NCBI GenBank assembly: GCA_964590635.1
Contig: CAZPYX010000001.1
Coordinates: 550 to 64,549, forward strand
Reading direction: 5' to 3'
DNA from: an uncultured Bdellovibrio sp.
Lineage (GTDB): Bacteria; Bdellovibrionota; Bdellovibrionia; Bdellovibrionales; Bdellovibrionaceae
Length of the DNA: 64,000 bases
The notes under the pieces are model-generated. The model ran no database searches and was not told where the DNA came from. It worked only from the letters and a program-made list of their open reading frames with translations. Positions 1 through 64,000 of the stretch are shown here, in pieces (the stretch's first letter is position 1; every line of letters begins with the position of its first letter). Made by a program: the position numbers and the translations under genes.

Positions 1-794
1 ATTCCTGAAAGTTCATGGAACCTTTCCAAAGTAGCATGCGGAGCAGAGGCTGTTGCAAACAACACCGTTACCTTATTGGCTTTGGCTGCATTTGCCACTT
101 GAGCAATGCGGGCAGCAGAAGGAGGCATGCCTGGCTTCTCTTCTAAGGATCCAGCTGACTCTAGACCGTAGGTTGCAAAGAAGTAAGTGAACTCTTTGTG
201 GTACTCCATGACCTTTTCTTTTTTTATTTTCTTCTGAGTTGCATCATGAAGAGCGGTCATCTGTTTTTTGAAAGTATCATAATTTTTCTCAAACACAGAT
301 ATTTTGTCAGGAGCGACTGCGGAAAGAACCTTCAACACCTCGGTACCTGCTTCTGCAAGTTTCAAAGGATCTGTAGAGAAATGAGGATTGCCATGAGGAT
401 GAACGTCACCTAATGAACGATCGACAACTCCCGATGGAACTTCCAAAGGCTTTACGGTGCGACCCAGTTCACAAAAACCCAATCCACCGGGTTGGACTTT
501 GGCATTTCCGGCTTTATCCATAACTTTTGGTAGCCAACCAATTTCAAGATCCAGTCCGATGGCGCATACGACATCAGCCTTGCGAACTTTAAGGATATAG
601 TCAGGACGAGCATCTGAGTAATGTGGGTCTTCACTGCCCGAAAGCAAAGAAGACGTTTCGACTTCATTGCCGCCAATGGCACGAACAACCTCAGCGACGT
701 CAGGCAACGTTGCCACCACTTTGATTTTTGCTTGGGCCAAAGTTGCAGTGGTCGATGCGAATACGAATGATAAGGCTAGTAAGATATTTTTCAT
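1..794 (-). CDS. Metal (Zn/Mn) ABC transporter substrate-binding protein, ZnuA/TroA family; 3' end runs off the window
   Basis: Manual translation, absent from the ORF track because it is partial: MKNILLALSFVFASTTATLAQAKIKVVATLPDVAEVVRAIGG..GSEDPHY..GDVHPHGNPHF..YHKEFTYF. Signal peptide and metal-ligand His motifs; AAAGGT RBS just after the upstream stop. Confidence 0.9.
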   Translation of the reverse strand, partial: MKNILLALSFVFASTTATLAQAKIKVVATLPDVAEVVRAIGGNEVETSSLLSGSEDPHYSDARPDYILKVRKADVVCAIGLDLEIGWLPKVMDKAGNAKVQPGGLGFCELGRTVKPLEVPSGVVDRSLGDVHPHGNPHFSTDPLKLAEAGTEVLKVLSAVAPDKISVFEKNYDTFKKQMTALHDATQKKIKKEKVMEYHKEFTYFFATYGLESAGSLEEKPGMPPSAARIAQVANAAKANKVTVLFATASAPHATLERFHELSG

Positions 795-806
795 GTGTGA
801 ACCTTT

Positions 807-1871
807 CTAAAACGCGTGGGCAGGATGTGCGCCCAGGATAGCGATGAATTGAAGCTCTAACTTTCTGTCGATTTTATCCGCTTCTTGCGCAACATTCTGA
901 ACTTCATGCGTGTAAGCGATTCGCCAAGTTGAGAACTCACTGGTTTTAAATGTCAGTGTCGGCACAAAGGCGTAATCCAAGTTTTTTTGTCTGTCGTTCG
1001 TGCCTTCGAAATTTTGAGATAAATCAGTAAATGCATCTACGCGAAGACCGAAGGCCCAGTTTTCATTAAAGCCATATTCTGGATAAATATAAGCGCCAAT
1101 TTCTTCGCTGCGATTTGTTTTTGCGCTATTTTGATTTTGATACCAAATTTCTGATTGAAAGAACCAGCGATTGAATTTGCCTTCTTTTTGTTTGAATACG
1201 AAATCCAAACCAGTTAGCTGAGTCCACAAACCTTGAGAATCAGAACGACTTAAATAAGTCGCGCCCATTTGCAAACCCTTGTCAGTTCCCAGATCAAGAA
1301 AAGTGATGGGATGAATGTAGACAACGGGGCTGTCAGGTTTTGCTCTGACACTTTTTTCGCCCCATTGATATCCATCCGTTACGCCCATGGTGATATCCCA
1401 ATAGCTATCTGTCGGAAGAAGATAGCTCATTTCTAAACCGGTATCGTGAATACCTTCCTCTGCGAAGAATTCTTTTTGCACGCGGGGAGCAGAAATAAAG
1501 GGCCAATCATGTTGATGGAATTGATTCAGGCGTCCAACTCCCAAGAAGAAAGTTCCCGCTTTAAAGCGAAAGCCCGGGAATAATTTCGTTGAACTGATAT
1601 ATCCCTCATGAAGCTCGGCCTTGTATTCGCCATTTTCATTGTGAGCTGCGAAGTTGATCAAAGCATCGAAGTAGGGATCCACAGCGCCATAAAGCATAAA
1701 TTCAGCAGAGCGAATTTGCAGCTGATTGTCACTGGAATCATCGAAGTCCATGGGGGCAACGGCATCGATCGCGGCAGAAAAATTTAAGTTCTGCACCAGG
1801 GGAGCTTGCGTCTGGGCAAATGCTTTGGGAGTGAGGGCTATGAAGATAAGTAAACCTAAAAACTTGCGCAT
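807..1871 (-). CDS. Outer-membrane beta-barrel, putative zinc-uptake receptor
   Basis: Signal peptide, amphipathic beta strands, FHQHDW motif and C-terminal GAHPAHAF, typical of barrels encoded with ZnuA-like genes; co-oriented with the binding-protein gene. Confidence 0.75.
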   Translation of the reverse strand: MRKFLGLLIFIALTPKAFAQTQAPLVQNLNFSAAIDAVAPMDFDDSSDNQLQIRSAEFMLYGAVDPYFDALINFAAHNENGEYKAELHEGYISSTKLFPGFRFKAGTFFLGVGRLNQFHQHDWPFISAPRVQKEFFAEEGIHDTGLEMSYLLPTDSYWDITMGVTDGYQWGEKSVRAKPDSPVVYIHPITFLDLGTDKGLQMGATYLSRSDSQGLWTQLTGLDFVFKQKEGKFNRWFFQSEIWYQNQNSAKTNRSEEIGAYIYPEYGFNENWAFGLRVDAFTDLSQNFEGTNDRQKNLDYAFVPTLTFKTSEFSTWRIAYTHEVQNVAQEADKIDRKLELQFIAILGAHPAHAF

Positions 1872-1968
1872 GTTTCCTACTGTCTGTGGGTTTCTTGAGT
1901 CTCACTTCAAAAGCCAGTGTGAACCTCTGCTTTTGAAGATCAACTTGTTTCAAATGGTGTTATGCTAG

Positions 1969-1985
1969 TTGCAAGTTACTTGCAA
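1969..1985. promoter_or_regulatory. Zur/Fur-like operator palindrome
   Basis: TTGCAAG-tta-CTTGCAA, a perfect 7-3-7 inverted repeat upstream of the zinc-uptake genes; resembles the TGCAA-n-TTGCA Zur motif as I recall it for deltaproteobacteria. Confidence 0.6.
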
Positions 1986-2076
1986 TAAAATTAATAGAAA
2001 CACTGCGTAAGCAACTTCGTGTTGCGCACGAAAAGGTTCCTTGCGGGGGTTCCTTAGCTCGACTATGTAAGGGAGC

Positions 2077-3348
2077 ATGATGACAAGCTTTTTAAGAGTC
2101 TTTTGGCCCGAATCGGCAACCCGTATTCAAGGGGTGATTCACTTTCGTTGGATTGCCATTGTCGGTTTGATATTTGGGGCTGTTCCCTTACTTCAAGTAG
2201 GTTATTTACAAAAGACGCAGATGCCTTTTTTGATGGCGGTGATTGCTTTGCTTGCGGTCTTTAATGGTTTGACTCAAGGGATTTGGAGCAAACCGTCAGC
2301 ATCGCAAGAGTCACGAATTTTATTTGTGCAATTATCTGTCGATCTTTTAGCTGCGACTGGGTTGTTATTTGTCAGTGGCTCAGCCAACAATCCTTTTGTC
2401 TTCGTGTTGTGCATTCATGCGTTCCTAGGGGGAATGCTTTTGCGCGGCTATCGCAGTTTGATCTTTGGTTTCTTGGTGCTCTTGTTATTATCGATTCTGC
2501 AGTCAGAGACATTTCAAGACGCCAAGATGACCGTGAATGTTGATACCAGAGAATTGTATTTCCAATTCTTAGCTCAATGGACTGTGATCATCGTTGCATG
2601 GATCGTGGCCTATCTTTTTGCAAACCTTTTGGAAAAACAAGAAAAGCGCATACGTTCTTTGCAAGAACGTCAGCTGAAGGCGGATCGCCTGAAATCCCTG
2701 GGAGCATTGACGGCGGGTTTTTCCCATCAAATGGCCACGCCTTTGAATGCCTTGAAGCTTCGTATGGATCGCGCCGCTCGTAAGTCCGCGCAACAACCGG
2801 AAATTCAAAATGAATTGTCACAGGCTCAAGAATCTTTAAGTGAGTGCATTTCGGTTTTTCATCATATGGCTGGGGTTTTTTCCAATTCAACAGGCGGAGA
2901 CCTTCAGAAGATCAAAGTGAAGTCTTTGGTGTCGGATATTCTTAAAGCCTGGAAACAAGACAATCCTCAAGTGGCAGTGGAAACTCACTTTCAAGAGGAA
3001 GAAGTTTTTTGCCAGATTCAAGCCTTGGCATTTTCACAAACTCTTTTTGATCTTTTAGACAATGCAGCTGAGGCTTCAAATTTTAAAGAAGCTATTTCTT
3101 TGCGACTTTTCACCGAAGGACAAACTTTATCATTGGAAGTGATTGACGCGGGAAAAGGCCTTTCACGAGAGATCATCTCAAGATTAGGCGAACCCTTTGC
3201 AACAGATAAAGAACATGGCAATGGTCTGGGCATTTACACGGCACAGATGTCGGCGCAAGCAATGGGCGGAGAATTTTCTTTGTTTAATAATAAGTCAGGC
3301 AAAGGTGCGACAGCTCGCTTGTCGATTCCTCAGGAAGGTTTGACATGA
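2077..3348 (+). CDS. regB: RegB/PrrB-family sensor histidine kinase
   Basis: About six TM helices, SGSANNPF (GGxxNPF-like), H-box AGFSHQMATP, Cys in SECISVF, N box LLDNAAEA, DAGKG, GNGLG. Confidence 0.8.
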   Translation: MMTSFLRVFWPESATRIQGVIHFRWIAIVGLIFGAVPLLQVGYLQKTQMPFLMAVIALLAVFNGLTQGIWSKPSASQESRILFVQLSVDLLAATGLLFVSGSANNPFVFVLCIHAFLGGMLLRGYRSLIFGFLVLLLLSILQSETFQDAKMTVNVDTRELYFQFLAQWTVIIVAWIVAYLFANLLEKQEKRIRSLQERQLKADRLKSLGALTAGFSHQMATPLNALKLRMDRAARKSAQQPEIQNELSQAQESLSECISVFHHMAGVFSNSTGGDLQKIKVKSLVSDILKAWKQDNPQVAVETHFQEEEVFCQIQALAFSQTLFDLLDNAAEASNFKEAISLRLFTEGQTLSLEVIDAGKGLSREIISRLGEPFATDKEHGNGLGIYTAQMSAQAMGGEFSLFNNKSGKGATARLSIPQEGLT

Positions 3349-3869
3349 AAATTGCGGTGAAAAAACTTTTGCTTGTCGAGGATGACAAACGTCTCCGCTC
3401 GGTTCTTCAGGAAGAACTCACCGAACGTGGTTTTGAAGTTCAAGCTTTTGCAGAATTGCCGTCTTTAAATTCTATCCAAGCTCCTGATGGGGCCCTTCTT
3501 GATTTGCGAGTTGGGCAAGAAAACGGTTTGGATCTAATTGATGGTCTTAGAAAGAAATTTCCAGGCATTCGCATTGTTGTGATGAGTGGTTTTGGCAGTG
3601 TGGCCTCCGCCGTGAAGGCTATGCAATTAGGGGCAGAGAATTTTTTAGCGAAGCCAGTGACGCCAGATATGATTGCAAAAGCTTTTTCGAGTGAGAAAGT
3701 TGCCGAGTTATCCGAAGAAGAATCGGAAATTTCCTTGGCTCGTATGGAGAGGGAATATATCGATTATGTCCTGCAAAACTCAGATGGCAATATCACGCAA
3801 GCTGCCAAAAAATTAGGTCTTCATCGTCAAAGCCTGCAAAGAAAATTGCGCAAGAATATTCCAAAGTAA
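3345..3869 (+). CDS. regA: RegA/PrrA-family response regulator
   Basis: REC domain (VEDD, LLDL, LAKP) plus C-terminal EREYIDYVL..GNITQAAKKLGLHRQSLQRKL HTH; overlaps the kinase stop by 4 nt. Confidence 0.85.
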   Translation: MKIAVKKLLLVEDDKRLRSVLQEELTERGFEVQAFAELPSLNSIQAPDGALLDLRVGQENGLDLIDGLRKKFPGIRIVVMSGFGSVASAVKAMQLGAENFLAKPVTPDMIAKAFSSEKVAELSEEESEISLARMEREYIDYVLQNSDGNITQAAKKLGLHRQSLQRKLRKNIPK

Positions 3870-4015
3870 AAATAGACCAAGCAGATCAACACTGTAATGC
3901 AGCAGGTTGGGGTTGTGACTTTTTTGTCGCTTTTCTTTTAAGCCCTCTGTGGATTTTGAAAGAGTTGACAGGTTTTTCGGCAGGTCCATAATGGCGGAAT
4001 TGCGAGGGCTAAAGC

Positions 4016-5713
4016 TTGGAAGACAAAGTTGCAACTAAAAGACCACTCTCTATTCCCTATTCTGGAACCGCATTGCTGGAGATTTCTTTATTAAATAAGG
4101 GAAGCGCCTTTTCAGAAGAAGAGCGTGTTAATCTCAAACTTTTGGGATTGCTGCCGCAAACAATCGAAACGATCGAAGAACAAGAAAAGCGTGTTTACAG
4201 CCAGTATCGAGAATTTAAATCCGATATCAATAAGCATATTTACTTGCGCAGTATGCAAGACACCAATGAGACTCTGTTCTATCATCTTCTTGATAATCAC
4301 TTAAGCGAGATGCTTCCAATCATTTATACTCCAGTGGTTGGCGAGGCTTGCGAACATTTTTCTGATATTTACCGAGCGGCCCGTGGCCTTTTTATTTCGT
4401 ATCCAAACCGAGATCATATTGATCAGATGTTGGCGAACGTGACCAAACAAAATGTGAAAGTCATTGTCGTCACAGACGGTGAGCGCATCTTGGGCTTGGG
4501 GGATCAGGGTATCGGTGGTATGGGCATTCCTATTGGGAAGTTAGCGCTTTACACTGCTTGCGGAGGAGTCAGTCCAGCTTACACCTTGCCGATTGTTCTT
4601 GATGTGGGAACGAACAATCAACAGTTACTGAATGATCCTTTGTACATGGGATGGCGTCATCCCCGTATTACTGGCGAAGAATATGACAAGTTCGTCGATG
4701 CTTTCATCCAAGCGCTGAAACGTCGCTGGCCTAATGTTCTTCTTCAGTTCGAAGATTTCGCACAAAAAAATGCCGGACCATTGTTGAATCGCTACCGAGA
4801 CGAAATTTGTTGTTTTAACGATGATATTCAAGGAACGGCTTCTGTCGTGTTGGGTTCATTGATTGCAGCGAGTCGTGCGGCGGGAAGTCGTTTGCGTGAT
4901 CAGACGGTCGCATTCTTGGGCGCAGGTTCAGCGGGCTGTGGCATTGCCGAACAAATCGTCGCAGAGATGCAAGCTGAAGGACTGAGTGAATCAGAAGCTC
5001 GTGCACGAGTGTTCATGGTGGATCGATTTGGTTTGTTGACTGATAAGATGCCAAATCTTCTCGACTTCCAAGAAAAGCTTGTTCAGAAAAGCGAGACTCT
5101 TGAAAATTGGAAGATTGAAAAGGACGCGATCTCGTTACTTGAGGTCGTAAAAAATGCGAAGCCCTCTGTTTTGATTGGTGTTTCCGCACAGCCAGGTCTT
5201 TTCACGGAAGAGATCATCCGCACCATGCACCAAAATTGTAAGCGTCCCATTGTGATGCCGCTATCAAATCCGACTTCGCGAGTGGAAGCCCGCCCGGAAG
5301 ACATCATTCAATGGACCGAAGGGGCTGCGTTGGTTGCAACGGGAAGTCCATTCACTCCGGTTCAGTACAATGGTAAAAGTTATCCCGTTGCCCAGTGTAA
5401 TAATTCATATATTTTCCCTGGAGTAGGACTTGGCGTCTTAGCTTCTGGAGCACGTCGTGTGACGGAATCCATGATGATGGCAGCAAGTCGTGCCTTAGCT
5501 GAATGTTCACCGCTTGCAAAAAAAGGTGACGGAGCTTTATTGCCGGCGATTGATGATATTCAAAAAGTTTCACGCATCATTGCCTTTAAAGTCGGGAAAG
5601 CGGCGCAAGCAGCTGACGTTGCTAAAGTCACATCGGATCAAGAGCTAGAAAAGTCTATTGAAGATAATTTCTGGAAGCCTTGGTATCGCAATTATAAGCA
5701 TGTTCCAAAATAG
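4016..5713 (+). CDS. maeA: NAD-dependent malic enzyme (MaeA/SfcA type)
   Basis: [54 protein letters not shown] motifs; 565 aa; TTG start. Confidence 0.95.
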
Positions 5714-5721
5714 ACCTTATG

Positions 5722-5770
5722 AAAAGGCTTAGAGCCAGCGCTTTCGCTGCTCTAAGCATTTCTTCTTTTA
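5722..5770. terminator. Hairpin between convergent genes, probable terminator
   Basis: GCTTAGAG(C)CAGCG / CGCTGCTCTAAGC stem with a 5' A-run and 3' T-runs. Confidence 0.55.
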
Positions 5771-5777
5771 AAATTAA

Positions 5778-6074
5778 TTATGAAGGAGTGGAAACTCCTT
5801 CGGCAGATTCTTGTTGTTGCATTTTGTGATGATGGCTATGCATTTTGAAGCCCGCTTCGGTCATGCATTTCTGTATGACAGTCCGACTTTCCTTATCTAG
5901 GCGTTGACCAGATCCCTTTTCAGGAAGAGTGATATTATTTTTTGCCGCACATTGTTCGAAGGCGGCATGTCTTTGCTCGCGACGTGTTTCTGCTCTGGCG
6001 ACCGGCATAAGATACAAAGACAATAAAGCCATTCCTAAAAAGTTTACGAGACGTTTCTTGCTAAGTGTTTTCAT
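5778..6074 (-). CDS. Small secreted helical protein with two Cys and a His-rich tail
   Basis: Signal peptide ending PVARA; mature part has two Cys and MHSHHHKMQQQ. Confidence 0.75.
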   Translation of the reverse strand: MKTLSKKRLVNFLGMALLSLYLMPVARAETRREQRHAAFEQCAAKNNITLPEKGSGQRLDKESRTVIQKCMTEAGFKMHSHHHKMQQQESAEGVSTPS

Positions 6075-6584
6075 AAAAAAACCTTTCTTTTGTTAGGAGC
6101 GTCAAAGGGGCCCAAGCTTTGGCGCCTAAAAGCTGGGCCTTGATAAAATGTTAAAAGCAGATTTTGGAACAAGCGTGGAAGAGCAGGATGAGACTTAAAA
6201 TAAATTATTTGCAATCTAAGTGATCCGAGAACGTAGTTGCATTATTAGTCTGAAGAAATCCTCAAATTTTAGAATCTCTTTACTGACTATGAACTTATAG
6301 GGATTTTAATACGTACGTTCTTGCTATCATCTTGTCTCATGTTGACTCAAGTTATGGGCCAGTCTTGTGATGTTGACCTATTAGGGGCGCATACTAAAGT
6401 CTGATGGCACCACATTTGAGTTTTTAATCCGACTAAGTTCAATTTTAAAATCACGGGTCCCACATGGGTGACGATGGTTCTGTCAATTCGTCCTATGTGA
6501 CTGGTAGAGGGCGAGTCACTTCAGATACAACGAGCTCGGCAATATATCGGTGACAAGGTTGCTATCGTTTGGAACTAAAATTTT

Positions 6585-7130
6585 TTAGAGATTTAATCCA
6601 ATGTTGTTCGCGAAAGACTTTCTGCGGCTTTCGTTAAAGAAATATTTAAGCTCGACCAGAAAACGAAATCTTTCGTGGATCAACATAGAGCTTATAACAA
6701 ATCCTTTTTTCAGTTTTGGAATAAGTACGGCGGCATTGTTCGGATGATGTGTACTTGTCACCACCTGAAAACCATCTTCTTTGATTTTTTCTAAAAGACT
6801 TTCCAAGAATAACGAATAGATCTTTTTATTCTGATACTGAGGCAGAATCGCAGAGTTTTGCATATAGTAAGTTTCTGGATCTGAAGAGTATCCATAATGC
6901 CATCCAACCACCTGAGAGCCAGAGTAAATAACGACGCGAAGGCGATATCGCTGTTCGGTCCTTCTTCTTTCGGTAATTTTATTTTTAGTCTCTAGATCTT
7001 GGGGTGCTTCAATGGCAGTGTTCGTGCGATTGCCAAACACCTTATCAAAATATTGATCAAGGACGGGGTTGAGTTCTTCAACAGTAACTTCTTTGAGGTG
7101 ATAGCCTTGGCCTAAATCTTTTTGGTACAT
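6585..7130 (-). CDS. GNAT-family N-acetyltransferase
   Basis: VVGWHYG, SAILPQYQNKKIYS (motif A-like) and NAAVLIPKLKKGF; 181 aa. Confidence 0.7.
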   Translation of the reverse strand: MYQKDLGQGYHLKEVTVEELNPVLDQYFDKVFGNRTNTAIEAPQDLETKNKITERRRTEQRYRLRVVIYSGSQVVGWHYGYSSDPETYYMQNSAILPQYQNKKIYSLFLESLLEKIKEDGFQVVTSTHHPNNAAVLIPKLKKGFVISSMLIHERFRFLVELKYFFNESRRKSFANNIGLNL

Positions 7131-7176
7131 AGTGAAGCTCCCGATGGGGATGAGAGTATTTATGAAGGTCTCTGAA

Positions 7177-7204
7177 AATAAAAAAGGCGCCTATGTAGCG
7201 CCTT
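7177..7204 (-). terminator. Intrinsic terminator after lspA
   Basis: AAGGCGC-tacatag-GCGCCTT followed by a T-run on the minus strand. Confidence 0.65.
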
Positions 7205-7697
7205 CCTCTTTTTCTTTTTTCTTGTTCTCGATGAACATGAGTAGCAACAAAAGTCCCACTCCGCCAACAATGGCCATGTCGGCAATATTGAAGGCTGGCC
7301 AGCTCCACTTGTTGTAAAGATGGAAGTCTGCGAAGTCGATCACGTATCTGAAGCGAATACGATCAATGTAATTACCGATGGCGCCACCAAAGATACTTGA
7401 AAGAGCGATGATTTGCTTTGTGTCTGAATCCTTCACTCCGCGCAAAATGCCCAAGATGATAATCAAAGCGATCGGAGGCATGGAAAGGAAGAACAATTCG
7501 CGGAAAGACGGGTGGCTTTCTGCAAGGAAACCAAAGGCTGCGCCGAAGTTTCTAACGTAGGTCAGGTTGAAGAAATTCGGGATAACAATGACAGATTCGC
7601 CCAAGTGAAAGTGTGTGTGGACGTACATTTTTACAACTTGATCCAAAGCGATTAAAAAGCCAGAGATCGCTAGTAGCCAAATATATTTTTTCTTCAT
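7191..7697 (-). CDS. lspA: Lipoprotein signal peptidase II
   Basis: LDQVVK, NFGAAFG, GAIGNYIDR, VIDF, WPAFNIAD motifs. Confidence 0.97.
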   Translation of the reverse strand: MKKKYIWLLAISGFLIALDQVVKMYVHTHFHLGESVIVIPNFFNLTYVRNFGAAFGFLAESHPSFRELFFLSMPPIALIIILGILRGVKDSDTKQIIALSSIFGGAIGNYIDRIRFRYVIDFADFHLYNKWSWPAFNIADMAIVGGVGLLLLLMFIENKKKEKEEGAT

Positions 7698-7757
7698 GAA
7701 GCCTCTACGCAGAAAATTGAGACCTCAACTATAACTGAAATTCCTGAAGGATTTAAG

Positions 7758-8369
7758 CTATTTCAGCATCCCTTTGGACTTCACATAGCCGATTTTAATC
7801 AGCATACGGACGACCTCTAGGTCAGAACTCAAGTTTAGCTCTTCTTTGACTTCCTGAATCATCAGGCGAGTACCGCAGTCCAAGGCATCCATAAGGCTGC
7901 CGGAATGGGTGGTGGCTGTCACAGTTTTCTCTGTGTAAGAGACCTGTGTTTGAGTTGGCGCCGACTGAACCACAGATTGAGTGATGGTTTGGTGGTGCTG
8001 AGGTTGGTGGTGAACTGTATTCGAGATAGGTGTCACTTGAGGTGCTGGAGCCGTTGCCGTCATAGTAGCCATTGTCGCAGTGGCAGACATAGTCGCTGGT
8101 CCTGCTGAAGTGGCTCCAACATGAATCGCAGGACGATCTAGTTCACCCATCATTCCTGCGAGGCTCTTAAGCTCATTTTTAAAGTTTCTGATGCTAGGGC
8201 GTTCCAAAACACTATCGCCATCGCGACCAGCCTTAAGGTAAAGGCTCACCAAGATATCCGGAGTCGTAGCGATCTCCTTGATAGAAGAATCCTGCGTCAT
8301 TAGCCATTGATAGGCCTTAAGCAGAATATCTTTGGTGTATGCCTGTGGAGGCAACGGGTTCATGGTCAT
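7758..8369 (-). CDS. Hypothetical protein with a low-complexity Thr/Ala/Gln linker
   Basis: 203-aa ORF with normal coding pattern; two apparently globular ends joined by a low-complexity middle. Confidence 0.75.
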   Translation of the reverse strand: MTMNPLPPQAYTKDILLKAYQWLMTQDSSIKEIATTPDILVSLYLKAGRDGDSVLERPSIRNFKNELKSLAGMMGELDRPAIHVGATSAGPATMSATATMATMTATAPAPQVTPISNTVHHQPQHHQTITQSVVQSAPTQTQVSYTEKTVTATTHSGSLMDALDCGTRLMIQEVKEELNLSSDLEVVRMLIKIGYVKSKGMLK

Positions 8370-8590
8370 GTTTGGAATTTTCCCCTCGAGCGAGTTGGTG
8401 AAACTACAGATTCAATTCCGGTGAGTCAACGTGAACACTACGCAAAATAAAAACTATTGCTGCTCAAAAAATACGCACTACTACATGTGGAGGATAAAAC
8501 CGGGTTACAAAACTAGAGGCGCTGCGGAAAATTGATTTTTCCCAAATTCTTTTTCTTGCAAAAAAAATCTTCGTTTATTTCCGCCAGAAA

Positions 8591-8654
8591 GGAAAAGAGT
8601 GCCTGCTTCTTTCTCCGAGAAAGTAGCAGGCACCTTTTCCGAAAAGGTACCAGG
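8591..8654. repeat. Degenerate REP-like palindrome (GGTAC/GGTGC family)
   Basis: GGAAAAGAGTGCCTGCTTCTTTCTC paired with GAGAAAGTAGCAGGCACCTTTTCC, followed by a partial GAAAAGGTACCAGG; shares the GT(A/G)CCTGCT core with the copies at 32966 and 33619. Confidence 0.7.
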
Positions 8655-8677
8655 TGTTCCGAAAATTGTTTTGGGGC

Positions 8678-8711
8678 AAAAAAAAGCCCCGGTTTTGCCG
8701 GGGCTTTTTTT
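8678..8711. terminator. Bidirectional intrinsic terminator
   Basis: A-run, GCCCCGG-tttt-GCCGGGGC, T-run at the stop of the sigma54 regulator. Confidence 0.85.
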
Positions 8712-10236
8712 AGTTAACGTAGTCTTTTGCGACGATTCCGTATTTTTCGATCTTACGAAGAAGCGTCTTCTTCGGGATGTTGGCGTGAAGAGCCGTTTGA
8801 TTGATACGACCTCGGAATGTTTTAAGAGCTTTGATAATAAACTCTTTTTCGAAGGCTTCTTTTTGCGCATTGAAATCTAAACTTTCGTTGCCAGAATAAG
8901 GAACAATTTCTTCGCCATCAAGATCGGCAGAGTCATCGCCCATATCAGCATCTTCATCGTCACCCAAAGTGGCGTGAGCTTTGACCGCCGCTGACATTCC
9001 TGCAGAGGCAATATTCGCAGCCGTCTCCATAACAGGTGGTACATCGATCAAATTAGTTCCAGTTGCAAATAGCAAAGACTCAGGCAACGAAGCGATCGTG
9101 ATGATGTTTGTCATCTCAAGAACGAAAGCGTGTTCGATCACGTTTTCGAGCTCACGAATATTTCCCGGCCAAGCATGCTTTTTCAAAACGGACATCGCAT
9201 CTGGAGCGATTCCATTGATACGTTTGCCATGGGCAACATTGAACTTCTTGATAAAGATGTTCACCATGTGCTCCATGTCGTCTTTGCGTTCAGCCAAGGC
9301 AGGCAAGAATATAGGTACAACGTTCAAACGATAGAACAAGTCTTCACGGAATGTTCCCGCTTTGATCATGTCTTCCAGAGGTCTGTTAGTCGCGGCGATA
9401 ATACGAACATTCGCAGGGAATTCTCTGTTTGAACCTACTGGAGTGAAAAGCTTTTCTTGAAGAACGCGAAGGATTTTAACTTGCATGAGTTGAGGCATGT
9501 CGCCCACTTCATCCAAGAATAAAGTTCCGCCTTCAGCATATTGAAACTTCCCAATTTTGCGCTGATCAGCGCCTGTGAAAGAACCCTTTTCGTGACCAAA
9601 TAATTCAGATTCGAAAAGATTTTCTGGGATTGCAGAGCAGTTGATCGCAACGAATTTTTCGTCTTTGCGAGCCGAGTTAAAGTGAATTGCTTTAGCTACA
9701 AGTTCTTTACCTGTACCTGAAGAACCACGAATCAGCACTGGCGTGTCAACTTTAGCAAGACGGTGAATGATGTTAAATACCTTCTGCATTTGTGAGGTGT
9801 TGCCGATGATCTTGCGACCGGCTTCAACCATCACAGGAGCAGAGGCTGCCACATTTGAGATCAAGTTGTGAGCGTTTACAGCTTTGTCGATCAAAGCCAA
9901 CATGTCTTCGCTAGCTACGGGTTTTGCGAGATAGTTGTAGGCACCATCTTTAACAGCTTGAATAGCATCATTCAAAGTCGCATGTGCTGTCATTACGATG
10001 ACGATAATACCAGGATTGAATTCTTTGATTTGGCGAAGGGCTTCAAGACCGTTCATGCGAGGCATGTCGACGTCTAAGATCACAACGTCGTAGTTTTTGT
10101 CACCGGCTTTGATTTTCTCCATCGCATTGACACCGTCGAAAGCTTCGTCGATATCAAAACGTTGAGTGATAGCTAAGGCTGATTTTACCGAAAGTCTTAG
10201 ACCTTGATCGTCATCGACAACTAGGACCTTAAGCAT
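8710..10236 (-). CDS. NtrC-family sigma54-dependent response regulator
   Basis: REC (VVDDD, LDVDMP), Walker A GSSGTGKE, ESELFGHEKGSFTGA, FLDEV, WPGNIREL, acidic linker, Fis-type HTH. Confidence 0.95.
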   Translation of the reverse strand: MLKVLVVDDDQGLRLSVKSALAITQRFDIDEAFDGVNAMEKIKAGDKNYDVVILDVDMPRMNGLEALRQIKEFNPGIIVIVMTAHATLNDAIQAVKDGAYNYLAKPVASEDMLALIDKAVNAHNLISNVAASAPVMVEAGRKIIGNTSQMQKVFNIIHRLAKVDTPVLIRGSSGTGKELVAKAIHFNSARKDEKFVAINCSAIPENLFESELFGHEKGSFTGADQRKIGKFQYAEGGTLFLDEVGDMPQLMQVKILRVLQEKLFTPVGSNREFPANVRIIAATNRPLEDMIKAGTFREDLFYRLNVVPIFLPALAERKDDMEHMVNIFIKKFNVAHGKRINGIAPDAMSVLKKHAWPGNIRELENVIEHAFVLEMTNIITIASLPESLLFATGTNLIDVPPVMETAANIASAGMSAAVKAHATLGDDEDADMGDDSADLDGEEIVPYSGNESLDFNAQKEAFEKEFIIKALKTFRGRINQTALHANIPKKTLLRKIEKYGIVAKDYVN

Positions 10237-12109
10237 GAATACCCCCGTGCTTGATTGGCAGTTCTACCGTAAAAGTGGATCCATTTCCATAATTAGATTC
10301 TACGGAAAGATTTCCTTTGTGTAGCTCTGTAAAATATTTAGCCAAGTAGAGCCCTAGCCCCGAACCCTTGATAGGCGAACTCTTGGCATTTTTACTTCTA
10401 AAAAACTTCATAAAGATATTATTGAGCTCTTCGGCAGGGATGCCGGGCCCCTGGTCGGCGACTTGAATGACGACTTTCTCATCTTTTTCCTCGCTGCTGA
10501 CCATGATTTTCGTGTCTTCTGGAGAGTACTTAATGGCGTTCTCTACCAGATTCGAAAGAACTTGTTTCATGAGGTCAGAATCCATAGGAATTGGAAACAT
10601 TGGTTCGAGCTCTGAAACGATTTGGATGCGTTTTACTTTAGCTAAAAACTCATGCTTACGGATGACTTCTTTAAGGACGTTGTTAATGTCCTTACTTTGC
10701 AGATGAAGTTGCACACCTTCGCTCTCAATTCGACCGTAATTGAGGATGGCGCTGATGAATTTCAATAAATCATCGGCAGAGTGCTTGATCGTATCGACAG
10801 CCTCACGCTGCTGAGAGCTGACAGGGTTTGCGTCTGTCAGAATAACTTCAGTCATTCCCTGAATGCGCGCAATCGGCGTCTTCAGATCATGGGACATCAT
10901 AGAGATAAAGTTCGTCTTAAGCTCTTCAACTTGGCTCAAGAGTTTATTCTTCTGATAATATTCCCAACTACGGCGATTTTCGACAATCAAGCGGTAGGGG
11001 ATGAAGAAGTAGTAGCAGAGGAGGCCTGCCAAAAGTGGATGAGCCATTGGAATCCAGAGGCCGAAAACCCAATAGAGAGCAAAACAAACGACAGTAAATC
11101 CACCCAGGGAACCAACCAAGATCAAAAGACCTTTTGTCGGTTTCATAGTAAGGACAGTCTGAATTGTTAAGAAAGCGATAACGAAAAGCAAAATCCAATT
11201 TATATAACTAGGTAATTTTACCGGACCTGAATTGCGAATGAGGGTATCAATGATATTCGCCTGCATCTCAATGCGAGTCATAGCGGTTGGTGAACGATCT
11301 AGAGGAGTTCTAATGTACTCTTGTTCATTCAGGTTGAGATCCGTACCAATAAGAACGATTTTGTCTTTGAATCGATCTGCATTTATTTTTCCACTTAGGA
11401 CATCTTCAAATGAAGATGAGGGAAATGTATTTTGCTTATGGTAGTCGATATAAGCTTGGTCTGTATCGTAAAAGAGGAAGTGTCCACGTACATTTTCTGG
11501 AGAAATAATCTCAGGATTGAAAAGGCTAGCTAGTTGAACTTGCAACATAGGTGAGCCTTGGAATGTAAGAATCATTCTTCTTGTAACGCTATCTTTTGCA
11601 AAGTTTAGAACATCGGCTGTTTTTGGAGCCGGAACGGATTTTACTTGCTCGAGAGGGTCCGGGAGATAGAGGCTTTTCTCCTCTCCTTTAAGTACAGTCG
11701 CCTTTGATGCAACAAAAACATTTTTATTCGCTACGATGACAGCTTCCCAGCTGTTTTTACTGTCCACATTGCCGGCTGACTCATCAACTGCGAAGTCATA
11801 AACGATGGCTTTGGCGTTGGAGGCTAGGATATTTTTAAGCAGTTGCTTTTGTGCTGCCGCATCCGGAAGACCCTTAAATTTTTGAACTGTATTAGGAGTA
11901 ATATAAATGAGTTCAATTTTATCAGAACTTGGAGTAAGGAGCTTGGTTTCTACGCGAACGTCAAAAAGCCAAGATTCAATGAACTCCAAATGAAGTTGAG
12001 CGATAAGAAATGCCATCCCCACCGCGAACAGAGCTCGCAGTGCAAAAGTACGATATTGGCTTCGCTTGGAAGCTCTTAATGTCTCTTCAGGGGAGGGAGG
12101 AAGAGTCAT
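10229..12109 (-). CDS. CHASE2-domain sensor histidine kinase
   Basis: N-terminal TM; periplasmic domain with TRRMIL and FKDKIVLIG..TP..MTRIEMQANIIDTL (CHASE2-like); three TM; SHDLKTP; NLVENAIKYS; DQGPGI; GSGLGL. Confidence 0.88.
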   Translation of the reverse strand: MTLPPSPEETLRASKRSQYRTFALRALFAVGMAFLIAQLHLEFIESWLFDVRVETKLLTPSSDKIELIYITPNTVQKFKGLPDAAAQKQLLKNILASNAKAIVYDFAVDESAGNVDSKNSWEAVIVANKNVFVASKATVLKGEEKSLYLPDPLEQVKSVPAPKTADVLNFAKDSVTRRMILTFQGSPMLQVQLASLFNPEIISPENVRGHFLFYDTDQAYIDYHKQNTFPSSSFEDVLSGKINADRFKDKIVLIGTDLNLNEQEYIRTPLDRSPTAMTRIEMQANIIDTLIRNSGPVKLPSYINWILLFVIAFLTIQTVLTMKPTKGLLILVGSLGGFTVVCFALYWVFGLWIPMAHPLLAGLLCYYFFIPYRLIVENRRSWEYYQKNKLLSQVEELKTNFISMMSHDLKTPIARIQGMTEVILTDANPVSSQQREAVDTIKHSADDLLKFISAILNYGRIESEGVQLHLQSKDINNVLKEVIRKHEFLAKVKRIQIVSELEPMFPIPMDSDLMKQVLSNLVENAIKYSPEDTKIMVSSEEKDEKVVIQVADQGPGIPAEELNNIFMKFFRSKNAKSSPIKGSGLGLYLAKYFTELHKGNLSVESNYGNGSTFTVELPIKHGGIHA

Positions 12110-12136
12110 AATTTCCTTTGCGTAGTTTCTTATTTT

Positions 12137-12250
12137 CTATTTAACAGGAATACACTCATTGCCACCGCCTAAGCCAGGAGATGATCCAAAGCTAGGAGTA
12201 GTCTTAACGGGCTTTACCTTTTTAATATGTTTAGTAGTTTGAGTTGTCAT
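12137..12250 (-). CDS. Putative RiPP precursor peptide, 37 aa: MTTQTTKHIKKVKPVKTTPSFGSSPGLGGGNECIPVK
   Basis: Below the ORF-track cut-off; translated by hand. GAGGT RBS 5 nt before the ATG; ATG lies 11 nt after the radical SAM stop; TAG is 27 nt before the kinase ATG. Confidence 0.8.
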   Translation of the reverse strand: MTTQTTKHIKKVKPVKTTPSFGSSPGLGGGNECIPVK

Positions 12251-12261
12251 CGTGTACCTCA

Positions 12262-13542
12262 TTAGCAGGCTTCCCTGCATTTTTTGTAGAATAATAAAGT
12301 TGTGCCAAGCAAGTCTTGCATACGCGAGCAGAATTGTTTGTTCTTTGTATTTTTAGAGCCAGATCCTTGTTTGTGGATAAACATGCATCCTCCGCCGCAC
12401 AAGTAGCGTGCCCAGCATGTCTGGCAATTATTTTGTTCGATAAGTGAATCAGTGTACTTTTTTAAGGCCGCATTGTCCAACACGCTACCTTGTCCAACCT
12501 GTTCATTTTTTTGTCCAACGTCCCATGGGCACGTGAATAGACCATTTTTTGCATCAACAACTAAGAACGACTTTCCAGCGCCACAGAAATTCTCTGTTCT
12601 GCGTTGATCGTCTAGAGAAGAAAAAATATTATCGAAGAAGCCAATTTGTCTTAGACCGGCTTCGCCTAAATTTTCATAAGCATACTCGGCAATTTGATGC
12701 ATTTGTTGCGCAAAGATCTTGCTGCTTTTTTCGTCAGCGGCTTCAACGCCATAAGTGAATTCATATTTATCGGCCGGGAAATTGCGATAGAAGTTGTATG
12801 CTTCGATGAGGTTCATATTTTCATCATGAAAAACGCCATGCAAAGAAATCGAACCCAGTTGCTCTTTGTTTGCAAATAACATTTTTAGTCCCTCAGTGAC
12901 GATGGCAGAACTGCCCTGGCCATTCTTCAAGGGACGTACTTTGTCGTTAATATATTCCGGTCCATCAACACTTACAGTGATGTGGCATTTGATATCTTTG
13001 AGCAACTGAAGTGTTGTTTCATTGATCAAAGTTCCATTTGTGACGATCGCAAAATATGCCTTAAGGTCTTTTTCTGAGGTAAACGCCTTAACATATTGTG
13101 CAATGGCTCGAATTCCCTCTGGGTAGAGAAGGGGCTCTCCGCCAAGGAAAGTAATTTTAAAACTTTGCCCTGCAGAAAGCTGCTCTAGGAAAAATTTTAA
13201 TTGAGGCAAAGTCTTTTCAACAGAAATCTTCGTTTGTGGAGACCCATAGGTTCCGTCTCCACCGGCCGCGCAGTAAGTGCATTTCAGATTGCAAATTTGG
13301 GTGACATTGATCGTAAGGCTGCGAATACCGAATGCCAACTTTCCAGAGGAAACTTCCAAGTTGTTCTCATTGTTCCATGTAGCCAAAGATTCCTGAAGTT
13401 CTGAGTTCTTAATTTCGGAACCCAGTTCTTGCCAAAGCTCATCAGAGATCTCCGCGACTTCCAAATTTCGGGCGTGGAAAGCTATCGGAGCTTGTTGGCC
13501 CCATTTGAATGCTATGATGTCGTTTTGTCTCCGAGTTTCCAC
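12262..13542 (-). CDS. Radical SAM/SPASM peptide maturase (CteB/PapB-like)
   Basis: CNLKCTYC, FLGGEPLL, VTNGTL and a seven-Cys SPASM (CGAG..CPW..CQTC..CGGGC..C); about 70 aa of N-terminal RRE-like region. Start uncertain: the track gives 13674, but a sigma54 promoter inside that extension points to GTG 13542. Confidence 0.88.
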   Translation of the reverse strand: METRRQNDIIAFKWGQQAPIAFHARNLEVAEISDELWQELGSEIKNSELQESLATWNNENNLEVSSGKLAFGIRSLTINVTQICNLKCTYCAAGGDGTYGSPQTKISVEKTLPQLKFFLEQLSAGQSFKITFLGGEPLLYPEGIRAIAQYVKAFTSEKDLKAYFAIVTNGTLINETTLQLLKDIKCHITVSVDGPEYINDKVRPLKNGQGSSAIVTEGLKMLFANKEQLGSISLHGVFHDENMNLIEAYNFYRNFPADKYEFTYGVEAADEKSSKIFAQQMHQIAEYAYENLGEAGLRQIGFFDNIFSSLDDQRRTENFCGAGKSFLVVDAKNGLFTCPWDVGQKNEQVGQGSVLDNAALKKYTDSLIEQNNCQTCWARYLCGGGCMFIHKQGSGSKNTKNKQFCSRMQDLLGTTLLFYKKCREAC

Positions 13543-13553
13543 ACCCAAAGTGC

Positions 13554-13570
13554 TAGCAATAGATGTACCA
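13554..13570 (-). promoter_or_regulatory. Sigma54 (-24/-12) promoter for the radical SAM operon
   Basis: Minus strand TGGTAC-ATCTA-TTGCTA; GG-N10-GC spacing with one mismatch to TGGCAC-N5-TTGCW. Confidence 0.7.
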
Positions 13571-13703
13571 CTTTGAGAAATACTTGGCTGGCCGAATAAG
13601 ATGAGTAAAATCAATAATTTAGAATATATTTGGAGGTGGTATTTTGAGCCATATTTTGATGGAAGTGGGGTCAAAATGAAACTATTGCAGGTATGACCAT
13701 CAG

Positions 13704-13732
13704 CTAAGCAACAACGACCGGATTGCCGATAA
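13704..13732 (+). promoter_or_regulatory. Sigma28 (FliA)-like promoter
   Basis: CTAAG-N16-GCCGATAA with a perfect -10 box, 6 nt before ATG 13739. Confidence 0.55.
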
Positions 13733-13738
13733 GATCTT

Positions 13739-15418
13739 ATGCTTAATCACCATGTGACGACAGCCCACAACTATAAGGAATTTCCGCAATCAGTTGTCGT
13801 AAAAAATACTGTGGACGAGAAAGTTGGAGGAAGAGATGGTCGAATTCGACGATTTGTTCTTAGCATGGACGGTGAATCACTTGATTCCGATTTAGAACGT
13901 TTTCAGAAGCAATTAGGAATTGAGACCAGACCCTTACAAGAATATCAGAACTACTTTCTGTTATCTGGATCGAAGCAAATCTATTTGAGATTGTATGATC
14001 CTAAATCAATTTTGACTTTGCTGCCTGGTCAGATCGAGAAGAAGGGATCAGATCTAGCAGGGAAGATTCTATTTGTTGGAAGTCACGACCAGCATTCCTT
14101 TTATTTGCACAAGTCAATTTCTGGAAGATTTGTTTTAAATGACTCTCAATCAATGGAGTATATGATTTCAGATGCATCCTATCTTGTTAATGCTTTGGAA
14201 AATTTGCGAAGTTTAAATTATATCAAGATGCCGCCGCAATCAGTGAACGTGCTTTGGATCACGGTTTTTGTTGCAATTAATGTCTTTCTTCTATTTATTT
14301 TAAGTCCGTTTTCTTTCATTGTAGCCTCATTTGTTTATCCAATTTTATTTTTCGCTTTGAATTGTTCGATATTTGAATTTGTACAATTTAATTTAGATAT
14401 AAGTAGAGTTTTGTTCTGCGGTCTTTTAATTCAATATATAGGCGTTCCAATTTTACTAATGCGCTACTTGAGACGAGTTGACTCTGAAAAACTTCAGGCA
14501 GAGAAGGAAAGAGCTGTTGATAAGGTCAAATCACGTTTTATTGTTAAGGTCGCAAAGGCTGATCTGAGTTTGCAAATGGCAGCAAGAGTATCGCATGATA
14601 TTCGCAGCCCATTGATGGCTTTGCAGGTCGCAAATTCATTCATTAAGGGCAAGATTTCAGAAGATTTAGAATCTCTCATTCATGAATCTACTCTGAGACT
14701 TAAATTTATTGCCGAAGATATTCTCGACGGCTATCGAGAAGGAAAAGTGGGAGTACGTCCAACTGAGCGAACGGCAATAAAAGAAGTTCTTGAAGAGCTA
14801 TTGAAGTCTTACCGAACCTTGAATCCCGATGTAAAATTTGAATTAGAAGTTGCAGATAATATTGTGACGTTCATTCCCTCATATAGTTTACAAAGATGTC
14901 TTTCAAATTTATTCAATAATTCGATCGAAGCTTTTGAAAACTCATGTGAAACGGTACTTATTTCTGCCAGCCATATCGATGCGAAGAAGGGCAGCTGTTT
15001 CATTATTAATTTGCCTGAAGCTCTTTCTCGAGTTCCCTTGGCAATCACGTCCAACGTTTTAGTTGTAGAGTCTGGGCAAGAGATTTACACCGCGTTGAGA
15101 AATACCGGAAATGTATCTCTGCATATGCGGCAGGAGAGAACTGTTGAGGCAGCACATAATGCCTTGCGCGAGTTTGGTGGGAAATGGACTGTGTTCATTG
15201 ATCTCTCTTTGTCAGATGAAGAATCTGGCTTTGACTTAATAGAAGTATTGGGTGAGAGCTTTTCAGGAAAGGTAATTCTTTGTTCAGTTTTTGCAGACAA
15301 CATGGAAGTGCAAGAAATCGCAAATCGTTACGATGCACTTCTTTTGAATAAAGAACTGTTGCCTCGTTTAGAGTTGATTGTGAGTAACCAAAATTCTATC
15401 CGAGGCAATTCAACTTAG
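13739..15418 (+). CDS. Degenerate hybrid histidine kinase (partial CHASE2-like region, TMs, HisKA, truncated HATPase, atypical REC)
   Basis: DGRIRRFVL, three TM, VSHDIRSP, NLFNNSIEA then almost directly KKGSCFIINLP with no DxGxG; C-terminal VLVVES..FIDLSL..LLNK. AT-rich. Confidence 0.7.
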   Translation: MLNHHVTTAHNYKEFPQSVVVKNTVDEKVGGRDGRIRRFVLSMDGESLDSDLERFQKQLGIETRPLQEYQNYFLLSGSKQIYLRLYDPKSILTLLPGQIEKKGSDLAGKILFVGSHDQHSFYLHKSISGRFVLNDSQSMEYMISDASYLVNALENLRSLNYIKMPPQSVNVLWITVFVAINVFLLFILSPFSFIVASFVYPILFFALNCSIFEFVQFNLDISRVLFCGLLIQYIGVPILLMRYLRRVDSEKLQAEKERAVDKVKSRFIVKVAKADLSLQMAARVSHDIRSPLMALQVANSFIKGKISEDLESLIHESTLRLKFIAEDILDGYREGKVGVRPTERTAIKEVLEELLKSYRTLNPDVKFELEVADNIVTFIPSYSLQRCLSNLFNNSIEAFENSCETVLISASHIDAKKGSCFIINLPEALSRVPLAITSNVLVVESGQEIYTALRNTGNVSLHMRQERTVEAAHNALREFGGKWTVFIDLSLSDEESGFDLIEVLGESFSGKVILCSVFADNMEVQEIANRYDALLLNKELLPRLELIVSNQNSIRGNST

Positions 15419-17367
15419 TGAACTTTAAACTCACCGGTTTCGTCAGTAAACAAGCGAAGATCAAAAGAGCGGTCGGTGATGACGCGTTGGATGTACATGA
15501 GGGACTTATACAGCTCTTCTTGGTCGAAATTGCCGAAGCGATAAGAGATTGTATCTACGCCTTTTGCAGAGAAAGTCATTTCGTAAGCAATCAGAGATTG
15601 AACTTGGTTGGCGGGGATTAGTGATAACAGGAAGCCACCACCATATTGCTGCCAAAGAGGGAAGTCTTTAAGTTCCTTGAATGACTTGTAACGAGCTTCT
15701 GAGGTTTCCGCAGGATTGAAGATCACTGCCAAAGACCTTGCGACATATGAGATGTCCAAATCATAACGATCTAAACCAAATGATCTGTTGTCATCGCCGT
15801 AAGGACCTTGCTCGCGGGGTGGCATTTTTGGGGTTCCATGGGTTTTGATGAAGTTATAAAGACGTACTTTCGCCAATGGATAGTCCAATGTGGGAATCGC
15901 ACGCAAAGCATTTGGATGGAAGAAGATCTCGTTACTAAAGTAGCCATTGACGTGACTGCCATTAGAGAAATCCCATTTTTTCCAATCAATGCGTGCATAT
16001 TCTTCGGCTGGGATCACGGACTTCACGTGTTCTTGGATGTCTTTGTAGTCACCCTTTGAAACGTTCTTCATCTTCATTTCACGGCCCAGTGTTAATGCGA
16101 CAAAGTCGCGAATGATCCAACTGTCGTCAGAAGAGAAAAGCATATTCGTCGTGATGCGATTTTCATCTCCGAACAATCCAAAGATAGCTTTCACTTTCTT
16201 GTTTGTTTGGAATGTATCCATGATGTATTTTTGCTCTTTGTCGTCGCGGTCCACGTGTACCACTTTATTTTGCGCATAAGTAGAGCCCGCTTCAAAACGC
16301 AGAATATTCAAACCAAATTTGAATGAAGAATCCGTGCTTAAAGATTCGTTGGAACCTTTGAAAATGCGATCAATTCGACGTTTGAAAGGCTCGAGTTCAT
16401 GATCTTCTTTTACGATATCTTCAACAACTGAAAGATCTGTTAACAGATCTTCTTTAACAACAGCACTTTTTTCGATCGGGTTGATAAACGCAAGATCTTT
16501 AAAGCGTGTTTTCTTGTGAATAAGATCGTTGTAGGCCTGTGCCGCTTGGGAATTATTGAGGTCAAAGACATAGTCTAGCATGAAGAGATTGTTCGCACTT
16601 CTGCCGGTACCAAGGATGAGTGGATCTAGATCGATCCAACTTTTGATTCTATTATCTAAGTATTTGAAACCAACAATTTTGAAGTTTCCAAAGTTGACGT
16701 TGCCGTCAGCTCCCATGCCTTTTCCGCGAATTGCGATGAGCTTCACACGCAGCTTGTTGTTGGACATTCTAAATGTATGAATTAAGAACTCACCAGAGAC
16801 ATACGCATGAGTAGAGGCTCCAACATTGCCGATGGCCGTTAAAGGTGCATTCGCACCGAGCGAAACCACAAAGGAAAGTTTGCCAGTCATGGCGACGAAA
16901 TCCCCTGGATTCAAATTGCGAATGGCTTGCTCTGCAGAAAGCGGTAAGTTCTTAGGTCCATAGGGTAAAGCAGTTAAAGAGTCGACTTGCTTCTTAAATT
17001 GACGGGCAAAAATGATCTCTGAGTTATTATTGATTCCGAATCCTAGAGGCAAGTCATTGCCATCAATAAAATCCCCTGGATTTGCATCAAGGTCTAATGA
17101 GTATCTGTCGAGACGGGTGTAATAACCATCGACATAGGAAGGCTCAGATTGGATTTTGTATTTAATCGCAGCAGAGAGTCCATCGAAAACGTTGGCATCG
17201 ACGATGTTAACTGTAGCTCCAACTTTTTGTTTTGCGATGATGTTCTTAACTCGCGTGGCAACCTTAGAGGGCTCGAGGAAATCAAGACCTCCAGCATGAG
17301 CTGGTAACGCCGAAAATAACAGACCCGATGATAGGGTCACAGATAGTACATGTTTGGCGATAGTCAT
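15415..17367 (-). CDS. Secreted hypothetical protein, 650 aa
   Basis: Signal peptide ending PAHA, GGAGG RBS, no family recognised. Confidence 0.85.
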   Translation of the reverse strand: MTIAKHVLSVTLSSGLLFSALPAHAGGLDFLEPSKVATRVKNIIAKQKVGATVNIVDANVFDGLSAAIKYKIQSEPSYVDGYYTRLDRYSLDLDANPGDFIDGNDLPLGFGINNNSEIIFARQFKKQVDSLTALPYGPKNLPLSAEQAIRNLNPGDFVAMTGKLSFVVSLGANAPLTAIGNVGASTHAYVSGEFLIHTFRMSNNKLRVKLIAIRGKGMGADGNVNFGNFKIVGFKYLDNRIKSWIDLDPLILGTGRSANNLFMLDYVFDLNNSQAAQAYNDLIHKKTRFKDLAFINPIEKSAVVKEDLLTDLSVVEDIVKEDHELEPFKRRIDRIFKGSNESLSTDSSFKFGLNILRFEAGSTYAQNKVVHVDRDDKEQKYIMDTFQTNKKVKAIFGLFGDENRITTNMLFSSDDSWIIRDFVALTLGREMKMKNVSKGDYKDIQEHVKSVIPAEEYARIDWKKWDFSNGSHVNGYFSNEIFFHPNALRAIPTLDYPLAKVRLYNFIKTHGTPKMPPREQGPYGDDNRSFGLDRYDLDISYVARSLAVIFNPAETSEARYKSFKELKDFPLWQQYGGGFLLSLIPANQVQSLIAYEMTFSAKGVDTISYRFGNFDQEELYKSLMYIQRVITDRSFDLRLFTDETGEFKVH

Positions 17368-17410
17368 CGCACGGACCTCCGAATAAATCTGCTTAAACGT
17401 TGCAAATCAT

Positions 17411-17426
17411 TGCAAGTGAAGTGCCT
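17411..17426 (-). promoter_or_regulatory. Sigma54 promoter for the 650-aa protein gene
   Basis: Minus strand AGGCAC-TTCAC-TTGCA, GG-N10-GC, 43 nt upstream of the ATG. Confidence 0.65.
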
Positions 17427-17580
17427 CTTTAAAGAGGTTTTTATTATCACTCGCAGTCCAAAGGATTTCTTAAATACTCGGTCTGTCGAAAAGTTAAACA
17501 GAGATTGAAGAGGGCGGTGGGTGGAATTGACGCAAACTTCAACCAAAAGTAAGTCCGTACCTTTTGCGTTTTACTAGCAA

Positions 17581-17598
17581 AATTGGGCTAGCCCAATT
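17581..17598. promoter_or_regulatory. Perfect 18-bp palindrome, possible operator
   Basis: AATTGGGCTAGCCCAATT, 11 nt upstream of the ferredoxin ATG. Confidence 0.4.
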
Positions 17599-17609
17599 AG
17601 CATGAACTT

Positions 17610-17867
17610 ATGAAGATCAAATTTGTTGTTGATGGAGTGGAAACTGAAGTTGAGGCGGAGTCAGGAAGAAGTCTTCTTGATATTGCTTTGATTGCGCGAC
17701 TTCAGCCGCCATACTCTTGTCTCGAGGGAAATTGTGGAACCTGTGAGGCCGTGATCGAGAGCGGGAAGACCACTGAAGACAAAATTGGCAGTGTCACAGT
17801 TCGCACTTGTCAGGCAGTACCTAGGTCTGACTCTCTGACAGTAAATTACGATAAGGTCGAGACATAA
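17610..17867 (+). CDS. 2Fe-2S ferredoxin
   Basis: PYSCLEGNCGTC..RTCQA plant-type cysteine pattern. Confidence 0.9.
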   Translation: MKIKFVVDGVETEVEAESGRSLLDIALIARLQPPYSCLEGNCGTCEAVIESGKTTEDKIGSVTVRTCQAVPRSDSLTVNYDKVET

Positions 17868-17915
17868 ATAATATGTGTTTGATTCGCGTTTTTTACCGGG
17901 TATTCTGACAGCTCT

Positions 17916-18896
17916 ATGTCTCTCAGAATAAAATTTTGGGGCGTGAGGGGATCACTTCCTTCATCACCTACACCGACGGAATGGACATATCATATTGAGG
18001 GAGTTATTCGTAACTTCTTCTCAATGGGCTATCGTGATCTTTCTCAGGTTTCAAATTATATCAAAAGTGTCCCCGAGCCCGTTATAGGTGGCTATGGCAC
18101 GGCAACGACTTGCGTAGAACTTTCCAGTGCAAAGTCACAAATCATTATTGATGGTGGCAGTGGCATTCGCACTTTGAGCGAGTCGATCATGAGAGGCACC
18201 TCTGGCAGAGCAAAAGGTCCTTTCCATATTTTTATGACTCATTTTCATTGGGATCATATAATTGGATTGCCGTTTTTTACTCCGCATTTTATTCCAGGAA
18301 GTGAAATTCATTATTATGCGGTTCAGAGTGATCTTGAGCAGTTAATCCGCGGAATTTTCAAGAAGCCTTATTTTCCAGTTCCCTTTGAAGCTTTGAAAGC
18401 AAAAATCCACTTCCATATTTTGGAGCCTCGCAAGCCCATTCAAGTCGATGATTTTAAAGTGACTCCTTATCAGCTCGATCATCCAGATCCTTGTTGGGGT
18501 TACAAGGTAGAGTCCGGTGGAAAAACTTACGCGCATTGTGTGGATACAGAAGGAACCCGCGTGACTCCTGAAGAGTTGGGGCTGGATCTTCCCTTGTATC
18601 AGAATGTCGATGTGATGTATTTCGATGCTCAGTACACTTTGCCAGAGTTGGCGGAAAAAGCGAATTGGGGACATAGCGCTGCTCAAGTAGGGCTTGAAAT
18701 TGCGTTACGTGAAGGGATTCACAGAGTGCTATTCGCACATCATGATCCGGGCGCTCGTGCTGAACACGTGATGGAGCTAAAACGTCAAACAGGTGAGTAC
18801 TATCAGTCTTTGATGTCGAAGGTTTCCGAAAATAATGAGCAGATCAAAGAAATCGTTTGGGACTTCGCGCACGAAGGTCTTGAGATTAAACTTTAA
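17916..18896 (+). CDS. Metallo-beta-lactamase-fold hydrolase
   Basis: WGVRGSLP, IIDGGSG, THFHWDH, LDHP, FDAQY, WGHS, HHDP motifs. Confidence 0.9.
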   Translation: MSLRIKFWGVRGSLPSSPTPTEWTYHIEGVIRNFFSMGYRDLSQVSNYIKSVPEPVIGGYGTATTCVELSSAKSQIIIDGGSGIRTLSESIMRGTSGRAKGPFHIFMTHFHWDHIIGLPFFTPHFIPGSEIHYYAVQSDLEQLIRGIFKKPYFPVPFEALKAKIHFHILEPRKPIQVDDFKVTPYQLDHPDPCWGYKVESGGKTYAHCVDTEGTRVTPEELGLDLPLYQNVDVMYFDAQYTLPELAEKANWGHSAAQVGLEIALREGIHRVLFAHHDPGARAEHVMELKRQTGEYYQSLMSKVSENNEQIKEIVWDFAHEGLEIKL

Positions 18897-18960
18897 TATA
18901 GTTTCCAACGCTTCAAAGTTTTTAAGCTATGAAGTAAATCCGTCACTCATATTCAAAATT

Positions 18961-19545
18961 TCAAACTGGAGACAGTGTCACCACACTTATTCCGATGGCT
19001 TTGCTTGTTCCTTTGTTGTGATAGGAGTGGGCTGAGTCCCCTGGGAAAGCCAATACGTCACCAGCCTTGACGGTGAAGCTTTCGCCTGACACAGAGACCG
19101 TCATTTCACCTTGAACACAGTGAAGGTACTCTTTGGACCCAGTTGAGTGGGGAACACCTCCCATGCGAGCACCCGGTTCAAGTTCAACGCGATCAATTGC
19201 CATGCCTGGAATGGGATCGGGCAGCAGTTTGTAAACCATGACGTTGCCAGATGATCTTTTATTAAAAGGAATATCTGCTTTAGTAATCAATTTCGTCCGT
19301 GATCTTGGCGTGGCCAACAACTCTTCAAAAGGCACCTGAAGGGCCGAACAAATTTTTGTAAGATTTTGCAAAGAAGGATTGCCTGTACCGCACTCCATAT
19401 TCGCCAATGTCGAGCGAGGAATTTTAGCAAGCTTTGCTAATGCCGCTTGAGTGAGCTTTCTTTTCTTTCGTAATTCGAGAATATGAAGAGATAAATTTTT
19501 GGAAAGGACGTCATAGGATAGTTCCATCTCACTAGAATCAATCAC
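18961..19545 (-). CDS. XRE-family HTH plus cupin transcriptional regulator
   Basis: LTQAALAKLAKIPRSTLANMECGTGNPSL HTH; cupin with PHSTGSKE and HSY. Confidence 0.9.
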   Translation of the reverse strand: MIDSSEMELSYDVLSKNLSLHILELRKKRKLTQAALAKLAKIPRSTLANMECGTGNPSLQNLTKICSALQVPFEELLATPRSRTKLITKADIPFNKRSSGNVMVYKLLPDPIPGMAIDRVELEPGARMGGVPHSTGSKEYLHCVQGEMTVSVSGESFTVKAGDVLAFPGDSAHSYHNKGTSKAIGISVVTLSPV

Positions 19546-19559
19546 ACTCTGAGAGAGGT

Positions 19560-19600
19560 CAATATATTGGACATATTTATATTAAAATTCCAATATATTG
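19560..19600. promoter_or_regulatory. Paired palindromic operators
   Basis: CAATATATTG at 19560-19569 and 19591-19600 (31-bp period) between the divergent XRE gene and sodB. Confidence 0.55.
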
Positions 19601-19721
19601 TCCAAATTCTATCTGAATAACCACCCCTAGCTGTCAGGGCTGCCGCCTGTTAACTTGAGCTCTAAGATCTCAGTTAAATTTAGATCTTATTAAATAAATC
19701 TCAACTTTGGAGAATACGACA

Positions 19722-20312
19722 ATGACATTTACACTTCCCGAACTTCCTTATGCTAAAGACGCTCTTGTGCCTCACATGTCCATAGAGACCTTGGAATATC
19801 ATTATGGAAAGCATCATAAAGCTTACGTTGATAACTTGAACAATCTTGTTCCTGGAACTGAATTTCAAAATATGGACTTGGAGAGCATCATCAAGAAGTC
19901 TTCGGGTCCGATCTTTAACAATGCGGCACAAATTTGGAATCATACTTTCTTTTGGAATTGTCTTTCGCCGCAAGGCGGGGGAGATCCCGCTGGCAAGTTA
20001 GCAGAAGAAATGATCAGCTCGTTTGGTTCGACTGAAAAGTTTAAAGAAAAGTTTACGGAAACTTCAGTGAAACATTTTGCATCGGGTTGGGCTTGGCTGG
20101 TTTTATCCAAAGAAGGAAAGCTTGAAATTATCAGCTCCAGTAATGCGTTGACGCCTCTGACAGAGGGACACACACCACTCTTGACTTGTGATGTGTGGGA
20201 GCACGCCTATTACATTGATCATCGCAACAGTCGTCCGAATTTTCTAAATTCATTTTGGAGAATCGTGAACTGGCAATTTGTCGGCGAAAATCTTTTGAAA
20301 GTCCGTAAGTGA
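19722..20312 (+). CDS. sodB: Fe/Mn superoxide dismutase, probably Fe-type
   Basis: [29 protein letters not shown]; start moved to ATG 19722 after a GGAG RBS. Confidence 0.93.
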
Positions 20313-20316
20313 AATA

Positions 20317-20349
20317 AAAAAAGGAACCGATTAAGGTTCGGTTCCTTTT
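20317..20349. terminator. Bidirectional terminator between sodB and the PBP gene
   Basis: AAAAGGAACCGA-ttaaggt-TCGGTTCCTTTT. Confidence 0.8.
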
Positions 20350-22643
20350 CTGAAGATTAATTCCACGGATGTGGGATCGTTGGGACCTTGAATGGCTCCA
20401 AGAGCTTTCAAGGTTGCTTCATCCAAGGTGACTTTTTCAGTGCCTTCGGCCCAAGGGAAGTCATCTGCTGGATATCGCGTTCCCACTTTTTTCATAAAGT
20501 TGATCCAAACGGGAAGAGCGCCGCTTGTCCCTGTAAGTTTGTGCGGAATATTGTTGTCATACCCAACCCATACAACGGTCGTTAAATACGGTGTGAATCC
20601 ACCGAACCAAGCATCTTTGTTGTCACTGGTTGTTCCCGTTTTTCCGGCAGCAGGATTTAAAAATCCACTGAGTGTCACTGATCGAGCTGTCCCCGAAAGA
20701 ACAGTTTGTTTCATCATGCTAACTAAGCTTGAAACAGTGGCAGGGTCCTCGACTTGTTGAGGTGCTGGATCATGCACATACACTTCGCCATTTTCAGAGT
20801 TCAAAACTTTACGAATAAAGGAAAGTTTTGTTTTCTTTCCTAAAGAGGCCAAGGTCATATAGCTTTGCAGAACTTCTTTGGGATACATTTCGAAAGCGCC
20901 CAAAGTCAAAGAAGGGAATGTTTTGAGTTCTGACTCCACACCCATTTTGTGAGCGATGTCGACGATATTTCCCAAGCCCACAGCCAATCCCAGCGATGCC
21001 GTCGCCGCATTGAGAGAGTTTTTTAAAGCAAAAAACATAGGCACAGTTCCAAAATACTTTTTGCCATAATTTTCAGGAGACCAAGATTGTCCTTCGTACT
21101 TCGTTGTGAACTTCTCGTCCTTCAATAAAGTGATCGGCGTATATGGTTTGCCTTCTGGAGTTTCATTCATCAGAGCTGTCAGGTACACAAAAGGTTTCAT
21201 GATGGAACCGATTTGACGATGTCCATCAATCGCACGGTTGAACTGTGTCATGCGATAGTTGCGTCCTCCGACGACCACGCTGACCAGTCCCGTTTTGTTA
21301 TCACCGACAAGGACACTGCCTTCAAGAGTGTTGCCTTTTTCCTTAAGGCCCTTGAGATACTTATTTCCTTTTTCCAAGCTGTCCAGGTGATTGCGCAAAG
21401 ATTCTTGCGCCACTTGCTGTGCTTCAAGATCAAGGGCGGTGAAAATCTTCATTCCCTCCGGCGACATTTTCATGCTGTCCATCTGCTTGCGAACGGCATC
21501 GAGATAGTAAGGAGCTGTCTCAGTCGCTAAAGAAACGGGAGCACTTGGCAGCGGTGTGCGATCCGCAATATTTGCCTGTTCGGCAGTGACAAACCCAAGA
21601 CCCTGCATTTTTTCGAGCACCAAATGGCGGCGGCGTTCAGCATTTTCAGGTTTTTTGAATGGATTGTATAAACCTGGGCTGTTGACGATGGCCGCTAGCA
21701 AAGAGCATTCACTGAGATCTAGGTCGCTGACCTCTTTGTTGAAGTAGTGTTTTGCTGCTGAGCCATAACCACGAACCTGGAAAGAACCATTTTGCCCCAT
21801 GTAAATCACATTGAGATACGTTTCCAAGATTTCGTCTTTACTGAAGCGGGATTCCAAAAGAATCGACATGACAAATTCATTGAATTTACGTTTCAGAGTT
21901 CGTTCGCTGGTAAGAAAGTAGTTTTTTACTAATTGCTGAGTGATGGTGCTGCCACCTTGAGCCGTGCGTCCGTGAGTCAAATTTTTTAGAAGGGCACGGA
22001 AAATACCTTTGTAGCTGACTCCACCATGTTCTAAGAATTGAGCATCCTCGATGGACATGATCGCGTTCAAACACATCGGTGGAACTTCCCCGAGTGTGAT
22101 GGTCTTCTGCATTAAAGGTTCGTTGCCAATGTATTGAGCAAGAAGAGGAGCTTCACCGAGCAAGGACGGTACTTCTTGAAAAGGGGCGCCTTTGAAAACC
22201 TGCGAAATCAAATTGTCCTTTTGCAATACAAGAACCTGGATAGAGCTATCAATCTGATTTGTCGCGACGTCCTTATTCACCCAGCCAAAGCATTGCGCTT
22301 GTTCTTCGCTCAATGTGACTTGCAAGCGGGCGGCACACTCTTCGCGAGTTGCAACGAAATAATCCCCTGGAAGAAGGCGTTGATCATAGTTACGACGGCG
22401 ATAAGATTCCCTTGTGAACTGAGACTCGAGATCTTCGATTTTCAAAAGAGTTCTTGCTGTGAAGGTCGGAGGAGATGCGTAGTATTCCGTCGGGATTAAG
22501 AACTTTTTTGACTCTAATTTTTGAGTCATCTCTTTCTCTAGAGAAAAGTAGGAATAGACGCCAATCCCAAGGCCTGTGATGATCACAAGCGTCACAAGGA
22601 TTGTAAAACAAATTAAAATGGTCTTTAATCGTGATCGCAACAT
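20331..22643 (-). CDS. mrcB: Class A penicillin-binding protein (PBP1B-like)
   Basis: TGase motifs IEDAQF and GGSTITQQLVKN; TPase SIMK, SLN, KTGT; start moved to ATG 22643. Confidence 0.9.
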   Translation of the reverse strand: MLRSRLKTILICFTILVTLVIITGLGIGVYSYFSLEKEMTQKLESKKFLIPTEYYASPPTFTARTLLKIEDLESQFTRESYRRRNYDQRLLPGDYFVATREECAARLQVTLSEEQAQCFGWVNKDVATNQIDSSIQVLVLQKDNLISQVFKGAPFQEVPSLLGEAPLLAQYIGNEPLMQKTITLGEVPPMCLNAIMSIEDAQFLEHGGVSYKGIFRALLKNLTHGRTAQGGSTITQQLVKNYFLTSERTLKRKFNEFVMSILLESRFSKDEILETYLNVIYMGQNGSFQVRGYGSAAKHYFNKEVSDLDLSECSLLAAIVNSPGLYNPFKKPENAERRRHLVLEKMQGLGFVTAEQANIADRTPLPSAPVSLATETAPYYLDAVRKQMDSMKMSPEGMKIFTALDLEAQQVAQESLRNHLDSLEKGNKYLKGLKEKGNTLEGSVLVGDNKTGLVSVVVGGRNYRMTQFNRAIDGHRQIGSIMKPFVYLTALMNETPEGKPYTPITLLKDEKFTTKYEGQSWSPENYGKKYFGTVPMFFALKNSLNAATASLGLAVGLGNIVDIAHKMGVESELKTFPSLTLGAFEMYPKEVLQSYMTLASLGKKTKLSFIRKVLNSENGEVYVHDPAPQQVEDPATVSSLVSMMKQTVLSGTARSVTLSGFLNPAAGKTGTTSDNKDAWFGGFTPYLTTVVWVGYDNNIPHKLTGTSGALPVWINFMKKVGTRYPADDFPWAEGTEKVTLDEATLKALGAIQGPNDPTSVELIFRKGTEP

Positions 22644-22742
22644 ACACGTAGCGTAGTACGAAATTGTGTTCGAAGCAAAGCTCGGATGTAATTTGTCTGG
22701 TCTACACTCCAGCTTTGCTGGAGGAGATTGAAAGGATCGTTT

Positions 22743-23387
22743 GTGGCTAAGAAGAAATCTTCTGCTAAGCAAACTAAGCAAGTCAAAAAAGCTTCTCCAA
22801 AGAAGGCCGGGAAAAAGGCCGCTCCGAAAAAGAAACCAGTTGTAAAAAAAGCTGCACCTAAGGCTGCGACTAAGAAAAAAACTGCTCCAGTTAAGAAAAC
22901 GGCGAAAAAAGTAGCTCCTAAAAAAGCGGCGACGAAAAAATCACCGGTGAAGAAGGCAGCAGCGAAGAAGTCAGCTCCAAAAAAGGCAACGAAGTCAGCG
23001 GTTAAGCCCGTTGCTAAGCCTAGCTCTGCAAAACCTGCGAACCAACACTTGTTAAGAGCAGTTGCTCCAGTAAAACAACTGGATTTGAGCAATTTCGTGA
23101 CTCCGTTGGATGATCGTTTGATTGTTCAATTGTCGGGTGCGGAAAAAATGACAGCAGGTGGTTTGTACATTCCTGATACTGTTTCTGATGTTTCAGGTAA
23201 TTTGCATGGCACAGTGGTTGCCGCAGGCCGAGGTCATGTCAGCAAAAAAGGCCATCTTCGTCCCATGGACGTCAAGGTCGGAGACAAGATTGTCTTTGCT
23301 GAGTACGCAGGATCAAAAATCAAAATTCAAAATGAAGACCTTGTCATCATTCGCGAAGGCGACGTGATGGGCGTGGTTGCAAAATAA
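22743..23387 (+). CDS. groES: GroES co-chaperonin with an N-terminal Lys/Ala/Pro-rich histone H1-like extension
   Basis: C-terminal PLDDRLIV..TAGGLYIPD..VKVGDKIVFAEYAG..IIREGDVMG; about 100 aa of KKAAPK-type repeats; AAAGGA RBS before GTG 22743. Confidence 0.88.
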   Translation: MAKKKSSAKQTKQVKKASPKKAGKKAAPKKKPVVKKAAPKAATKKKTAPVKKTAKKVAPKKAATKKSPVKKAAAKKSAPKKATKSAVKPVAKPSSAKPANQHLLRAVAPVKQLDLSNFVTPLDDRLIVQLSGAEKMTAGGLYIPDTVSDVSGNLHGTVVAAGRGHVSKKGHLRPMDVKVGDKIVFAEYAGSKIKIQNEDLVIIREGDVMGVVAK

Positions 23388-23397
23388 GGGATAAAGA

Positions 23398-24819
23398 ATG
23401 TTGAACGCAAAATTGATTAAAGTTTTGGGTCTTTCCATTGCCTTGATGTCTTCCACTGCGGGTGCGATGTCTTTGGACTGGAGTGGTGGATACCGCGCTG
23501 AATGGACAGAGGTAGATAAACCTTCATTGGGATCTCCTACTGAAAGAAAAGCTTACGGCACAAATTTCTTGTACTTGAGCCCAAAAATCATCGCGGCTGA
23601 TGGAATCAACATCAATACTCGCTTTGATATCTTGTCGAATTCTTTCTATGAAAATTCTCAATTGGGTGAAATCTGGGGTTTGAATAGCAATACTCCCCAC
23701 GCAAACTCATCGAACCAAGGCAGTTCTTCAGTTCGCGTCAGTCAATTGTATTTGACTGTGAACCAAGAGTTCGGCGCCTTGATGGTGGGGCGTGTTCCTT
23801 GGGAGTTCGGTATCGGCATGACCTATAATGCAGGTAAAGGAGCTTTCGATCACTGGTACGATACACGTGACATGATTGCCTACAAAATCGTTGTGGGTGA
23901 TTGGTTTGTGATGCCAATGTTGGGTCGTCAACAGGCTCAAGATTTCGGTCAAGGAAACACAATCAGCACGATGGGTGTTCAGCTTCAATACGAAAATACT
24001 GAAAACAAATCTTTGATCGGCGTTTATATGGAACAGAAGAAAGGTGCTGTGACGGCACTTGATTATTCTGCAAGCCAAATTGCGGCTTACGGCGCTAATG
24101 GTGCCGCTCCAAATGCATTAAACGAAACAACGACAAGCTTTGTTTTGGGACGTGGATTTGACAGTTTTGGTTTCAAAGTTGAAGCGGCTTTCCTTCAAGG
24201 TGAGACAGGCTTAGTGGATGCGTTCAACGATGACATCCGCTTGGGTGGATACGGTATCGCAGCTGAGTTGTACTTCCCGCGTGCACAATCTAAGTGGGAC
24301 TGGAGAGTAAAACTTGGTATGGCAACGGGTGACGATACGAATTCAACTAGCTTCGGTGGGTTTGCGTTCAATCGTAACTACGAAGTCGGTATGTTGTTAT
24401 TCAATCACCGTTTAGGTGGTGGACCAGACTTCCTTCAAACAAACACTGTGAAGCCGTCAACTGGATCCAACGGTGCTGCTTTGAACGTTGGAAATTCTGC
24501 TGACGATGAAAGCGTAAGTAACTCCGTTTATCTTGCTCCTTCAGTGAACTACACTTGGACAGACAAACTTGAATTGAGAAATACAGTTGTTTGGGCTCAA
24601 TTGTTGAACACTACGAAAAATTCTGTTGATGCAAAAAAAGATTTAGGTCTAGAATGGGATATCGAATTGGTTTACAAGCCGCATGAAAGAGTTCAGTGGG
24701 TGAATCAGATCGGGTTGCTCTTCCCTGGTGAAGCTTGGAAAAATGGTACAGGCGCCGGTGGAAACTTGAGCAACGATTTTACATTTGGATTAGCAAGTAA
24801 AGCCGCCATCAGCTTTTGA
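23398..24819 (+). CDS. Outer-membrane beta-barrel protein
   Basis: Signal peptide, many amphipathic strands, C-terminal Phe; 473 aa. Confidence 0.75.
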   Translation: MLNAKLIKVLGLSIALMSSTAGAMSLDWSGGYRAEWTEVDKPSLGSPTERKAYGTNFLYLSPKIIAADGININTRFDILSNSFYENSQLGEIWGLNSNTPHANSSNQGSSSVRVSQLYLTVNQEFGALMVGRVPWEFGIGMTYNAGKGAFDHWYDTRDMIAYKIVVGDWFVMPMLGRQQAQDFGQGNTISTMGVQLQYENTENKSLIGVYMEQKKGAVTALDYSASQIAAYGANGAAPNALNETTTSFVLGRGFDSFGFKVEAAFLQGETGLVDAFNDDIRLGGYGIAAELYFPRAQSKWDWRVKLGMATGDDTNSTSFGGFAFNRNYEVGMLLFNHRLGGGPDFLQTNTVKPSTGSNGAALNVGNSADDESVSNSVYLAPSVNYTWTDKLELRNTVVWAQLLNTTKNSVDAKKDLGLEWDIELVYKPHERVQWVNQIGLLFPGEAWKNGTGAGGNLSNDFTFGLASKAAISF

Positions 24820-24890
24820 TAACTACATGATTGCAACTTGTACGACAGCTTGATGACATACTAAAACATCTTGTTTGGTGGTGAGCAGGG

Positions 24891-24927
24891 CCCGGGGGGG
24901 CGCAAGTCCCCTCGGGATTTTTTTTGC
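24891..24927 (+). terminator. Intrinsic terminator
   Basis: CCCGGGGGG..CCCCTCGGG stem followed by a T-run. Confidence 0.55.
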
Positions 24928-24958
24928 CCAAAATCCGAAATCTCCCTACAATCTAGGC

Positions 24959-25645
24959 ATGAGATATCTTCTTTTAATTCTGGCTCTGACTTCTTTCACA
25001 GGTTGTATTCATAAAAAACCGAAGGGCCCAGCAATGAGAACCTTTCAAATGAGCCCAGTTCCCCTCAGTCCCTATCACTGGACCGTTGAATATGATGGCG
25101 GAGGACAGGTTTTATTCAATCCAGATGGCAGCGGCGACTTGGTTTTTCAACCTCAACAGGCAAAAACTTCGGCGCAGACTTTTGCCACCTTATTATTGTT
25201 GAAAGACACATTAAATAGACCTCTTAAAAATTATGCTGTGAAAATTGAAGTCACCACGGAAAGGCAACTACGTTCATCGACACCTAATGAGTGGGAAGTT
25301 TTTTGGTTCTTTGGAAACTATCAAAGAGGTTTAAACAAAGATAAAACGGCGAACTATTTTTTGCTTAAGCCAAACACCGGGGCGGAGCTTGGCCGCGTGT
25401 TCGAAGAAGTGGGACAGCATTTTCTAAGGACCGACGAATCAAAAGATTTAAAAATTGGCGAGCGCGCCACTTTCATCATTGTAAAGGAAGGCGGGCATTT
25501 TCAAGTGTATAAGAATGGCTCCGAAATCATAGACTACCAAGGCGAGCAAATGCCTGAGGGTTTGTATGATCAAATGGGAGCATTGGGGCTTTACTCGGAA
25601 GATGCGTTGGTGCGCGTTCACTCCTTTGCTTATCAAGCATTATAA
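24959..25645 (+). CDS. Hypothetical lipoprotein, probably beta-sandwich
   Basis: MRYLLLILALTSFTGC lipobox; start moved from 24875 to ATG 24959. Confidence 0.75.
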   Translation: MRYLLLILALTSFTGCIHKKPKGPAMRTFQMSPVPLSPYHWTVEYDGGGQVLFNPDGSGDLVFQPQQAKTSAQTFATLLLLKDTLNRPLKNYAVKIEVTTERQLRSSTPNEWEVFWFFGNYQRGLNKDKTANYFLLKPNTGAELGRVFEEVGQHFLRTDESKDLKIGERATFIIVKEGGHFQVYKNGSEIIDYQGEQMPEGLYDQMGALGLYSEDALVRVHSFAYQAL

Positions 25646-25654
25646 GGAGATTCT

Positions 25655-26023
25655 ATGAAGCAAATTTTATTGTCCTTGGTCGCAACTTTTATGCTGACAG
25701 GTTTGGCGCAAGCCAGTGAATGGACACCGGTGCTTTCCTATACGGCAATGGAAAATTCTCCGTCTTATCGTGATGTTCTTATTCATAATCCAGGAACCTA
25801 TTCAGAAGTGCGTTTGCAAATGAATGGTGCAGGTTACGTCGATCGTTTCGATACTATTTCCCATGTTTTGTGGGGACGGGAAGTCGACGGATTGTCTGGT
25901 CACTATGAACGTGGAGAATCACGTACAGCTTCGTTTGATAGTCGTCAAGTGCGCTGGGTGCGCCTGTATGTGCGTTCAACACCTCCAGGTCAACCCGTGA
26001 ATGTTCAAGTTTGGATGAGGTAA
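25655..26023 (+). CDS. Small secreted hypothetical protein
   Basis: AAGGAG RBS, signal peptide ending AQA, 122 aa. Confidence 0.8.
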   Translation: MKQILLSLVATFMLTGLAQASEWTPVLSYTAMENSPSYRDVLIHNPGTYSEVRLQMNGAGYVDRFDTISHVLWGREVDGLSGHYERGESRTASFDSRQVRWVRLYVRSTPPGQPVNVQVWMR

Positions 26024-26024
26024 T

Positions 26025-26708
26025 TTATTGAAGTTGCCAAGCTGGAGATTCGCAGATTTGTAAAATCACGGCTCTCCAGCGGTTTGTCGTATTTTCTGTA
26101 GGGGCAATGGTGCGATCTAGTTCAATCAAAGAACTGACGACATTAGCCGGGGCATCATCTCCGCGATAAAACATTTCATAAATTTGTGCGATGGCTGCTG
26201 AAGTTGGCGCAGTCGGTGGATTCGTAACTTTTTGCAGAACAGCGGAAATCGCTTGATCTGTCCCTAAGATATTTTCGCAAACTTGCACGTTGAATGACTG
26301 ACGAACGGTATTGTCTTCTGACTGATAGGGAAGATTCGCATTCACGATGGAACCTCCGCAGTCTTGTCCTCCGTAAGAGCCGTAGGGATCACAACCTTGT
26401 CCGAATTGGGCTCCTTTATAAAACACCCATTGATTGATGATGCCTTCTAAATTTGGAACCGGAGTTGATGCAGAATAAAAAACTTCTCGCAGTAAAGCCG
26501 CCACATAGGTTTTATTCACCATTTGCAAACGTTGAGTTGGAAGAACGGCGGTTTTTTCTGAGGGATGACTGACGTCATTCAATCCCATTGAAGGTGCTGT
26601 TGAAGATGAATCCATGGCGGCAAAGCCACCCGCTTGACCACAGTTTTGATATAACTGAGTAAGGACCAGTCCAATAGCGGCCGCGAATAAGAGTTTTTGT
26701 TTCTTCAT
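26025..26708 (-). CDS. Hypothetical lipoprotein-like protein
   Basis: Hydrophobic N-terminus ending LYQNCG; last gene of a tight three-gene operon. Confidence 0.75.
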   Translation of the reverse strand: MKKQKLLFAAAIGLVLTQLYQNCGQAGGFAAMDSSSTAPSMGLNDVSHPSEKTAVLPTQRLQMVNKTYVAALLREVFYSASTPVPNLEGIINQWVFYKGAQFGQGCDPYGSYGGQDCGGSIVNANLPYQSEDNTVRQSFNVQVCENILGTDQAISAVLQKVTNPPTAPTSAAIAQIYEMFYRGDDAPANVVSSLIELDRTIAPTENTTNRWRAVILQICESPAWQLQ

Positions 26709-26709
26709 C

Positions 26710-28401
26710 TTACACCACGATTTTTGTTGGGTAGTTAATTTTCACAACATCACCGTTAAGTTCGGCAAGAGGTCTTGCTAAATTCTCGTAAGGATTTTTC
26801 GGTACTCTTAAGAATGCTGCAACCGTCGAAGCTGCGGCAGTCGGAGTGGGTTGGCCTTTTTGATTGTAATCATCAATAGGAGCCGCCAAACCTTGAGTTC
26901 CTTGATAGCCGCCACCGGGCCCAGAACGACGAATATTTCCTACGACAAAGGGACCATTTTTTATAGCGCCGGAATAAATGCTGGTGATCATTTGGTTGAA
27001 GCCATGATCACTGCCAGAACCATCAGAACGAGCACTTCTGCCAAACTCTGACATCAGTTGCACAACTGTTTCCGACCAAACATCTTTACCGTTAATAGTT
27101 GTCGCTTTTAATCGATCGATAAGTTCCAAAAGTCCCGCCGCAAATCCCCGGAAAAATGCAGTGGTGTAGAATAAGCCAGCCGCAGCGCCTGATTCATGCA
27201 TGTCGTGAATCAAATGTTCTAAGTCGGAGGAGGCGACTCCCGCTTCTTGCAAGCGAATATTTCCTGTTTCCCCCATCTGTAAATCAACGGAGGTCACTAA
27301 GCCTTTTGTTAAAACATACTCTGTCAAAGCCAAGCCTTCAGCCCAATTTTCAGGGCCAGAAGTCTCATTCAGGCTATCACGAAGATTAAAATCTTTATTA
27401 AGGATCATAGCGCGATTTTCACGGGCCATGTGCAGTTTCCAATAAGCATTTTCCTGGGAAATTAAATTCATATCACTGATGCCAGGAAGATTGCTGCCGG
27501 TTTGGCGCATACTTTGTGTGATGACATTGCGATAACGAGCTACAGCTGGTGCCCAGTAGGCATCGATGTCAGAGATACCAACCTTCATCAAGGCGGCTGC
27601 ATTTGAAAGATTCTTCTTTACGATGGCAGCTCCAGTTCGGTCGGACTTTGCGTAGGTAGCCAATCGGGCTTGAGCCAGTTCATAGGCGGCAATATTTCGA
27701 GTCTTGACATTAAGACCTGCTTTATTTGTCGGTGCACCAAAGCCCTGCATTAGATTCGTTAACGGCGCGCCTGATAGTTTGTTCAGCGCTTTGCCTTGAA
27801 CAGAAACGAAGTTTCCGAAGTCACCACGATCTGGCCATTGAATCGCTTCGAAAGTTTTTGAAGAGTTGTCAGCAGCTAGTCCGCCAATGGAGGATACTCC
27901 ACCGACGGGAGTTTGCTGAGCGCTGGCATTGAAAGGATGCCCATCCAATCCCGAGCCATAGCCTCGAATGACCATCATATTATTCAGCAAATCTTTTAAA
28001 GGCTTCATTGGGTTCGCCGTAGTGACGACGTTGTGTGAAAACATGTGGGGAACTAAAACTTTATTGTATTCAAAGGTAGAGTACATTACGCCAGAAGCGC
28101 GGTCCCCTGACTTTGTATAACATGTTGAAACCATCGGATTGGACTCGATAGATGGATCATTTGAATTAGTACGAATCCAGTGATCGAAAGCATAACGGTA
28201 AGGCGCGCCGATCATCATCACATTGACATAATTGCGAGCACCGACGATTCCTGTCGATTCAGCATGGGCTTTTTTAATGAATCCATGGGTCATCAAATTC
28301 AGAAGTCGCTCAACGGGTGTGGGAGTCAGGAAAGATCCTCCAGCAATCAGCCCGCCTTGTAAAAACTGTCTACGATCAAATTTATTGTCATTACCAGACA
28401 T
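26710..28401 (-). CDS. Tat-exported DUF1501-like protein
   Basis: DRRQFLQGG twin-arginine motif; C-terminal MSEFGRS..DHG..GPFVVG pattern. Confidence 0.7.
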   Translation of the reverse strand: MSGNDNKFDRRQFLQGGLIAGGSFLTPTPVERLLNLMTHGFIKKAHAESTGIVGARNYVNVMMIGAPYRYAFDHWIRTNSNDPSIESNPMVSTCYTKSGDRASGVMYSTFEYNKVLVPHMFSHNVVTTANPMKPLKDLLNNMMVIRGYGSGLDGHPFNASAQQTPVGGVSSIGGLAADNSSKTFEAIQWPDRGDFGNFVSVQGKALNKLSGAPLTNLMQGFGAPTNKAGLNVKTRNIAAYELAQARLATYAKSDRTGAAIVKKNLSNAAALMKVGISDIDAYWAPAVARYRNVITQSMRQTGSNLPGISDMNLISQENAYWKLHMARENRAMILNKDFNLRDSLNETSGPENWAEGLALTEYVLTKGLVTSVDLQMGETGNIRLQEAGVASSDLEHLIHDMHESGAAAGLFYTTAFFRGFAAGLLELIDRLKATTINGKDVWSETVVQLMSEFGRSARSDGSGSDHGFNQMITSIYSGAIKNGPFVVGNIRRSGPGGGYQGTQGLAAPIDDYNQKGQPTPTAAASTVAAFLRVPKNPYENLARPLAELNGDVVKINYPTKIVV

Positions 28402-28413
28402 AAAAGCCCCTTA

Positions 28414-29943
28414 TTAAGGACGGTAGTTCGCCGCGCGATAGTAGTCAGAGTTCATAATCTTCTTAATAATACTTTTCACAGACTGATTCTGATGAAGTTC
28501 AGCACCAAGCTCTTCAATAAATTTTCTGTCAGCGACGGATTCAGTGGACAGCTGCTTATTCAACTCTGCATTCTTTGGATCGGTGCGATCATACAAGGAA
28601 ACGCGAATTCCAGTGAAGTATTCGAAGTATCTTTTTGCCGCACACTGATAGTAGTCTTCCTGTTCTGAAATCGCAGTGCCCAAGCCACTCACACGAACAA
28701 CATCTTGATCAACAAGTTGTCCTGAAGAGAAGGCACGATAGCGAAGTTTTCCAGTGGGAGTTTGGCGATGGAAATTACTAACAGGTTCTGAAGGCCAGCC
28801 TGCAACGGATGCTTGGTTTTCATTGAATGTCGTCATAAGGCTTGTTGATCTTGAAGTCAGAGAAATATTTGCGAAGTTAGAATTCACAACAACTGCGTTT
28901 CTCATGGTGTAGGCCATTGGATCCAAACTTGCGTGGCACATCACACAGCTTGTCGCATTCCTAAATGGAGCACTTGAATTGCCGACCACGAACTTAGCCA
29001 CATCAGATTCGCGAAGGGCGGGTAAGGTCGCGCACATAAAAGTTTGAAAGTTTGTTTGTGACCAGCGACGAGCGACTTTCAAAGAGCCATTTGCCAAGGT
29101 CCCTTTGCCGTGACCAAAGTTCATCATAAAATAAACCGGTGTGCCTAGGACACCACCGCCAAAAGAAGTATGAGGATTAAAGGTATAGTTTAATCCGGGC
29201 TGATTGTTTCCACGGCTGTCCTGAAAGCCTTGCATGGCAATATTTGGAACCATGGCGCCATCGCTGACTGTGGTACGGATGCCATAAAGTTCACCGACCA
29301 TCGGCTTCATGAAATTCATAAGGATCAAATTATTTACGTCATTCAGATTTCCAGTGAAGGGCATGAAGTTGTATTGATTGTTGTTAAATGCGGGGTTGTT
29401 GCCAAATAGACGACGACCAGAATAGTTGGCACTCCAATCAAAACCAATTTTAGATGCCATCGAAACATCTTGTCTGAGACCTTGAACTCCAGTTGAAAGA
29501 GTCACCACATCAGAATATCGACCGCTGCGCACGAACAAAGCGCGAGTCAACGCAAGCGCAGGTTCTGTTGAATCGTAGATATCCATTGTGCCGTTAGAAA
29601 TTTCGTTATTGTTATCTTGAATTTGCTCAACCGTGTTAGCGGTAAACCAGCTGCGGTGAAAGCTTGCGAAATTATTTAATATAGAGCGTGTTTCAACATC
29701 GTCGGCAAACAGAGCTCCCGAAGTGGGGTTGAGTTCAACTCGATCCAGAAGTTCGTTGCAGGCATCAATCGCCTTTTTAGAACCCGCTTTGATTTGAGCC
29801 ATCACAGAGTTGCCAAGGGGAACGGGTTTGCCAGTAAGGTGAGAATAACAACGAGCATAGAATGCGCGTTCGGTCAGGTTTTGGGCATTAGCAAAAGAAG
29901 AAAACGATAGTAAGAGTGCTAACGCACCAAACTTTTTAACCAT
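28414..29943 (-). CDS. Secreted DUF1585/DUF1588-like protein with a CxxCH motif
   Basis: Signal peptide, RCYSHLTG, CVMCHASLDP, CAAKRYFEYFTG; usual partner of DUF1501 genes. Confidence 0.65.
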   Translation of the reverse strand: MVKKFGALALLLSFSSFANAQNLTERAFYARCYSHLTGKPVPLGNSVMAQIKAGSKKAIDACNELLDRVELNPTSGALFADDVETRSILNNFASFHRSWFTANTVEQIQDNNNEISNGTMDIYDSTEPALALTRALFVRSGRYSDVVTLSTGVQGLRQDVSMASKIGFDWSANYSGRRLFGNNPAFNNNQYNFMPFTGNLNDVNNLILMNFMKPMVGELYGIRTTVSDGAMVPNIAMQGFQDSRGNNQPGLNYTFNPHTSFGGGVLGTPVYFMMNFGHGKGTLANGSLKVARRWSQTNFQTFMCATLPALRESDVAKFVVGNSSAPFRNATSCVMCHASLDPMAYTMRNAVVVNSNFANISLTSRSTSLMTTFNENQASVAGWPSEPVSNFHRQTPTGKLRYRAFSSGQLVDQDVVRVSGLGTAISEQEDYYQCAAKRYFEYFTGIRVSLYDRTDPKNAELNKQLSTESVADRKFIEELGAELHQNQSVKSIIKKIMNSDYYRAANYRP

Positions 29944-29973
29944 GGTTTTTCCCCCTCAAAGTACCTAAGGAAC

Positions 29974-30000
29974 ATATCGGAACATTATGGAGAGGCTTGA
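29974..30000 (-). promoter_or_regulatory. Sigma28 (FliA)-like promoter
   Basis: Minus strand TCAA-N15-TCCGATAT, 30 nt upstream of ATG 29943. Confidence 0.55.
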
Positions 30001-30073
30001 AGGTTGTTCTCAGATTGAGGCGCTAAATCTGAGGATTACTGCTCCGTCTTGGTGTTTGTGGACGGAACGTCTC

Positions 30074-30106
30074 AAAAAACGAAAAACGGACCCGTCATGG
30101 GCCCGT
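30074..30106 (-). terminator. Intrinsic terminator
   Basis: ACGGGCCC-atgac-GGGTCCGT followed by T-runs on the minus strand. Confidence 0.7.
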
Positions 30107-30137
30107 GGAGGATCGAACATTGAGGGTGTCGAAGAGT

Positions 30138-31466
30138 TTACTGAGCTCTTGTTCCGCTCACCCTTCCAGACATTGCTGACATAGGTACCGCGATATATTG
30201 GACACCTTGTGAACTTGTTGCTGGAACTGAAGTGCTAGGGACTAGGTTCGGCACAACAACTTGAGCGCCGTTTGTACTAACACCTACACCACGACCTGGA
30301 GCCAAGCGAGGAGCTAACAAAGTTCCATCTGGCTGTTGAATCAAAACCGTACCTGGGTTTGTGATTGTGCCAGGGATGCTTGGATTCGCTGGGTTCATTG
30401 GTCCACTTGTGATCAACTGACCATTCACGAAGTTGTAGTTTTGCGGAGAGCTTACAAGTTGGTTGAAGATTTGATCCGCATTATTTGTGTAAGCCCAAAC
30501 TACCGGGTTCAAGTCACCGTAAGAGATGGATTGTTCTCTTAAAGAGTTGTTAGCCCATGATGTTTGGATGTTTGCGAAATTGTTTTTCGCTGCATACACG
30601 CTGTTTTGACCGTTTTGGTACATATTCATCCAGTAGCTAGATGCATTCAAATCTTTGGCATTGATCGCTGTCTGATAGTTTGTGTAGAAAGTCTTAACCG
30701 TGTTACCTGCGTAACCGATTGAAGCCGCCAAAGTCATTCCCATTCTTTGACGAAGCTCCTTCCAACCTTTTTCAGTGATCAAGTTGTCTTGAAGTGAAGT
30801 CAATTGATCAAGACCAGACTGATTTACCGTTTGGTCATCGCTGGCAATGGCTTTTGCAAGTGTTTGTTGTACGTATTTACCATAGAAGCTTGCGACTTCT
30901 TTTTGATCTACTTTTTCATCGCTTAGAACTGCAGAGATTTCATTAATACGGCAGTCCAATGTATCTGCATCGTCTTTAGCCGTGCCACATTTTTTCAGAA
31001 CTTTCTCTGTGAAAGTAAGTTTTGCTTTTACTTTTTTAACTTGAGCTTCCGGTGCTTCAACTTCCTCTTTTTCTTTTGCCGGTGCTGGAGGAGCTTTAAC
31101 AACCTTGTCGCCTTCTTCGATTTTCGCCATTAAGGCTACGTTCAAAGAGTCGATGTCTTTTGTGTTTTTATCAAATGCTACATTGAGTGTGTATTGTTTG
31201 AATCCGCATTCTTCACAGTAGCCTTTGCCTTCTGTAAGTTTTGGAACCAAAGCCAGGACTTCTTTATCACCTGTCTTAATGTACTTCACATTCGCAACAC
31301 CTTTAGATGTTGTGATTTTTCCTGGGATAACGTCATCTGCTTCGGATGCCATATCCATAGATGCAATGCCACCAGTGTGTTGATTGAAAGAAACATTAAA
31401 ACCAAGTACCAGCAATAGTGCTGATGCCATCGCCCATTTTTTTTGGGTATCAGTGAAAGTTTTCAT
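30138..31466 (-). CDS. Exported or membrane-anchored hypothetical protein, 442 aa
   Basis: N-terminal hydrophobic helix, CEEC motif, Pro/Gly-rich C-terminal tail; AGGAGG RBS. Confidence 0.85.
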   Translation of the reverse strand: MKTFTDTQKKWAMASALLLVLGFNVSFNQHTGGIASMDMASEADDVIPGKITTSKGVANVKYIKTGDKEVLALVPKLTEGKGYCEECGFKQYTLNVAFDKNTKDIDSLNVALMAKIEEGDKVVKAPPAPAKEKEEVEAPEAQVKKVKAKLTFTEKVLKKCGTAKDDADTLDCRINEISAVLSDEKVDQKEVASFYGKYVQQTLAKAIASDDQTVNQSGLDQLTSLQDNLITEKGWKELRQRMGMTLAASIGYAGNTVKTFYTNYQTAINAKDLNASSYWMNMYQNGQNSVYAAKNNFANIQTSWANNSLREQSISYGDLNPVVWAYTNNADQIFNQLVSSPQNYNFVNGQLITSGPMNPANPSIPGTITNPGTVLIQQPDGTLLAPRLAPGRGVGVSTNGAQVVVPNLVPSTSVPATSSQGVQYIAVPMSAMSGRVSGTRAQ

Positions 31467-31517
31467 AAAGTCCTCCTGTTAATAGGTCTTCCAGACCCTT
31501 TTTTCTAACTTGATGTA

Positions 31518-31535
31518 AAGCGAAGGCCGGGCCAA
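31518..31535 (-). promoter_or_regulatory. Sigma54 promoter
   Basis: Minus strand TTGGCCCGGCCTTCGCTT, GG-N10-GC, about 50 nt upstream of ATG 31466. Confidence 0.5.
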
Positions 31536-31780
31536 AACACGAGGTCCATGCCAAGGGTCTTAAGGCGCTGAAATATTTAAGGGTTCTCACGTTGAGAAAT
31601 TTTTTTCGCGGGGAGTGCTTTGTCGAACTTGTAGTGTCCCCTTCTGGGAATGAATAAAGACCTTATAATTTCATATAGTTAGAGATTTTTGCGGTGGGTT
31701 TTAGTGGCCTACGCCCAAGAGACTCTTTTGGGCACCTTTGGCTTGCCTGAAAGCGGTAAATTGAGCGATAACTCCCTTCG

Positions 31781-32962
31781 ATGAAGTTTCATTTCCCGAA
31801 GAGTCTCAAACCAGAACATATCGCTGAATCCGATTGGAACAATTGGACTTGGCAGCTTCGTCATTCCTTGAAGACGCAAAGTGATTTTGAAAAACATTTT
31901 GAGTTGAGTGCCGATGAGCGTGCCGCCTTCACTGAAGGTAAAGAGCTTTTCAATATTCGCACGACTCCTTATTATGCCAGTTTGTCTGGTGGCCCGGGTG
32001 AATCGATTCGTCAGATCTTGATGCCGCAACGTTTTGAGATTGAAGAAGGTTCACAACAAATGTTGGATCCTTTAGGGGAGCGCAAGAACAATCCGGCTCC
32101 GCGAGTGATTCATCGCTATTCAGATCGCGTTCTTTTTTTAATTACTGACATTTGCAGTGTGTATTGCCGTTTCTGCACCCGCAAACATTTTACCGGCCAA
32201 GAACAAGCGTTCATTCGCAACGAGGAGTACGAGCAAGCACTGGCTTATATCAAAAGCCACACAGGAATTCGCGAAGTCATTCTATCGGGCGGAGATCCGC
32301 TTACGGTCGGGGATGCCCAGTTAGAACGGGTATTGAGTGATCTGCGCAATATTGAACATATCGAAATTATTCGTATCGGTTCTCGCATGCCGGTTGTCTG
32401 TCCGATGCGTGTCACTGAAGATCTGGTGAAGATTTTAAAAAAGCACAAACCTGTTTTCTTGATGTCTCACTTCAACCATCCGAATGAATTAACCGCAGAA
32501 GCCGCAGCGGCATTGGAGTTGTTGGTTGATAACGGCGTTCCGGTGATGAATCAAATGGTTCTTCTGAACGGCATCAACAATCACGCTGCTTTGGTGCAAG
32601 CGCTGAATCGTCGTTTGTTGTATCTCCGTGTGAAGCCTTACTACATGTTCCAGTGCGATCCTTCCATCGGCACAGATCATCTGCGCACATCGGTCGAAGA
32701 TTCTTTGGAAATTCAAAAAGAGTTGTGGGGGCACTTGTCAGGATTGGCGATGCCAAACTTATCTTTGGACATCCCAAACGGCGGAGGCAAAACCTACCTC
32801 GTTCCAAATTTCCAAACCTCCCAAGAGGGCCTCACTCGCAACTTCACAGGCTGGGATGGCGTCGACGCCCAATACGTCAGCCCCTCACCAGACAAAATAA
32901 AAAAACCACTCCTAGGCCCTTATCAAACTGAGTGGTCTCACTTAAAAAACGGAAAATCCTAA
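31781..32962 (+). CDS. kamA: KamA-family radical SAM enzyme (lysine 2,3-aminomutase-like)
   Basis: HRYSDRVL, CSVYCRFCTRK, LSGGDPL, HFNHP, PYYMFQCD, PNGGGK (PLP lysine). Confidence 0.9.
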   Translation: MKFHFPKSLKPEHIAESDWNNWTWQLRHSLKTQSDFEKHFELSADERAAFTEGKELFNIRTTPYYASLSGGPGESIRQILMPQRFEIEEGSQQMLDPLGERKNNPAPRVIHRYSDRVLFLITDICSVYCRFCTRKHFTGQEQAFIRNEEYEQALAYIKSHTGIREVILSGGDPLTVGDAQLERVLSDLRNIEHIEIIRIGSRMPVVCPMRVTEDLVKILKKHKPVFLMSHFNHPNELTAEAAAALELLVDNGVPVMNQMVLLNGINNHAALVQALNRRLLYLRVKPYYMFQCDPSIGTDHLRTSVEDSLEIQKELWGHLSGLAMPNLSLDIPNGGGKTYLVPNFQTSQEGLTRNFTGWDGVDAQYVSPSPDKIKKPLLGPYQTEWSHLKNGKS

Positions 32963-32965
32963 AAC

Positions 32966-33058
32966 GTACCTGCTTCCTATTGGTTAAAAAAGGGAGCAGG
33001 TCGAACAAAGAATCTTAACGGTCTATGTACTTTTTTAAACCGTTAGGAAGCAGGTACC
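32966..33058. repeat. REP/MITE-like element with about 28-bp terminal inverted repeats
   Basis: GTACCTGCTTCCTATTGGTTAAAAAAG ... CTTTTTTAAACCGTTAGGAAGCAGGTAC between convergent stops. Confidence 0.85.
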
Positions 33059-33525
33059 TATCGGCCGGGTTTGTATTCGATGGTTAGGTGGGCGTAGTCG
33101 TTTTCGACTCCTTGAGAAAATGAAAGCATGTCTGCTGTGGTGAGGCTGTTGAATTGAAGCCATGTTGTTGTTGAAGAGAATGCTTTTGTCGTTGGTTGAT
33201 CGCGGTCCGTGACCCAGTACAAAACTTCGTAGGCTGTTTTATTAGCGACCTTAGATTGATATTGGCGAATGAGGAAGTGAACTCGGAACATTCTTAGCAT
33301 GTTCGTGCCTTTTCCACACCAAACATCCCAGTCCCATGCTCCAGGCTTATCAAAGACATGGGCACATTTTAAATCAATGGTTCCATCGTTCGACATGTAG
33401 TGAAAAGTCACATCGTCTTCCTTAAGTTCCTTGGTGCCGATTTCAGAGAAACCTTTTGGTGCCGCAAAAACAGAAGAGGAAAGGGTAATTACAGAGGCAA
33501 TAAGAAGTGCTTTGATTGTTTTCAT
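33058..33525 (-). CDS. Secreted hypothetical protein
   Basis: Signal peptide ending VFA, two Cys, 155 aa. Confidence 0.8.
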   Translation of the reverse strand: MKTIKALLIASVITLSSSVFAAPKGFSEIGTKELKEDDVTFHYMSNDGTIDLKCAHVFDKPGAWDWDVWCGKGTNMLRMFRVHFLIRQYQSKVANKTAYEVLYWVTDRDQPTTKAFSSTTTWLQFNSLTTADMLSFSQGVENDYAHLTIEYKPGR

Positions 33526-33592
33526 ACGAAAAGCCTACCAAGGCCAAGACAGACTAAGTAGGAAAATTTGCAGATGAAAGTCTTTTGAAACT

Positions 33593-33617
33593 AAAAAAGG
33601 GCCCCGCCGGGACCCTT
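33593..33617 (-). terminator. Intrinsic terminator of the barrel gene 33732-34349
   Basis: AAGGGTCCC-ggc-GGGGCCCTT followed by a T-run on the minus strand. Confidence 0.65.
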
Positions 33618-33618
33618 C

Positions 33619-33720
33619 GAAAGGTACCTGCTTCCTATTGAGTTAAAAAGGGAGCAAGTACATCAATATATTTTAGCAGAGCAAGTACCTTTTTAATCCA
33701 ATAGGAAGCAGGTACCTTTC
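33619..33720. repeat. REP/MITE-like element, 102 bp, 33-bp terminal inverted repeats
   Basis: GAAAGGTACCTGCTTCCTATTGAGTTAAAAAGG ... CCTTTTTAATCCAATAGGAAGCAGGTACCTTTC (two mismatches); same family as the 32966 copy. Confidence 0.9.
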
Positions 33721-33731
33721 GTCTCTTTCGG

Positions 33732-34349
33732 TTACCAGATAACTGAGAAGTTCAAGATTGCTACTTCGATACCCATGTCGATGTCACCTTTTTTAACAAA
33801 GCGAAGTTCCGGAGCGTAGCTAACGTTGTTCCAAAGAGCGAAACGTTTACCGCCGCCGAAGAAAAGACCAAATTTAGTTTCATAGTCAGTTTCTCTGTCA
33901 TTCAATACAGAGTACAAGCCAATACCAGCTTTTAAGAAGAAGGCATTTTTAAGATCAGATTGGAAATTGTAAGCACCCACACCCGCGATGTCGAAAAGTG
34001 TTTTGCTGTCTCCGGTAGGTGAAACCTCTTTAGAAAGCATTTGAATACGACCTTCTCCACCGACTTGGAAACCTTCTTTGAGGTAGTGAAGATAAGAAGC
34101 ACCAATGTCGATCACTGTTCCAGTTGATGCATTTTTAGAACGTTTTTCAGAAATGAACACACCACGAGTCAAAAGAGTTGTGAACTCGTTCTCATTGCTT
34201 CCACCAGCAAGGAAAGACTCTGTAGAAGAATAACTTCTTTCCACAGGAGCAGCTTTAGCTACGTAAGTATTAGACGATTTAGTTTTTGCACCGGCAACTG
34301 ACGTGAACGCCATTGCTACAGCAGCTAGGGATACGATCAACTTGTTCAT
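33732..34349 (-). CDS. Small outer-membrane beta-barrel protein
   Basis: Signal peptide, about eight amphipathic strands, C-terminal Trp. Confidence 0.8.
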   Translation of the reverse strand: MNKLIVSLAAVAMAFTSVAGAKTKSSNTYVAKAAPVERSYSSTESFLAGGSNENEFTTLLTRGVFISEKRSKNASTGTVIDIGASYLHYLKEGFQVGGEGRIQMLSKEVSPTGDSKTLFDIAGVGAYNFQSDLKNAFFLKAGIGLYSVLNDRETDYETKFGLFFGGGKRFALWNNVSYAPELRFVKKGDIDMGIEVAILNFSVIW

Positions 34350-34432
34350 CAGAGTCTCCTTATTGTGAACACATTTAAAGCGGTTTGAACCCCGAAATAA
34401 TTGTGGTTTCTCAAAAAGGAGTCAATATCTAA

Positions 34433-36718
34433 TTAAACACGTTCCAGACGAGCATATTTGACGACAAATTTCTTAACAGTATTGTCCGTAAACATAACGC
34501 TGACTTTCAAAGTATCGCCCGAGCCTTCGGTTGCATAAACAGTTCCTACACCGAAAGTAGGATGACGCACGCGCATGCCTTTGGAGTAATTCATGCCGCC
34601 AGCTCCGTCGCCATCGTAATCGGGGAAGTCTTGCGTATCGAAGTCATCTCCGCCAGTGTTGCGAGCTTTATTGCGATCCGAACCAGTGCTGCCCCATTTG
34701 GATTCGTACAAATCTCCAGAGCTATCACCATAGCGATTTACGAAACGAGGTGCCTCTGCCGCGGACTTGAATGAAACAAAACTAGGTGGAATTTCTTTAA
34801 TGAAACGAGACGGAGGATTGAATTGTTCTTGTCCCCACACGCGACGCATTTTTGTATAAGTAAGCCATAGCTTCTGACGAGCGCGGGTCATGCCGACATA
34901 AGCCAGACGACGCTCTTCTTCGATGTCTTCTGGATTTTCGCTTTCCGTCGCTCTTCCGCTTGGGAAAAGATTTTCCTCAACGCCCACTACAAATACGTAA
35001 GGATATTCTAATCCTTTAGAAATGTGCAAAGTCATGAGGGTCACTGAGTTCTGTTCTTGATTGAGCGAATCGACATCATTCACCAAGGCCATTTCTTCCA
35101 GATAAGAAATCAATGTGGCTTCTTCGCCGCGCTCTTTGGCGAACTGAGCGATGGCGTTGTCGAGTTCTTCTAAGTTTTCAATACGAGCTTGTGCTTCTGG
35201 AGACTCATCTTTTTTTAAAGCCGCTAAGTATTCCGTGCGATCCAAAACGATGTGATAGAAATCTGTCAACTTGAAGCTGCTAGAGCTTGATTGCAATTCA
35301 TCCATTAGATCCAAGAAGCGACGGATTTTTCCCGTTGTTCCTGCATTGAAGATTTTTTGCTCCACAGCTTTTTTCGCACCTTCGTACATCGTTGAGTTAT
35401 TCTGTGCAGAGAACTCTTCGATCTTATCGATCGTCGTCTTTCCGATACCGCGAGCAGGGACATTGATGATGCGTTTAAGCGCCATATCGTCAGCGGGGTT
35501 GATCGCAAGTTTCATGTAGCTCAAGATGTCTTTGATCTCCATGCGCTCATAGAAACGCACGCCGCCCACGAGACGATAGGGAATTGCAAGGGTGCGAAGT
35601 TGCTCCTCAAGAACACGGGACTGCGCATTGGTGCGATAGAAAACTGCGTAGTCATTGTAAGAGCCTTCGCCCTCATTCATCATAGTCTGAACAGTCTTCG
35701 CGACAAATTTGGCTTCATCATATTCGTTGCGCTCTTCGCGCACGTTGATCAAATCACCCTCAGGGTTTGAAGTGAAAAGAGTTTTATCTTTTCTTTGCGA
35801 GTTGTTCTTGATCACCGCGGTTGCCGCATTCACGATGTTTCCAGAAGAGCGATAGTTTTCTTCGAGCTTCACAACCTTGGCTTCAGGAAAGTCTTTTTCG
35901 AAATCGAGAATGTTTTTAATATCAGCGCCACGCCAGCTATAGATCGACTGATCTTCGTCACCGACAACGCAAAGATTGCGGTGAGCTTTCGCCAACATTT
36001 GCACGATGAGATATTGGATGTGATTGGTATCCTGATACTCATCCACCATGATGTATTGGAATTTTTCTTGATACATTTTCAAAACATCTGGGTACATACG
36101 GAAGAGGTCGTAAGTTTTCATCAACAAATCGTCGAAATCGAGACTGTTTGCTCGTTTCATTTCGACTTCATAGGCTTTGTAGACTTCGACAGTTTTTTGA
36201 TCCATCAAACGCTTTGAGCTTTTTTCCAAACCTTCGGGAGTCAGCCCCAACATTTTCGCGTTACTGATGCGAGCTTGGAAATTTTTGGCAGGATACATCT
36301 TGTCGTTGATGCTTAAAGCCGTCATAACTTTTTTGATTTGGCTCAATTGATCCGAAGAATCGTAGATCGTGAAGAACTGCTTGTAGTCCAAAAGAGTGAT
36401 GTGACTGCGAAGCACGCGCACGCAGAAACTGTGGAAGGTATTCACCCAAAGCTGTTCACGAACCATGATCCCCATGTCGCCTAGAATCTTGTAAATTCTG
36501 TGCTCCATTTCTTTGGCGGCCTTATTAGTAAAGGTCACACAAAGGATGCCGTCCGGAGCGGCGGCCCCTTGGCCAATAATGTTAGCCATACGATGAGTTA
36601 GAACACGGGTTTTTCCAGATCCGGCTCCGGCCAAAATCAAAAGGGGGCCGTTCAAGGTCTCAATGGCGTCTTTCTGGGGTGGGTTCATGTTTTTAGTAAC
36701 AAAATCAAGTATATCCAT
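34433..36718 (-). CDS. pcrA: UvrD/PcrA-family DNA helicase
   Basis: GAGSGKT, TFTNKAA, DEYQD, VGDEDQSIYSWRGA, EERRLAYVGMTRA, C-terminal RVRHPTFGVG domain. Confidence 0.96.
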   Translation of the reverse strand: MDILDFVTKNMNPPQKDAIETLNGPLLILAGAGSGKTRVLTHRMANIIGQGAAAPDGILCVTFTNKAAKEMEHRIYKILGDMGIMVREQLWVNTFHSFCVRVLRSHITLLDYKQFFTIYDSSDQLSQIKKVMTALSINDKMYPAKNFQARISNAKMLGLTPEGLEKSSKRLMDQKTVEVYKAYEVEMKRANSLDFDDLLMKTYDLFRMYPDVLKMYQEKFQYIMVDEYQDTNHIQYLIVQMLAKAHRNLCVVGDEDQSIYSWRGADIKNILDFEKDFPEAKVVKLEENYRSSGNIVNAATAVIKNNSQRKDKTLFTSNPEGDLINVREERNEYDEAKFVAKTVQTMMNEGEGSYNDYAVFYRTNAQSRVLEEQLRTLAIPYRLVGGVRFYERMEIKDILSYMKLAINPADDMALKRIINVPARGIGKTTIDKIEEFSAQNNSTMYEGAKKAVEQKIFNAGTTGKIRRFLDLMDELQSSSSSFKLTDFYHIVLDRTEYLAALKKDESPEAQARIENLEELDNAIAQFAKERGEEATLISYLEEMALVNDVDSLNQEQNSVTLMTLHISKGLEYPYVFVVGVEENLFPSGRATESENPEDIEEERRLAYVGMTRARQKLWLTYTKMRRVWGQEQFNPPSRFIKEIPPSFVSFKSAAEAPRFVNRYGDSSGDLYESKWGSTGSDRNKARNTGGDDFDTQDFPDYDGDGAGGMNYSKGMRVRHPTFGVGTVYATEGSGDTLKVSVMFTDNTVKKFVVKYARLERV

Positions 36719-36917
36719 TAGCCTTCTTCCCTAGAAAGTTCTGGGTTTTATCCCGAACCGCCCAAACTGCTCGCAAATCAACCCCTGGGTCCACTGTCTA
36801 AAAAGTGGTGAAGTTGACAAAGTTTGCTTATCCCTAAGTTTTCATTGAGAATTTCCACGAACTCGACTACAACTGTAACGCATTTAGTCATGAGCCTAGC
36901 GGACTCTCCCGTTTATA

Positions 36918-38273
36918 GTGCTTAGAGAGGATTTTGTGAAGCGCGTTTTTAGCCGAATCACAGCAGCAATTTTCATCGCGTCAGGCTTTTGCACCATGAC
37001 GACTCTCGGAGGCTGCTCCTCCAATCCTGACTCTGCAAACGTCTCAGGGGACATTAAGGTCCTTGCTCCCATGAATGATGCCAAGTCGGCGTCAAACTAC
37101 TCGTTGTCGTTTATTGAGCTGAGCGGGTTGAGCAATTTGCAGGAAGTTTCAGGTCGGTTTGTTAAGTTCTTTTTTAGTCCTCGTATTATCGACAATCATT
37201 TGAATGGCGAAGCCCCTAAGGGGAAGTTCATTCGCAACAACGATGGCAACTATATTCCAGCCAACGATATTTCGCAGCAAATGGTCGTAATCTACGCACA
37301 CATGCAACGTCTTGCTGAGATGGACAAAGAAGTCGGCGCAGAGAACGTCAATAAGTGGCCCCGTGATGTTGGTATTGGCGTCAAAGTTAAAGGCGGCATG
37401 AGAAACAACGCTTTTTATGACGGTAAAACAGATTCGATGTTGATCGTGCCGTACACTCAACAGGATCTTCCGATTGCGATCAATGCGGGAATTCTCGCAC
37501 ATGAGCATTTTCATTCTTTGTTTTATAAACTAGTTCTTAAGGGACTTGGGCAAGCGGCTTCTAATCATGATCGCGCCTTGTTTCTGCGTGAGTCAGGCAT
37601 CCAAGATCTTGAGCAGACGCCTTCTTCGATGGGACGCATAGAAGGTCGCGTGACTCCGTTGCAGCCTAATGACCAAGATTCTGAAGAAGTTCATACTTAC
37701 TATCATTCAGCTTTGTTGCGCGGAATTAACGAAGGCCTCGCGGATTTCTGGGGTTGGATGTATACGGGCAATCCTGATTTTATCGCAGCCTCACTTCCGT
37801 CAGAGAAAGTCGCTCGTTCTTTGAACGTCCGCAATGTATTGGCTGTGAATTCTCTTCCGACAGAGATTGCAATCAGAAGAACTATCGGAGTTTATATCTC
37901 TTACGATCCAAATAACGTCGATGGATCTTTGACAGGTTATGCCTATACTTTAGGAACACAGTTTTCGCGCTTCTTGAAAAGACTTTCTGATATCTCCGCA
38001 AAGTCTCACAATCTTGAAGACAAAGACGCTCGCAAAGAGATCGCGAAGTTGGTTGTTCAAGTTTTGCCATTGCTTCGTACGGATCTTGATAAGACAAGTG
38101 ACGGAAGCTACTACAGCTCTGTGCAATTCGTGAATGCTCTGGCTTCAGTGATGCCCGAGATGAATGAGCAGGAGTGCCAATACCTTGCAGAGGTCTTTGC
38201 GAACTCTTCTGGAAATGCAGATGTTAAAAAGACCTGCAAGCAAGATGGTTCTTGGAAATTGGTAGCGGAGTAG
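36918..38273 (+). CDS. Lipoprotein zinc metallopeptidase (gluzincin, M4/M36-like)
   Basis: Lipobox LGGC, NNAFYD, HEHFH (HExxH) and downstream INEGLADF; exact start uncertain. Confidence 0.7.
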   Translation: MLREDFVKRVFSRITAAIFIASGFCTMTTLGGCSSNPDSANVSGDIKVLAPMNDAKSASNYSLSFIELSGLSNLQEVSGRFVKFFFSPRIIDNHLNGEAPKGKFIRNNDGNYIPANDISQQMVVIYAHMQRLAEMDKEVGAENVNKWPRDVGIGVKVKGGMRNNAFYDGKTDSMLIVPYTQQDLPIAINAGILAHEHFHSLFYKLVLKGLGQAASNHDRALFLRESGIQDLEQTPSSMGRIEGRVTPLQPNDQDSEEVHTYYHSALLRGINEGLADFWGWMYTGNPDFIAASLPSEKVARSLNVRNVLAVNSLPTEIAIRRTIGVYISYDPNNVDGSLTGYAYTLGTQFSRFLKRLSDISAKSHNLEDKDARKEIAKLVVQVLPLLRTDLDKTSDGSYYSSVQFVNALASVMPEMNEQECQYLAEVFANSSGNADVKKTCKQDGSWKLVAE

Positions 38274-38276
38274 TTC

Positions 38277-38885
38277 ATGAAATTCATCTTGGCGGGATTC
38301 TTTCTTTTATGTTCAATCACTGCGACTGCGCAGGAGTCACGCTTAAAAACTCCTCAGTCGAATCCCGAGTCCAGTTTGCAACTTTATCCAGTGGGAATGG
38401 AATTGCGTTATGAACGCAATAACGAGCAAGACTTTCAAACTAATACATTCTGGAATTATGCTTTTGCCTATCAACGTGCGAATCTTTCGGCTCTTTTTGA
38501 GTACTCTAATTACACAGAAAGTAGCGGGAATTCCACGACCAGCATTGATCACACCCATCAAGAACTGACTTTGTGGGGACGTTGGCATTTCTTAACAACG
38601 AAAAAAGAATTGCTGCCGTTGCAAATTTCTATTTATGGCGGCTTGGGCGTTGGCGCCTATCAAGACGAAGTGAAGACCACATTTATGGGAACCTCTCAGA
38701 ATGATAAATCGGGAACTAAGGTTCTTACTGGATTAAGTCTGGGCAGTGATTTGCGATATAGCTTTACAAAAGATGTTGGTGCCATTGCTGCTATCGAAGG
38801 CCGTACTCTTTTCTCGAGTGACTTTGATCCGAACCCCACTTTCAGTGCGGTAGCTCGACTGGGAATTTTCATTCCACTGAACTGA
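38277..38885 (+). CDS. Secreted, probable outer-membrane beta-barrel protein
   Basis: Signal peptide and alternating aromatic/hydrophobic strands; 3 nt after the peptidase stop. Confidence 0.65.
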   Translation: MKFILAGFFLLCSITATAQESRLKTPQSNPESSLQLYPVGMELRYERNNEQDFQTNTFWNYAFAYQRANLSALFEYSNYTESSGNSTTSIDHTHQELTLWGRWHFLTTKKELLPLQISIYGGLGVGAYQDEVKTTFMGTSQNDKSGTKVLTGLSLGSDLRYSFTKDVGAIAAIEGRTLFSSDFDPNPTFSAVARLGIFIPLN

Positions 38886-39003
38886 GCTCGTTAAACCCTG
38901 CGCCCTCATAAGTATTCAAAATAAGTATGATCTTGACAACTATGGCATGCCCCTTGGAAATGGAGTGAACAACCATGATCTTGGGGGCCGCTTGTCGAAA
39001 CAC

Positions 39004-40104
39004 ATGACTTTACGACTGATAATTTCTTGGGTGACCGTATTATGCTTTGTCTTCTTTCTTTCTACGTGGTTGGAGGATCTTAGTTCGCCCGTAGTCTTGA
39101 CCACTTTATTTCTTTGGCTCTTCGGTGTGATCTTGTGGTCAGCGTTCGGGGTTGTACACGAAGCAGAGGAGTTGGCCTTGGCATTGGGGGAACCCTACGG
39201 AACTCTGATCTTAACTCTTTCTATCGTTGTCATTGAAGTCGCTTTGATTGCAGCTGTGATGCTGGGATCGAAGGAAGTTCCAACGCTGGGACGTGATACA
39301 ATGTTTGCGGTTCTGATGATTGTATTAAATGGTGTCGTGGGACTTGGATTGTTCATCGGAGGTTTCAAACATCGCGAGCAGTCTTACAATCTTCAAGGAG
39401 CGGCTTCTTATTTAGCAGTGTTGATTCCGTTGACCTCGATCGCATTGATCCTTCCAAACTTCACGACATCATCAACGGGTGGAACTTTGACTCCATTGCA
39501 GGCCGGGGCATTTTCGTTATTCACCATCGCCTTGTATGGAGTGTTCTTGATCACTCAAACGGGACGGCACAGAGCTTTCTATGTGCACATTGAGGAAAGT
39601 GGACCTGTGGGAATTACTTTAGCGCATTCTGGAAAAGTAGAGGGCGATAAATCTGCTTTGCACAAGCATGTGATACTGTTATTCGCAAATATTCTTCCCA
39701 TCGTATTATTATCTAAAGGTTTGGCGAAGATCCTGGATTACGGAATCGTATCGTTGGGTTTGCCAACAGCTTTGGGCGGTGTGGTCATTGCGGCGATTGT
39801 ATTTGCACCGGAAGGTATCAGTGCTTTGAAAGCAGTAGCCAGAAATGATTTGCAGCGTGCGATCAATCTTTGCTTGGGGGCCGCGACTTCGACGGTGGGA
39901 TTGACGGTGCCGGTGGTTTTGGCCATTGGTATTTTCTCAAAACAAACGGTGATCTTAGGTCTTCGTCCTACAGAGATGACATTACTGGCGATCACTTTGA
40001 TTTTGAGTTCACTGACTTTTTCAAATCGTCGCACGACTTTATTGGAAGGCTCTGTGCATATCGTGGTCTTCTTGGTTTATTTAGTGTTGGTTTTCAATCC
40101 CTAG
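39004..40104 (+). CDS. chaA: Ca2+/H+ antiporter (CaCA family)
   Basis: GEPYGTLIL..IEV and APEGISA..NLCLG alpha-repeats; about 11 TM; start moved to ATG 39004. Confidence 0.88.
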   Translation: MTLRLIISWVTVLCFVFFLSTWLEDLSSPVVLTTLFLWLFGVILWSAFGVVHEAEELALALGEPYGTLILTLSIVVIEVALIAAVMLGSKEVPTLGRDTMFAVLMIVLNGVVGLGLFIGGFKHREQSYNLQGAASYLAVLIPLTSIALILPNFTTSSTGGTLTPLQAGAFSLFTIALYGVFLITQTGRHRAFYVHIEESGPVGITLAHSGKVEGDKSALHKHVILLFANILPIVLLSKGLAKILDYGIVSLGLPTALGGVVIAAIVFAPEGISALKAVARNDLQRAINLCLGAATSTVGLTVPVVLAIGIFSKQTVILGLRPTEMTLLAITLILSSLTFSNRRTTLLEGSVHIVVFLVYLVLVFNP

Positions 40105-40113
40105 GAATTTTTC

Positions 40114-41253
40114 ATGAGCGAAATTATTGATAAGAGTCAGGCCAGACTCATTTGGTTGCATGCACAAAGACTTGAGACTTCGGCACCTTTTGGAAGTGGA
40201 GCAAAAGCCACTCGGGCCGCCATTGAACACTTGGGCTATGTGCAGATTGATACGATCAATGTCATTGAACGCAGCCATCACCATATTCTTTTCAATCGTA
40301 TTCCTCGCTATAAAAGAAAAGATCTGCATCAATCTCAAGCGATAGATAAAACAGTTTTTGAGTATTGGACTCATGCATTGGCTTATGTACCAACGAAGGA
40401 CTATCGGTTTTTTATGGGGCAGATGCTCGGAATGAAAAAGCATCCGGCTTCTTGGTTTCGAAGTGTTTCTAAGGAAGATAGCCAAAAGGTTCTTCGCCTG
40501 ATCAAAAAAGAGGGAGCGATTTCTATTCGCGATATTAACGATGATGTCTTAGTGGAAAAGAATCATCCCTGGGCCAGCGAAAAGCCATCCAAGAAGGCCT
40601 TGCAGTTAGGATTTCATACAGGGCAGTTTGTTATCAGTGAACGTGTCGGGATGTTGAAGAAGTATGAACTGACCGCGCGCCATTTTGATTGGGATAAGGC
40701 GCCTAAGGCGGCTACGGAAAAAGAAGTTTTAGAGTACCTGTTGGAAAGATCTTTGCGCTCTCAAGGATTGGTCAGTTTGGATTCAATTTGCTATTTAGAT
40801 GCAAAAAATAAATCGGCGATCAAAAAGTTGATTGAGGCCAAGGTAAAGCAGGGCACAATGCTTCCGGTTCACTTCCGCGGCGAAGAAAAGATTCAGTATT
40901 GGGTTCAACCAGAAGTTTTTGAAGAAGATCTTCAGCTGCAAGAAGAGATCACCCATATTCTATCGCCATTCGATCCTCTTATTATTCAGCGCAAGCGCTT
41001 AAAAACATTTTTTGATTATGATCATCGTTTTGAGGCGTATCTTCCGAAGGAAAAAAGAGTTTTCGGATACTTTGCGTTGCCTGTCCTGGTAGATGACCAA
41101 ATTGTCGCCTCTGTGGATTTAAAAACGGATCGCCAAGAAGGGGAGCTGCTGATTCAAAAATGGAATTGGATTGGCAAAGGAAAGTCAGCGGCTAACAAGA
41201 AGCGCATCGAAGAAGAGCTTTACCGCTTTGAAAAGTTTCAGCTAGAAAAATAA
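40114..41253 (+). CDS. YcaQ/AlkZ-family winged-helix DNA glycosylase
   Basis: YVQIDTI (QxD), FEYWTH, LSPFDPLI..R, RVFGYFALP motifs. Confidence 0.85.
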   Translation: MSEIIDKSQARLIWLHAQRLETSAPFGSGAKATRAAIEHLGYVQIDTINVIERSHHHILFNRIPRYKRKDLHQSQAIDKTVFEYWTHALAYVPTKDYRFFMGQMLGMKKHPASWFRSVSKEDSQKVLRLIKKEGAISIRDINDDVLVEKNHPWASEKPSKKALQLGFHTGQFVISERVGMLKKYELTARHFDWDKAPKAATEKEVLEYLLERSLRSQGLVSLDSICYLDAKNKSAIKKLIEAKVKQGTMLPVHFRGEEKIQYWVQPEVFEEDLQLQEEITHILSPFDPLIIQRKRLKTFFDYDHRFEAYLPKEKRVFGYFALPVLVDDQIVASVDLKTDRQEGELLIQKWNWIGKGKSAANKKRIEEELYRFEKFQLEK

Positions 41254-41254
41254 A

Positions 41255-41285
41255 AAAAAGCCTGCGTTGAATACGCAGGCTTTTT
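41255..41285. terminator. Bidirectional terminator
   Basis: A-run, GCCTGCGT-tgaat-ACGCAGGC, T-run. Confidence 0.85.
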
Positions 41286-41313
41286 CTTTATGAGCGATAG
41301 GAAGTAAGAAAGA

Positions 41314-42111
41314 TTACTCAGTAATTTTTTGAACGATCGCAGAGCCTACTTTAGCTTTGCTCAAAATCTCTGTTCTGTACGTCGCAGCTTCTTTAGGAGT
41401 TGCGAATTGTCCAACACTTACGCGGAACCAAGTTTTACCTTTAATGTTCGCTGGTACGTAGAATGCGCTGTAACCTTTGTCTTTAAGATCAGAGGCGAAT
41501 TTTTGAGCTTCAGCTTCGTCAGCATAAGAAGCAACTTGCACTGTGAATTTGCCAACAGTGTAAGCGGCAACGTCTTTTGGAAGTGAAGAAGGAACGCGTG
41601 CTTCTTTAGTAGTAGCAGTTGTTGCTTTGTGCTCAGTAGCAATTGGATTTTTACCAGCAGCGATTTCTTTAGCAGCAGAAGAAGGCTCATTAGCTTTAGA
41701 TACTGGTGTCGCTTTTTCTTTTCCGTGAGCTGGCTTTTGGGCGTCAGCTTTAGCGTCTCTTTGCTCAGCAACTGTGGCTTCGCCATGACCAGCTTCTGCT
41801 TTGTGTTCGCCGTGTTCTTCATCAGTTTTTGCAGTTTCAGTTGAAGGAGTTGTTTCATCAGCAACGAACTCTTCTGCAAGCTTAGCGATCTCTGCGTCAG
41901 TCATTGTGCCAGAAGCTTTCTTTTCGCCTTCTTCTTCATGAACAGAAGCCACTTCGCGATCTGCTTTTTCACCTTTTTGAGGTTCTAGTTGAGACAATTG
42001 ATGTTGATTGTCACTGTACTTTTTGCCAACGAAAGTTCCGATAGAGAAAGAGAGTAAAGTAAGAAAGAAAACTAATACTAGTTTTACGACACCATCGGTC
42101 TTTGCAGCCAT
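41314..42111 (-). CDS. SPOR-domain membrane protein
   Basis: N-terminal TM, charged linker, C-terminal FTVQVASY..WFRVSVGQF SPOR motif. Confidence 0.88.
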   Translation of the reverse strand: MAAKTDGVVKLVLVFFLTLLSFSIGTFVGKKYSDNQHQLSQLEPQKGEKADREVASVHEEEGEKKASGTMTDAEIAKLAEEFVADETTPSTETAKTDEEHGEHKAEAGHGEATVAEQRDAKADAQKPAHGKEKATPVSKANEPSSAAKEIAAGKNPIATEHKATTATTKEARVPSSLPKDVAAYTVGKFTVQVASYADEAEAQKFASDLKDKGYSAFYVPANIKGKTWFRVSVGQFATPKEAATYRTEILSKAKVGSAIVQKITE

Positions 42112-42243
42112 TTTTTGAATCCTCATAAGTTTAAACTCGCTTGAATGCTTAAGTTTCGGGCCCTTCCTTTGGCCGTATATCCATGTTAGCGTTAAGTCGC
42201 GTAACAGGTCAATAACCTGACGCCCTTGCCTGAAGGGGAAATC

Positions 42244-43083
42244 ATGAAAAATAGCGTAGAATCAATGAATTGGGAACAGGTCTTAGGTACGGCTATCAAG
42301 GCTGTCAGCTTAGGGCGTGAAGTGCTTCTCAATTATTTCGGCAACTTAGAACACGTCGAAGAAAAGTTCCAAGCCGGTTTGGTCAGTGAAGCTGACAAAG
42401 AATCAGAGCGTGTCATTGCGGAGCATCTCAAGAAAAATTTTCCGTCCATAGAATTTTTGGGTGAGGAGTCCTATGCGGCTGGGGCTAAGGTCCAGTGGCA
42501 AAGCGCGGGTCCCCAGGGCCGTTGGATCTTGGATCCCTTGGATGGCACCACCAACTACATTCATCGCTTTCCAATTTTTTGCATTAGCTTAGGTTTAGAG
42601 ATCAACGGAGAAATTCAACTCGCCGTGATTGATGTTCCGATGTTGAAAGAAACCTACACCGCAATCCGTGGTAAAGGCGCTTTCGTTAACGGGCGTCCTT
42701 TGAGTGTTAGCAAGACGAATGAATTCAAAGAGGCCTTTTTGGCGACGGGCTTTGTGGCAGAACACGAACATATTATTTCAGAGCAATTAAAAATATTTGG
42801 ACACATCGTGCGCAAGTGCCGAGGTGTTCGTCGTCCTGGAGCTGCCGCTTATGATCTATGTCAGGTCGCACGCGGTGTCTTTGATGGTTACTGGGAGCGC
42901 AATATTCAACCATGGGATGCCGCCGCCGGAATTCTTTTAGTCGAAGAGGCGGGGGGTAAAGTTACCACTTATAGAGGAGATAAATACAATCCCTATAAGA
43001 ACTCGATCATCGCAGGCTCTGCAGCCGTTGTAGAGCAGTTGCAGAAGGAGATTGCACCGTTTATCAGTGAGGGAACTCATTAA
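42244..43083 (+). CDS. suhB: Inositol monophosphatase family protein
   Basis: GEES, WILDPLDGTTNY, WDAAAG. Confidence 0.93.
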   Translation: MKNSVESMNWEQVLGTAIKAVSLGREVLLNYFGNLEHVEEKFQAGLVSEADKESERVIAEHLKKNFPSIEFLGEESYAAGAKVQWQSAGPQGRWILDPLDGTTNYIHRFPIFCISLGLEINGEIQLAVIDVPMLKETYTAIRGKGAFVNGRPLSVSKTNEFKEAFLATGFVAEHEHIISEQLKIFGHIVRKCRGVRRPGAAAYDLCQVARGVFDGYWERNIQPWDAAAGILLVEEAGGKVTTYRGDKYNPYKNSIIAGSAAVVEQLQKEIAPFISEGTH

Positions 43084-43094
43084 GGTGTGATCTG

Positions 43095-43132
43095 AAAAAG
43101 CAATGCCCCTTTTATCGAGGGAGCATTGCTTT
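43095..43132. terminator. Terminator between convergent genes
   Basis: AAAGCAATGC-CCCT..AGGG-A-GCATTGCTTT stem. Confidence 0.65.
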
Positions 43133-43135
43133 GAA

Positions 43136-43492
43136 TTAAGCAGCTTGTCTTGAAAAGATCGCGATGACAGAGATGCCGATAATCACCAAAGCCGTGCCCA
43201 GCCATTGTGGCAAAGTGAGGTTTTGTTTATCAATCACCATTTCCAGGAAAGTGCCCCAAAGAAATGTTGTGGCATAGATTGGAAATACAACGGAAATTTT
43301 CCCACCCAAGCGATAGGCAATTATAAAAAGAGCCATCACCACGCAAAAACTTAAAATACCCAAGAGGATATTCCAGTTCTGATAAAGTGGGATATCCTTC
43401 ATTTTAGAAGCGCCGACTTTATAAAAGTACTGTCCGCCCGCGCCGAATAAAGCTGCAATCAAATTCAAAATAATAGGAATGGTTTGATTCAT
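43136..43492 (-). CDS. Small four-TM DMT/EamA-like transporter
   Basis: 118 aa, four hydrophobic helices, ISVVFPI and QWLGTALVIIGI. Confidence 0.75.
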   Translation of the reverse strand: MNQTIPIILNLIAALFGAGGQYFYKVGASKMKDIPLYQNWNILLGILSFCVVMALFIIAYRLGGKISVVFPIYATTFLWGTFLEMVIDKQNLTLPQWLGTALVIIGISVIAIFSRQAA

Positions 43493-43514
43493 TTTTATAT
43501 TCCTTATTCTACAT

Positions 43515-44438
43515 TTAGATCATGTATTTAAATGCGTAGAAGAAAATGATGGACGTTAAAGCTAAAGAGTCGACGCGGTCCAAAAGACCACATTGTCCTG
43601 GGATCGAAGTCCAAAGAGCTTAGATATTCAGATCACGTTTGATGGCAGAGAACGTGATGTCCCCGAAGAAGCCAGTCAAGGCAATCAAAGCACCCAAGAT
43701 CATCGCTTGAATCGGAGTGGTTCCAATGAATCCGGCAAGAGTATAAGACAACGCTGTGGTTGAAAGAACGCCGCCGATAAGGCCTTCCACGGTCTTCTTA
43801 GGAGAAATCTCTGGACATACTTTTGTTTTGCCAAAGATTTTTCCCCAAGTAAATTGGAAAACGTCGTTGATTTCGGTCGCAAGAATTAAAAACAGAATCA
43901 AATGATATTTCTGATCGTGGCTCGCCAAAGTAATGTTTGGAGAATAGAGTAGTGCGATGTGTGAAAAACTAAAGACAGTCATCATCAGTGACCAATGGAT
44001 CACTCCCATGGTGCGGCTAACGTTTTCAGTCGTGCCAGAAACCACGCTGCGTAAACTCAAAGCCAAGAACACCATAACCGGGATGAATGTTAGAAACAGT
44101 GAATATTCATTGTAATAAGCAAGAAGGTATTGAATTGGAATCGCACAATAACAAATGCGTAAAACTTTTTTATGATCTTGGCTGAGGTTGTATTTGCTGA
44201 TGATTTCATGAAACGCAAAAATAGATAAAGTCATAAGACTTAAAGTGGCAACGATATCATTCATGAATAGGCAAACGGAAGCCACGGTGATCATTGCCCA
44301 CCATGAAAGTGTTCTTTCGATCAGTTCAGAAATTAATTTGCCGGGACCTTTTATCCAACGAACGATTGCAAAGATAGAAGTCAAAATAGTCAGCAAAGAA
44401 TAGATAGAGATCAACGCGCCCGAGAGTGATGAATTCAT
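43515..44438 (-). pseudogene. Phosphatidate cytidylyltransferase (YnbB/CdsA-like) with an in-frame stop, or a sequence error
   Basis: GKIFGKTK..ISPKKTVEG, GDITFSAIKR; TAA at 43620-43622, then the same frame reads ALWTSIPGQCGLLDRVDSL..MI to a stop at 43515. Confidence 0.8.
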
Positions 44439-45091
44439 TTCTCCTCCTGGCGAGAATTAAGACTTTGCGACAAGTTTGAGATACGACGAATGATCGTAAT
44501 GACAAGTCCGATAAGCAGAACCCACATAGACACATAGATAGCGTCGACGTTAAAAATAAGTTCAACCAAAGCTGCCACGGAAAGCAAAGCCATGCGATGC
44601 TGTTTTGCCATGGGACCCAGATATTTGTGACCGTTGCCGAGGGAGGCTCCCAAAGCACGAATGTAGGCAGTCATTGTCGCCAGGAAGATATTCACCCAAG
44701 TTAAGGTCATGGCAAGATCGTGACTTTGACAATAAAGACCCGCACCTAAGATAAGAATAGCATCTCCGACGCGATCTGGGACTTCATTGTAGATATCACC
44801 CACCGCAGATTTCTTTTTAAACTCGATGGCAACCATTCCGTCCATCATATTGCAAAGAAGACGAGTTTGAATTCCTAAGATTGCTAAGATTAATAGAAGA
44901 CGATTTCCTGTGGCGTGTGCAGCTGCGAAAGCCGCAAGGCCTCCAAGTGCGCAGACAATACTTAATACAGAGATTTGATTCGGCGAAATATTCGTAGTGG
45001 CAATAAGCTTGGCAAGCTTGTGAGCCCAGGCTTTATTGCGCGTCTTCAGCTCACGTCTTCCATCTAATACTTGGGCATTAGATGATTTCAT
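44435..45091 (-). CDS. CDP-alcohol phosphatidyltransferase (YnbA-like)
   Basis: DGMVA..G..NEVPDRVGD signature and GPMAKQHR; start moved to ATG 45091. Confidence 0.88.
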   Translation of the reverse strand: MKSSNAQVLDGRRELKTRNKAWAHKLAKLIATTNISPNQISVLSIVCALGGLAAFAAAHATGNRLLLILAILGIQTRLLCNMMDGMVAIEFKKKSAVGDIYNEVPDRVGDAILILGAGLYCQSHDLAMTLTWVNIFLATMTAYIRALGASLGNGHKYLGPMAKQHRMALLSVAALVELIFNVDAIYVSMWVLLIGLVITIIRRISNLSQSLNSRQEEK

Positions 45092-45529
45092 GAAGGGCCT
45101 CTGTGGGGTCAAAGCAAGCAGCATCGGACAAGTGTTTAGAGTTGGCCTTGGACTGAGGAACGAAGGCTTTGCAGAACGCGATGACAACAATCCATAAAAC
45201 GATGAGTGGAAGTAATGTCAGAAGTATGACTTTCGTTGCCATTGGAATACACCTTTGTTTTGGTTAATCTTTTATAAAGCAAAAGCCCCGCCATGGAGTG
45301 ATTTGTCAGGGTTTCATTTAATTGCCATTGGGACGCTGTTGGGAGGTACTCCCTGTCTAAGCATTGGACAGGGGGCAATAGGAGGGCATTTTTGGGAAGA
45401 CCGCTAACATTACAAGCCGAGCATTTTACGCGAATTGTTTTCAATATCTGAATTTTCTCACGACAGCTTAGGGGCTGCGTTTTAGATTGCCCCCGGTTCA
45501 AAAACATTCAAATAAATATTGGAGACTCC

Positions 45530-46321
45530 ATGAAATCATTGTTTAAGAAGGTTGTTCCGTTTGTATTTGTTATTTCTTCCGTTGCCGTCGCTGCTGGCTT
45601 TATCTCTAAAGAAGCAGTTAATCAAAAAGTTGCAGAGATCACTGCTCCTTACAATAACGAAAACACAAAGATGGAAATCAAATTCACAGATTTGAACGTT
45701 GATTCTATTCGTGCTTTGGATTTCGGTTTGAAAGCTTCAGTTTGGAAAAAAGGCCCGGAAAATGAAGTGAATTTGAAGTTGGATAACGTTCAATATCACT
45801 ATGGAGATGGTCAAAATCCAACGGCAACTGGTGCTTTGTCATTGAAGTTGGATCTTGTAAAAGCTTTTGGTCAACCGACTTTGAATTCTTTTGCAGAAGG
45901 TCTTGGAGAGATCGCTCAAGAAGTTGCCTCTACATACGGGCAAAAATATGGCGAAGCAGTGACTGTCGATGCTAAACTTGAGGAGTTGGTTAAAGATCAA
46001 CAGGGCAACGTTGTGACAGCTAAACTTCATGTCGCAGTTGTTATCGACTTCAATAAACTTCCTGCGAATCTTAAAGTGGAAGATGTTGAATTTAAAAATA
46101 TCGAGGCTGAAGTTATTGCATCTCGCGGTGGCGTTGAAGGCTCTGTAAGCCTAGTTTTAAATTCAGCAAACAAGAGCTTCCAACAAGATCAACCGGGCTT
46201 GAAAGAGCTAGTTGATAAACTTTTGAAGGAAGATGCAGAGACTTACAAATCTTTGCAGGGTTTCGCGAATTTTTTGAACTCTTTGGCTGACAGTATTGTG
46301 AAGCAAAAAGCTCAACAATAG
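45530..46321 (+). CDS. Secreted hypothetical protein
   Basis: GGAG RBS, signal peptide ending AVAA, 263 aa. Confidence 0.8.
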   Translation: MKSLFKKVVPFVFVISSVAVAAGFISKEAVNQKVAEITAPYNNENTKMEIKFTDLNVDSIRALDFGLKASVWKKGPENEVNLKLDNVQYHYGDGQNPTATGALSLKLDLVKAFGQPTLNSFAEGLGEIAQEVASTYGQKYGEAVTVDAKLEELVKDQQGNVVTAKLHVAVVIDFNKLPANLKVEDVEFKNIEAEVIASRGGVEGSVSLVLNSANKSFQQDQPGLKELVDKLLKEDAETYKSLQGFANFLNSLADSIVKQKAQQ

Positions 46322-46350
46322 TTTTATCCAAAAATAGTTTAATATAAAAG

Positions 46351-46379
46351 AAGGCTGTCCGCGGACGGCCTTTTTTTTT
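46351..46379 (+). terminator. Intrinsic terminator
   Basis: AAGGCTGTCC-gc-GGACGGCC followed by a 9-T run. Confidence 0.8.
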
Positions 46380-46452
46380 GATCACGGCTCTGGAACTTTC
46401 TCGTTTCGAGCTTTCTCTTGCCTTTGTCGTTAAGACTGCTATCGTTTTTTTC

Positions 46453-47295
46453 ATGAAACACATCTTAATTACTGGCGCATCGACGGGCATTGGGCATGAA
46501 CTGACCGCAAAATTTCTTGAGCGAGGATATTTTGTTTGGGCGGGAGTAAGAAAGCCTGAAACTTTGGCAAGCTTGAAACAAAAATTTTCAGATCGCTTGG
46601 AAGTTTTAAAACTGGATGTGACAGTAAACTCTGACATTGAAAGCGCACACCAAAAGATCGCTCAAGCTGGAGTGACTGATTTTGCGTTGGTTAACAATGC
46701 CGGAATCGCTTTAGGTGGTCCGATTGAAGCCATCGAAATAGAAGAGTGGAAAAAACTCTTCGAAGTGAATGTTTTTGGATTGCTGCGGGTGACTCAGATC
46801 TTCTTGCCGTTATTGCGAAAAACCAAGGGACGGGTTGTGAATATAGGCTCCATCAGTGGCCGCATGTCGAGTCCTTTTCTAGCTCCCTACACCAGTTCTA
46901 AACATGCCGTCCGTGCAATAACGGACTCCTTAAGACGGGAGCTACGCAGTTTAGGAGTGAAGGTCGTTCTTATCGAACCCGGTCCAATCAAAACTGAAAT
47001 CTGGGATAAATCCATCGAGAGTAGCCGCAAACTAGAAACCAAAATCTCGCCAGAGCTACAATCCGTTTACGGAGAAGCCCTAGACAATCTAGTATTGGCA
47101 GTAGAAGAGGTCGCCAGAAATGCCGTTCCAACTTCCCACGTAACTGAAAAAGTAATCAAGGCCATCGAACTAGAAAACCCATACCCCTACTACCTAGTAG
47201 GAAAAGGCATCCACCTACAAGCACTCGTCCTCAGAGTAATACCAGTACGTTGGCTAGACGCCATCTTCGCCCGAGGATTCCGCTTCCAAAAATAG
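46453..47295 (+). CDS. SDR-family oxidoreductase
   Basis: TGASTGIG, NNAG, YTSSK; start moved to ATG 46453. Confidence 0.93.
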   Translation: MKHILITGASTGIGHELTAKFLERGYFVWAGVRKPETLASLKQKFSDRLEVLKLDVTVNSDIESAHQKIAQAGVTDFALVNNAGIALGGPIEAIEIEEWKKLFEVNVFGLLRVTQIFLPLLRKTKGRVVNIGSISGRMSSPFLAPYTSSKHAVRAITDSLRRELRSLGVKVVLIEPGPIKTEIWDKSIESSRKLETKISPELQSVYGEALDNLVLAVEEVARNAVPTSHVTEKVIKAIELENPYPYYLVGKGIHLQALVLRVIPVRWLDAIFARGFRFQK

Positions 47296-47367
47296 GTACG
47301 GACACACTTATGGTGTCGCAACCGCGTCAAATAACGCGTCAGCGACACCATAAGTGTGTCCGTACCT
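47294..47367. repeat. REP-like element with a perfect 26-bp inverted repeat
   Basis: AGGTACGGACACACTTATGGTGTCGC (47294-47319) and its exact reverse complement (47342-47367), with a 22-nt spacer. Confidence 0.9.
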
Positions 47368-47373
47368 TTCGGG

Positions 47374-47670
47374 TTAGTGAGTGAACTTGCTTTTGATTTC
47401 GTCGTATTTGTGTTCGACTTTGTCGCTGAGTTTTGCCATCCAGCTTTTTGCTGTTTCATCGTCGATGTGTAGGCTGCTCATGAGGGAATGGACTTTTTTG
47501 CTGGCTTCTTCTTTTGAGAGGCCGGTTCTTTCGCAGACGAGATTGATCAGGTCGTCGGGACTTGCCATTGCTTTTTTTAATTCGTCTTCGGAGAGATTTA
47601 AATTGGAGAATTGGCTCTTCAACGCGTTGGAAATTTCACCGAATTTTCCCTGAAACATTTGAGTGTCCAT
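47374..47670 (-). CDS. CsbD-like small stress protein
   Basis: FQGKFGEISNALKSQFSNLNLSEDEL resembles the CsbD pattern; AAGGAGGA RBS before ATG 47670. Confidence 0.6.
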   Translation of the reverse strand: MDTQMFQGKFGEISNALKSQFSNLNLSEDELKKAMASPDDLINLVCERTGLSKEEASKKVHSLMSSLHIDDETAKSWMAKLSDKVEHKYDEIKSKFTH

Positions 47671-47945
47671 GGTATCCTCCTTCTCGACTTTCATCGAGGT
47701 TTCGTTGAATTAGGGCTCCTCTTTAAGGGCACTCCTCTTGCAGTGTTTCGTCAATGGAAGTAGCCGCTTTGTTTCAAAGATCATGGCCCTTACTAATTTC
47801 ATTTTGTTGTCTTTAGCGGATTTCTGACGCCAAAACTTTGACTAGCGTCAGAGAATTTTTGCATGGAAACATTTTCCTCACAGGCAAAAATTGCCTCTAA
47901 TCAAATATGTTAGAAGGCAATGAGCAGAGCTAGACCAGAGTCCTG

Positions 47946-47962
47946 TTGGCATTTGTGTTGCT
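47946..47962 (+). promoter_or_regulatory. Sigma54 promoter of the fliL operon
   Basis: TTGGCATTTGTGTTGCT, GG-N10-GC. Confidence 0.75.
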
Positions 47963-48004
47963 TAAGATTTCGGTGAGGGTGGTTTGCGTAAAGGATTTAA
48001 GTAG

Positions 48005-48031
48005 ACTTTCCTACTTCGGCGGAGCCGAAGT
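48005..48031 (+). promoter_or_regulatory. Conserved leader hairpin with GGA loop, copy 1
   Basis: ACTTTCCT-ACTTCGG-CGGAG-CCGAAGT; 25 of 27 nt identical to 52601-52627. Confidence 0.65.
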
Positions 48032-48060
48032 GCAGACTGACCAGCTCATGGAGGATGATA

Positions 48061-48594
48061 GTGGCTGAAGAAAAAGCAGCAGTGGAAGCAGCACCGGCAG
48101 CAAGCGGTGGATCTGGACAAAAGCCTATACTTCTTATTGCATTGGCAGTGATCAATATGCTCATCGTCGCGGGCGTAGGTTTCATGCTTTATAAAGGTAA
48201 GCAAAAAGAAGCAGCCGAACCTAAAATTGAACAAGTTATTAAAGGTGAGGCGGAAGCCCAACATAAAGAAGCCACTGAAGAAAAAGAAGTGGTTGGAAAA
48301 GTTGTACCACTTGAGACGTTTATCGTAAATCTTGCAGGCGCTAAAGGCCGTAAGGTTGCGAAAGTAAACATGGAACTCGAACTCAAAGGGGACCATGCCG
48401 CGGAAGAGATCGATAAGCGCAAAGCGCAGATCCGCGATATCATCATCATTATTCTTTCGAGCAAAACTTATGACGAAGTTTCTTCTCGTGAAGGTAAAGA
48501 CAATCTAAGAAATGAAATTAAAGACACTATCAATTCATTCCTGGTTCAAGGAAAGATTTCGAACGTGTTCTTCACAGAGTTTATCTATAACTAA
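48061..48594 (+). CDS. fliL: Flagellar basal body protein FliL
   Basis: TM helix, PLETFIVNL, QIRDIII..K, VFFTEF; GTG 48061 follows GGAGGA (the track starts at 48055). Confidence 0.92.
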   Translation: MAEEKAAVEAAPAASGGSGQKPILLIALAVINMLIVAGVGFMLYKGKQKEAAEPKIEQVIKGEAEAQHKEATEEKEVVGKVVPLETFIVNLAGAKGRKVAKVNMELELKGDHAAEEIDKRKAQIRDIIIIILSSKTYDEVSSREGKDNLRNEIKDTINSFLVQGKISNVFFTEFIYN

Positions 48595-48603
48595 GGCAGG
48601 ACT

Positions 48604-49614
48604 ATGAATCAGGTTCTTTCGCAAAGTGAAGTGGATGCTCTGTTAGCCGCCGTCTCTGATGGGGATGTGGCGTCTTCAGAAGCTCCTAAATCTGAAGGTC
48701 AGTCATCTAGCGGCGTTGCCAAAGTCGATGATCGTAAGATCGTATCTTATGATCTGACCAGCCAAGATCGTATTATTCGTGGTCGTCTTCCTCAATTGGA
48801 AGTTATCTACGAGAAATTCATGCGTGCTTTCCGCGTCTCTTTGTCATCGGCACTTCGTAAGATTGCGTCGATCACTTTGACCGGCACGGAATTTTTGAAA
48901 TTTGGTGAGTTCATCAATACGTTGCCAATGCCAACATGCATGAGCGTTTTACGCTTTGGTAATTTACGTGGTTCAGCTCTTTTTGTAATTGAAAGTAAAT
49001 TGGCTTATGCCTTAGTCGACAGCTTCTTCGGTGGAGCAGACCGTCCTTATACAAAAATTGACGGTAAAGATTTTACTCCGATTGAATTGCAGATCGTGCA
49101 AAAAGTCGTGGGTCTTGCGATCAACGATATGGAAGCGGCTTGGGCTTCCATCGAAAAAATCGGTTGTTCATTTGTTCGTACGGAAGTGAATCCACAGTTC
49201 GTAGGTATCGTGCCTCCAACAGATGTGGTTATTGCTTCAACATTCGACGTTGAATTGGAAAATGCATCAGGAACGATCTCAATCGTGATTCCTTATGCGA
49301 CGATTGAACCTATCAAACAAAAGCTCTCTACAGGTTTCCAGGTAGAGTCAGATCAAACAGACAAAAGACTTTGGACTTCAATCATTCAAGAACAACTTCT
49401 TGAGACTGACATGGGCATCAAAGTGAATCTCGGCGAAACGGAAATCAAATTGCGTGATTTGATGACCTTGAAAGTTGGGGACGTTATTCCACTCGATCAA
49501 GATGCATCAGGTGAGTTCGACGTTGAAGTTGAAGGCGTTAAAAAGTTCAAAGGTTATTACGGAATACATCACGGTACTGTGGCAGTCCAAGTGACTCGTC
49601 CAGTGACAAAGTAG
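48604..49614 (+). CDS. fliM: Flagellar motor switch protein FliM
   Basis: VLSQSEVDALL CheY-binding motif, YDL, EVNPQF, SpoA C-terminal domain. Confidence 0.96.
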   Translation: MNQVLSQSEVDALLAAVSDGDVASSEAPKSEGQSSSGVAKVDDRKIVSYDLTSQDRIIRGRLPQLEVIYEKFMRAFRVSLSSALRKIASITLTGTEFLKFGEFINTLPMPTCMSVLRFGNLRGSALFVIESKLAYALVDSFFGGADRPYTKIDGKDFTPIELQIVQKVVGLAINDMEAAWASIEKIGCSFVRTEVNPQFVGIVPPTDVVIASTFDVELENASGTISIVIPYATIEPIKQKLSTGFQVESDQTDKRLWTSIIQEQLLETDMGIKVNLGETEIKLRDLMTLKVGDVIPLDQDASGEFDVEVEGVKKFKGYYGIHHGTVAVQVTRPVTK

Positions 49615-49623
49615 GGGGATCAG

Positions 49624-49995
49624 ATGACAGAAGATAAACTAGATGATTTGGCAGATCAGTTATTGGCAGAGGCGTCGGGCATGACAGCAAGCCCAGCAGC
49701 TGGCAAGAAATCTGATGAGTTGAGCGGCCAAAAAGATAGAAATTTGAATTTAATTCTCGATATTCCCCTCAAGGTGACGGTGGAGTTGGGCCGTACAAAA
49801 ATGCCAGTCAGTGAATTACTCAATTTGACCCAAGGAAGTGTCATAGAGTTGAGCAAGCTTGCGGGTGAGCCCATGGAAGTTTACGTGAATGATAAATTGA
49901 TCGCCCGCGGTGAGGCCGTGGTTATCAATGAAAAATTCGGTGTGCGTTTAACTGACGTTATCTCACCGGCTGAACGCGTAGAACAACTTAGATAA
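49624..49995 (+). CDS. fliN: Flagellar motor switch protein FliN
   Basis: ILDIPLKVTVELGRT, GEAVVINEKFGVR. Confidence 0.96.
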   Translation: MTEDKLDDLADQLLAEASGMTASPAAGKKSDELSGQKDRNLNLILDIPLKVTVELGRTKMPVSELLNLTQGSVIELSKLAGEPMEVYVNDKLIARGEAVVINEKFGVRLTDVISPAERVEQLR

Positions 49996-50024
49996 TAAAA
50001 GCCAATTTAGATAAGAGGACAAAG

Positions 50025-50747
50025 ATGCGCTGGTTGTTGCCTTTACTTTTAGTTGTTTTCGCCTCCGCTGAAGCTATGGCGAACAAGTCTGTTGGTACTC
50101 AAGTGACGGAGATGCCCCCATCTTCTGGCGCTATCGTTGAAGCGGGGGACTCGTCCGCCGTAGCTTCAGCGAAGGAGGAAGCAACACCTATCGCTGCGGA
50201 AAAACCAAAAGTAGACACTCGCAAAGAGTCAGAGATTCCATTGAATCTTGATGGAAATAAAAAAGCTTCTGCAGAAGGCGGCGGATTCCGCATCCTTTTG
50301 ACTCTTTCTTTGTTGGGAGTTGTAGGCACAGGCGCATTTATCTTCTTGAAAAAATACTCAGTTCCTAAAGATAGAAAACACCAAACGCAGATAAAAGTTT
50401 TGCAACAGCATTATTTGGGTCCTAAAAAAAGCTTGGCCATTGTGCGCGTAGCTGGTGAATCCATTCTTATCGGTGTGACGGACTATAATATTTCAATGAT
50501 CAAATCATTGTCTTTGTTGGACGATGAAGTTCCAGAAGAAGCTCCGAAAAGCTTCGGTAATGTTCTAGGTGGCTTCGGCAAAAATAACGATGCTTCATTT
50601 GACGAAAATGAAGAAGCTGCTGATGAGACTCCACGCAAAAATAACAAGCGTGCTGCAAAAGATTTAGATAGCGATGAAGAGTTCGCAATTAGCGGCATCA
50701 AAGATATCGTTTCGAAACGTCTTAAAGGAATGAGGTCTTTCCAGTGA
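50025..50747 (+). CDS. fliO: Flagellar protein FliO
   Basis: TM followed by IKVLQQHYLGPKKSLAIVRV..ILIGVT; lies between fliN and fliP. Confidence 0.85.
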   Translation: MRWLLPLLLVVFASAEAMANKSVGTQVTEMPPSSGAIVEAGDSSAVASAKEEATPIAAEKPKVDTRKESEIPLNLDGNKKASAEGGGFRILLTLSLLGVVGTGAFIFLKKYSVPKDRKHQTQIKVLQQHYLGPKKSLAIVRVAGESILIGVTDYNISMIKSLSLLDDEVPEEAPKSFGNVLGGFGKNNDASFDENEEAADETPRKNNKRAAKDLDSDEEFAISGIKDIVSKRLKGMRSFQ

Positions 50748-51529
50748 GAAAGCTCTTGTCTGGCTTCCAATTTCGTCGAAGTCACTTTGCACTTTTAAGT
50801 CTATTGTTATTACCGCTTGTTTTATTGGTAAGCTCTAGCGCGTTTGCGCAGGTGACATTGCCAACGGTGAACTTGGGCTTTAAGACGACTGATAATCCAA
50901 ATGAAGTGGTGAATGCAGTTAAACTGATCTTGATTATGACGGTGCTAACTTTGGCTCCGGCGATCTTGATCATGATGACAGGATTCACTCGTATCATCAT
51001 CGTTTTGTCTTTCTTAAGACAAGCGATGGGTGTTCAACAAATGCCACCGAATCAATTGTTGGTGGGTTTGTCATTGTTTCTGACTTTCTTCATCATGCAG
51101 CCAGCTTTCAATGAGATGAATATAAATGGCATTCAACCTTATATCGCGGGAAAGATTTCCCAAGATGTTGCGGTGGAAAAAACTTTGGCTCCTCTAAGAA
51201 AGTTCATGTTCACACAAACTCGTGATGCAGACCTGGCTTTGTTTGTGAAGCTTTCAAAAATTGATAAACCGAAAACCCGTGCAGAAGTTCCGACGATGGT
51301 TTTAGTTCCAGCCTTTGTTGTGTCAGAGCTGAAAACAGCATTCCAAATTGGCTTTATCATCTTCCTACCATTCCTCGTGATCGACATTGTCGCAGCGAGT
51401 GTGTTGATGGCCATGGGTATGATGATGCTTCCTCCGGTTGTGATTTCGTTGCCCTTTAAGATCATGCTTTTTGTCCTGGTAGACGGATGGGGTTTGCTCA
51501 TCGGTTCCATGGTCAAGAGTTTCGGGTGA
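50744..51529 (+). CDS. fliP: Flagellar export protein FliP
   Basis: MTGFTRIIIV, PPNQLL, PAFVVSELKTAF, LPFKIMLFVLVDGW. Confidence 0.97.
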   Translation: MRKLLSGFQFRRSHFALLSLLLLPLVLLVSSSAFAQVTLPTVNLGFKTTDNPNEVVNAVKLILIMTVLTLAPAILIMMTGFTRIIIVLSFLRQAMGVQQMPPNQLLVGLSLFLTFFIMQPAFNEMNINGIQPYIAGKISQDVAVEKTLAPLRKFMFTQTRDADLALFVKLSKIDKPKTRAEVPTMVLVPAFVVSELKTAFQIGFIIFLPFLVIDIVAASVLMAMGMMMLPPVVISLPFKIMLFVLVDGWGLLIGSMVKSFG

Positions 51530-51537
51530 GGTGAAAG

Positions 51538-51810
51538 ATGACAGAAGAATTAGTAATTAAATTAGGTCAAGACGCCCTTAGAACAACGGCTATGTTGTCG
51601 GCTCCATTGTTGATTTCAACCTTGGTAGTTGGTTTGGCTGTGAGTATTTTCCAAGCCCTGACTCAGATCAATGAAGCGACTTTAACTTTCATTCCGAAAA
51701 TGATTGTGGTGGCTTTAGTCTTTGTCCTGGCGGGGCCGTGGATGATGGATGTGATGAGCACTTACACTGTGAATTTATTTGATAATATTGCGGTGATGGT
51801 AAGGGAATAG
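51538..51810 (+). CDS. fliQ: Flagellar export protein FliQ
   Basis: FQALTQINEATLTFIPK. Confidence 0.97.
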   Translation: MTEELVIKLGQDALRTTAMLSAPLLISTLVVGLAVSIFQALTQINEATLTFIPKMIVVALVFVLAGPWMMDVMSTYTVNLFDNIAVMVRE

Positions 51811-52590
51811 ATGATCAATTACACGGCATTGACTGAAGCACAGATTTTGCTTTTTGCGCTGATCCTTCTGCGCATGTTGGCATTTATTGTGACTTCAGCT
51901 TTTTTTGGCGCAGCTGCGATCAATGCCCCTGTAAAAATTCTCCTGGCCGTTGTTTTGAGCATGTTGATCTTCCCAGTGGTAAGAATTGGGAATGTGAACT
52001 ATCTGGCAATTTCGAATGATATTATAGGTTTAGCAATCCGCGAACTTATTGTGGGATTGGTCCTGGGTTTCTTAACCCGCCTGTTCTTCTTCGTTGTCAC
52101 AATGGTAGGGGATTTAGTGTCCATGAGTGTCGGCTTGAGTGCATCTCAGATGTACAATCCTATGATGGGAACAAGCGGAAACGTTTTGGATACGTTCAAT
52201 TCTAAAGTAGGCAAGATGATCTTTTTGTCGGACAATGGTTAACACTAGGATAAACATGCATTTGTAAAAAGTTATGAGTTGGTGCCGGTAAGTTCTTTGC
52301 AGTTAAATATTGGACCCTTTGGCGAGATCGCGCTGTTTGGGCAAATGGCATTATTGCTGACTATCAAGATGTGTGCACCAGTGATTGTGACGATCTTGTT
52401 GGTGAATCTAGCATTCGGTATCTTGGGAAGAGCAGTTCCTCAGATCAACGTCCTGGTAACAAGTATGCCGGTGACGATCATGCTAGGAATGACAGTGGTT
52501 TTTATTTGTCTCCCACTTTTAACAATGGAGATGACGGGATTAATTGAAATTACATCAAGCAAATTGTTCGATGTGATGAAACACTTATAG
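51811..52590 (+). pseudogene. fliR: fliR interrupted by two in-frame stops, or a local sequence error
   Basis: Track ORFs 51811-52242 and 52279-52590 share one frame; TAA at 52240 and TAG at 52246; read-through length 259 aa; GRAVPQINV motif. Confidence 0.85.
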
Positions 52591-52600
52591 GGTAAGGATG

Positions 52601-52627
52601 ACTTACCTACTTCGGCGGAGCCGGAGT
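52601..52627 (+). promoter_or_regulatory. Conserved leader hairpin with GGA loop, copy 2
   Basis: ACTTACCT-ACTTCGG-CGGAG-CCGGAGT; the stem change keeps pairing as G-U. Confidence 0.65.
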
Positions 52628-52661
52628 ATAACCAGGCAACAGGTTCTAGGAAGGAACTGAA

Positions 52662-53723
52662 GTGTCAGAAGATAACGGCGAAAAGACCGAAGAAGCAACG
52701 GATGCGAGACGGGAAGAGTTCCGTAAGCAAGGTAACGTTGCTCATTCAAAGGAGCTTGCGTCAGCGGTATTACTACTCGCTGCGGCCGGTAGCGTTTATT
52801 TTCTGGGTCGTTTTTTCTTTAAAAATTTCTACGAACTTTTCCAATATTCATTCGGTCCGAACATGGTCGAAATGGTCCGTAAAGGCAATTTCACAGAGGC
52901 TTTCATGATGAACGGTAAAACCGCTTTCATCTTGATCATGCCAGTGGTTGGTATTGCCGGTATCCTAGGTGTTGCGTGCTCCGTTGCACAAACGGGTTTC
53001 ATGCAAGTTGAAGACGCATTGACGCCAAAATTTGAAAAAGTAAATCCAATGGAAGGCTTCAAGCGCGTGTTTAGCATGCGTTCGATTGTTGAGGCCGTGA
53101 AGTCTTTGCTGAAGATGGGCGCGATCGGTCTGATCTTATATTATCTTTTGCGCGGTGAAGTTCATCAGATTCCTTACATGATGAGTTTCTCTGTCGAACA
53201 AATCATTTCTTATCTTGGTGCCGTGGTCGCAAAGCTTTTAGGTGGTGTCGGCGCGGTGATGTTTATCCTCGCTGCTGCGGATTACTTCTATCAGCGTTGG
53301 GATCTTGAAAAGAAAATGATGATGACGAAGCAAGAAATTAAAGAAGAACACAAACAGCGCGAGGGTGATCCTATGATCAAATCGCGCATTCGTCGTATTC
53401 AAAGGGAAATGGCCAGCAAGCGTATGATGGCCGAAGTTCCTAAGGCTGACGTGATCATCACCAATCCGACTCATATCGCTGTTTGCTTGAAGTACTCTGA
53501 TAATTTGCCAGCTCCTCAGGTCATTGCCATGGGGGCAGATTCAGTAGCTGAAAATATCAAGCAACTCGCTAGAGAGCACAATATTCCCATCGTGGAAAAT
53601 AAGCCTCTGGCTCGTACTATTTTTAAAACAATGAAGGTTGGCCAAGTAATACCACGTGAGCTTTTTGTCGCTGTGGCAGAAGTTCTTTCGTATGTTTATC
53701 GTTTGCGTAGGAAGAAAAGATAA
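52662..53723 (+). CDS. flhB: Flagellar export protein FlhB
   Basis: EKTEEAT, EGDP, ITNPTH autocleavage motif, AVAEVL. Confidence 0.97.
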   Translation: MSEDNGEKTEEATDARREEFRKQGNVAHSKELASAVLLLAAAGSVYFLGRFFFKNFYELFQYSFGPNMVEMVRKGNFTEAFMMNGKTAFILIMPVVGIAGILGVACSVAQTGFMQVEDALTPKFEKVNPMEGFKRVFSMRSIVEAVKSLLKMGAIGLILYYLLRGEVHQIPYMMSFSVEQIISYLGAVVAKLLGGVGAVMFILAAADYFYQRWDLEKKMMMTKQEIKEEHKQREGDPMIKSRIRRIQREMASKRMMAEVPKADVIITNPTHIAVCLKYSDNLPAPQVIAMGADSVAENIKQLAREHNIPIVENKPLARTIFKTMKVGQVIPRELFVAVAEVLSYVYRLRRKKR

Positions 53724-55822
53724 TGGAAGACGTTTTTCAGTTTTTAAAGAGATTCGAAAAGTATACTAAGAATACCGATCTTCTTATTGCTTTCGGTGTC
53801 TTAGCGATCTTGGCGGTGATGATTATCCCATTGCCTCCGATGCTTTTGGACATCTCTCTGACTTTCTCTCTTGCCATCAGTATCCTTATTCTTTTGGTGA
53901 GTTTATATACGCAAAAAGCGTTGGATTTCACTTCCTTCCCGTCACTTCTTTTGATGACGACCTTGTTCCGTCTGTCCCTGAACGTGGCAACGACACGTTT
54001 GATCTTGACCCATGGACATGAAGGGGAAGCTGCTGCCGGACACGTTATCGCGTCATTCGCGAACTTCGTTGTCGGTGGAAACTATGTCATCGGTTTCGTG
54101 ATGTTTGTTATCTTGATCGTGATCAACTTCATGGTAATCACGAAGGGTTCTGGGCGCGTAGCCGAAGTCGCTGCACGTTTCACTTTGGATGCGATGCCTG
54201 GTAAACAGATGTCCATCGATGCGGAACTGAATTCAGGACATATCACTGAAGCAGAAGCGCGTAAGCGTCGTAGAGCGATTGAGCAAGAAGCCGATTTCTA
54301 TGGAGCTATGGACGGTGCCTCTAAGTTCGTACGCGGAGACGCTATCGCAGGTATCATTATCACGATGATCAATATCATTGGTGGTTTGGGTATCGGGGTT
54401 ATTCAAAAAGGTCTTGATATTGGCAACGCCGCAAAAATCTACACCATGCTTACCATCGGTGACGGATTGCTTGCGCAGATTCCAGCTTTGATCATCTCAA
54501 CTGCTGCCGGTATCATTGTTACTCGTACTTCAAATTCAGATAAAGACATGGGTAGTGAGGTGACAGGACAACTCTTGTTGAATCCTCGCGCCGTGATGAT
54601 CTCTGGTGGTGTTTTGATTTTGATGGGTTTGGTTCCAGGACTTCCAACAGTTCCGTTCTTGATGATGGGCGGATTGATGTGTGGATTGTCTTGGGTGATC
54701 ACGAAATACAAAGCCGAAACAGCCGCTGCGGAAAAGAAACAAGTTCAAGATGCAGCCAATGTGCCGAAGAAAGAAAATATCGAAACGATGCTTCCTGTCG
54801 ACATGCTCGAGCTGGAAGTGGGCTATGGACTTATCAATATCGTTGAGTCAGATCAAAGTGGTGACTTGCTTGAACGTATCGTCAGTATCCGTAAGCAGTT
54901 CGCTTTGGATCTGGGGATCGTGGTTCCAAGTATTCATATCCGTGACAACTTGCAGTTGGCTCCAGGCGAATACCGCATGTTGATTAAAGGCAATAAAGTG
55001 GGCGGCGGCCTACTTCGCCCAGATTCGTTGCTTGCGATGGATCCAGGTAACGTTTCCGATCGTATTGATGGCATTCCTACAAAAGAACCAGCGTTCGGTT
55101 TGGATGCGATGTGGGTCTCACCTTCTCGTAAAGAAGATGCAGAGTTCGCGGGATACACTGTGGTGGATCTTCCAACGGTTATGGCCACACATATCACCGA
55201 GCTTATTCGTGGTCATGCCCATGAATTGTTGGGTCGTCAGGAAGCTTCAAGTCTTATTGAAAACTTTAAGAAGACTCATCCAAAAGTGGTGGACGAGCTT
55301 ATTCCAGATCTTCTTCCCTTGGGATCTGTTGTCCGTGTTATGCAAAGCTTGCTTAAAGAACAAGTTTCGATTCGTAACTTGTTAACGATCTTCGAATCGT
55401 TGGCAGACGATGCTCCACGTACAAAGGATATCGAAGTATTGACAGAAGGTGTGCGCAAGGCTTTGGCCCGCGGAATCACTGCGAAGTACACAACAGACCA
55501 GGGCAATATTCCGGTGATGACTTTGCATCCTGTGATCGAAGAATTGATTGCGAACTCTTTGCTGCAAACAGAGCAAGGTGTGCAGTTGGTGATGGACCCG
55601 AATACGGCGCATCGTTTGATCAATGAGATCGCGCGCGCGGTCGAGGGGCATCCCGAAATTGCCAGTCAGCCGATTTTGCTGACCAGCCCGACGTCACGTC
55701 GTCATTTGTATAAATTAACTTCAAGATTTATTCCGCAGCTCGTAGTCCTTTCTCATAATGAACTGACAGCGGATGCGGACGTCCAATCAGTTGCTCTTGT
55801 GGAGATGAACCATGCAGGTTAA
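53723..55822 (+). CDS. flhA: Flagellar export protein FlhA
   Basis: RVAEVAARFTLDAMPGKQMSID, FYGAMDGASKFVRGD. Confidence 0.97.
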   Translation: MEDVFQFLKRFEKYTKNTDLLIAFGVLAILAVMIIPLPPMLLDISLTFSLAISILILLVSLYTQKALDFTSFPSLLLMTTLFRLSLNVATTRLILTHGHEGEAAAGHVIASFANFVVGGNYVIGFVMFVILIVINFMVITKGSGRVAEVAARFTLDAMPGKQMSIDAELNSGHITEAEARKRRRAIEQEADFYGAMDGASKFVRGDAIAGIIITMINIIGGLGIGVIQKGLDIGNAAKIYTMLTIGDGLLAQIPALIISTAAGIIVTRTSNSDKDMGSEVTGQLLLNPRAVMISGGVLILMGLVPGLPTVPFLMMGGLMCGLSWVITKYKAETAAAEKKQVQDAANVPKKENIETMLPVDMLELEVGYGLINIVESDQSGDLLERIVSIRKQFALDLGIVVPSIHIRDNLQLAPGEYRMLIKGNKVGGGLLRPDSLLAMDPGNVSDRIDGIPTKEPAFGLDAMWVSPSRKEDAEFAGYTVVDLPTVMATHITELIRGHAHELLGRQEASSLIENFKKTHPKVVDELIPDLLPLGSVVRVMQSLLKEQVSIRNLLTIFESLADDAPRTKDIEVLTEGVRKALARGITAKYTTDQGNIPVMTLHPVIEELIANSLLQTEQGVQLVMDPNTAHRLINEIARAVEGHPEIASQPILLTSPTSRRHLYKLTSRFIPQLVVLSHNELTADADVQSVALVEMNHAG

Positions 55823-57260
55823 GAAATTCGAAGCACGTACGATGAAAGAAGCGCTTGAGATGGTTAAGACTCAGTTGGGTCCTGACGCTATCATTCTTTC
55901 AGCACGAGACAATAATAAGAGCTTCGGTCTTGTGGGTGAAGGCAGTGTGGAAATCACAGCGGCGGTTTCTGAAGAGACTTTGCAAAGAAAGAAATTTGCA
56001 GAATCAAAACTTCGTGAACAAGATCAACAAAGATTTCAGCAAAGTTCTGCACGTCAGCAGAAAGAGTTGATCACGAAGATGGTTGATAAGCACACGCAAA
56101 AGAACAAAGCGCCGACGCCTATTACACAACGTCGTTATATCGATATCGAAGAAGACGAAAATCAATACGCTCGTCAACAGCAGATTTCTGAGCAACGCGT
56201 GCGCGCTTCTGCGCAAAGAGCTTTGCATGCTTTCCAAGAGCAAGAAGAGACTTTCACGGGAACTCGCAGACAGCCTCAAGCTGCGGCACCAGCTCCTGTG
56301 GCGAAACCAGTTGTCAAAGCAGGGCCGGATCAGGAATCTGAAGCCATTCGTGCATTGAAGAATGAGATTGCCAGTTTGAAGCAAGTCATCACCCAGTTCC
56401 AACAGATGCCACAGAGCTTTGTCGGGTCTCATCCAGGTGCTGACTATGGTATCAACTATGATTTGAGCGCTATCTTCCAAAAGTTGACCACTGCGGGAGT
56501 GGCTCCTGAAATTACCGCTGATATTTTGACTCAAGCTCAAGAAACTTTGCCGGCTTTAAAATTGAAAAACAAAGCTCTCGTAGAAGCTTGGGTGGCTCGC
56601 CATGTTTTGGATGCAACTAAAATTGCGACCAATCCAACTGCTGGGAAAATCCACTGTTTTGTGGGTCCCGCAGGTGCTGGTAAAACTTCAACGATGATCA
56701 AAATGGCCAGTAATATGGTTGTTCGTGAAGGTAAGAAAGTTGCTTTGTTTACGACTGACACCTACAAAGTAGGTGCAGCCGATCAAATGAAGATTTATGC
56801 GCAAATCTTGAATGTGCCGTTCTCTGTGATTCGCACGCAAAATGATTGGCACAACTTGATGAGATACTTGGCTAACGTAGATTGCGTATTGGTGGACTTC
56901 ACAGGCTTGAGCCTTAAAAATAATGAAGAGATCCAAATGATGCGCAACCTTTTGCCACCGCAAGGATTGAATCCAAATATTCACTTGGTTCTTTCTGCGA
57001 ACTCTAAGGACGGGGACGTGACTGAATTGGGTCGTCGCTATTCTATGTTGAATTATAAAGATGTGATCTTCTCTGGTTTGGATGAGTCCGCTCAGCACGG
57101 AACTATCTATAACTTCATGAGACGTTTTGATATTCCTCTGCATTCGTTCGGTATTGGTTCGAGAGTTCCAGAAGACTATGAATTCGCAACCAAAGAACGT
57201 TTATTGGATCTTATTTTCAAAATCACTCAACTGAAACAACAGGATTCTGAAGCTGTATGA
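55812..57260 (+). CDS. flhF: Flagellar GTPase FlhF
   Basis: MQVKKFEARTMKEAL, GPAGAGKTS, TTDTYKVGA. Confidence 0.95.
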   Translation: MQVKKFEARTMKEALEMVKTQLGPDAIILSARDNNKSFGLVGEGSVEITAAVSEETLQRKKFAESKLREQDQQRFQQSSARQQKELITKMVDKHTQKNKAPTPITQRRYIDIEEDENQYARQQQISEQRVRASAQRALHAFQEQEETFTGTRRQPQAAAPAPVAKPVVKAGPDQESEAIRALKNEIASLKQVITQFQQMPQSFVGSHPGADYGINYDLSAIFQKLTTAGVAPEITADILTQAQETLPALKLKNKALVEAWVARHVLDATKIATNPTAGKIHCFVGPAGAGKTSTMIKMASNMVVREGKKVALFTTDTYKVGAADQMKIYAQILNVPFSVIRTQNDWHNLMRYLANVDCVLVDFTGLSLKNNEEIQMMRNLLPPQGLNPNIHLVLSANSKDGDVTELGRRYSMLNYKDVIFSGLDESAQHGTIYNFMRRFDIPLHSFGIGSRVPEDYEFATKERLLDLIFKITQLKQQDSEAV

Positions 57261-58087
57261 AAAGAATGAATGCTTTTGATATGTACCGTACACGCACGAT
57301 CAGTGTGACTTCAGGAAAGGGCGGAGTTGGTAAAACAACTCTGGTTGCCAACCTGGCTTTGACTTTGGCGCAAAAAGGCAAAAAAGTTTTAATCCTTGAT
57401 GGTGATTTGGGTATGGCCAACGTGGATATTCTGTTTGGTATGAGAACCAACGGAAATATGCACGATATTATCTCGGGCCGTAAAGAGATGAAGGACATCC
57501 TGACGGAAGTTTCCAAAGATGTTTTCTTAATTCCAGGTGGCAGTGGTGTGGTTGAGTTCAATCACATGAATCACTTCGAAAGAAGAGCGATGGTGGAAGC
57601 GGTCAGCTCTTTGCCATTGGGTTTTGATTATCTTCTTATTGATACAGCTCCAGGTATCGCGGAAAATGTTTTGTTTCTAAATTCAGCGGCGCAAACGGTG
57701 TCTGTTGTGATCACTCCTGATCCAGCAAGCTTTGCGGATGCCTATGCATTGATCAAAGTTCTTCATAAGCAATACAAGGTGAATCACTTCTCTATCATGT
57801 GCAATCAAGTGCGCGATGAAGAAGAGGGACTTGGCTTGTACAAGCGCTTCAACGATGTCGTAAACAAATTCCTCTACATAGGTCTTGATTATTGGGGCTC
57901 AGTTCCTAACGACGTGGTTTTGAAAAAAGCAATACAAATGCAGCGTCTCATCGTGAGACAGGATATCGGCGCAGAATCGTCGAAAGCAATTCGCCAAATT
58001 TCTATGCAGATCGAGAAATCCTCGAAGCAGATTGAGGCTGGCGGTGGCATGCAGATGTTTTGGGACCAAGTCGTTGGGTCTGCATAA
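57257..58087 (+). CDS. flhG: MinD-like ATPase FlhG/FleN
   Basis: SGKGGVGKT, DGDLGMANVD, IDTAPG, DAYALIK. Confidence 0.95.
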   Translation: MKRMNAFDMYRTRTISVTSGKGGVGKTTLVANLALTLAQKGKKVLILDGDLGMANVDILFGMRTNGNMHDIISGRKEMKDILTEVSKDVFLIPGGSGVVEFNHMNHFERRAMVEAVSSLPLGFDYLLIDTAPGIAENVLFLNSAAQTVSVVITPDPASFADAYALIKVLHKQYKVNHFSIMCNQVRDEEEGLGLYKRFNDVVNKFLYIGLDYWGSVPNDVVLKKAIQMQRLIVRQDIGAESSKAIRQISMQIEKSSKQIEAGGGMQMFWDQVVGSA

Positions 58088-58168
58088 GTGAGTTGAAAAT
58101 AGATTTCCTGAGAATTGGACTTTCAGCACGAACACCTGTTTGTTAACATGGTTTTAAGAGGGAAAAAT

Positions 58169-58954
58169 ATGGCGAAAAATGCGGCATTGTTGAAGAAGTA
58201 CAAGGATGAGCCACGTCAGCTCGCGCCGACTAAAAAAGACGACCTTATTAGGGAATATGCGCCTCTTATCAAGTTTATCGCACAGAAAATTGCTGTGCGC
58301 CTTCCTTCTAATATCGAACTTGATGACCTGATCTCTGCCGGTGTAATCGGTTTGATGGATGCCATCGAAAAATACGATTCAACTCGTGATAATAAATTTA
58401 AAACCTATGCAGAGTTCCGTATTCGCGGAGCGATCTTGGATGAATTAAGAGCTCAAGACTGGGTTCCGCGTTCTATCCGCGATAAAGCAAAACTTCTGGA
58501 TAAAACAATGATTCAGTTGGAAGCGGACTTGGGCCGTGCACCAACGGATGAAGAAGTTGCTAAACAGTTGAACTGCTCTATTGATGAATTTCATGACCTT
58601 GTAAATCAAGTTCGCCCTGTCAGCTTGTTGCCGATCGACCAAGCAACAACTTTCAGTAACACGGACAAGAAATCTATTATGGATATCTTGGAAGGTTCTA
58701 GAACGAACAGTCCGTTTAATCAGTTGAACGTAAAGAACATCAAGGAAGTTGTCGCTCAAGCCATTGAAGAATTGCCTGAAAGACAACGTTTGGTTCTTTC
58801 TCTTTATTATTATGAAGATCTGAACTTGAAAGAGATCGGACAAGTTTTACGTGTGACAGAGTCCCGCGTATCTCAACTTCATGCCCAGGCGGTTGCAAGG
58901 TTGCGTGCAAAACTTGCTGCTACCATTGGAGCTGGCGAACTAGAAATCGCTTAA
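58169..58954 (+). CDS. fliA: RNA polymerase sigma28 FliA
   Basis: DLISAGVIGL, YAEFRIRGAILDELR, LKEIGQVLRVTESRVSQLH; start moved to ATG 58169. Confidence 0.96.
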   Translation: MAKNAALLKKYKDEPRQLAPTKKDDLIREYAPLIKFIAQKIAVRLPSNIELDDLISAGVIGLMDAIEKYDSTRDNKFKTYAEFRIRGAILDELRAQDWVPRSIRDKAKLLDKTMIQLEADLGRAPTDEEVAKQLNCSIDEFHDLVNQVRPVSLLPIDQATTFSNTDKKSIMDILEGSRTNSPFNQLNVKNIKEVVAQAIEELPERQRLVLSLYYYEDLNLKEIGQVLRVTESRVSQLHAQAVARLRAKLAATIGAGELEIA

Positions 58955-58988
58955 ATTTGATTTAAGCCTAAATTTCAAAAGTGTAATC

Positions 58989-59020
58989 ATGGGAATCTGG
59001 ATTAGATTCCCATTTTTATT
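58989..59020 (+). terminator. Intrinsic terminator after fliA
   Basis: ATGGGAATCT-ggatt-AGATTCCCAT followed by TTTTATT. Confidence 0.8.
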
Positions 59021-59035
59021 TATATAAATTGCCAT

Positions 59036-59794
59036 ATGGCAAAACTAATCATTCTCGCAATGACCATACTCTTCGGTTGGCAGTCTCTGGCTTCAAACAA
59101 AACTCTTAAAGCCGTGTATCTTGAAAGTATGGAGCTTCCTCCTTTCATCAGCGGAAGTCTTCCGTCTCAGGGGGCTGCAGTCTATGCTCTGACAGAAATT
59201 TTCAAAAAAGCTGGTTATGATTTGCATGTGCGTATTGTTCCTATTCTTAGAATTCGTACTTTGCAATTCCGCGATCCCAATGTTTCGGGTTTCTTCCCTT
59301 CATTTGTTGATGATGATTTTGTTGAGGGTTTAACTTTGTCGAAATCCATTTATGAAACGCCTTGGGTTATCATTGAGCGAAAGGATAAAGTCATTCAATG
59401 GCAAGATCCCAAAGATTTGACCAAATATAAAGGCGGCAACGTCAAGGGATATACAATTCGTTCTCAGGTGAAGAAGATCTATGAAGAGAATAAACTGAAT
59501 ATTGAAGGCGCTTCTGACGACGCTTCAAATCTTTTGAAGTTGGCCAACAAGCGAATTGATTACGTATTCACAGACGCTCATATTTTTAAATTTCTGATGG
59601 CGACGGATCCACGTTTGAAGGAATATCAAAACACTTTGCAGATCAATCAGAAGATTGTTGTGATGAACCGCTACGGTGTCGCTTTTAAACAAGATACATT
59701 CAGTAAGAAAGTGATGGAGGACTTCAATAAAGTGGCTGTTCCTTCGGACTTCCAGGATCTGATTCAGACTTATTTTAAGAATCTAAAGCCATAA
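59036..59794 (+). CDS. Periplasmic substrate-binding protein (family 3-like)
   Basis: Signal peptide, ELPPF, DL..YKGGNVKGY, LLKLANKRIDY. Confidence 0.8.
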   Translation: MAKLIILAMTILFGWQSLASNKTLKAVYLESMELPPFISGSLPSQGAAVYALTEIFKKAGYDLHVRIVPILRIRTLQFRDPNVSGFFPSFVDDDFVEGLTLSKSIYETPWVIIERKDKVIQWQDPKDLTKYKGGNVKGYTIRSQVKKIYEENKLNIEGASDDASNLLKLANKRIDYVFTDAHIFKFLMATDPRLKEYQNTLQINQKIVVMNRYGVAFKQDTFSKKVMEDFNKVAVPSDFQDLIQTYFKNLKP

Positions 59795-59879
59795 TTTCAC
59801 TGACTGACAATTAGGGACACTGTTTAAGTAGTAAATAAGCGAAGGCGAGCTAGGGCATTTTAGTTCGTTTTGAAGTTGA

Positions 59880-61007
59880 ATGCTTTTTGCAAATCTTGAA
59901 GTTATGCAAAGAAGCTCATGGATTCTCATTTTGATACTTTTAGTTGCCTGTGGCGCTTGGGCTAATGAGTTCCCTTTAGAATGTGTTCGCTTCTCTTTGA
60001 ATGAATCCTTTCCACGTATTGCTCAAGGTGAAAAGTCCCAATTTTTTGTGAAATGTTCGAGTGAAAAGTCAGCCCCAGTCCCAGGGCAAGCTCGCCCTCA
60101 GTATTCAGATTTTGAGGTTAAAGAACTTCATAAGGCATTTGTCGCGATCACTGATTGTTTAGAGATCGAACCGCAACTGATTTTTCCGAAGTTGATGATG
60201 GAAAGCGGTTTCCATGTGCAGATCCAGAATCCTAAGGGTGATGCAGGAATTGGGCAGCTGACCTCAAAGGCTATTGGCGATGTTGATGCTGTTCTGCCTG
60301 CCTTTAAAAACATGATTTACGAAAGCAAAAATAAAAGTTGTCGTTGGATTCGTGCTATGACGGAATATCGTGGTCAGTTTTGGAAACCTATCTTAGGGCA
60401 AAGTAAATGCACATTGATGGCTCGACAAAGCAATCCTCTAAAAAACTTGCTATACACAGCGATTTTTCAAAAGCTTAACGAGCGCTATGTAAATCATGAA
60501 TTCGAAATCAAGAATATCGCAGGCCTCTTGCATGAGGCGGGATATCCGGAAGGTAATTATACTTCCCTCAAAAGAACTTTGGTGGCTTTAGGCTATAATA
60601 CGGGGGGAGCTGTGGCGGTCAGAAATTTGCAAGACTATCTGTTCAGTCGTATTGATTTTACTCGTCGTAAACGCATGGAATTCAATGTGGATCCAAGAGC
60701 ACTGGCGCTGGTGACTCCGGCAGACTTTGATTTTACAGCGGGATTGAAAGCGTTCAACGCTAGAAAAGATCAATTGAAAGAAGCTCTTTTATTGAAAAAC
60801 CCCAGCTTAACAGATCAGGAAGTTCAGTTAGCGATTCAAAGGCTGCTACGCAACACCTCTGCCTCTCAATATTCATTTCCGGAATGGTTGAAGGTTTGGC
60901 AAAGCCATGGTGGCCCTGGGTATGTGAGCAGTCTTGTGGATTTTTCTCAACGCCTAGATCGTAAATTCGGTCCAGGCGTTTGTTCGGATGCTAGAAACTA
61001 TCGATAA
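59880..61007 (+). CDS. Secreted lytic transglycosylase-like protein
   Basis: Signal peptide, MMESGF..GIGQLT and LGYNTG, matching SLT motifs I and III. Confidence 0.6.
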   Translation: MLFANLEVMQRSSWILILILLVACGAWANEFPLECVRFSLNESFPRIAQGEKSQFFVKCSSEKSAPVPGQARPQYSDFEVKELHKAFVAITDCLEIEPQLIFPKLMMESGFHVQIQNPKGDAGIGQLTSKAIGDVDAVLPAFKNMIYESKNKSCRWIRAMTEYRGQFWKPILGQSKCTLMARQSNPLKNLLYTAIFQKLNERYVNHEFEIKNIAGLLHEAGYPEGNYTSLKRTLVALGYNTGGAVAVRNLQDYLFSRIDFTRRKRMEFNVDPRALALVTPADFDFTAGLKAFNARKDQLKEALLLKNPSLTDQEVQLAIQRLLRNTSASQYSFPEWLKVWQSHGGPGYVSSLVDFSQRLDRKFGPGVCSDARNYR

Positions 61008-61008
61008 C

Positions 61009-61881
61009 TTATTGCAATTCTTGTAAGTTAGGAATCGAAAGCCCAGACAGTTTTTCAATTTCAGAAATACTAGTCTTATATTGTTCCCAGTCGTGTACAT
61101 TCAATGCGCCTTGCCCTGTGGAAGTTCCGCAAAGTCGGCTGTGGTCCGTGGGCTTGCTTCCATCTGCCAAAACGTTTGGCATCATCACCGAGATGACCGG
61201 AGTATTTTGATTGATATCTTTAGGTGTTTGATTTGCATCTAAGATGATCAAGATTTTGAAGTCTTTTGATGGCACAGGAATATCATGCTGAGGACCGATG
61301 GCTCCGAAATCTTCGTCGTAAACGGGGCCCGCGATAACGTAGATTTTTTTACCCTGGTGAACCAGATTGCGAGTGTACTGTTCAAGATGTTCCCAAATCA
61401 CTCTGTTTAAATAAGGTGTTTGCGGAATCATATTGCTCATCATAAAGGTCATTTCGTTATTTTTTGCAGTATCAGTGCGATCTGCTGACGGAATCTGATG
61501 TCCTCGGTCAAAGCAGCTTCCTTGATATTCGCTAGGCTCGACGGCTTTGGATCCGCTGTTTGCAAGATAAGATGCTAGATCCGTATCTTGAGCGAAAACA
61601 TTTGTTCTGCCAGAGTTGCCAAGCTGACTGGCTTCAACTTTCCAAGCGACCCAGTTCGGAGCACGACGAATTTTGTTGTAAGAGATAACGTATTGATTTC
61701 GTGAAATGATAACTTCAGAAGAGTCGCTATTAGGAACAATGCCGGCAAGATTTAAATTATCTTTTAGGGCAACGTCGCCGATGACGGCTTCGATATTTGC
61801 GGATGCTTTGCCTAAAAATAGAAAACTGAAAACGATGAGTGCAAACAACTGTGTCGAGCTATTTCTTTTCCTAAATCCCAT
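61009..61881 (-). CDS. Secreted DNA/RNA non-specific endonuclease (NUC/EndA family)
   Basis: Signal peptide, DRGHQIPSAD, SNMIPQ..LNRVIWEHLE. Confidence 0.92.
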   Translation of the reverse strand: MGFRKRNSSTQLFALIVFSFLFLGKASANIEAVIGDVALKDNLNLAGIVPNSDSSEVIISRNQYVISYNKIRRAPNWVAWKVEASQLGNSGRTNVFAQDTDLASYLANSGSKAVEPSEYQGSCFDRGHQIPSADRTDTAKNNEMTFMMSNMIPQTPYLNRVIWEHLEQYTRNLVHQGKKIYVIAGPVYDEDFGAIGPQHDIPVPSKDFKILIILDANQTPKDINQNTPVISVMMPNVLADGSKPTDHSRLCGTSTGQGALNVHDWEQYKTSISEIEKLSGLSIPNLQELQ

Positions 61882-62054
61882 GAGATCCCCCCTCATGGAC
61901 CTAAAGACTAAGCAAGGAAAAATGGAAGTTCAACAAGCTTGTTGAGGTCTTTTTCAGTTTTAATTTCTGAGCAATGTCGGAGCAATATTTTAACTCCATA
62001 TCCTATATATGAAACTTGAAGCCCTAATTCGGTGAAGTTAGGTGAGCTGAATAT

Positions 62055-63929
62055 TCAATGCGGCGCTTGAGATTTCTCGAGAGCACCTAAGAGTAAGTTC
62101 TTAAAGATCTTATCTTTGAGATTTTCAGCTTTAGTGAAGCCCATTCTTTCTAGTTCGCCCTTCCAAGATTGACCATCTGAGTTGAACCCTTTTGTCAGGG
62201 TTCTGACAAGATTTAGGGCGGAGCTGTCTTTCAGGTAAAGAAGTGCTTTCTGCAGGTTTTCTTCATTCTTGTCGAAGTCGCTACCAAAAGGAAAGCGTGG
62301 GAAAAGATCGTCATTGAAGTTTCCGATCCAATCTTGAAGTCTCTTGAGGGTGTTATTGCGAACTTTTTCAGGGAGTTCATAGGAGTTTTCAATTTTTCCT
62401 GCTTTCTTTGCCTGTTCTAAAAGCCCAGGTTGGAATTGCGAATCTGTGATGGCTAAAATGCGCTTTATAACTTCGTCATCGCTTTGACCTCTTAACGAAG
62501 CAATGCCGTATTCTGTGACGACCACATCGCGCAGGTGACGGGGGATAGTCAGATGACTGTTGATCCATTCAATATTGGATTTTACACGTTCCTTTTTTGT
62601 TCGGGTGCTTTTTAGCATAAGAATGGAATGGGAATCTGGCAGTTCCGCAGACATCGCAACAAAGTTATACTGTCCTCCAACTCCGCTGACGACTTGTCCG
62701 GATTCTAAGGTTTCTGAGGCCGCTCCTCCAAGAAGATTCAGTGTCATGCAGGTATTGAAGAAGCGCGCATTTTTTCTTTGTCGGCGTAAAGCTAATTCAT
62801 GGGGATCATAGAGATCATTTACCTTAGAGACTCGAGTCATGGAAAGACCTTCAAAATCTTTGTCAGAAAGATTGCGAAGCCACGCATAAAATTCTTTAGA
62901 ACCCAAGAAGAACGCACCATGGAGATAGCGAAAAGCCGCTTCGTCACGGTCCATAATCAGACGATTGAGGATGCCTGACCGACGAAGATGCATGAATCCA
63001 TCCATCAGCATTTCGCTGGTTCCATAAAGACCTTTTGAAAATACAGAATATTCTAAATTTAAACCATTGGGGGAAGAGAAAGAATCTTCGAAGGATCGGA
63101 TCATCGCTAGATATTTTTGATTGTGTTGATGACGTAGTAAGGTTGAATGCACAATAGCGTCGGACAAAGATCCAATGCCGATTTGTACAGTTCCGTCATC
63201 TTTTAAAAGTCGACTGGCGTGAAAACCTATCATGTGATCGACAAGTCCTACGGGCACTTTGGGAGGAGCAAAGAGCTGTTGCTGAACTTCCTCTGAAAAT
63301 ACGATGGCATCGAAGCAATCGGGATCCACCTCGGCATCACCGCCCAAGAATGGTAAGTCGGGATGAACGACGCCAACGACTAAGAGTGGCTTTTGATGCT
63401 TCTTATAGAGGTCATAGACATCTAAGCTGAGATCGGGATTGCAACTGAGGCTGAGTTTTTTGCCGTCTTTAGAGCGGGCGACAAGTTGAACCAAAACGTT
63501 GATCTCCATATTGAAAATATTTTGGGCGACATGGGTGTAGTTGAGGCTGATGTAGTTCCTTTGCGCCTCTGTGTGGTGAAGTTGAGACGCCGCTTGAAAA
63601 TAAAACTCATGAACAGTGATGTTCTTAGGAATTTTTTGAGCTTGCAAATCTTTGATGTAGTCAAGGCGGGGATAGTTGTCGCCAAAGTGTTTCTTATAGA
63701 AGGGTTCGACAAAGCGTTTTTCCAGTTCACTTTGCGGGTTGGGGATATCTAAAGAAAGAGCGGTGAAGATAGTTAGCTTTTTCTGAGGATCATTTTTTGC
63801 TTTGTTATAGATAAGATTTAAAAGCTGATTTGGCTTTCCCAACCCTAGAGGTGTCGCAAGCTGAATCTGCTCTCCCGCTTGGGAAAATATAAATTCTGTC
63901 GCCTCTTTCAAAGTCGAAAACATTTTCAT
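62055..63929 (-). CDS. Acetyl-CoA hydrolase/transferase family protein
   Basis: LGLGKPN, DGTVQIGIG, SGVGGQYNF, VVTEYGIASLRG. Confidence 0.9.
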   Translation of the reverse strand: MKMFSTLKEATEFIFSQAGEQIQLATPLGLGKPNQLLNLIYNKAKNDPQKKLTIFTALSLDIPNPQSELEKRFVEPFYKKHFGDNYPRLDYIKDLQAQKIPKNITVHEFYFQAASQLHHTEAQRNYISLNYTHVAQNIFNMEINVLVQLVARSKDGKKLSLSCNPDLSLDVYDLYKKHQKPLLVVGVVHPDLPFLGGDAEVDPDCFDAIVFSEEVQQQLFAPPKVPVGLVDHMIGFHASRLLKDDGTVQIGIGSLSDAIVHSTLLRHQHNQKYLAMIRSFEDSFSSPNGLNLEYSVFSKGLYGTSEMLMDGFMHLRRSGILNRLIMDRDEAAFRYLHGAFFLGSKEFYAWLRNLSDKDFEGLSMTRVSKVNDLYDPHELALRRQRKNARFFNTCMTLNLLGGAASETLESGQVVSGVGGQYNFVAMSAELPDSHSILMLKSTRTKKERVKSNIEWINSHLTIPRHLRDVVVTEYGIASLRGQSDDEVIKRILAITDSQFQPGLLEQAKKAGKIENSYELPEKVRNNTLKRLQDWIGNFNDDLFPRFPFGSDFDKNEENLQKALLYLKDSSALNLVRTLTKGFNSDGQSWKGELERMGFTKAENLKDKIFKNLLLGALEKSQAPH

Positions 63930-64000
63930 TCCGTAACCTCTGCTGAGATTTTAGGCCTGCATTTTGTTTATTGCAGATTTTTATTCTGCAAGCTTCTTGA

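What the first reader, a model, noticed from the sequence alone, without database searches (positions are those of the whole stretch)
32768..33114. Mirror-image A/C third-position skew on both genes converging on a GGTAC palindrome (kamA site)
Seen: 52 of the last 64 kamA codons end in A or C, and all of the last 18 codons of the opposing gene do, so the strand 3' of the hairpin is G/T-rich on each side. Convergent pairs without this element (sodB/PBP, ycaQ/SPOR, 26023/26025) show no such strong skew by eye. Known: chronically single-stranded DNA gains C>T and A>G changes. Inference: the element leaves a local mutational footprint, for example through nicking and strand displacement by an HUH/RAYT-type nuclease or through read-through R-loops.
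Basis: partly seen in the sequence, partly recalled or inferred. Interest (0 to 1): 0.72.

Follow-up and report, generated by a model that had tools for sequence, protein, structure and literature searches.

The report
Repeat-linked A/C recoding of gene ends
In this Bdellovibrio genome and its relatives, genes whose stop codon runs directly into a GGTACC-type palindromic repeat have had their last 30-90 codons rewritten almost entirely with A- or C-ending synonymous codons; this strong, reproducible effect has no description that I could find, and its cause is still open.

Summary
52 of the last 64 kamA codons end in A/C, against 40% in the rest of the gene. All of the last 18 codons of the opposing gene do. 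The same holds for a second convergent pair at 47.3 kb that flanks another GGTAC hairpin.

The link to the repeat is also real. In six orthologous kamA loci and two orthologous loci of the second site, all lacking the repeat, the tails are unskewed. Across 27 Bdellovibrio loci, ORF ends within 15 nt of a GGTRCC-type arm score 29.7/40 A/C-ending codons, against 19.3/40 in 186 controls (p=8e-13). None of 88 ends in five repeat-free loci is skewed, nor are E. coli REP-abutted ends.

- Transversions rise in proportion to transitions.
- The reverse changes are suppressed.
- An identical arm separated from an ORF by a terminator has no skew.
- Arms 15 nt or more from the stop have no skew.

I favour selection on the transcript for a C>G, A>U, G/U-poor 3' coding tail that feeds into the element (rut-like), with moderate confidence. 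Strand-polar mutagenesis from the arm stays a live rival. No RNA data exist for this genome.

The parts
31781..32962 (+). kamA-family radical SAM gene (393 aa)
   Evidence: ORF. Homologs are named KamA family / lysine 2,3-aminomutase, best 95% identity, Bdellovibrio.
32768..32959 (+). A/C-third-position tail of kamA (last 64 codons, 52/64; third positions C 31, A 21, T 8, G 4)
   Evidence: C/G = 1.8-2.6 over the last 78-200 nt. Orthologs score 25-36/64.
32965..33058 (.). Type-1 palindromic element, copy 1 (CGTACCTGCTTCC...GGAAGCAGGTACC). Arms 32966-32991 / 33032-33057, 88% complementary. The left arm also folds on itself. No T-run. It fills the whole spacer between the two stop codons.
   Evidence: Absent from L019, L020, L022, L049, L050, L051, L052.
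33058..33525 (-). Opposing gene (155 aa, signal-peptide protein). Its TAG stop is the TA of ...GGTACCTA.
33061..33210 (-). A/C-third-position tail of the opposing gene (last ~50 codons; last 18 = 18/18, last 40 = 33/40)
   Evidence: Orthologs score 6-9/18 and 23-37/64.
33618..33721 (.). Type-1 element, copy 2 (34-nt arms, 94% complementary). It sits between the stop of 33732..34349(-) (15 nt away) and that gene's intrinsic terminator. It serves as an internal control with little or no skew.
   Evidence: 23/40. Absent from relatives.
33596..33618 (-). Canonical intrinsic terminator of the OMP-like gene 33732..34349
   Evidence: Conserved in relatives.
47023..47292 (+). A/C-third-position tail of the SDR gene 46378..47295 (last 90 codons, 77/90; last 40 = 38/40)
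   Evidence: B. svalbardensis ortholog 25/90, NC01 38/90.
47294..47367 (.). Second GGTAC...GTACC hairpin (34-nt arms, 91% complementary, 6-nt loop; each arm contains a small palindrome). The TAG of TAG|GTAC is the SDR stop and cuts 5 aa off the protein.
47377..47634 (-). A/C-third-position part (codons ~21-106) of the CsbD-like gene 47374..47694 (AC3 0.74 overall; 72/90)
   Evidence: Orthologs score 43-52/90.

Best explanation
The skew is a real, derived recoding of ORF ends that run directly into an arm of a GGTACC-type REP-like repeat, with the stop codon 0 to about 11 nt from the arm.

What is shown: after the element arrived, synonymous sites in the last 30-90 codons moved from G/T to A/C by every mutational route. 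This includes third positions and the first position of Leu codons. Changes back from A/C to G/T were held down. The protein sequence stayed the same.

What I infer as most likely: this is selection, or a selection-like fixation bias, acting on the mRNA-sense strand rather than a passive damage footprint. The transcript segment that feeds into the element is kept C-rich, G-poor, A>U and less able to pair. This is the composition of a Rho-loading (rut) tract or of an unstructured 3' tail. The palindromic element, which has no U-tract, serves as the pause or 3'-end structure.

The requirement that the arm lie within about the footprint of a terminating ribosome suggests that translation termination next to the arm is part of the trigger. 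The molecular reader of the A/C tract (Rho, an RNase that is being avoided, or an arm-binding factor) is not identified.
For: Association and derived state:
- Orthologs without the element are unskewed at both sites.
- Pooled loci: ends abutting an arm 29.7/40 (n=30) against 19.3/40 (n=186), p=8e-13. At 28/40 or more: 22/30 against 1/186.
- None of 88 ends in element-free loci is skewed.

Selection-like kinetics:
- G/T>A/C changes at 39/53 ancestral G/T sites in the tails, against 38/147 in the bodies (p=2e-9).
- A/C>G/T changes at 3/38, against 24/86 (p=0.017).
- The ts:tv ratio of the gains is the same as the background (2.9 vs 2.8). G>C is up about 5-fold and T>G is 0/33.
- Composition at 4-fold sites (A .33, C .40, G .07, T .20) is close to a one-parameter model with equal advantage for A and C.
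- Two orthologs that both carry the element keep 28-30/32 A/C. Their tail divergence is not raised, and A<->C swaps dominate.

Context dependence:
- L007 has identical arms. The side abutting an ORF scores 32/40. The terminator side scores 20/40 and its spacer is not A/C-rich.
- Stop 11 nt or less from the arm: 21/27 skewed. Stop 15 nt or more: 0/5 (p=0.002).
- Gene starts facing an arm are unskewed.

rut-like composition:
- C/G 1.69 against 0.97. 83% against 16% of tails have C/G>1.3. YC dimers 12.4 against 8.0 per 78 nt.
- The kamA-site element has no T-run.
- REPs are reported as partial Rho-dependent terminators lacking poly-U. C>G skew is typical of Rho-dependent terminators (bioRxiv 10.64898/2026.03.23.713779).
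- REPs within 15 nt of a stop stall ribosomes (Liang et al. 2015, as cited in PMC12306157).
Against: - At least six strongly skewed tails (L001, L013, L014, L018, L023, L029) are followed by an arm and then a canonical intrinsic terminator 40-100 nt downstream. Rho is therefore not needed there for 3'-end formation.
- Canonical terminators 7-13 nt after a stop give no skew, so a hairpin in the ribosome footprint is not sufficient. Something specific to the arm sequence is needed.
- One non-coding outer flank (L010, 148 nt upstream of a gene) is as A/C-rich as the tails: 0.67-0.68, the most extreme of 94 upstream regions. Non-abutting outer flanks average about 0.57 A+C. Both fit a DNA-level polar effect better.
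- At 4-fold sites the purine:pyrimidine totals are unchanged, as a transition-driven process predicts.
- The tails are only 20-40% less structured in silico, and the hairpin folds equally well with unskewed tails.
- The age of the insertions confounds the distance threshold.
- There are no transcript data.
Confidence: 0.42

Rival explanations
1. A sequence-specific enzyme (an HUH/RAYT-type or other nuclease) nicks at the outer end of each arm. The strand 3' of the nick is displaced or resynthesised again and again. That strand collects G/T through damage while single-stranded or through G.T-type misincorporation, so the coding strand of an inward-pointing gene becomes A/C-rich.
For: - The polarity fits on both sides of both hairpins.
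- The extent is similar on the two sides of one element but differs between elements (about 200/150 nt and about 270/260 nt).
- The decay with distance is gradual: AC3 .83.77.76.61 and so on, reaching baseline by about 110 codons.
- A single arm is enough (L001, L013).
- The effect is specific to the arm sequence. Ordinary terminators and E. coli REPs give nothing.
- The non-coding flank of L010 is skewed.
- Purine:pyrimidine totals at 4-fold sites are unchanged.
- The first position of Leu codons also moves T>C.
Against: - Transversions (G>C, T>A) rise in proportion to transitions.
- T>C is at least as strong as G>A, which does not fit hydrolytic deamination.
- A/C>G/T changes are suppressed.
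- L007: identical arms, skew only on the ORF-abutting side.
- No strong skew when the stop is 15 nt or more from the arm.
- Copy 2 in the window has no skew on either side.
- Gene starts facing arms are unskewed.
- No nuclease gene has been identified.
Confidence: 0.28
2. Read-through transcription from the opposing gene forms R-loops beyond the hairpin. This exposes the G/T-rich non-template strand and drives a self-reinforcing skew.
For: The polarity fits at convergent pairs. G-rich non-template strands favour R-loops (own knowledge).
Against: - Orthologous convergent pairs with 4-nt or overlapping ends and no terminator must read through, yet they are unskewed.
- Skewed tails exist where a bidirectional intrinsic terminator stands between the arm and any opposing transcription (L001, L013, L018).
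- The spectrum is not transition-only.
Confidence: 0.05
3. The recoded tails were not made in place. Either the element inserts preferentially next to sequence that is already A/C-rich, or the tail plus element arrived as a recombination patch from a donor with different codon usage.
For: Non-abutting outer flanks are mildly A/C-rich, about 0.57, which could reflect a target preference for A-rich DNA. Element ends are usually preceded by AAA or ATA.
Against: - Nine orthologous tails without the element are unskewed.
- Tail proteins are orthologous to the last residue.
- No known donor uses 80-95% A/C-ending codons on both strands.
- A patch only moves the question to the donor lineage.
- The flanks are not extended inverted repeats.
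Confidence: 0.05
4. Translational selection: the tail codons are chosen for decoding speed or accuracy, either as optimal codons or as a deliberate cluster of rare codons before a roadblock.
For: C- and A-ending codons pair by Watson-Crick with G34/U34 tRNAs (own knowledge). The trigger distance resembles a ribosome footprint.
Against: - The genome's rarest codons (CTA, CTC, GTA, ATA) become dominant, while rare G-ending codons (CGG, AGG, GGG, CCG) vanish.
- TTA (A-ending) falls from .17 to .03 in favour of CTA. The rule is therefore nucleotide composition, not tRNA choice.
Confidence: 0.03

Closest known systems
REP / BIME / REPIN elements of gamma-proteobacteria (RAYT/TnpA_REP-associated)
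   Same: Both are short, multi-copy, extragenic imperfect palindromes, often as inverted doublets. They concentrate at gene 3' ends and between convergent genes and often lie within 15 nt of the stop codon. A conserved tetranucleotide sits at the foot of the hairpin, and there is no U-tract (PMC6006769; PMC12306157).
   Different: The tetranucleotide is GTAC (within GGTACC), not GTAG/GTGG. No RAYT was seen, and this could not be tested. E. coli REP-abutted ORF ends show no A/C skew (n=7 pilot). I found no report of flank recoding for REPs.
Rho-dependent terminators (C>G 'bubble' rut tract upstream of a pause site)
   Same: A stretch of 80-250 nt that is C-rich and G-poor, with more YC dimers and less structure, followed by a hairpin without a U-run. 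REPs are reported as partial Rho-dependent terminators.
   Different: The tract lies inside a translated ORF. A is enriched and U depleted as strongly as C/G is shifted. Several skewed tails also have an intrinsic terminator downstream. Rho dependence is untested.
Replication- and transcription-associated strand compositional skew (ssDNA deamination)
   Same: Mirror-image G+T versus A+C asymmetry that switches sign at a point, as at a replication origin.
   Different: The magnitude is 5-10 times the chromosome-wide skew here: AC3 0.8-0.95, against 0.41 and 0.51 for the two strands. The range is only 100-300 nt. The spectrum is not transition-only. The effect depends on ORF context.
Diversity-generating retroelements (mutagenic homing into the 3' end of a target gene next to a hairpin)
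   Same: A directional sequence change confined to the 3' end of an ORF, directly upstream of a hairpin or cruciform (own knowledge of DGR anatomy).
   Different: No template repeat, no reverse transcriptase seen, no adenine-specific pattern. The changes are synonymous and conserve the protein, rather than diversifying it.

Membership tests
REP/REPIN (RAYT-associated) | Short (about 21-65 nt) imperfect palindrome, multi-copy and extragenic | tested here: met
   Arms of 26-34 nt with sub-hairpins. There are 3 elements in 64 kb. About 45 arms were found in other Bdellovibrio genomes and MAGs, all intergenic.
REP/REPIN (RAYT-associated) | GTAG or GTGG guide tetranucleotide 0-2 nt 5' of the hairpin (PMC6006769) | tested here: not met
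   The foot of every arm is (G)GTAC(C), a palindromic GTAC, not GT[AG]G.
REP/REPIN (RAYT-associated) | A single-copy RAYT (Y1/HUH) gene in the genome, usually flanked by REPs | not testable with these tools
   Only 64 kb of the source genome and 8-21-kb pieces of relatives are at hand.
Rho-dependent terminator | C-rich, G-poor, weakly structured tract of about 70-80 nt or more upstream of the release site | tested here: met
   C/G is 1.4-2.6 in the four window tails. Pooled value 1.69 against 0.97. YC dimers 12.4 against 8.0. MFE per nt is 20-40% weaker than in the orthologs.
Rho-dependent terminator | Termination depends on Rho (bicyclomycin-sensitive 3' ends) | not testable with these tools
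   There are no RNA runs for this organism. The window comes from a rock metagenome.
Intrinsic (Rho-independent) terminator | GC-rich hairpin followed directly by a T-run | tested here: not met
   No terminator-like site lies at 32960-33060. The only canonical one nearby is 33596-33618 on the - strand.
ssDNA deamination footprint | The excess substitutions are C>T and A>G on the exposed strand (G>A and T>C on the coding strand), i.e. transitions only | tested here: not met
   29 transitions and 10 transversions among 39 G/T>A/C changes, the same ratio as in the bodies (28:10). G>C is 5/20 against 3/60. The inference is by parsimony on saturated sites, so it is approximate.
ssDNA deamination footprint | The G/T-rich strand is the one 3' of the hairpin on each side | tested here: met
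Codon optimisation of highly expressed genes | Shift towards the genome's preferred codons | tested here: not met
   The shift is towards the rarest codons (CTA .06>.34, CTC .08>.39, GTA .14>.41).

The most novel reading that the evidence does not exclude
The element arm recruits an activity that directionally rewrites the adjacent 100-300 nt of DNA. This could be nick-primed, error-biased resynthesis or a homing-like process. Under this reading, a selfish or domesticated repeat leaves a strand-polar hypermutation tract that purifying selection filters down to synonymous sites. This would be the first repeat-driven local directional mutagenesis described in bacteria.
Probability: 0.27. Interest if true: 0.9.

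Novelty: new variant of a known kind. Interest (0 to 1): 0.72.

Why it matters
REP-like repeats are among the commonest non-coding elements in bacteria, and their function is still argued over. Here a repeat family is tied to a very strong and cleanly bounded rewriting of neighbouring coding sequence. AC3 reaches 0.8-0.95 over 30-90 codons, and the effect replicates in several species and is absent from orthologs without the repeat.

Either reading is of interest:
- If it is selection, synonymous sites at gene 3' ends can be under selection as strong as in ribosomal-protein genes. The purpose would be the fate of the mRNA 3' end (Rho loading, RNase avoidance, or translation termination next to a structured element). 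The system would also give natural matched pairs for experiments: the same protein tail, recoded or not.
- If it is mutational, a repeat element creates local directional hypermutation. That would matter for models of genome evolution, for dS-based dating and for HGT detection, because these tails look 'foreign' by codon usage.

Either way, gene-end codon anomalies of this kind can be used to find and date such elements.

Tried and rejected
- Chance or a general gene-end effect: rejected.
- Extension of the inverted repeat into the flanks, i.e. the tails being part of the element: rejected. In-register identity is 0.21-0.25, against a null of 0.26-0.27. Tail proteins are orthologous to their relatives.
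- Codon optimisation or a rare-codon ramp: rejected.
- Protection of hairpin folding from competing structure: rejected. The element folds equally well (29-33 expected pairs) with unskewed ortholog tails.
- A known RNA family: none. There were only sub-threshold hairpin look-alikes.
- A specific motif in the tails: k-mer enrichment showed only codon artefacts.
- General property of REPs abutting stop codons: not seen in an E. coli K-12 pilot (n=7).
- Divergence-rate test (tail versus body in two element-bearing orthologs): done. I judged it non-discriminating, because both models predict no excess at equilibrium.
- Literature: no paper was found on Bdellovibrio REP/RAYT or on repeat-linked codon skew.
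- RNA-seq: none exists for this organism.
- The source genome itself was not in the genome collection under the 18-mer scan. A genome-wide profile for this strain was therefore not possible.
Full report
**What is at the coordinates**

The window is Bdellovibrio DNA. The best kamA hit is 95% identical, the named relatives are Bdellovibrio sp. NC01 and B. svalbardensis, and the contig comes from a rock metagenome. A KamA-family radical-SAM gene (31781..32962, +) and a 155-aa signal-peptide gene (33058..33525, -) converge. A 94-nt palindromic element fills the whole gap between their stop codons: CGTACCTGCTTCC...GGAAGCAGGTACC, with arms 32966-32991 and 33032-33057. It has no T-run. A second copy lies at 33618-33721. 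A different GGTAC...GTACC hairpin lies at 47294-47367, between another convergent pair.

- 52 of the last 64 kamA codons end in A/C, against 0.40 in the rest of the gene (p = 1.4e-11).
- All of the last 18 codons of the opposing gene do.
- In the other 56 ORFs, no 18-codon window reaches 17/18 and no 64-codon window exceeds 47/64.
- The only other segments of this kind in the window are the two tails that flank the second hairpin: 38/40 and 33/40, extending over 77/90 and 72/90 codons.
- On the + strand, A+C falls from 0.60-0.75 to 0.28-0.38 across each hairpin.

**The skew is derived and goes with the element**

Six orthologous kamA loci have no such element at the junction (L019, L020, L022 = NC01, L049, L050, L051). 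Their spacers are 4 nt, overlapping, or filled with unrelated sequence. Their tails are ordinary: kamA 25-36/64, opposing gene 6-9/18.

At the second site, B. svalbardensis (L052, 21-nt spacer, no hairpin) scores 25/90 and 51/90. NC01 scores 38/90 and 52/90.

Scans with the arm sequence found the family only in Bdellovibrio genomes and MAGs, apart from chance hits. The pooled figures over 27 loci are:

| ORF ends | n | A/C-ending codons in last 40 | At 28/40 or more |
|---|---|---|---|
| Stop within 15 nt of a GGTRCC-type arm | 30 | 29.7 | 22/30 |
| No motif | 186 | 19.3 | 1/186 |
| Motif 16-250 nt away | 22 | 19.0 | 0/22 |

The difference between the first two rows has p = 8e-13. Five further loci chosen only by homology, and free of the element, gave 0 of 88. 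The 11 most skewed of the first 165 ORF ends all run straight into an arm. The effect is 0.83 in the last 10 codons, about 0.76 to codon 30, about 0.6 to codon 60, and reaches baseline near codon 110.

**What kind of change it is**

- It is a rule about nucleotides, not about tRNAs. At 4-fold sites the composition is A .33, C .40, G .07, T .20, against .21/.22/.19/.37 in controls. C-ending codons make up .79 of two-fold pyrimidine codons, and A-ending codons .76 of two-fold purine codons.
- Leu moves to CTC+CTA (73% against 14%), while A-ending TTA drops from .17 to .03. The genome's rarest codons become the commonest.
- Amino-acid composition hardly moves.
- With relatives as outgroups, W-specific third-position changes in the four tails are G/T>A/C at 39 of 53 ancestral G/T sites (bodies 38/147, p = 2e-9). 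They are A/C>G/T at 3 of 38 (bodies 24/86, p = 0.017).
- The gains are T>C 23, G>A 6, G>C 5, T>A 5. This is the same transition:transversion ratio as in the bodies.
- Two orthologs that both carry an element (L018 and L029) keep 30/32 and 28/32 A/C. Their tail divergence is not raised, and A<->C differences predominate.

**Context**

- A single arm followed by an ordinary terminator is enough (L001, L013, L018, L029).
- Ordinary terminators 7-13 nt after a stop do nothing.
- E. coli REPs within 15 nt of a stop do nothing in a small pilot: n = 7, 17.9 against 17.4 expected.
- When the stop is 11 nt or less from the arm, 21 of 27 ends are skewed. When it is 15 nt or more away, 0 of 5 are (p = 0.002).
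- In L007 the two arms of one hairpin are identical. The side that abuts a 93-aa gene (8 nt) scores 32/40. The other side, with a terminator and a 41-nt spacer, scores 20/40, and its spacer is not A/C-rich.
- Gene starts that face an arm 80-100 nt away are unskewed.
- Against this, the 148-nt non-coding flank of the L010 element is as skewed as a tail (0.67-0.68). It is the most extreme of 94 upstream regions. Non-abutting outer flanks average about 0.57 A+C.
- The flanks are not extended inverted repeats.

**Mechanism**

Four points argue against simple deamination of exposed single-stranded DNA:
- Transversions rise in proportion to transitions.
- T>C is at least as strong as G>A.
- The reverse changes are suppressed.
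- The effect depends on whether an ORF runs into the arm.

Read-through R-loops alone fail, because orthologous convergent pairs with no terminator at all are unskewed.

Codon optimisation, rare-codon ramps, protection of hairpin folding and horizontal patches are rejected or unlikely.

What remains as the best fit is selection-like fixation on the mRNA-sense strand. The transcript that feeds into the element is kept C>G (1.7 against 1.0), A>U (2.2 against 1.2), rich in YC dimers and 20-40% less structured. This is the composition of a Rho-loading tract placed ahead of a hairpin that lacks a U-run. REPs are reported to act as partial Rho-dependent terminators, and to stall ribosomes when within 15 nt of a stop.

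The weak points are three. Several skewed tails also have an intrinsic terminator downstream. The trigger is specific to the arm sequence rather than to hairpins in general. And L010 shows skew in non-coding DNA. I therefore hold this explanation at about 0.42. I keep a strand-polar, arm-directed mutagenic process at about 0.28. The data cannot yet separate a strong directional mutation bias at equilibrium from selection.

**Comparison and novelty**

- The element is REP/REPIN-like in size, copy number, position and doublet form. It has GTAC rather than the defining GT[AG]G, and its nuclease, if any, could not be looked for.
- The tails meet the compositional definition of a rut tract, but they sit inside ORFs.
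- I found no description of repeat-linked synonymous recoding of gene ends.
- I rate it a new variant of known kinds (REP-like element plus C>G upstream tract). There is a real chance that it is something new, namely repeat-driven directional mutagenesis.

**Limits**

- Gene calls are greedy ORFs.
- Ancestral states were inferred by parsimony on nearly saturated synonymous sites.
- The samples for non-abutting contexts are small (5 distant arms, about 3 gene starts, 1 clean within-element control each way).
- Insertion age is uncontrolled.
- No transcript, nick or polymorphism data were available.

Noticed in passing
window 47294-47367 and 46378-47295: The second GGTAC hairpin supplies the SDR gene's stop codon (TAG|GTAC). 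It shortens the protein by 5 residues relative to B. svalbardensis and by 3 relative to NC01. Each 34-nt arm is itself a small palindrome (GACAC..GTGTC), so the element looks like a REPIN-style doublet.
   Followed up: partly
window 33618-33721: Copy 2 of the type-1 element is inserted between the stop of the OMP-like gene (33732) and that gene's conserved intrinsic terminator (33596-33618, - strand). It is absent from five related genomes. Its arms are nearly identical, so it is probably young, and neither flank is skewed.
   Followed up: yes
window 8560-8660: Further palindromes of the same flavour (GTGCCTGCTTC...GAAGCAGGCAC and a GGTACC) lie in a 340-nt spacer downstream of the terminator of 8710..10236. 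The adjacent gene end is unskewed (23/40).
   Followed up: partly
whole window: Genes on the + strand have AC3 of about 0.41 and genes on the - strand about 0.51. The + strand is G/T-rich overall (T 18483, G 14930, A 17496, C 13091), as expected if it is the leading strand.
   Followed up: no
window 47023-47292: CTAG, a tetranucleotide usually avoided in bacteria, occurs six times in the 270-nt recoded SDR tail. This is a by-product of Leu being recoded to CTA.
   Followed up: no
L020 4977-5446; L050 11183-11240: Other Bdellovibrio lineages carry unrelated palindromes at the same kamA junction. L020 has long GC-rich inverted repeats in a 470-nt spacer. L050 has a GTACTAAGAGAA..TTCTCTTAGTAC hairpin 13 nt after the stop. 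Neither is accompanied by skew. This junction seems to be a recurrent landing site for palindromic elements.
   Followed up: partly
L010 6124-6271: A non-coding 148-nt stretch lies between an element arm and the start of a 1008-aa gene. It is A .39, C .28, G .14, T .18 on the arm-sense strand, the most extreme of 94 upstream regions. This is unexplained under the transcript-selection reading.
   Followed up: partly
L018 2543-4447 and L029 (rc) tail ending at 1420: Orthologous genes in two different MAG species both end in TAG|GTACC with the element at the same place, and both tails are skewed. This insertion predates the species split, and the skew has been maintained since.
   Followed up: yes

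What the first reader, a model, noticed from the sequence alone, without database searches (positions are those of the whole stretch)
47161..47520. Second, stronger case of the skew around the perfect 26-bp inverted repeat
Seen: 42 of the last 44 SDR codons end in A or C (exceptions CGT and TGG), versus 13 of its first 30. In the opposing CsbD-like gene 41 of the last 48 do, and three of the exceptions are Met or Trp. The arm sequence differs from the kamA-site element but shares AGGTAC...GTACCT ends, so the effect tracks the terminus rather than the internal sequence. An alternative is selection for C-rich Rho loading sites, but that does not explain A over T.
Basis: partly seen in the sequence, partly recalled or inferred. 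Interest (0 to 1): 0.7.

Follow-up and report, generated by a model that had tools for sequence, protein, structure and literature searches.

The report
REP repeats skew neighbouring genes' codons
The 26-bp inverted repeat is a pair of REP repeats (a REPIN, the kind moved by a RAYT transposase) in a Bdellovibrio genome. Genes whose stop codon touches such a repeat have had the silent third codon positions of their last 60-100 codons rewritten to A or C, an effect I found in none of the papers I searched and whose cause is still open.

Summary
**Observation: confirmed.**
- 42 of the last 44 SDR codons and 41 of the last 48 codons of the opposing 99-aa gene end in A or C. The window average is 0.47 (binomial P = 4e-12 and 3e-8).
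- Only the four genes touching the two inverted repeats reach such values in the 64 kb.

**What the repeat is.** It is a REPIN: two inverted REP units with a conserved 5' head, (A/T)AGGTAC. A RAYT (IS200-like Y1 transposase) gene flanked by the sister REP family was found in a related assembly and in four other Bdellovibrio genomes (at least three species).

**How general the skew is.**
- Across 16 REP-abutted genes versus 96 controls, A/C-ending codons fall from 0.82 at the stop to 0.57 a hundred codons upstream. Controls stay at 0.49 (P = 5e-9).
- Single REPs show it too, so no hairpin is needed. It lies only on the 5' side of each REP.
- Syntenic orthologues without REPs, including a 95%-identical one, have no skew. 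Nor does an orthologue carrying other palindromes at the same junction.
- It recurs in B. svalbardensis, strain HCB-162 and B. bacteriovorus, and in non-coding DNA upstream of RAYT genes.

**Cause: unresolved.**
- The substitutions run away from G and T by both transitions and transversions, and protein evolution is not faster. This favours selection for a G/U-poor, C-rich sense transcript, possibly a Rho-loading tract.
- A deamination-type mutation bias fits less well.

The parts
46453..47295 (+). SDR-family oxidoreductase gene. It has lost 3-6 C-terminal codons relative to its orthologues.
   Evidence: Pfam PF00106 and others are precomputed on its database entry, and there are 4,806 homologues. 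The codon alignment with orthologues runs through to ...RFQK.
47023..47292 (+). Skewed 3' tract of the SDR gene. Third codon positions are 70-100% A or C, rising towards the stop.
   Evidence: The tract is absent in orthologues L001, L002 and L005.
47293..47295 (+). TAG stop codon of the SDR gene, built from a T plus the AG of the REP head AGGTAC.
   Evidence: REPs supplying stop codons are known for GTAG-headed REPs (PMC3733652).
47294..47367 (.). REPIN of family B. The left REP is 47294-47327 (+ sense) and the right REP is 47334-47367 (- sense), with the heads facing outwards. It replaces the ancestral two-way terminator hairpin.
   Evidence: Comparison with the empty sites in L001 and L002. 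On the - strand the hairpin is followed by AUUUUU.
47374..47673 (-). Conserved 99-aa protein of unknown function (an ORF start at 47694 is also possible). It is not demonstrably CsbD.
   Evidence: Orthologues in L001, L002 and L005. No Pfam family.
47377..47603 (-). Skewed 3' tract of the 99-aa gene. Sense third positions are 80-100% A or C.
32780..32959 (+). Skewed 3' tract of kamA (gene 31781..32962).
   Evidence: A/C-ending share .80 .90 .70 in the last three 20-codon bins, against .45 .40 .60 in L028, which has no REPIN.
32963..33060 (.). REPIN of family A at the kamA / 155-aa gene junction. Its right head supplies the TAG stop of the 155-aa gene.
   Evidence: It is absent in L028 and L030.
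33061..33240 (-). Skewed 3' tract of the 155-aa gene (33058..33525).
   Evidence: A/C-ending share .70 .75 .90, against .35 .35 .30 in L028.
33618..33721 (.). Third REPIN (family A). It sits between the stop (+16 nt) of gene 33732..34349(-) and that gene's own terminator. It shows almost no skew on either side.
   Evidence: It is absent in L028.
17535..17564 (-). Degenerate single head resembling family B (AAAGGTACGGACTTACTTTTGG), in a divergent intergenic region.

Best explanation
**What is shown.**
- The inverted repeat is a REPIN, two inverted REP units of a RAYT-associated repeat family in a Bdellovibrio genome.
- Each REP is oriented. Its 5' head, (A/T)AGGTAC, abuts and often supplies the stop codon of a gene that reads into it.
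- After a REP arrives at a gene end, the 200-300 nt on the 5' side of the head lose G and T on the REP or sense strand. Only synonymous positions are affected, in a gradient that fades over about 100 codons.

**What is inferred.**
- This is a fixation bias, that is selection acting on ordinary mutations, not a local mutator.
- The selected property is a G/U-poor, C-rich, weakly pairing stretch of the sense transcript that is co-transcribed with the REP.
- Most likely this stretch is a Rho-loading (rut-like) or otherwise inert single-stranded tract. Together with the REP it would form a composite 3'-end module for termination, 3'-end definition and protection.
- The same tract in front of RAYT genes would attenuate the transposase.

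**How likely.** About 0.45 that selection acts on the co-transcribed RNA. About 0.3 for the Rho version specifically.
For: **Identity of the element.**
- The oriented motif follows stop codons directly, in inverted doublets and as single copies.
- A RAYT gene (Pfam Y1_Tnp, E = 2.7e-7) is flanked by inverted REPs in L014.
- The same arrangement and REP family occur in B. svalbardensis, HCB-162 and B. bacteriovorus; strain BCCA has the arrangement with a GGTGCC-headed variant.

**Link between REP and skew.**
- 16 REP-abutted genes versus 96 controls: A/C-ending share .57 .59 .64 .73 .82 towards the stop, against a flat .49 (Mann-Whitney P = 4.6e-9).
- Orthologues without REPs lack the skew. Other palindromes at the same junction do not cause it.

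**The effect is on nucleotides, not on decoding.**
- Only codon position 3 shifts.
- Leucine moves from TTA to CTA, a first-position T to C change (Fisher P = 0.001).
- Non-coding 5' flanks of REPs upstream of RAYT genes are highly A+C-rich (84% in the 50 nt next to the REP in B. bacteriovorus).

**Selection rather than mutation.**
- From L028 to the window, changes in gene bodies are symmetric.
- In the tails, T>C is 26 against C>T 6, G>A is 9 against A>G 1, and G>C is 12 against C>G 1.
- At fourfold-degenerate sites all 13 G were lost, 10 to C and 3 to A.
- Window-specific amino-acid changes in the tails number 5, against 9 in sister lineages. In gene bodies the counts are 17 and 22. So protein evolution is not faster in the tails.

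**Resemblance to a Rho-loading site.**
- The tails have C .27-.33 and G .15-.18, against C .21 and G .23 in controls. They fold slightly less (-31.4 versus -35.4 kcal/mol per 150 nt, P = 0.02).
- In two cases where an intrinsic terminator lies between the gene and the REP (L012, L033 right side), the gene tail is not skewed.
- E. coli REPs can act as partly Rho-dependent terminators and mRNA stabilisers (bioRxiv 10.64898/2026.03.23.713779; PMC6061677).
Against: - No transcript data were available, so Rho dependence is untested.
- The tract lies inside translated sequence, where ribosomes would mask a loading site.
- In E. coli the C>G zone lies downstream of REPs, not upstream (PMC6061677).
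- If C were being maximised, ACC, CCC and TCC should win. Instead ACA, CCA and TCA do.
- The drop in predicted sense-RNA structure is small, and the antisense RNA changes more (-40.9 versus -32.6, P = 5e-4).
- REPIN 3 in the window and the permease-side REPs in L026 and L027 are co-transcribed but show little skew.
- The evidence against a mutational cause rests on small counts (13 fourfold G sites, 5 versus 9 amino-acid changes).
- Synonymous sites are saturated in the SDR comparison.
Confidence: 0.45

Rival explanations
1. A local, strand-specific mutation bias caused by REP/RAYT processing. One version: the HUH nuclease nicks at the REP head and stays bound to the 5' end, the free 3' end is chewed back, and the complementary strand stays single-stranded and is deaminated. 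Another version: the antisense strand is repeatedly resynthesised with errors after stalled transcription or repair.
For: - The polarity fits. The strand running 5'>3' away from each REP head becomes G/T-rich, on one side only, with a distance gradient and independent of replication direction.
- The composition resembles the vertebrate mitochondrial L strand, which is attributed to C>T and A>G deamination of the single-stranded partner (PMC3269015).
- RAYTs act on single-stranded DNA and cut near the REP foot in cis (PMC3479197).
- Non-coding flanks are even more skewed.
- Overall third-position losses and gains match transitions (T -.16 and C +.17; G -.11 and A +.10).
Against: - At fourfold sites G is lost mostly by G>C (10) rather than G>A (3), and T>A (4) is close to T>C (7). 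Deamination predicts transitions only.
- Amino-acid substitution in the tails is not faster (5 window-specific versus 9 sister-specific). A roughly 6-fold rise in GT>AC mutation should give about a 3-fold rise.
- The choice between A and C depends on the codon family.
- Some REPs show no effect.
Confidence: 0.25
2. Selection on the transcript for a reason other than Rho. The REP-proximal mRNA is kept unable to pair so that the REP or REPIN folds correctly. Alternatively, it is kept free of G/U-dependent endonuclease sites (RNase E type), so that REP-protected decay fragments do not form.
For: It rests on the same selection evidence as the best explanation. G and U are both removed, rather than C simply being maximised. 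TT, TG and GT dinucleotides drop to 0.42-0.62 of control frequency.
Against: - Single REPs that form no hairpin (DNA fold -0.3 to -1.4 kcal/mol, no better than shuffles) still show the skew.
- Predicted sense-RNA structure falls only about 11%.
- No RNase data exist for this organism.
Confidence: 0.15
3. Selection at the DNA level to remove off-target RAYT cleavage or REP insertion sites from essential sequence next to a REP. The model is the E. coli enzyme, which cuts a dinucleotide paired to its guide, in cis and at a distance.
For: [quoted passage not shown]
- The gradient, the strand specificity and the presence in non-coding flanks would all follow.
Against: - The predicted target of a GTAC guide, GT, is not depleted beyond base composition (observed/expected .89 versus .88 in controls; z = +0.3 in a synonymous-shuffle test).
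- TA is not depleted relative to controls.
- T at the third position is lost in every context, not only after G.
Confidence: 0.07
4. Translational selection. A- and C-ending codons are read by Watson-Crick pairing with G34 and U34 tRNAs, so the tails are tuned for decoding near a stop codon embedded in a REP.
For: The effect is confined to third positions. The A/C-ending set matches codons decoded without wobble (general knowledge of decoding rules).
Against: - First-position T>C in leucine (TTA to CTA, P = 0.001).
- Non-coding flanks are skewed.
- The tails move towards codons that are rare genome-wide (CTA, GTA) and away from the common T-ending fourfold codons.
Confidence: 0.05
5. Chance, ordinary codon usage, horizontal transfer or an assembly artefact.
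For: None found.
Against: - P = 4e-12 at this site and P = 4.6e-9 across 16 genes.
- The skew recurs in independent assemblies and at least four species.
- The skewed tails encode conserved, alignable protein.
Confidence: 0.01

Closest known systems
REP / BIME / REPIN elements with their RAYT (TnpA-REP, IS200-like Y1 HUH) transposase, as in E. coli, Pseudomonas, Stenotrophomonas and Neisseria
   Same: - Short multicopy extragenic repeats with a conserved 5' head.
- Inverted doublets that fold as hairpins.
- A single RAYT gene flanked by inverted REPs, held at the same chromosomal position across species.
- The REP head supplies the TAG stop of the neighbouring gene (PMC3733652).
- A preference for gene 3' ends and convergent junctions.
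   Different: - The head is GGTAC, not GTAG or CGTC.
- A single family-A unit is not itself a palindrome.
- Heads face outwards towards the genes, whereas E. coli BIMEs are head-to-head.
- None of the papers I searched reports a compositional footprint on flanking coding sequence.
Rho-utilisation (rut) sites and REP-associated Rho-dependent termination in E. coli
   Same: A C-rich, G-poor, weakly structured tract of 70-250 nt next to a stable stem-loop that lacks a good U-run. REPs there act as partly Rho-dependent terminators and as 3' stabilisers.
   Different: - Here the tract is upstream of the REP and written into the synonymous sites of the translated gene end. In E. coli the C>G zone lies downstream of the REP.
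- U is depleted as well as G.
- Rho dependence is untested.
Strand asymmetry of vertebrate mitochondrial DNA, and replication-linked keto skew in bacteria
   Same: Third codon positions of sense strands are driven to A+C of 80% or more, with a positional gradient. The polarity resembles a miniature replication origin, A/C-rich on the left and G/T-rich on the right of the + strand.
   Different: - The scale is 250 nt, not kilobases.
- It is anchored on a repeat head and is independent of replication direction.
- The substitution spectrum is not dominated by transitions.
Kataegis and other break-associated, strand-coordinated mutation clusters
   Same: A strand-coordinated bias that switches strand across a central site.
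   Different: - The polarity is opposite to that expected from 5'>3' resection.
- The state is an old equilibrium confined to synonymous sites, not a cluster of recent mutations.
- Protein evolution shows no rate increase.
Diversity-generating retroelement targets (variable region at a gene's 3' end followed by a hairpin)
   Same: An altered 3' coding end directly upstream of a hairpin or cruciform.
   Different: The changes are synonymous, not adenine-specific and not diversifying. No template repeat or reverse transcriptase was seen.

Membership tests
REP/REPIN-RAYT system | Short (about 20-40 nt) repeat present in many extragenic copies per genome | tested here: met
   Family A has 4 heads in the window and 19 in about 62 kb of JACXTT contigs. 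It is also present in L026, L027, L031 and L032. Family B was seen as only one doublet plus one degenerate head.
REP/REPIN-RAYT system | A RAYT (Y1 HUH transposase, PF01797) gene flanked by inverted copies of the repeat | tested here: met
   For family A: L014 580..1221 (E = 2.7e-7) with heads at 533(+) and 1349(-). The same is seen in L026, L027, L031, L032 and L033. JGI names homologues 'REP element-mobilizing transposase RayT'. For family B, the element in this finding, no cognate RAYT was seen. Membership rests on the shared head and architecture.
REP/REPIN-RAYT system | Inverted doublets (REPINs) able to fold as a hairpin in single-stranded nucleic acid | tested here: met
   Folds of -38.4, -21.2 and -31.6 kcal/mol with z from -5.6 to -12.9.
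REP/REPIN-RAYT system | Conserved 5' tetranucleotide tag (GTAG or CGTC) at the foot of each REP | tested here: inconclusive
   A conserved head exists, but it is GGTAC (GTAC) and in one RAYT locus GGTGC. That is one base away from GTAG. Whether it acts as a guide is untested.
REP/REPIN-RAYT system | Each REP unit is itself an imperfect palindrome | tested here: not met
   Single family-A units fold at -0.3 to -1.4 kcal/mol, no better than shuffles. The family-B unit has only a 5-bp internal stem (GACAC...GTGTC).
REP/REPIN-RAYT system | RAYT is single-copy per family and inherited vertically at a syntenic position | tested here: met
   The order speA | REP-REP-RAYT-REP | ABC permease is shared by L014, L026 and L027. 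The order mutS | REP-RAYT-REP | murC is shared by two B. bacteriovorus strains.
Rho-dependent terminator (rut site plus pause or stem-loop) | At least 70-80 nt of C-rich, G-poor, poorly structured RNA | tested here: inconclusive
   The composition fits (C .27-.33, G .15-.18; about 45% C by eye in the non-coding flank). The drop in predicted structure is small, and the tract is translated.
Rho-dependent terminator (rut site plus pause or stem-loop) | Termination depends on Rho (bicyclomycin-sensitive 3' ends) | not testable with these tools
   Only DNA runs hold this genome.
Intrinsic (two-way) terminator | G+C-rich hairpin followed by a U-run | tested here: inconclusive
   On the - strand the REPIN hairpin is followed by AUUUUU. 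On the + strand it is followed only by UUUCGGG. The simple scan did not call the long stem. The ancestral terminator hairpin seen in L001 and L002 has been replaced.
Diversity-generating retroelement target | Adenine-specific, non-synonymous variability in a 3' variable region, with a template repeat and a reverse transcriptase | tested here: not met
   The changes are synonymous, and A is gained rather than mutated. No direct repeat of the tract was seen in the window.

The most novel reading that the evidence does not exclude
REP heads in Bdellovibrio impose a directional, strand-specific rewriting of about 250 nt of adjacent host sequence. The REP together with a G/U-free tract would then form a previously unrecognised composite module. 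Either the host builds a Rho-loading or single-stranded platform into the silent sites of its own genes wherever a REP lands, or the tract is a footprint of RAYT acting on single strands. Either reading would give the first sequence-level readout of what REPIN-RAYT systems do in the cell.
Probability: 0.35. Interest if true: 0.85.

Novelty: new variant of a known kind. Interest (0 to 1): 0.74.

Why it matters
- REPs are among the most abundant non-coding repeats in bacteria. Their function, and that of the vertically inherited RAYT genes, has been debated for forty years.
- Here the arrival of a REP predicts which synonymous codons the neighbouring gene will use over 60-100 codons, up to 95% A/C-ending. 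This is a strong, local and directional force on silent sites, with presence/absence controls between close relatives.
- That turns the open question into concrete tests: Rho dependence, nick mapping and recoding.
- These tests can be done in a tractable model, because the same REP family and skew occur in B. bacteriovorus.
- It also matters for codon-usage and dN/dS analyses, which assume that silent sites near gene ends evolve like the rest of the gene.

Tried and rejected
**Searches that gave nothing**
- The genome-contig scan for the family-A head returned only a chance hit in a Chloroflexota MAG, so the species is not in that collection. The viral-contig scan found nothing.
- Rfam gave no meaningful family over 30-50 kb.

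**Hypotheses tested and rejected**
- Outward promoters in the REP: the sigma-70 scan found none at the element.
- Avoidance of GT or TA dinucleotides as RAYT targets: no depletion beyond composition or the control level.
- Wobble-decoding selection: rejected by the leucine first-position shift and by the skewed non-coding flanks.
- A pure deamination spectrum: rejected at fourfold sites.
- Replication stalling at hairpins and 5'>3' resection at a break: both predict the opposite polarity (reasoning).
- The A/C-rich stretch inside gene 30138..31466 is a Lys/Ala/Pro/Glu low-complexity segment, unrelated to any REP.

**Tests that were uninformative or blocked**
- Substitution spectrum from the SDR orthologues: synonymous sites are saturated. 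The closer kamA relative L028 had to be used instead.
- E. coli K-12 as a test of generality: in 100 kb only about 5 REP loci were found, and their GTAG heads face inwards. The geometry is not comparable, so the test was dropped.
The window itself is held only in DNA runs from a rock metagenome.
- Flanks antisense to a gene (L016, mutS in L031 and L032, window 17610..17867) gave mixed, underpowered results.
Full report
**1. The observation**

The counts are exact.
- SDR gene 46453..47295(+): 42 of its last 44 codons end in A or C, against 13 of its first 30.
- Opposing gene 47374..47694(-): 41 of its last 48 codons end in A or C.

The inverted repeat has 26 perfect pairs, extended to 34 nt at 91%. 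Its arms are 47294-47327 and 47334-47367, and its ends are AGGTAC...GTACCT. As single-stranded DNA it folds at -38.4 kcal/mol, z = -12.9.

The window-wide share of A/C-ending codons is 0.469, so the binomial probabilities are 4e-12 and 3e-8. Among 16,722 in-frame 44-codon windows in 57 ORFs, only the four genes that touch the two inverted repeats reach 36 or more A/C-ending codons. These are the SDR gene, the 99-aa gene, kamA and a 155-aa gene. Eight other convergent junctions show nothing.

On the + strand the DNA is A/C-rich to the left of each repeat and G/T-rich to the right. The skew begins about 90 codons before the SDR stop and about 75 codons before the other stop.

**2.

The organism is a Bdellovibrio known from a rock-metagenome assembly.

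- Syntenic orthologues in B. svalbardensis (L001) and a MAG (L002) have a spacer of only 21-36 bp holding a small two-way terminator hairpin. They have no element.
- In their gene tails 2-12 of every 15 codons end in A or C (SDR gene 2-7), against 11-15 in the window.
- The window's SDR protein aligns with them to ...RFQK and then stops. Its TAG is made from a T plus the AG of AGGTAC, and 3-6 ancestral codons have been lost.

At the kamA site a much closer relative is available (L028, KamA 95% identical). It has a 4-bp spacer, no repeat and no skew.

| Gene tail (last three 20-codon bins) | L028 (no repeat) | Window |
|---|---|---|
| kamA | .45 .40 .60 | .80 .90 .70 |
| 155-aa gene | .35 .35 .30 | .70 .75 .90 |

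A third relative, L029, carries two unrelated long palindromes (51-nt and 24-nt arms) at the same junction and shows no skew. So the skew is a derived state tied to this repeat family, not to hairpins in general.

**3. What the repeat is**

A scan of metagenome contigs for the kamA-type arm returned nine stretches from one assembly (JACXTT01) with the same G+C content. Reading them shows that the arm is an oriented unit.
- The sequence (A/T)AGGTACCTGCTTCCTATTGGTTcAAAAAAGTAC follows the stop codon of a gene directly and often supplies it.
- At convergent gene pairs two inverted units bracket the intergenic terminator.
- Single units also occur, in the order stop, unit, terminator.

In L014 a gene flanked by inverted units encodes an IS200-like Y1 transposase with the HUH motif (Pfam PF01797, E = 2.7e-7). 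This is the signature arrangement of a RAYT with its REPs.

Homologues are widespread in Bdellovibrio, and JGI names some of them RayT.
- The same REP family flanks the gene at the same chromosomal position (speA | REP REP RAYT REP | permease) in B. svalbardensis and strain HCB-162.
- A paralogue sits between mutS and murC in two B. bacteriovorus strains.

The element in this finding has a different interior. It shares the head (ATAGGTAC and CGAAAGGTAC) and the architecture, so I file it as a second REP family forming a REPIN. Its own RAYT was not seen.

REP heads that supply a TAG stop are already described for GTAG-headed REPs (PMC3733652).

**4. How general the skew is**

I compared 16 genes with a GGTAC[C/G] head within 30 nt of the stop against 96 other ORFs in the window and the JACXTT stretches.

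| 20-codon bin (towards the stop) | 1 | 2 | 3 | 4 | 5 |
|---|---|---|---|---|---|
| REP-abutted genes | .57 | .59 | .64 | .73 | .82 |
| Controls | .46 | .47 | .49 | .49 | .49 |

The Mann-Whitney P value is 4.6e-9.

- Single REPs show the skew (L013 .90/.80, L021, L014:533), so a hairpin is not required.
- Downstream of single REPs there is no consistent skew. The effect therefore belongs to the 5' side of each head.
- It is equal for + and - strand genes, so it does not follow replication direction.
- speA tails are skewed in all three species where the REP abuts speA.
- murC tails are skewed in B. bacteriovorus (.90-.95).
- The non-coding DNA just 5' of the REP that precedes RAYT is highly A+C-rich (84% in the 50 nt next to the REP in B. 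bacteriovorus). This holds in B. bacteriovorus and, with a GGTGCC head, in strain BCCA.

Not every REP has the effect.
- REPIN 3 of the window (33618-33721) shows almost none.
- The permease-side REPs next to RAYT show little.
- In two cases where an intrinsic terminator separates the gene from the REP, the gene tail is normal (L012, L033 right side).

**5. The nature of the change**

Only codon position 3 moves.

| Base at position 3 | A | C | G | T |
|---|---|---|---|---|
| REP-abutted tails | .36 | .40 | .09 | .15 |
| Control tails | .26 | .23 | .21 | .30 |

- Positions 1 and 2 barely shift.
- Leucine moves from TTA/TTG to CTA/CTC, so a silent first-position T is also removed (Fisher P = 0.001).
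- Together with the non-coding flanks, this rules out an explanation based on wobble decoding.
- The tails move towards codons that are rare genome-wide (CTA, GTA) and away from the common T-ending fourfold codons. They are therefore not optimised for translation.

**6. Mutation or selection**

The polarity and composition match what deamination of the complementary strand would give, as in vertebrate mitochondria (PMC3269015). A RAYT nick at the head followed by 3'>5' gap formation would give the right geometry. Two tests argue against this.

First, the substitution spectrum from L028 to the window.
- Synonymous changes in gene bodies are symmetric (C>T 49 / T>C 44; A>G 28 / G>A 21).
- In the tails, T>C is 26 against C>T 6, G>A is 9 against A>G 1, and G>C is 12 against C>G 1.
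- At fourfold sites all 13 G were lost, 10 to C and 3 to A. T went to C 7 times and to A 4 times.
- This is the ordinary mutation spectrum passed through a filter of 'anything but G or T'. It is not a transition signature.

Second, the rate of protein change.
- A roughly 6-fold rise in GT>AC mutation should speed up amino-acid change about 3-fold.
- Window-specific replacements in the four tails number 5, against 9 in sister lineages. In gene bodies the counts are 17 and 22.

Both tests rest on small counts. I therefore favour a fixation bias, that is selection, but I keep a mutational cause at about 0.25.

**7. What might be selected**

- The tails become C-rich and G-poor (C .27-.33, G .15-.18). 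They fold slightly less (-31.4 versus -35.4 kcal/mol per 150 nt, P = 0.02).
- The non-coding tracts (for example CGAAACCCCGCCCCACTTTCACCCAAAAAACCC) look like textbook Rho-loading sites (my own knowledge of the lambda tR1 rut sites).
- E. coli REPs can act as partly Rho-dependent terminators and as 3' stabilisers.
- The shift is better described as T to C plus loss of G than as 'A over T'. Within NNR codons A is the only silent alternative to G.

I therefore propose a composite module, a G/U-poor tract plus the REP, that works on the co-transcribed RNA. In front of RAYT it would attenuate the transposase.

Weak points of this proposal:
- The tract is translated.
- E. coli places the C>G zone downstream of REPs.
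- NCA codons beat NCC codons.
- The antisense RNA changes more than the sense RNA.
- There are no transcript data.

Avoidance of RAYT target dinucleotides was tested and not supported.

**8. Verdict**

- The element is a known kind (REP/REPIN with RAYT) with an unusual GGTAC head.
- The footprint on neighbouring silent sites appears in none of the papers I searched.
- Its mechanism is open, but it is directly testable in B. bacteriovorus.

Noticed in passing
L014 580..1221 (-), with REP heads at 533(+), 1349(-) and 1419(-): The RAYT gene of the family-A REPs lies next to speA. The order speA | REP-terminator-REP | RAYT | REP | ABC permease is conserved in B. svalbardensis (L026) and HCB-162 (L027).
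   Followed up: yes
L031 about 9860-9929, L032 about 5820-5887, L033 about 5880-5975: Non-coding tracts rich in A and C sit directly 5' of the REP that precedes RAYT genes, in divergent intergenic regions (mutS/RAYT and flagellin/RAYT). In B. bacteriovorus (L031, L032) the 50 nt next to the REP are 84% A+C. They may be RAYT leader sequences.
   Followed up: partly
window 33618-33721: A third REPIN with 34-nt arms (94% complementary) is inserted between a gene's stop and its own intrinsic terminator. It causes almost no codon skew, and it is absent from the close relative L028.
   Followed up: partly
L029 4975-5161 and 5254-5422: Two unrelated long palindromic elements (51-nt and 24-nt arms) fill the kamA / hyp158 spacer in another Bdellovibrio. 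No GGTAC head is present and there is no skew. They may be a different miniature mobile element family.
   Followed up: partly
window 17535-17564 (-) and 17610..17867 (+): A degenerate family-B-like head lies in a divergent intergenic region. In the first 30 codons of the adjacent ferredoxin-like gene, which reads antisense to the head, only 30% of codons end in A or C. This is a weak hint of a strand-level effect.
   Followed up: partly
L016 142..777 (-): A secretin-N-like gene flanked by REPINs at both ends has an unusually low share of A/C-ending codons (0.32) over its whole length, except the last 30 codons.
   Followed up: no
window 47184-47203 (-) and 47548-47564 (+): Terminator-like hairpins with T-runs lie on the antisense strands of both skewed tails. 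Four such sites were found in the 900-bp region scanned (46900-47800), against 1.2 expected. G/T-rich antisense strands fold more strongly (-40.9 versus -32.6 kcal/mol).
   Followed up: partly
window 31110-31241 (within gene 30138..31466, - strand): An internal A/C-ending codon peak falls in a Lys/Ala/Pro/Glu low-complexity segment. It is unrelated to REPs.
   Followed up: yes
window 48055-61007: A flagellar export and motor gene cluster (fliL, fliM, fliN-like, fliO and onwards) lies downstream of the finding. It is syntenic with B. svalbardensis.
   Followed up: no
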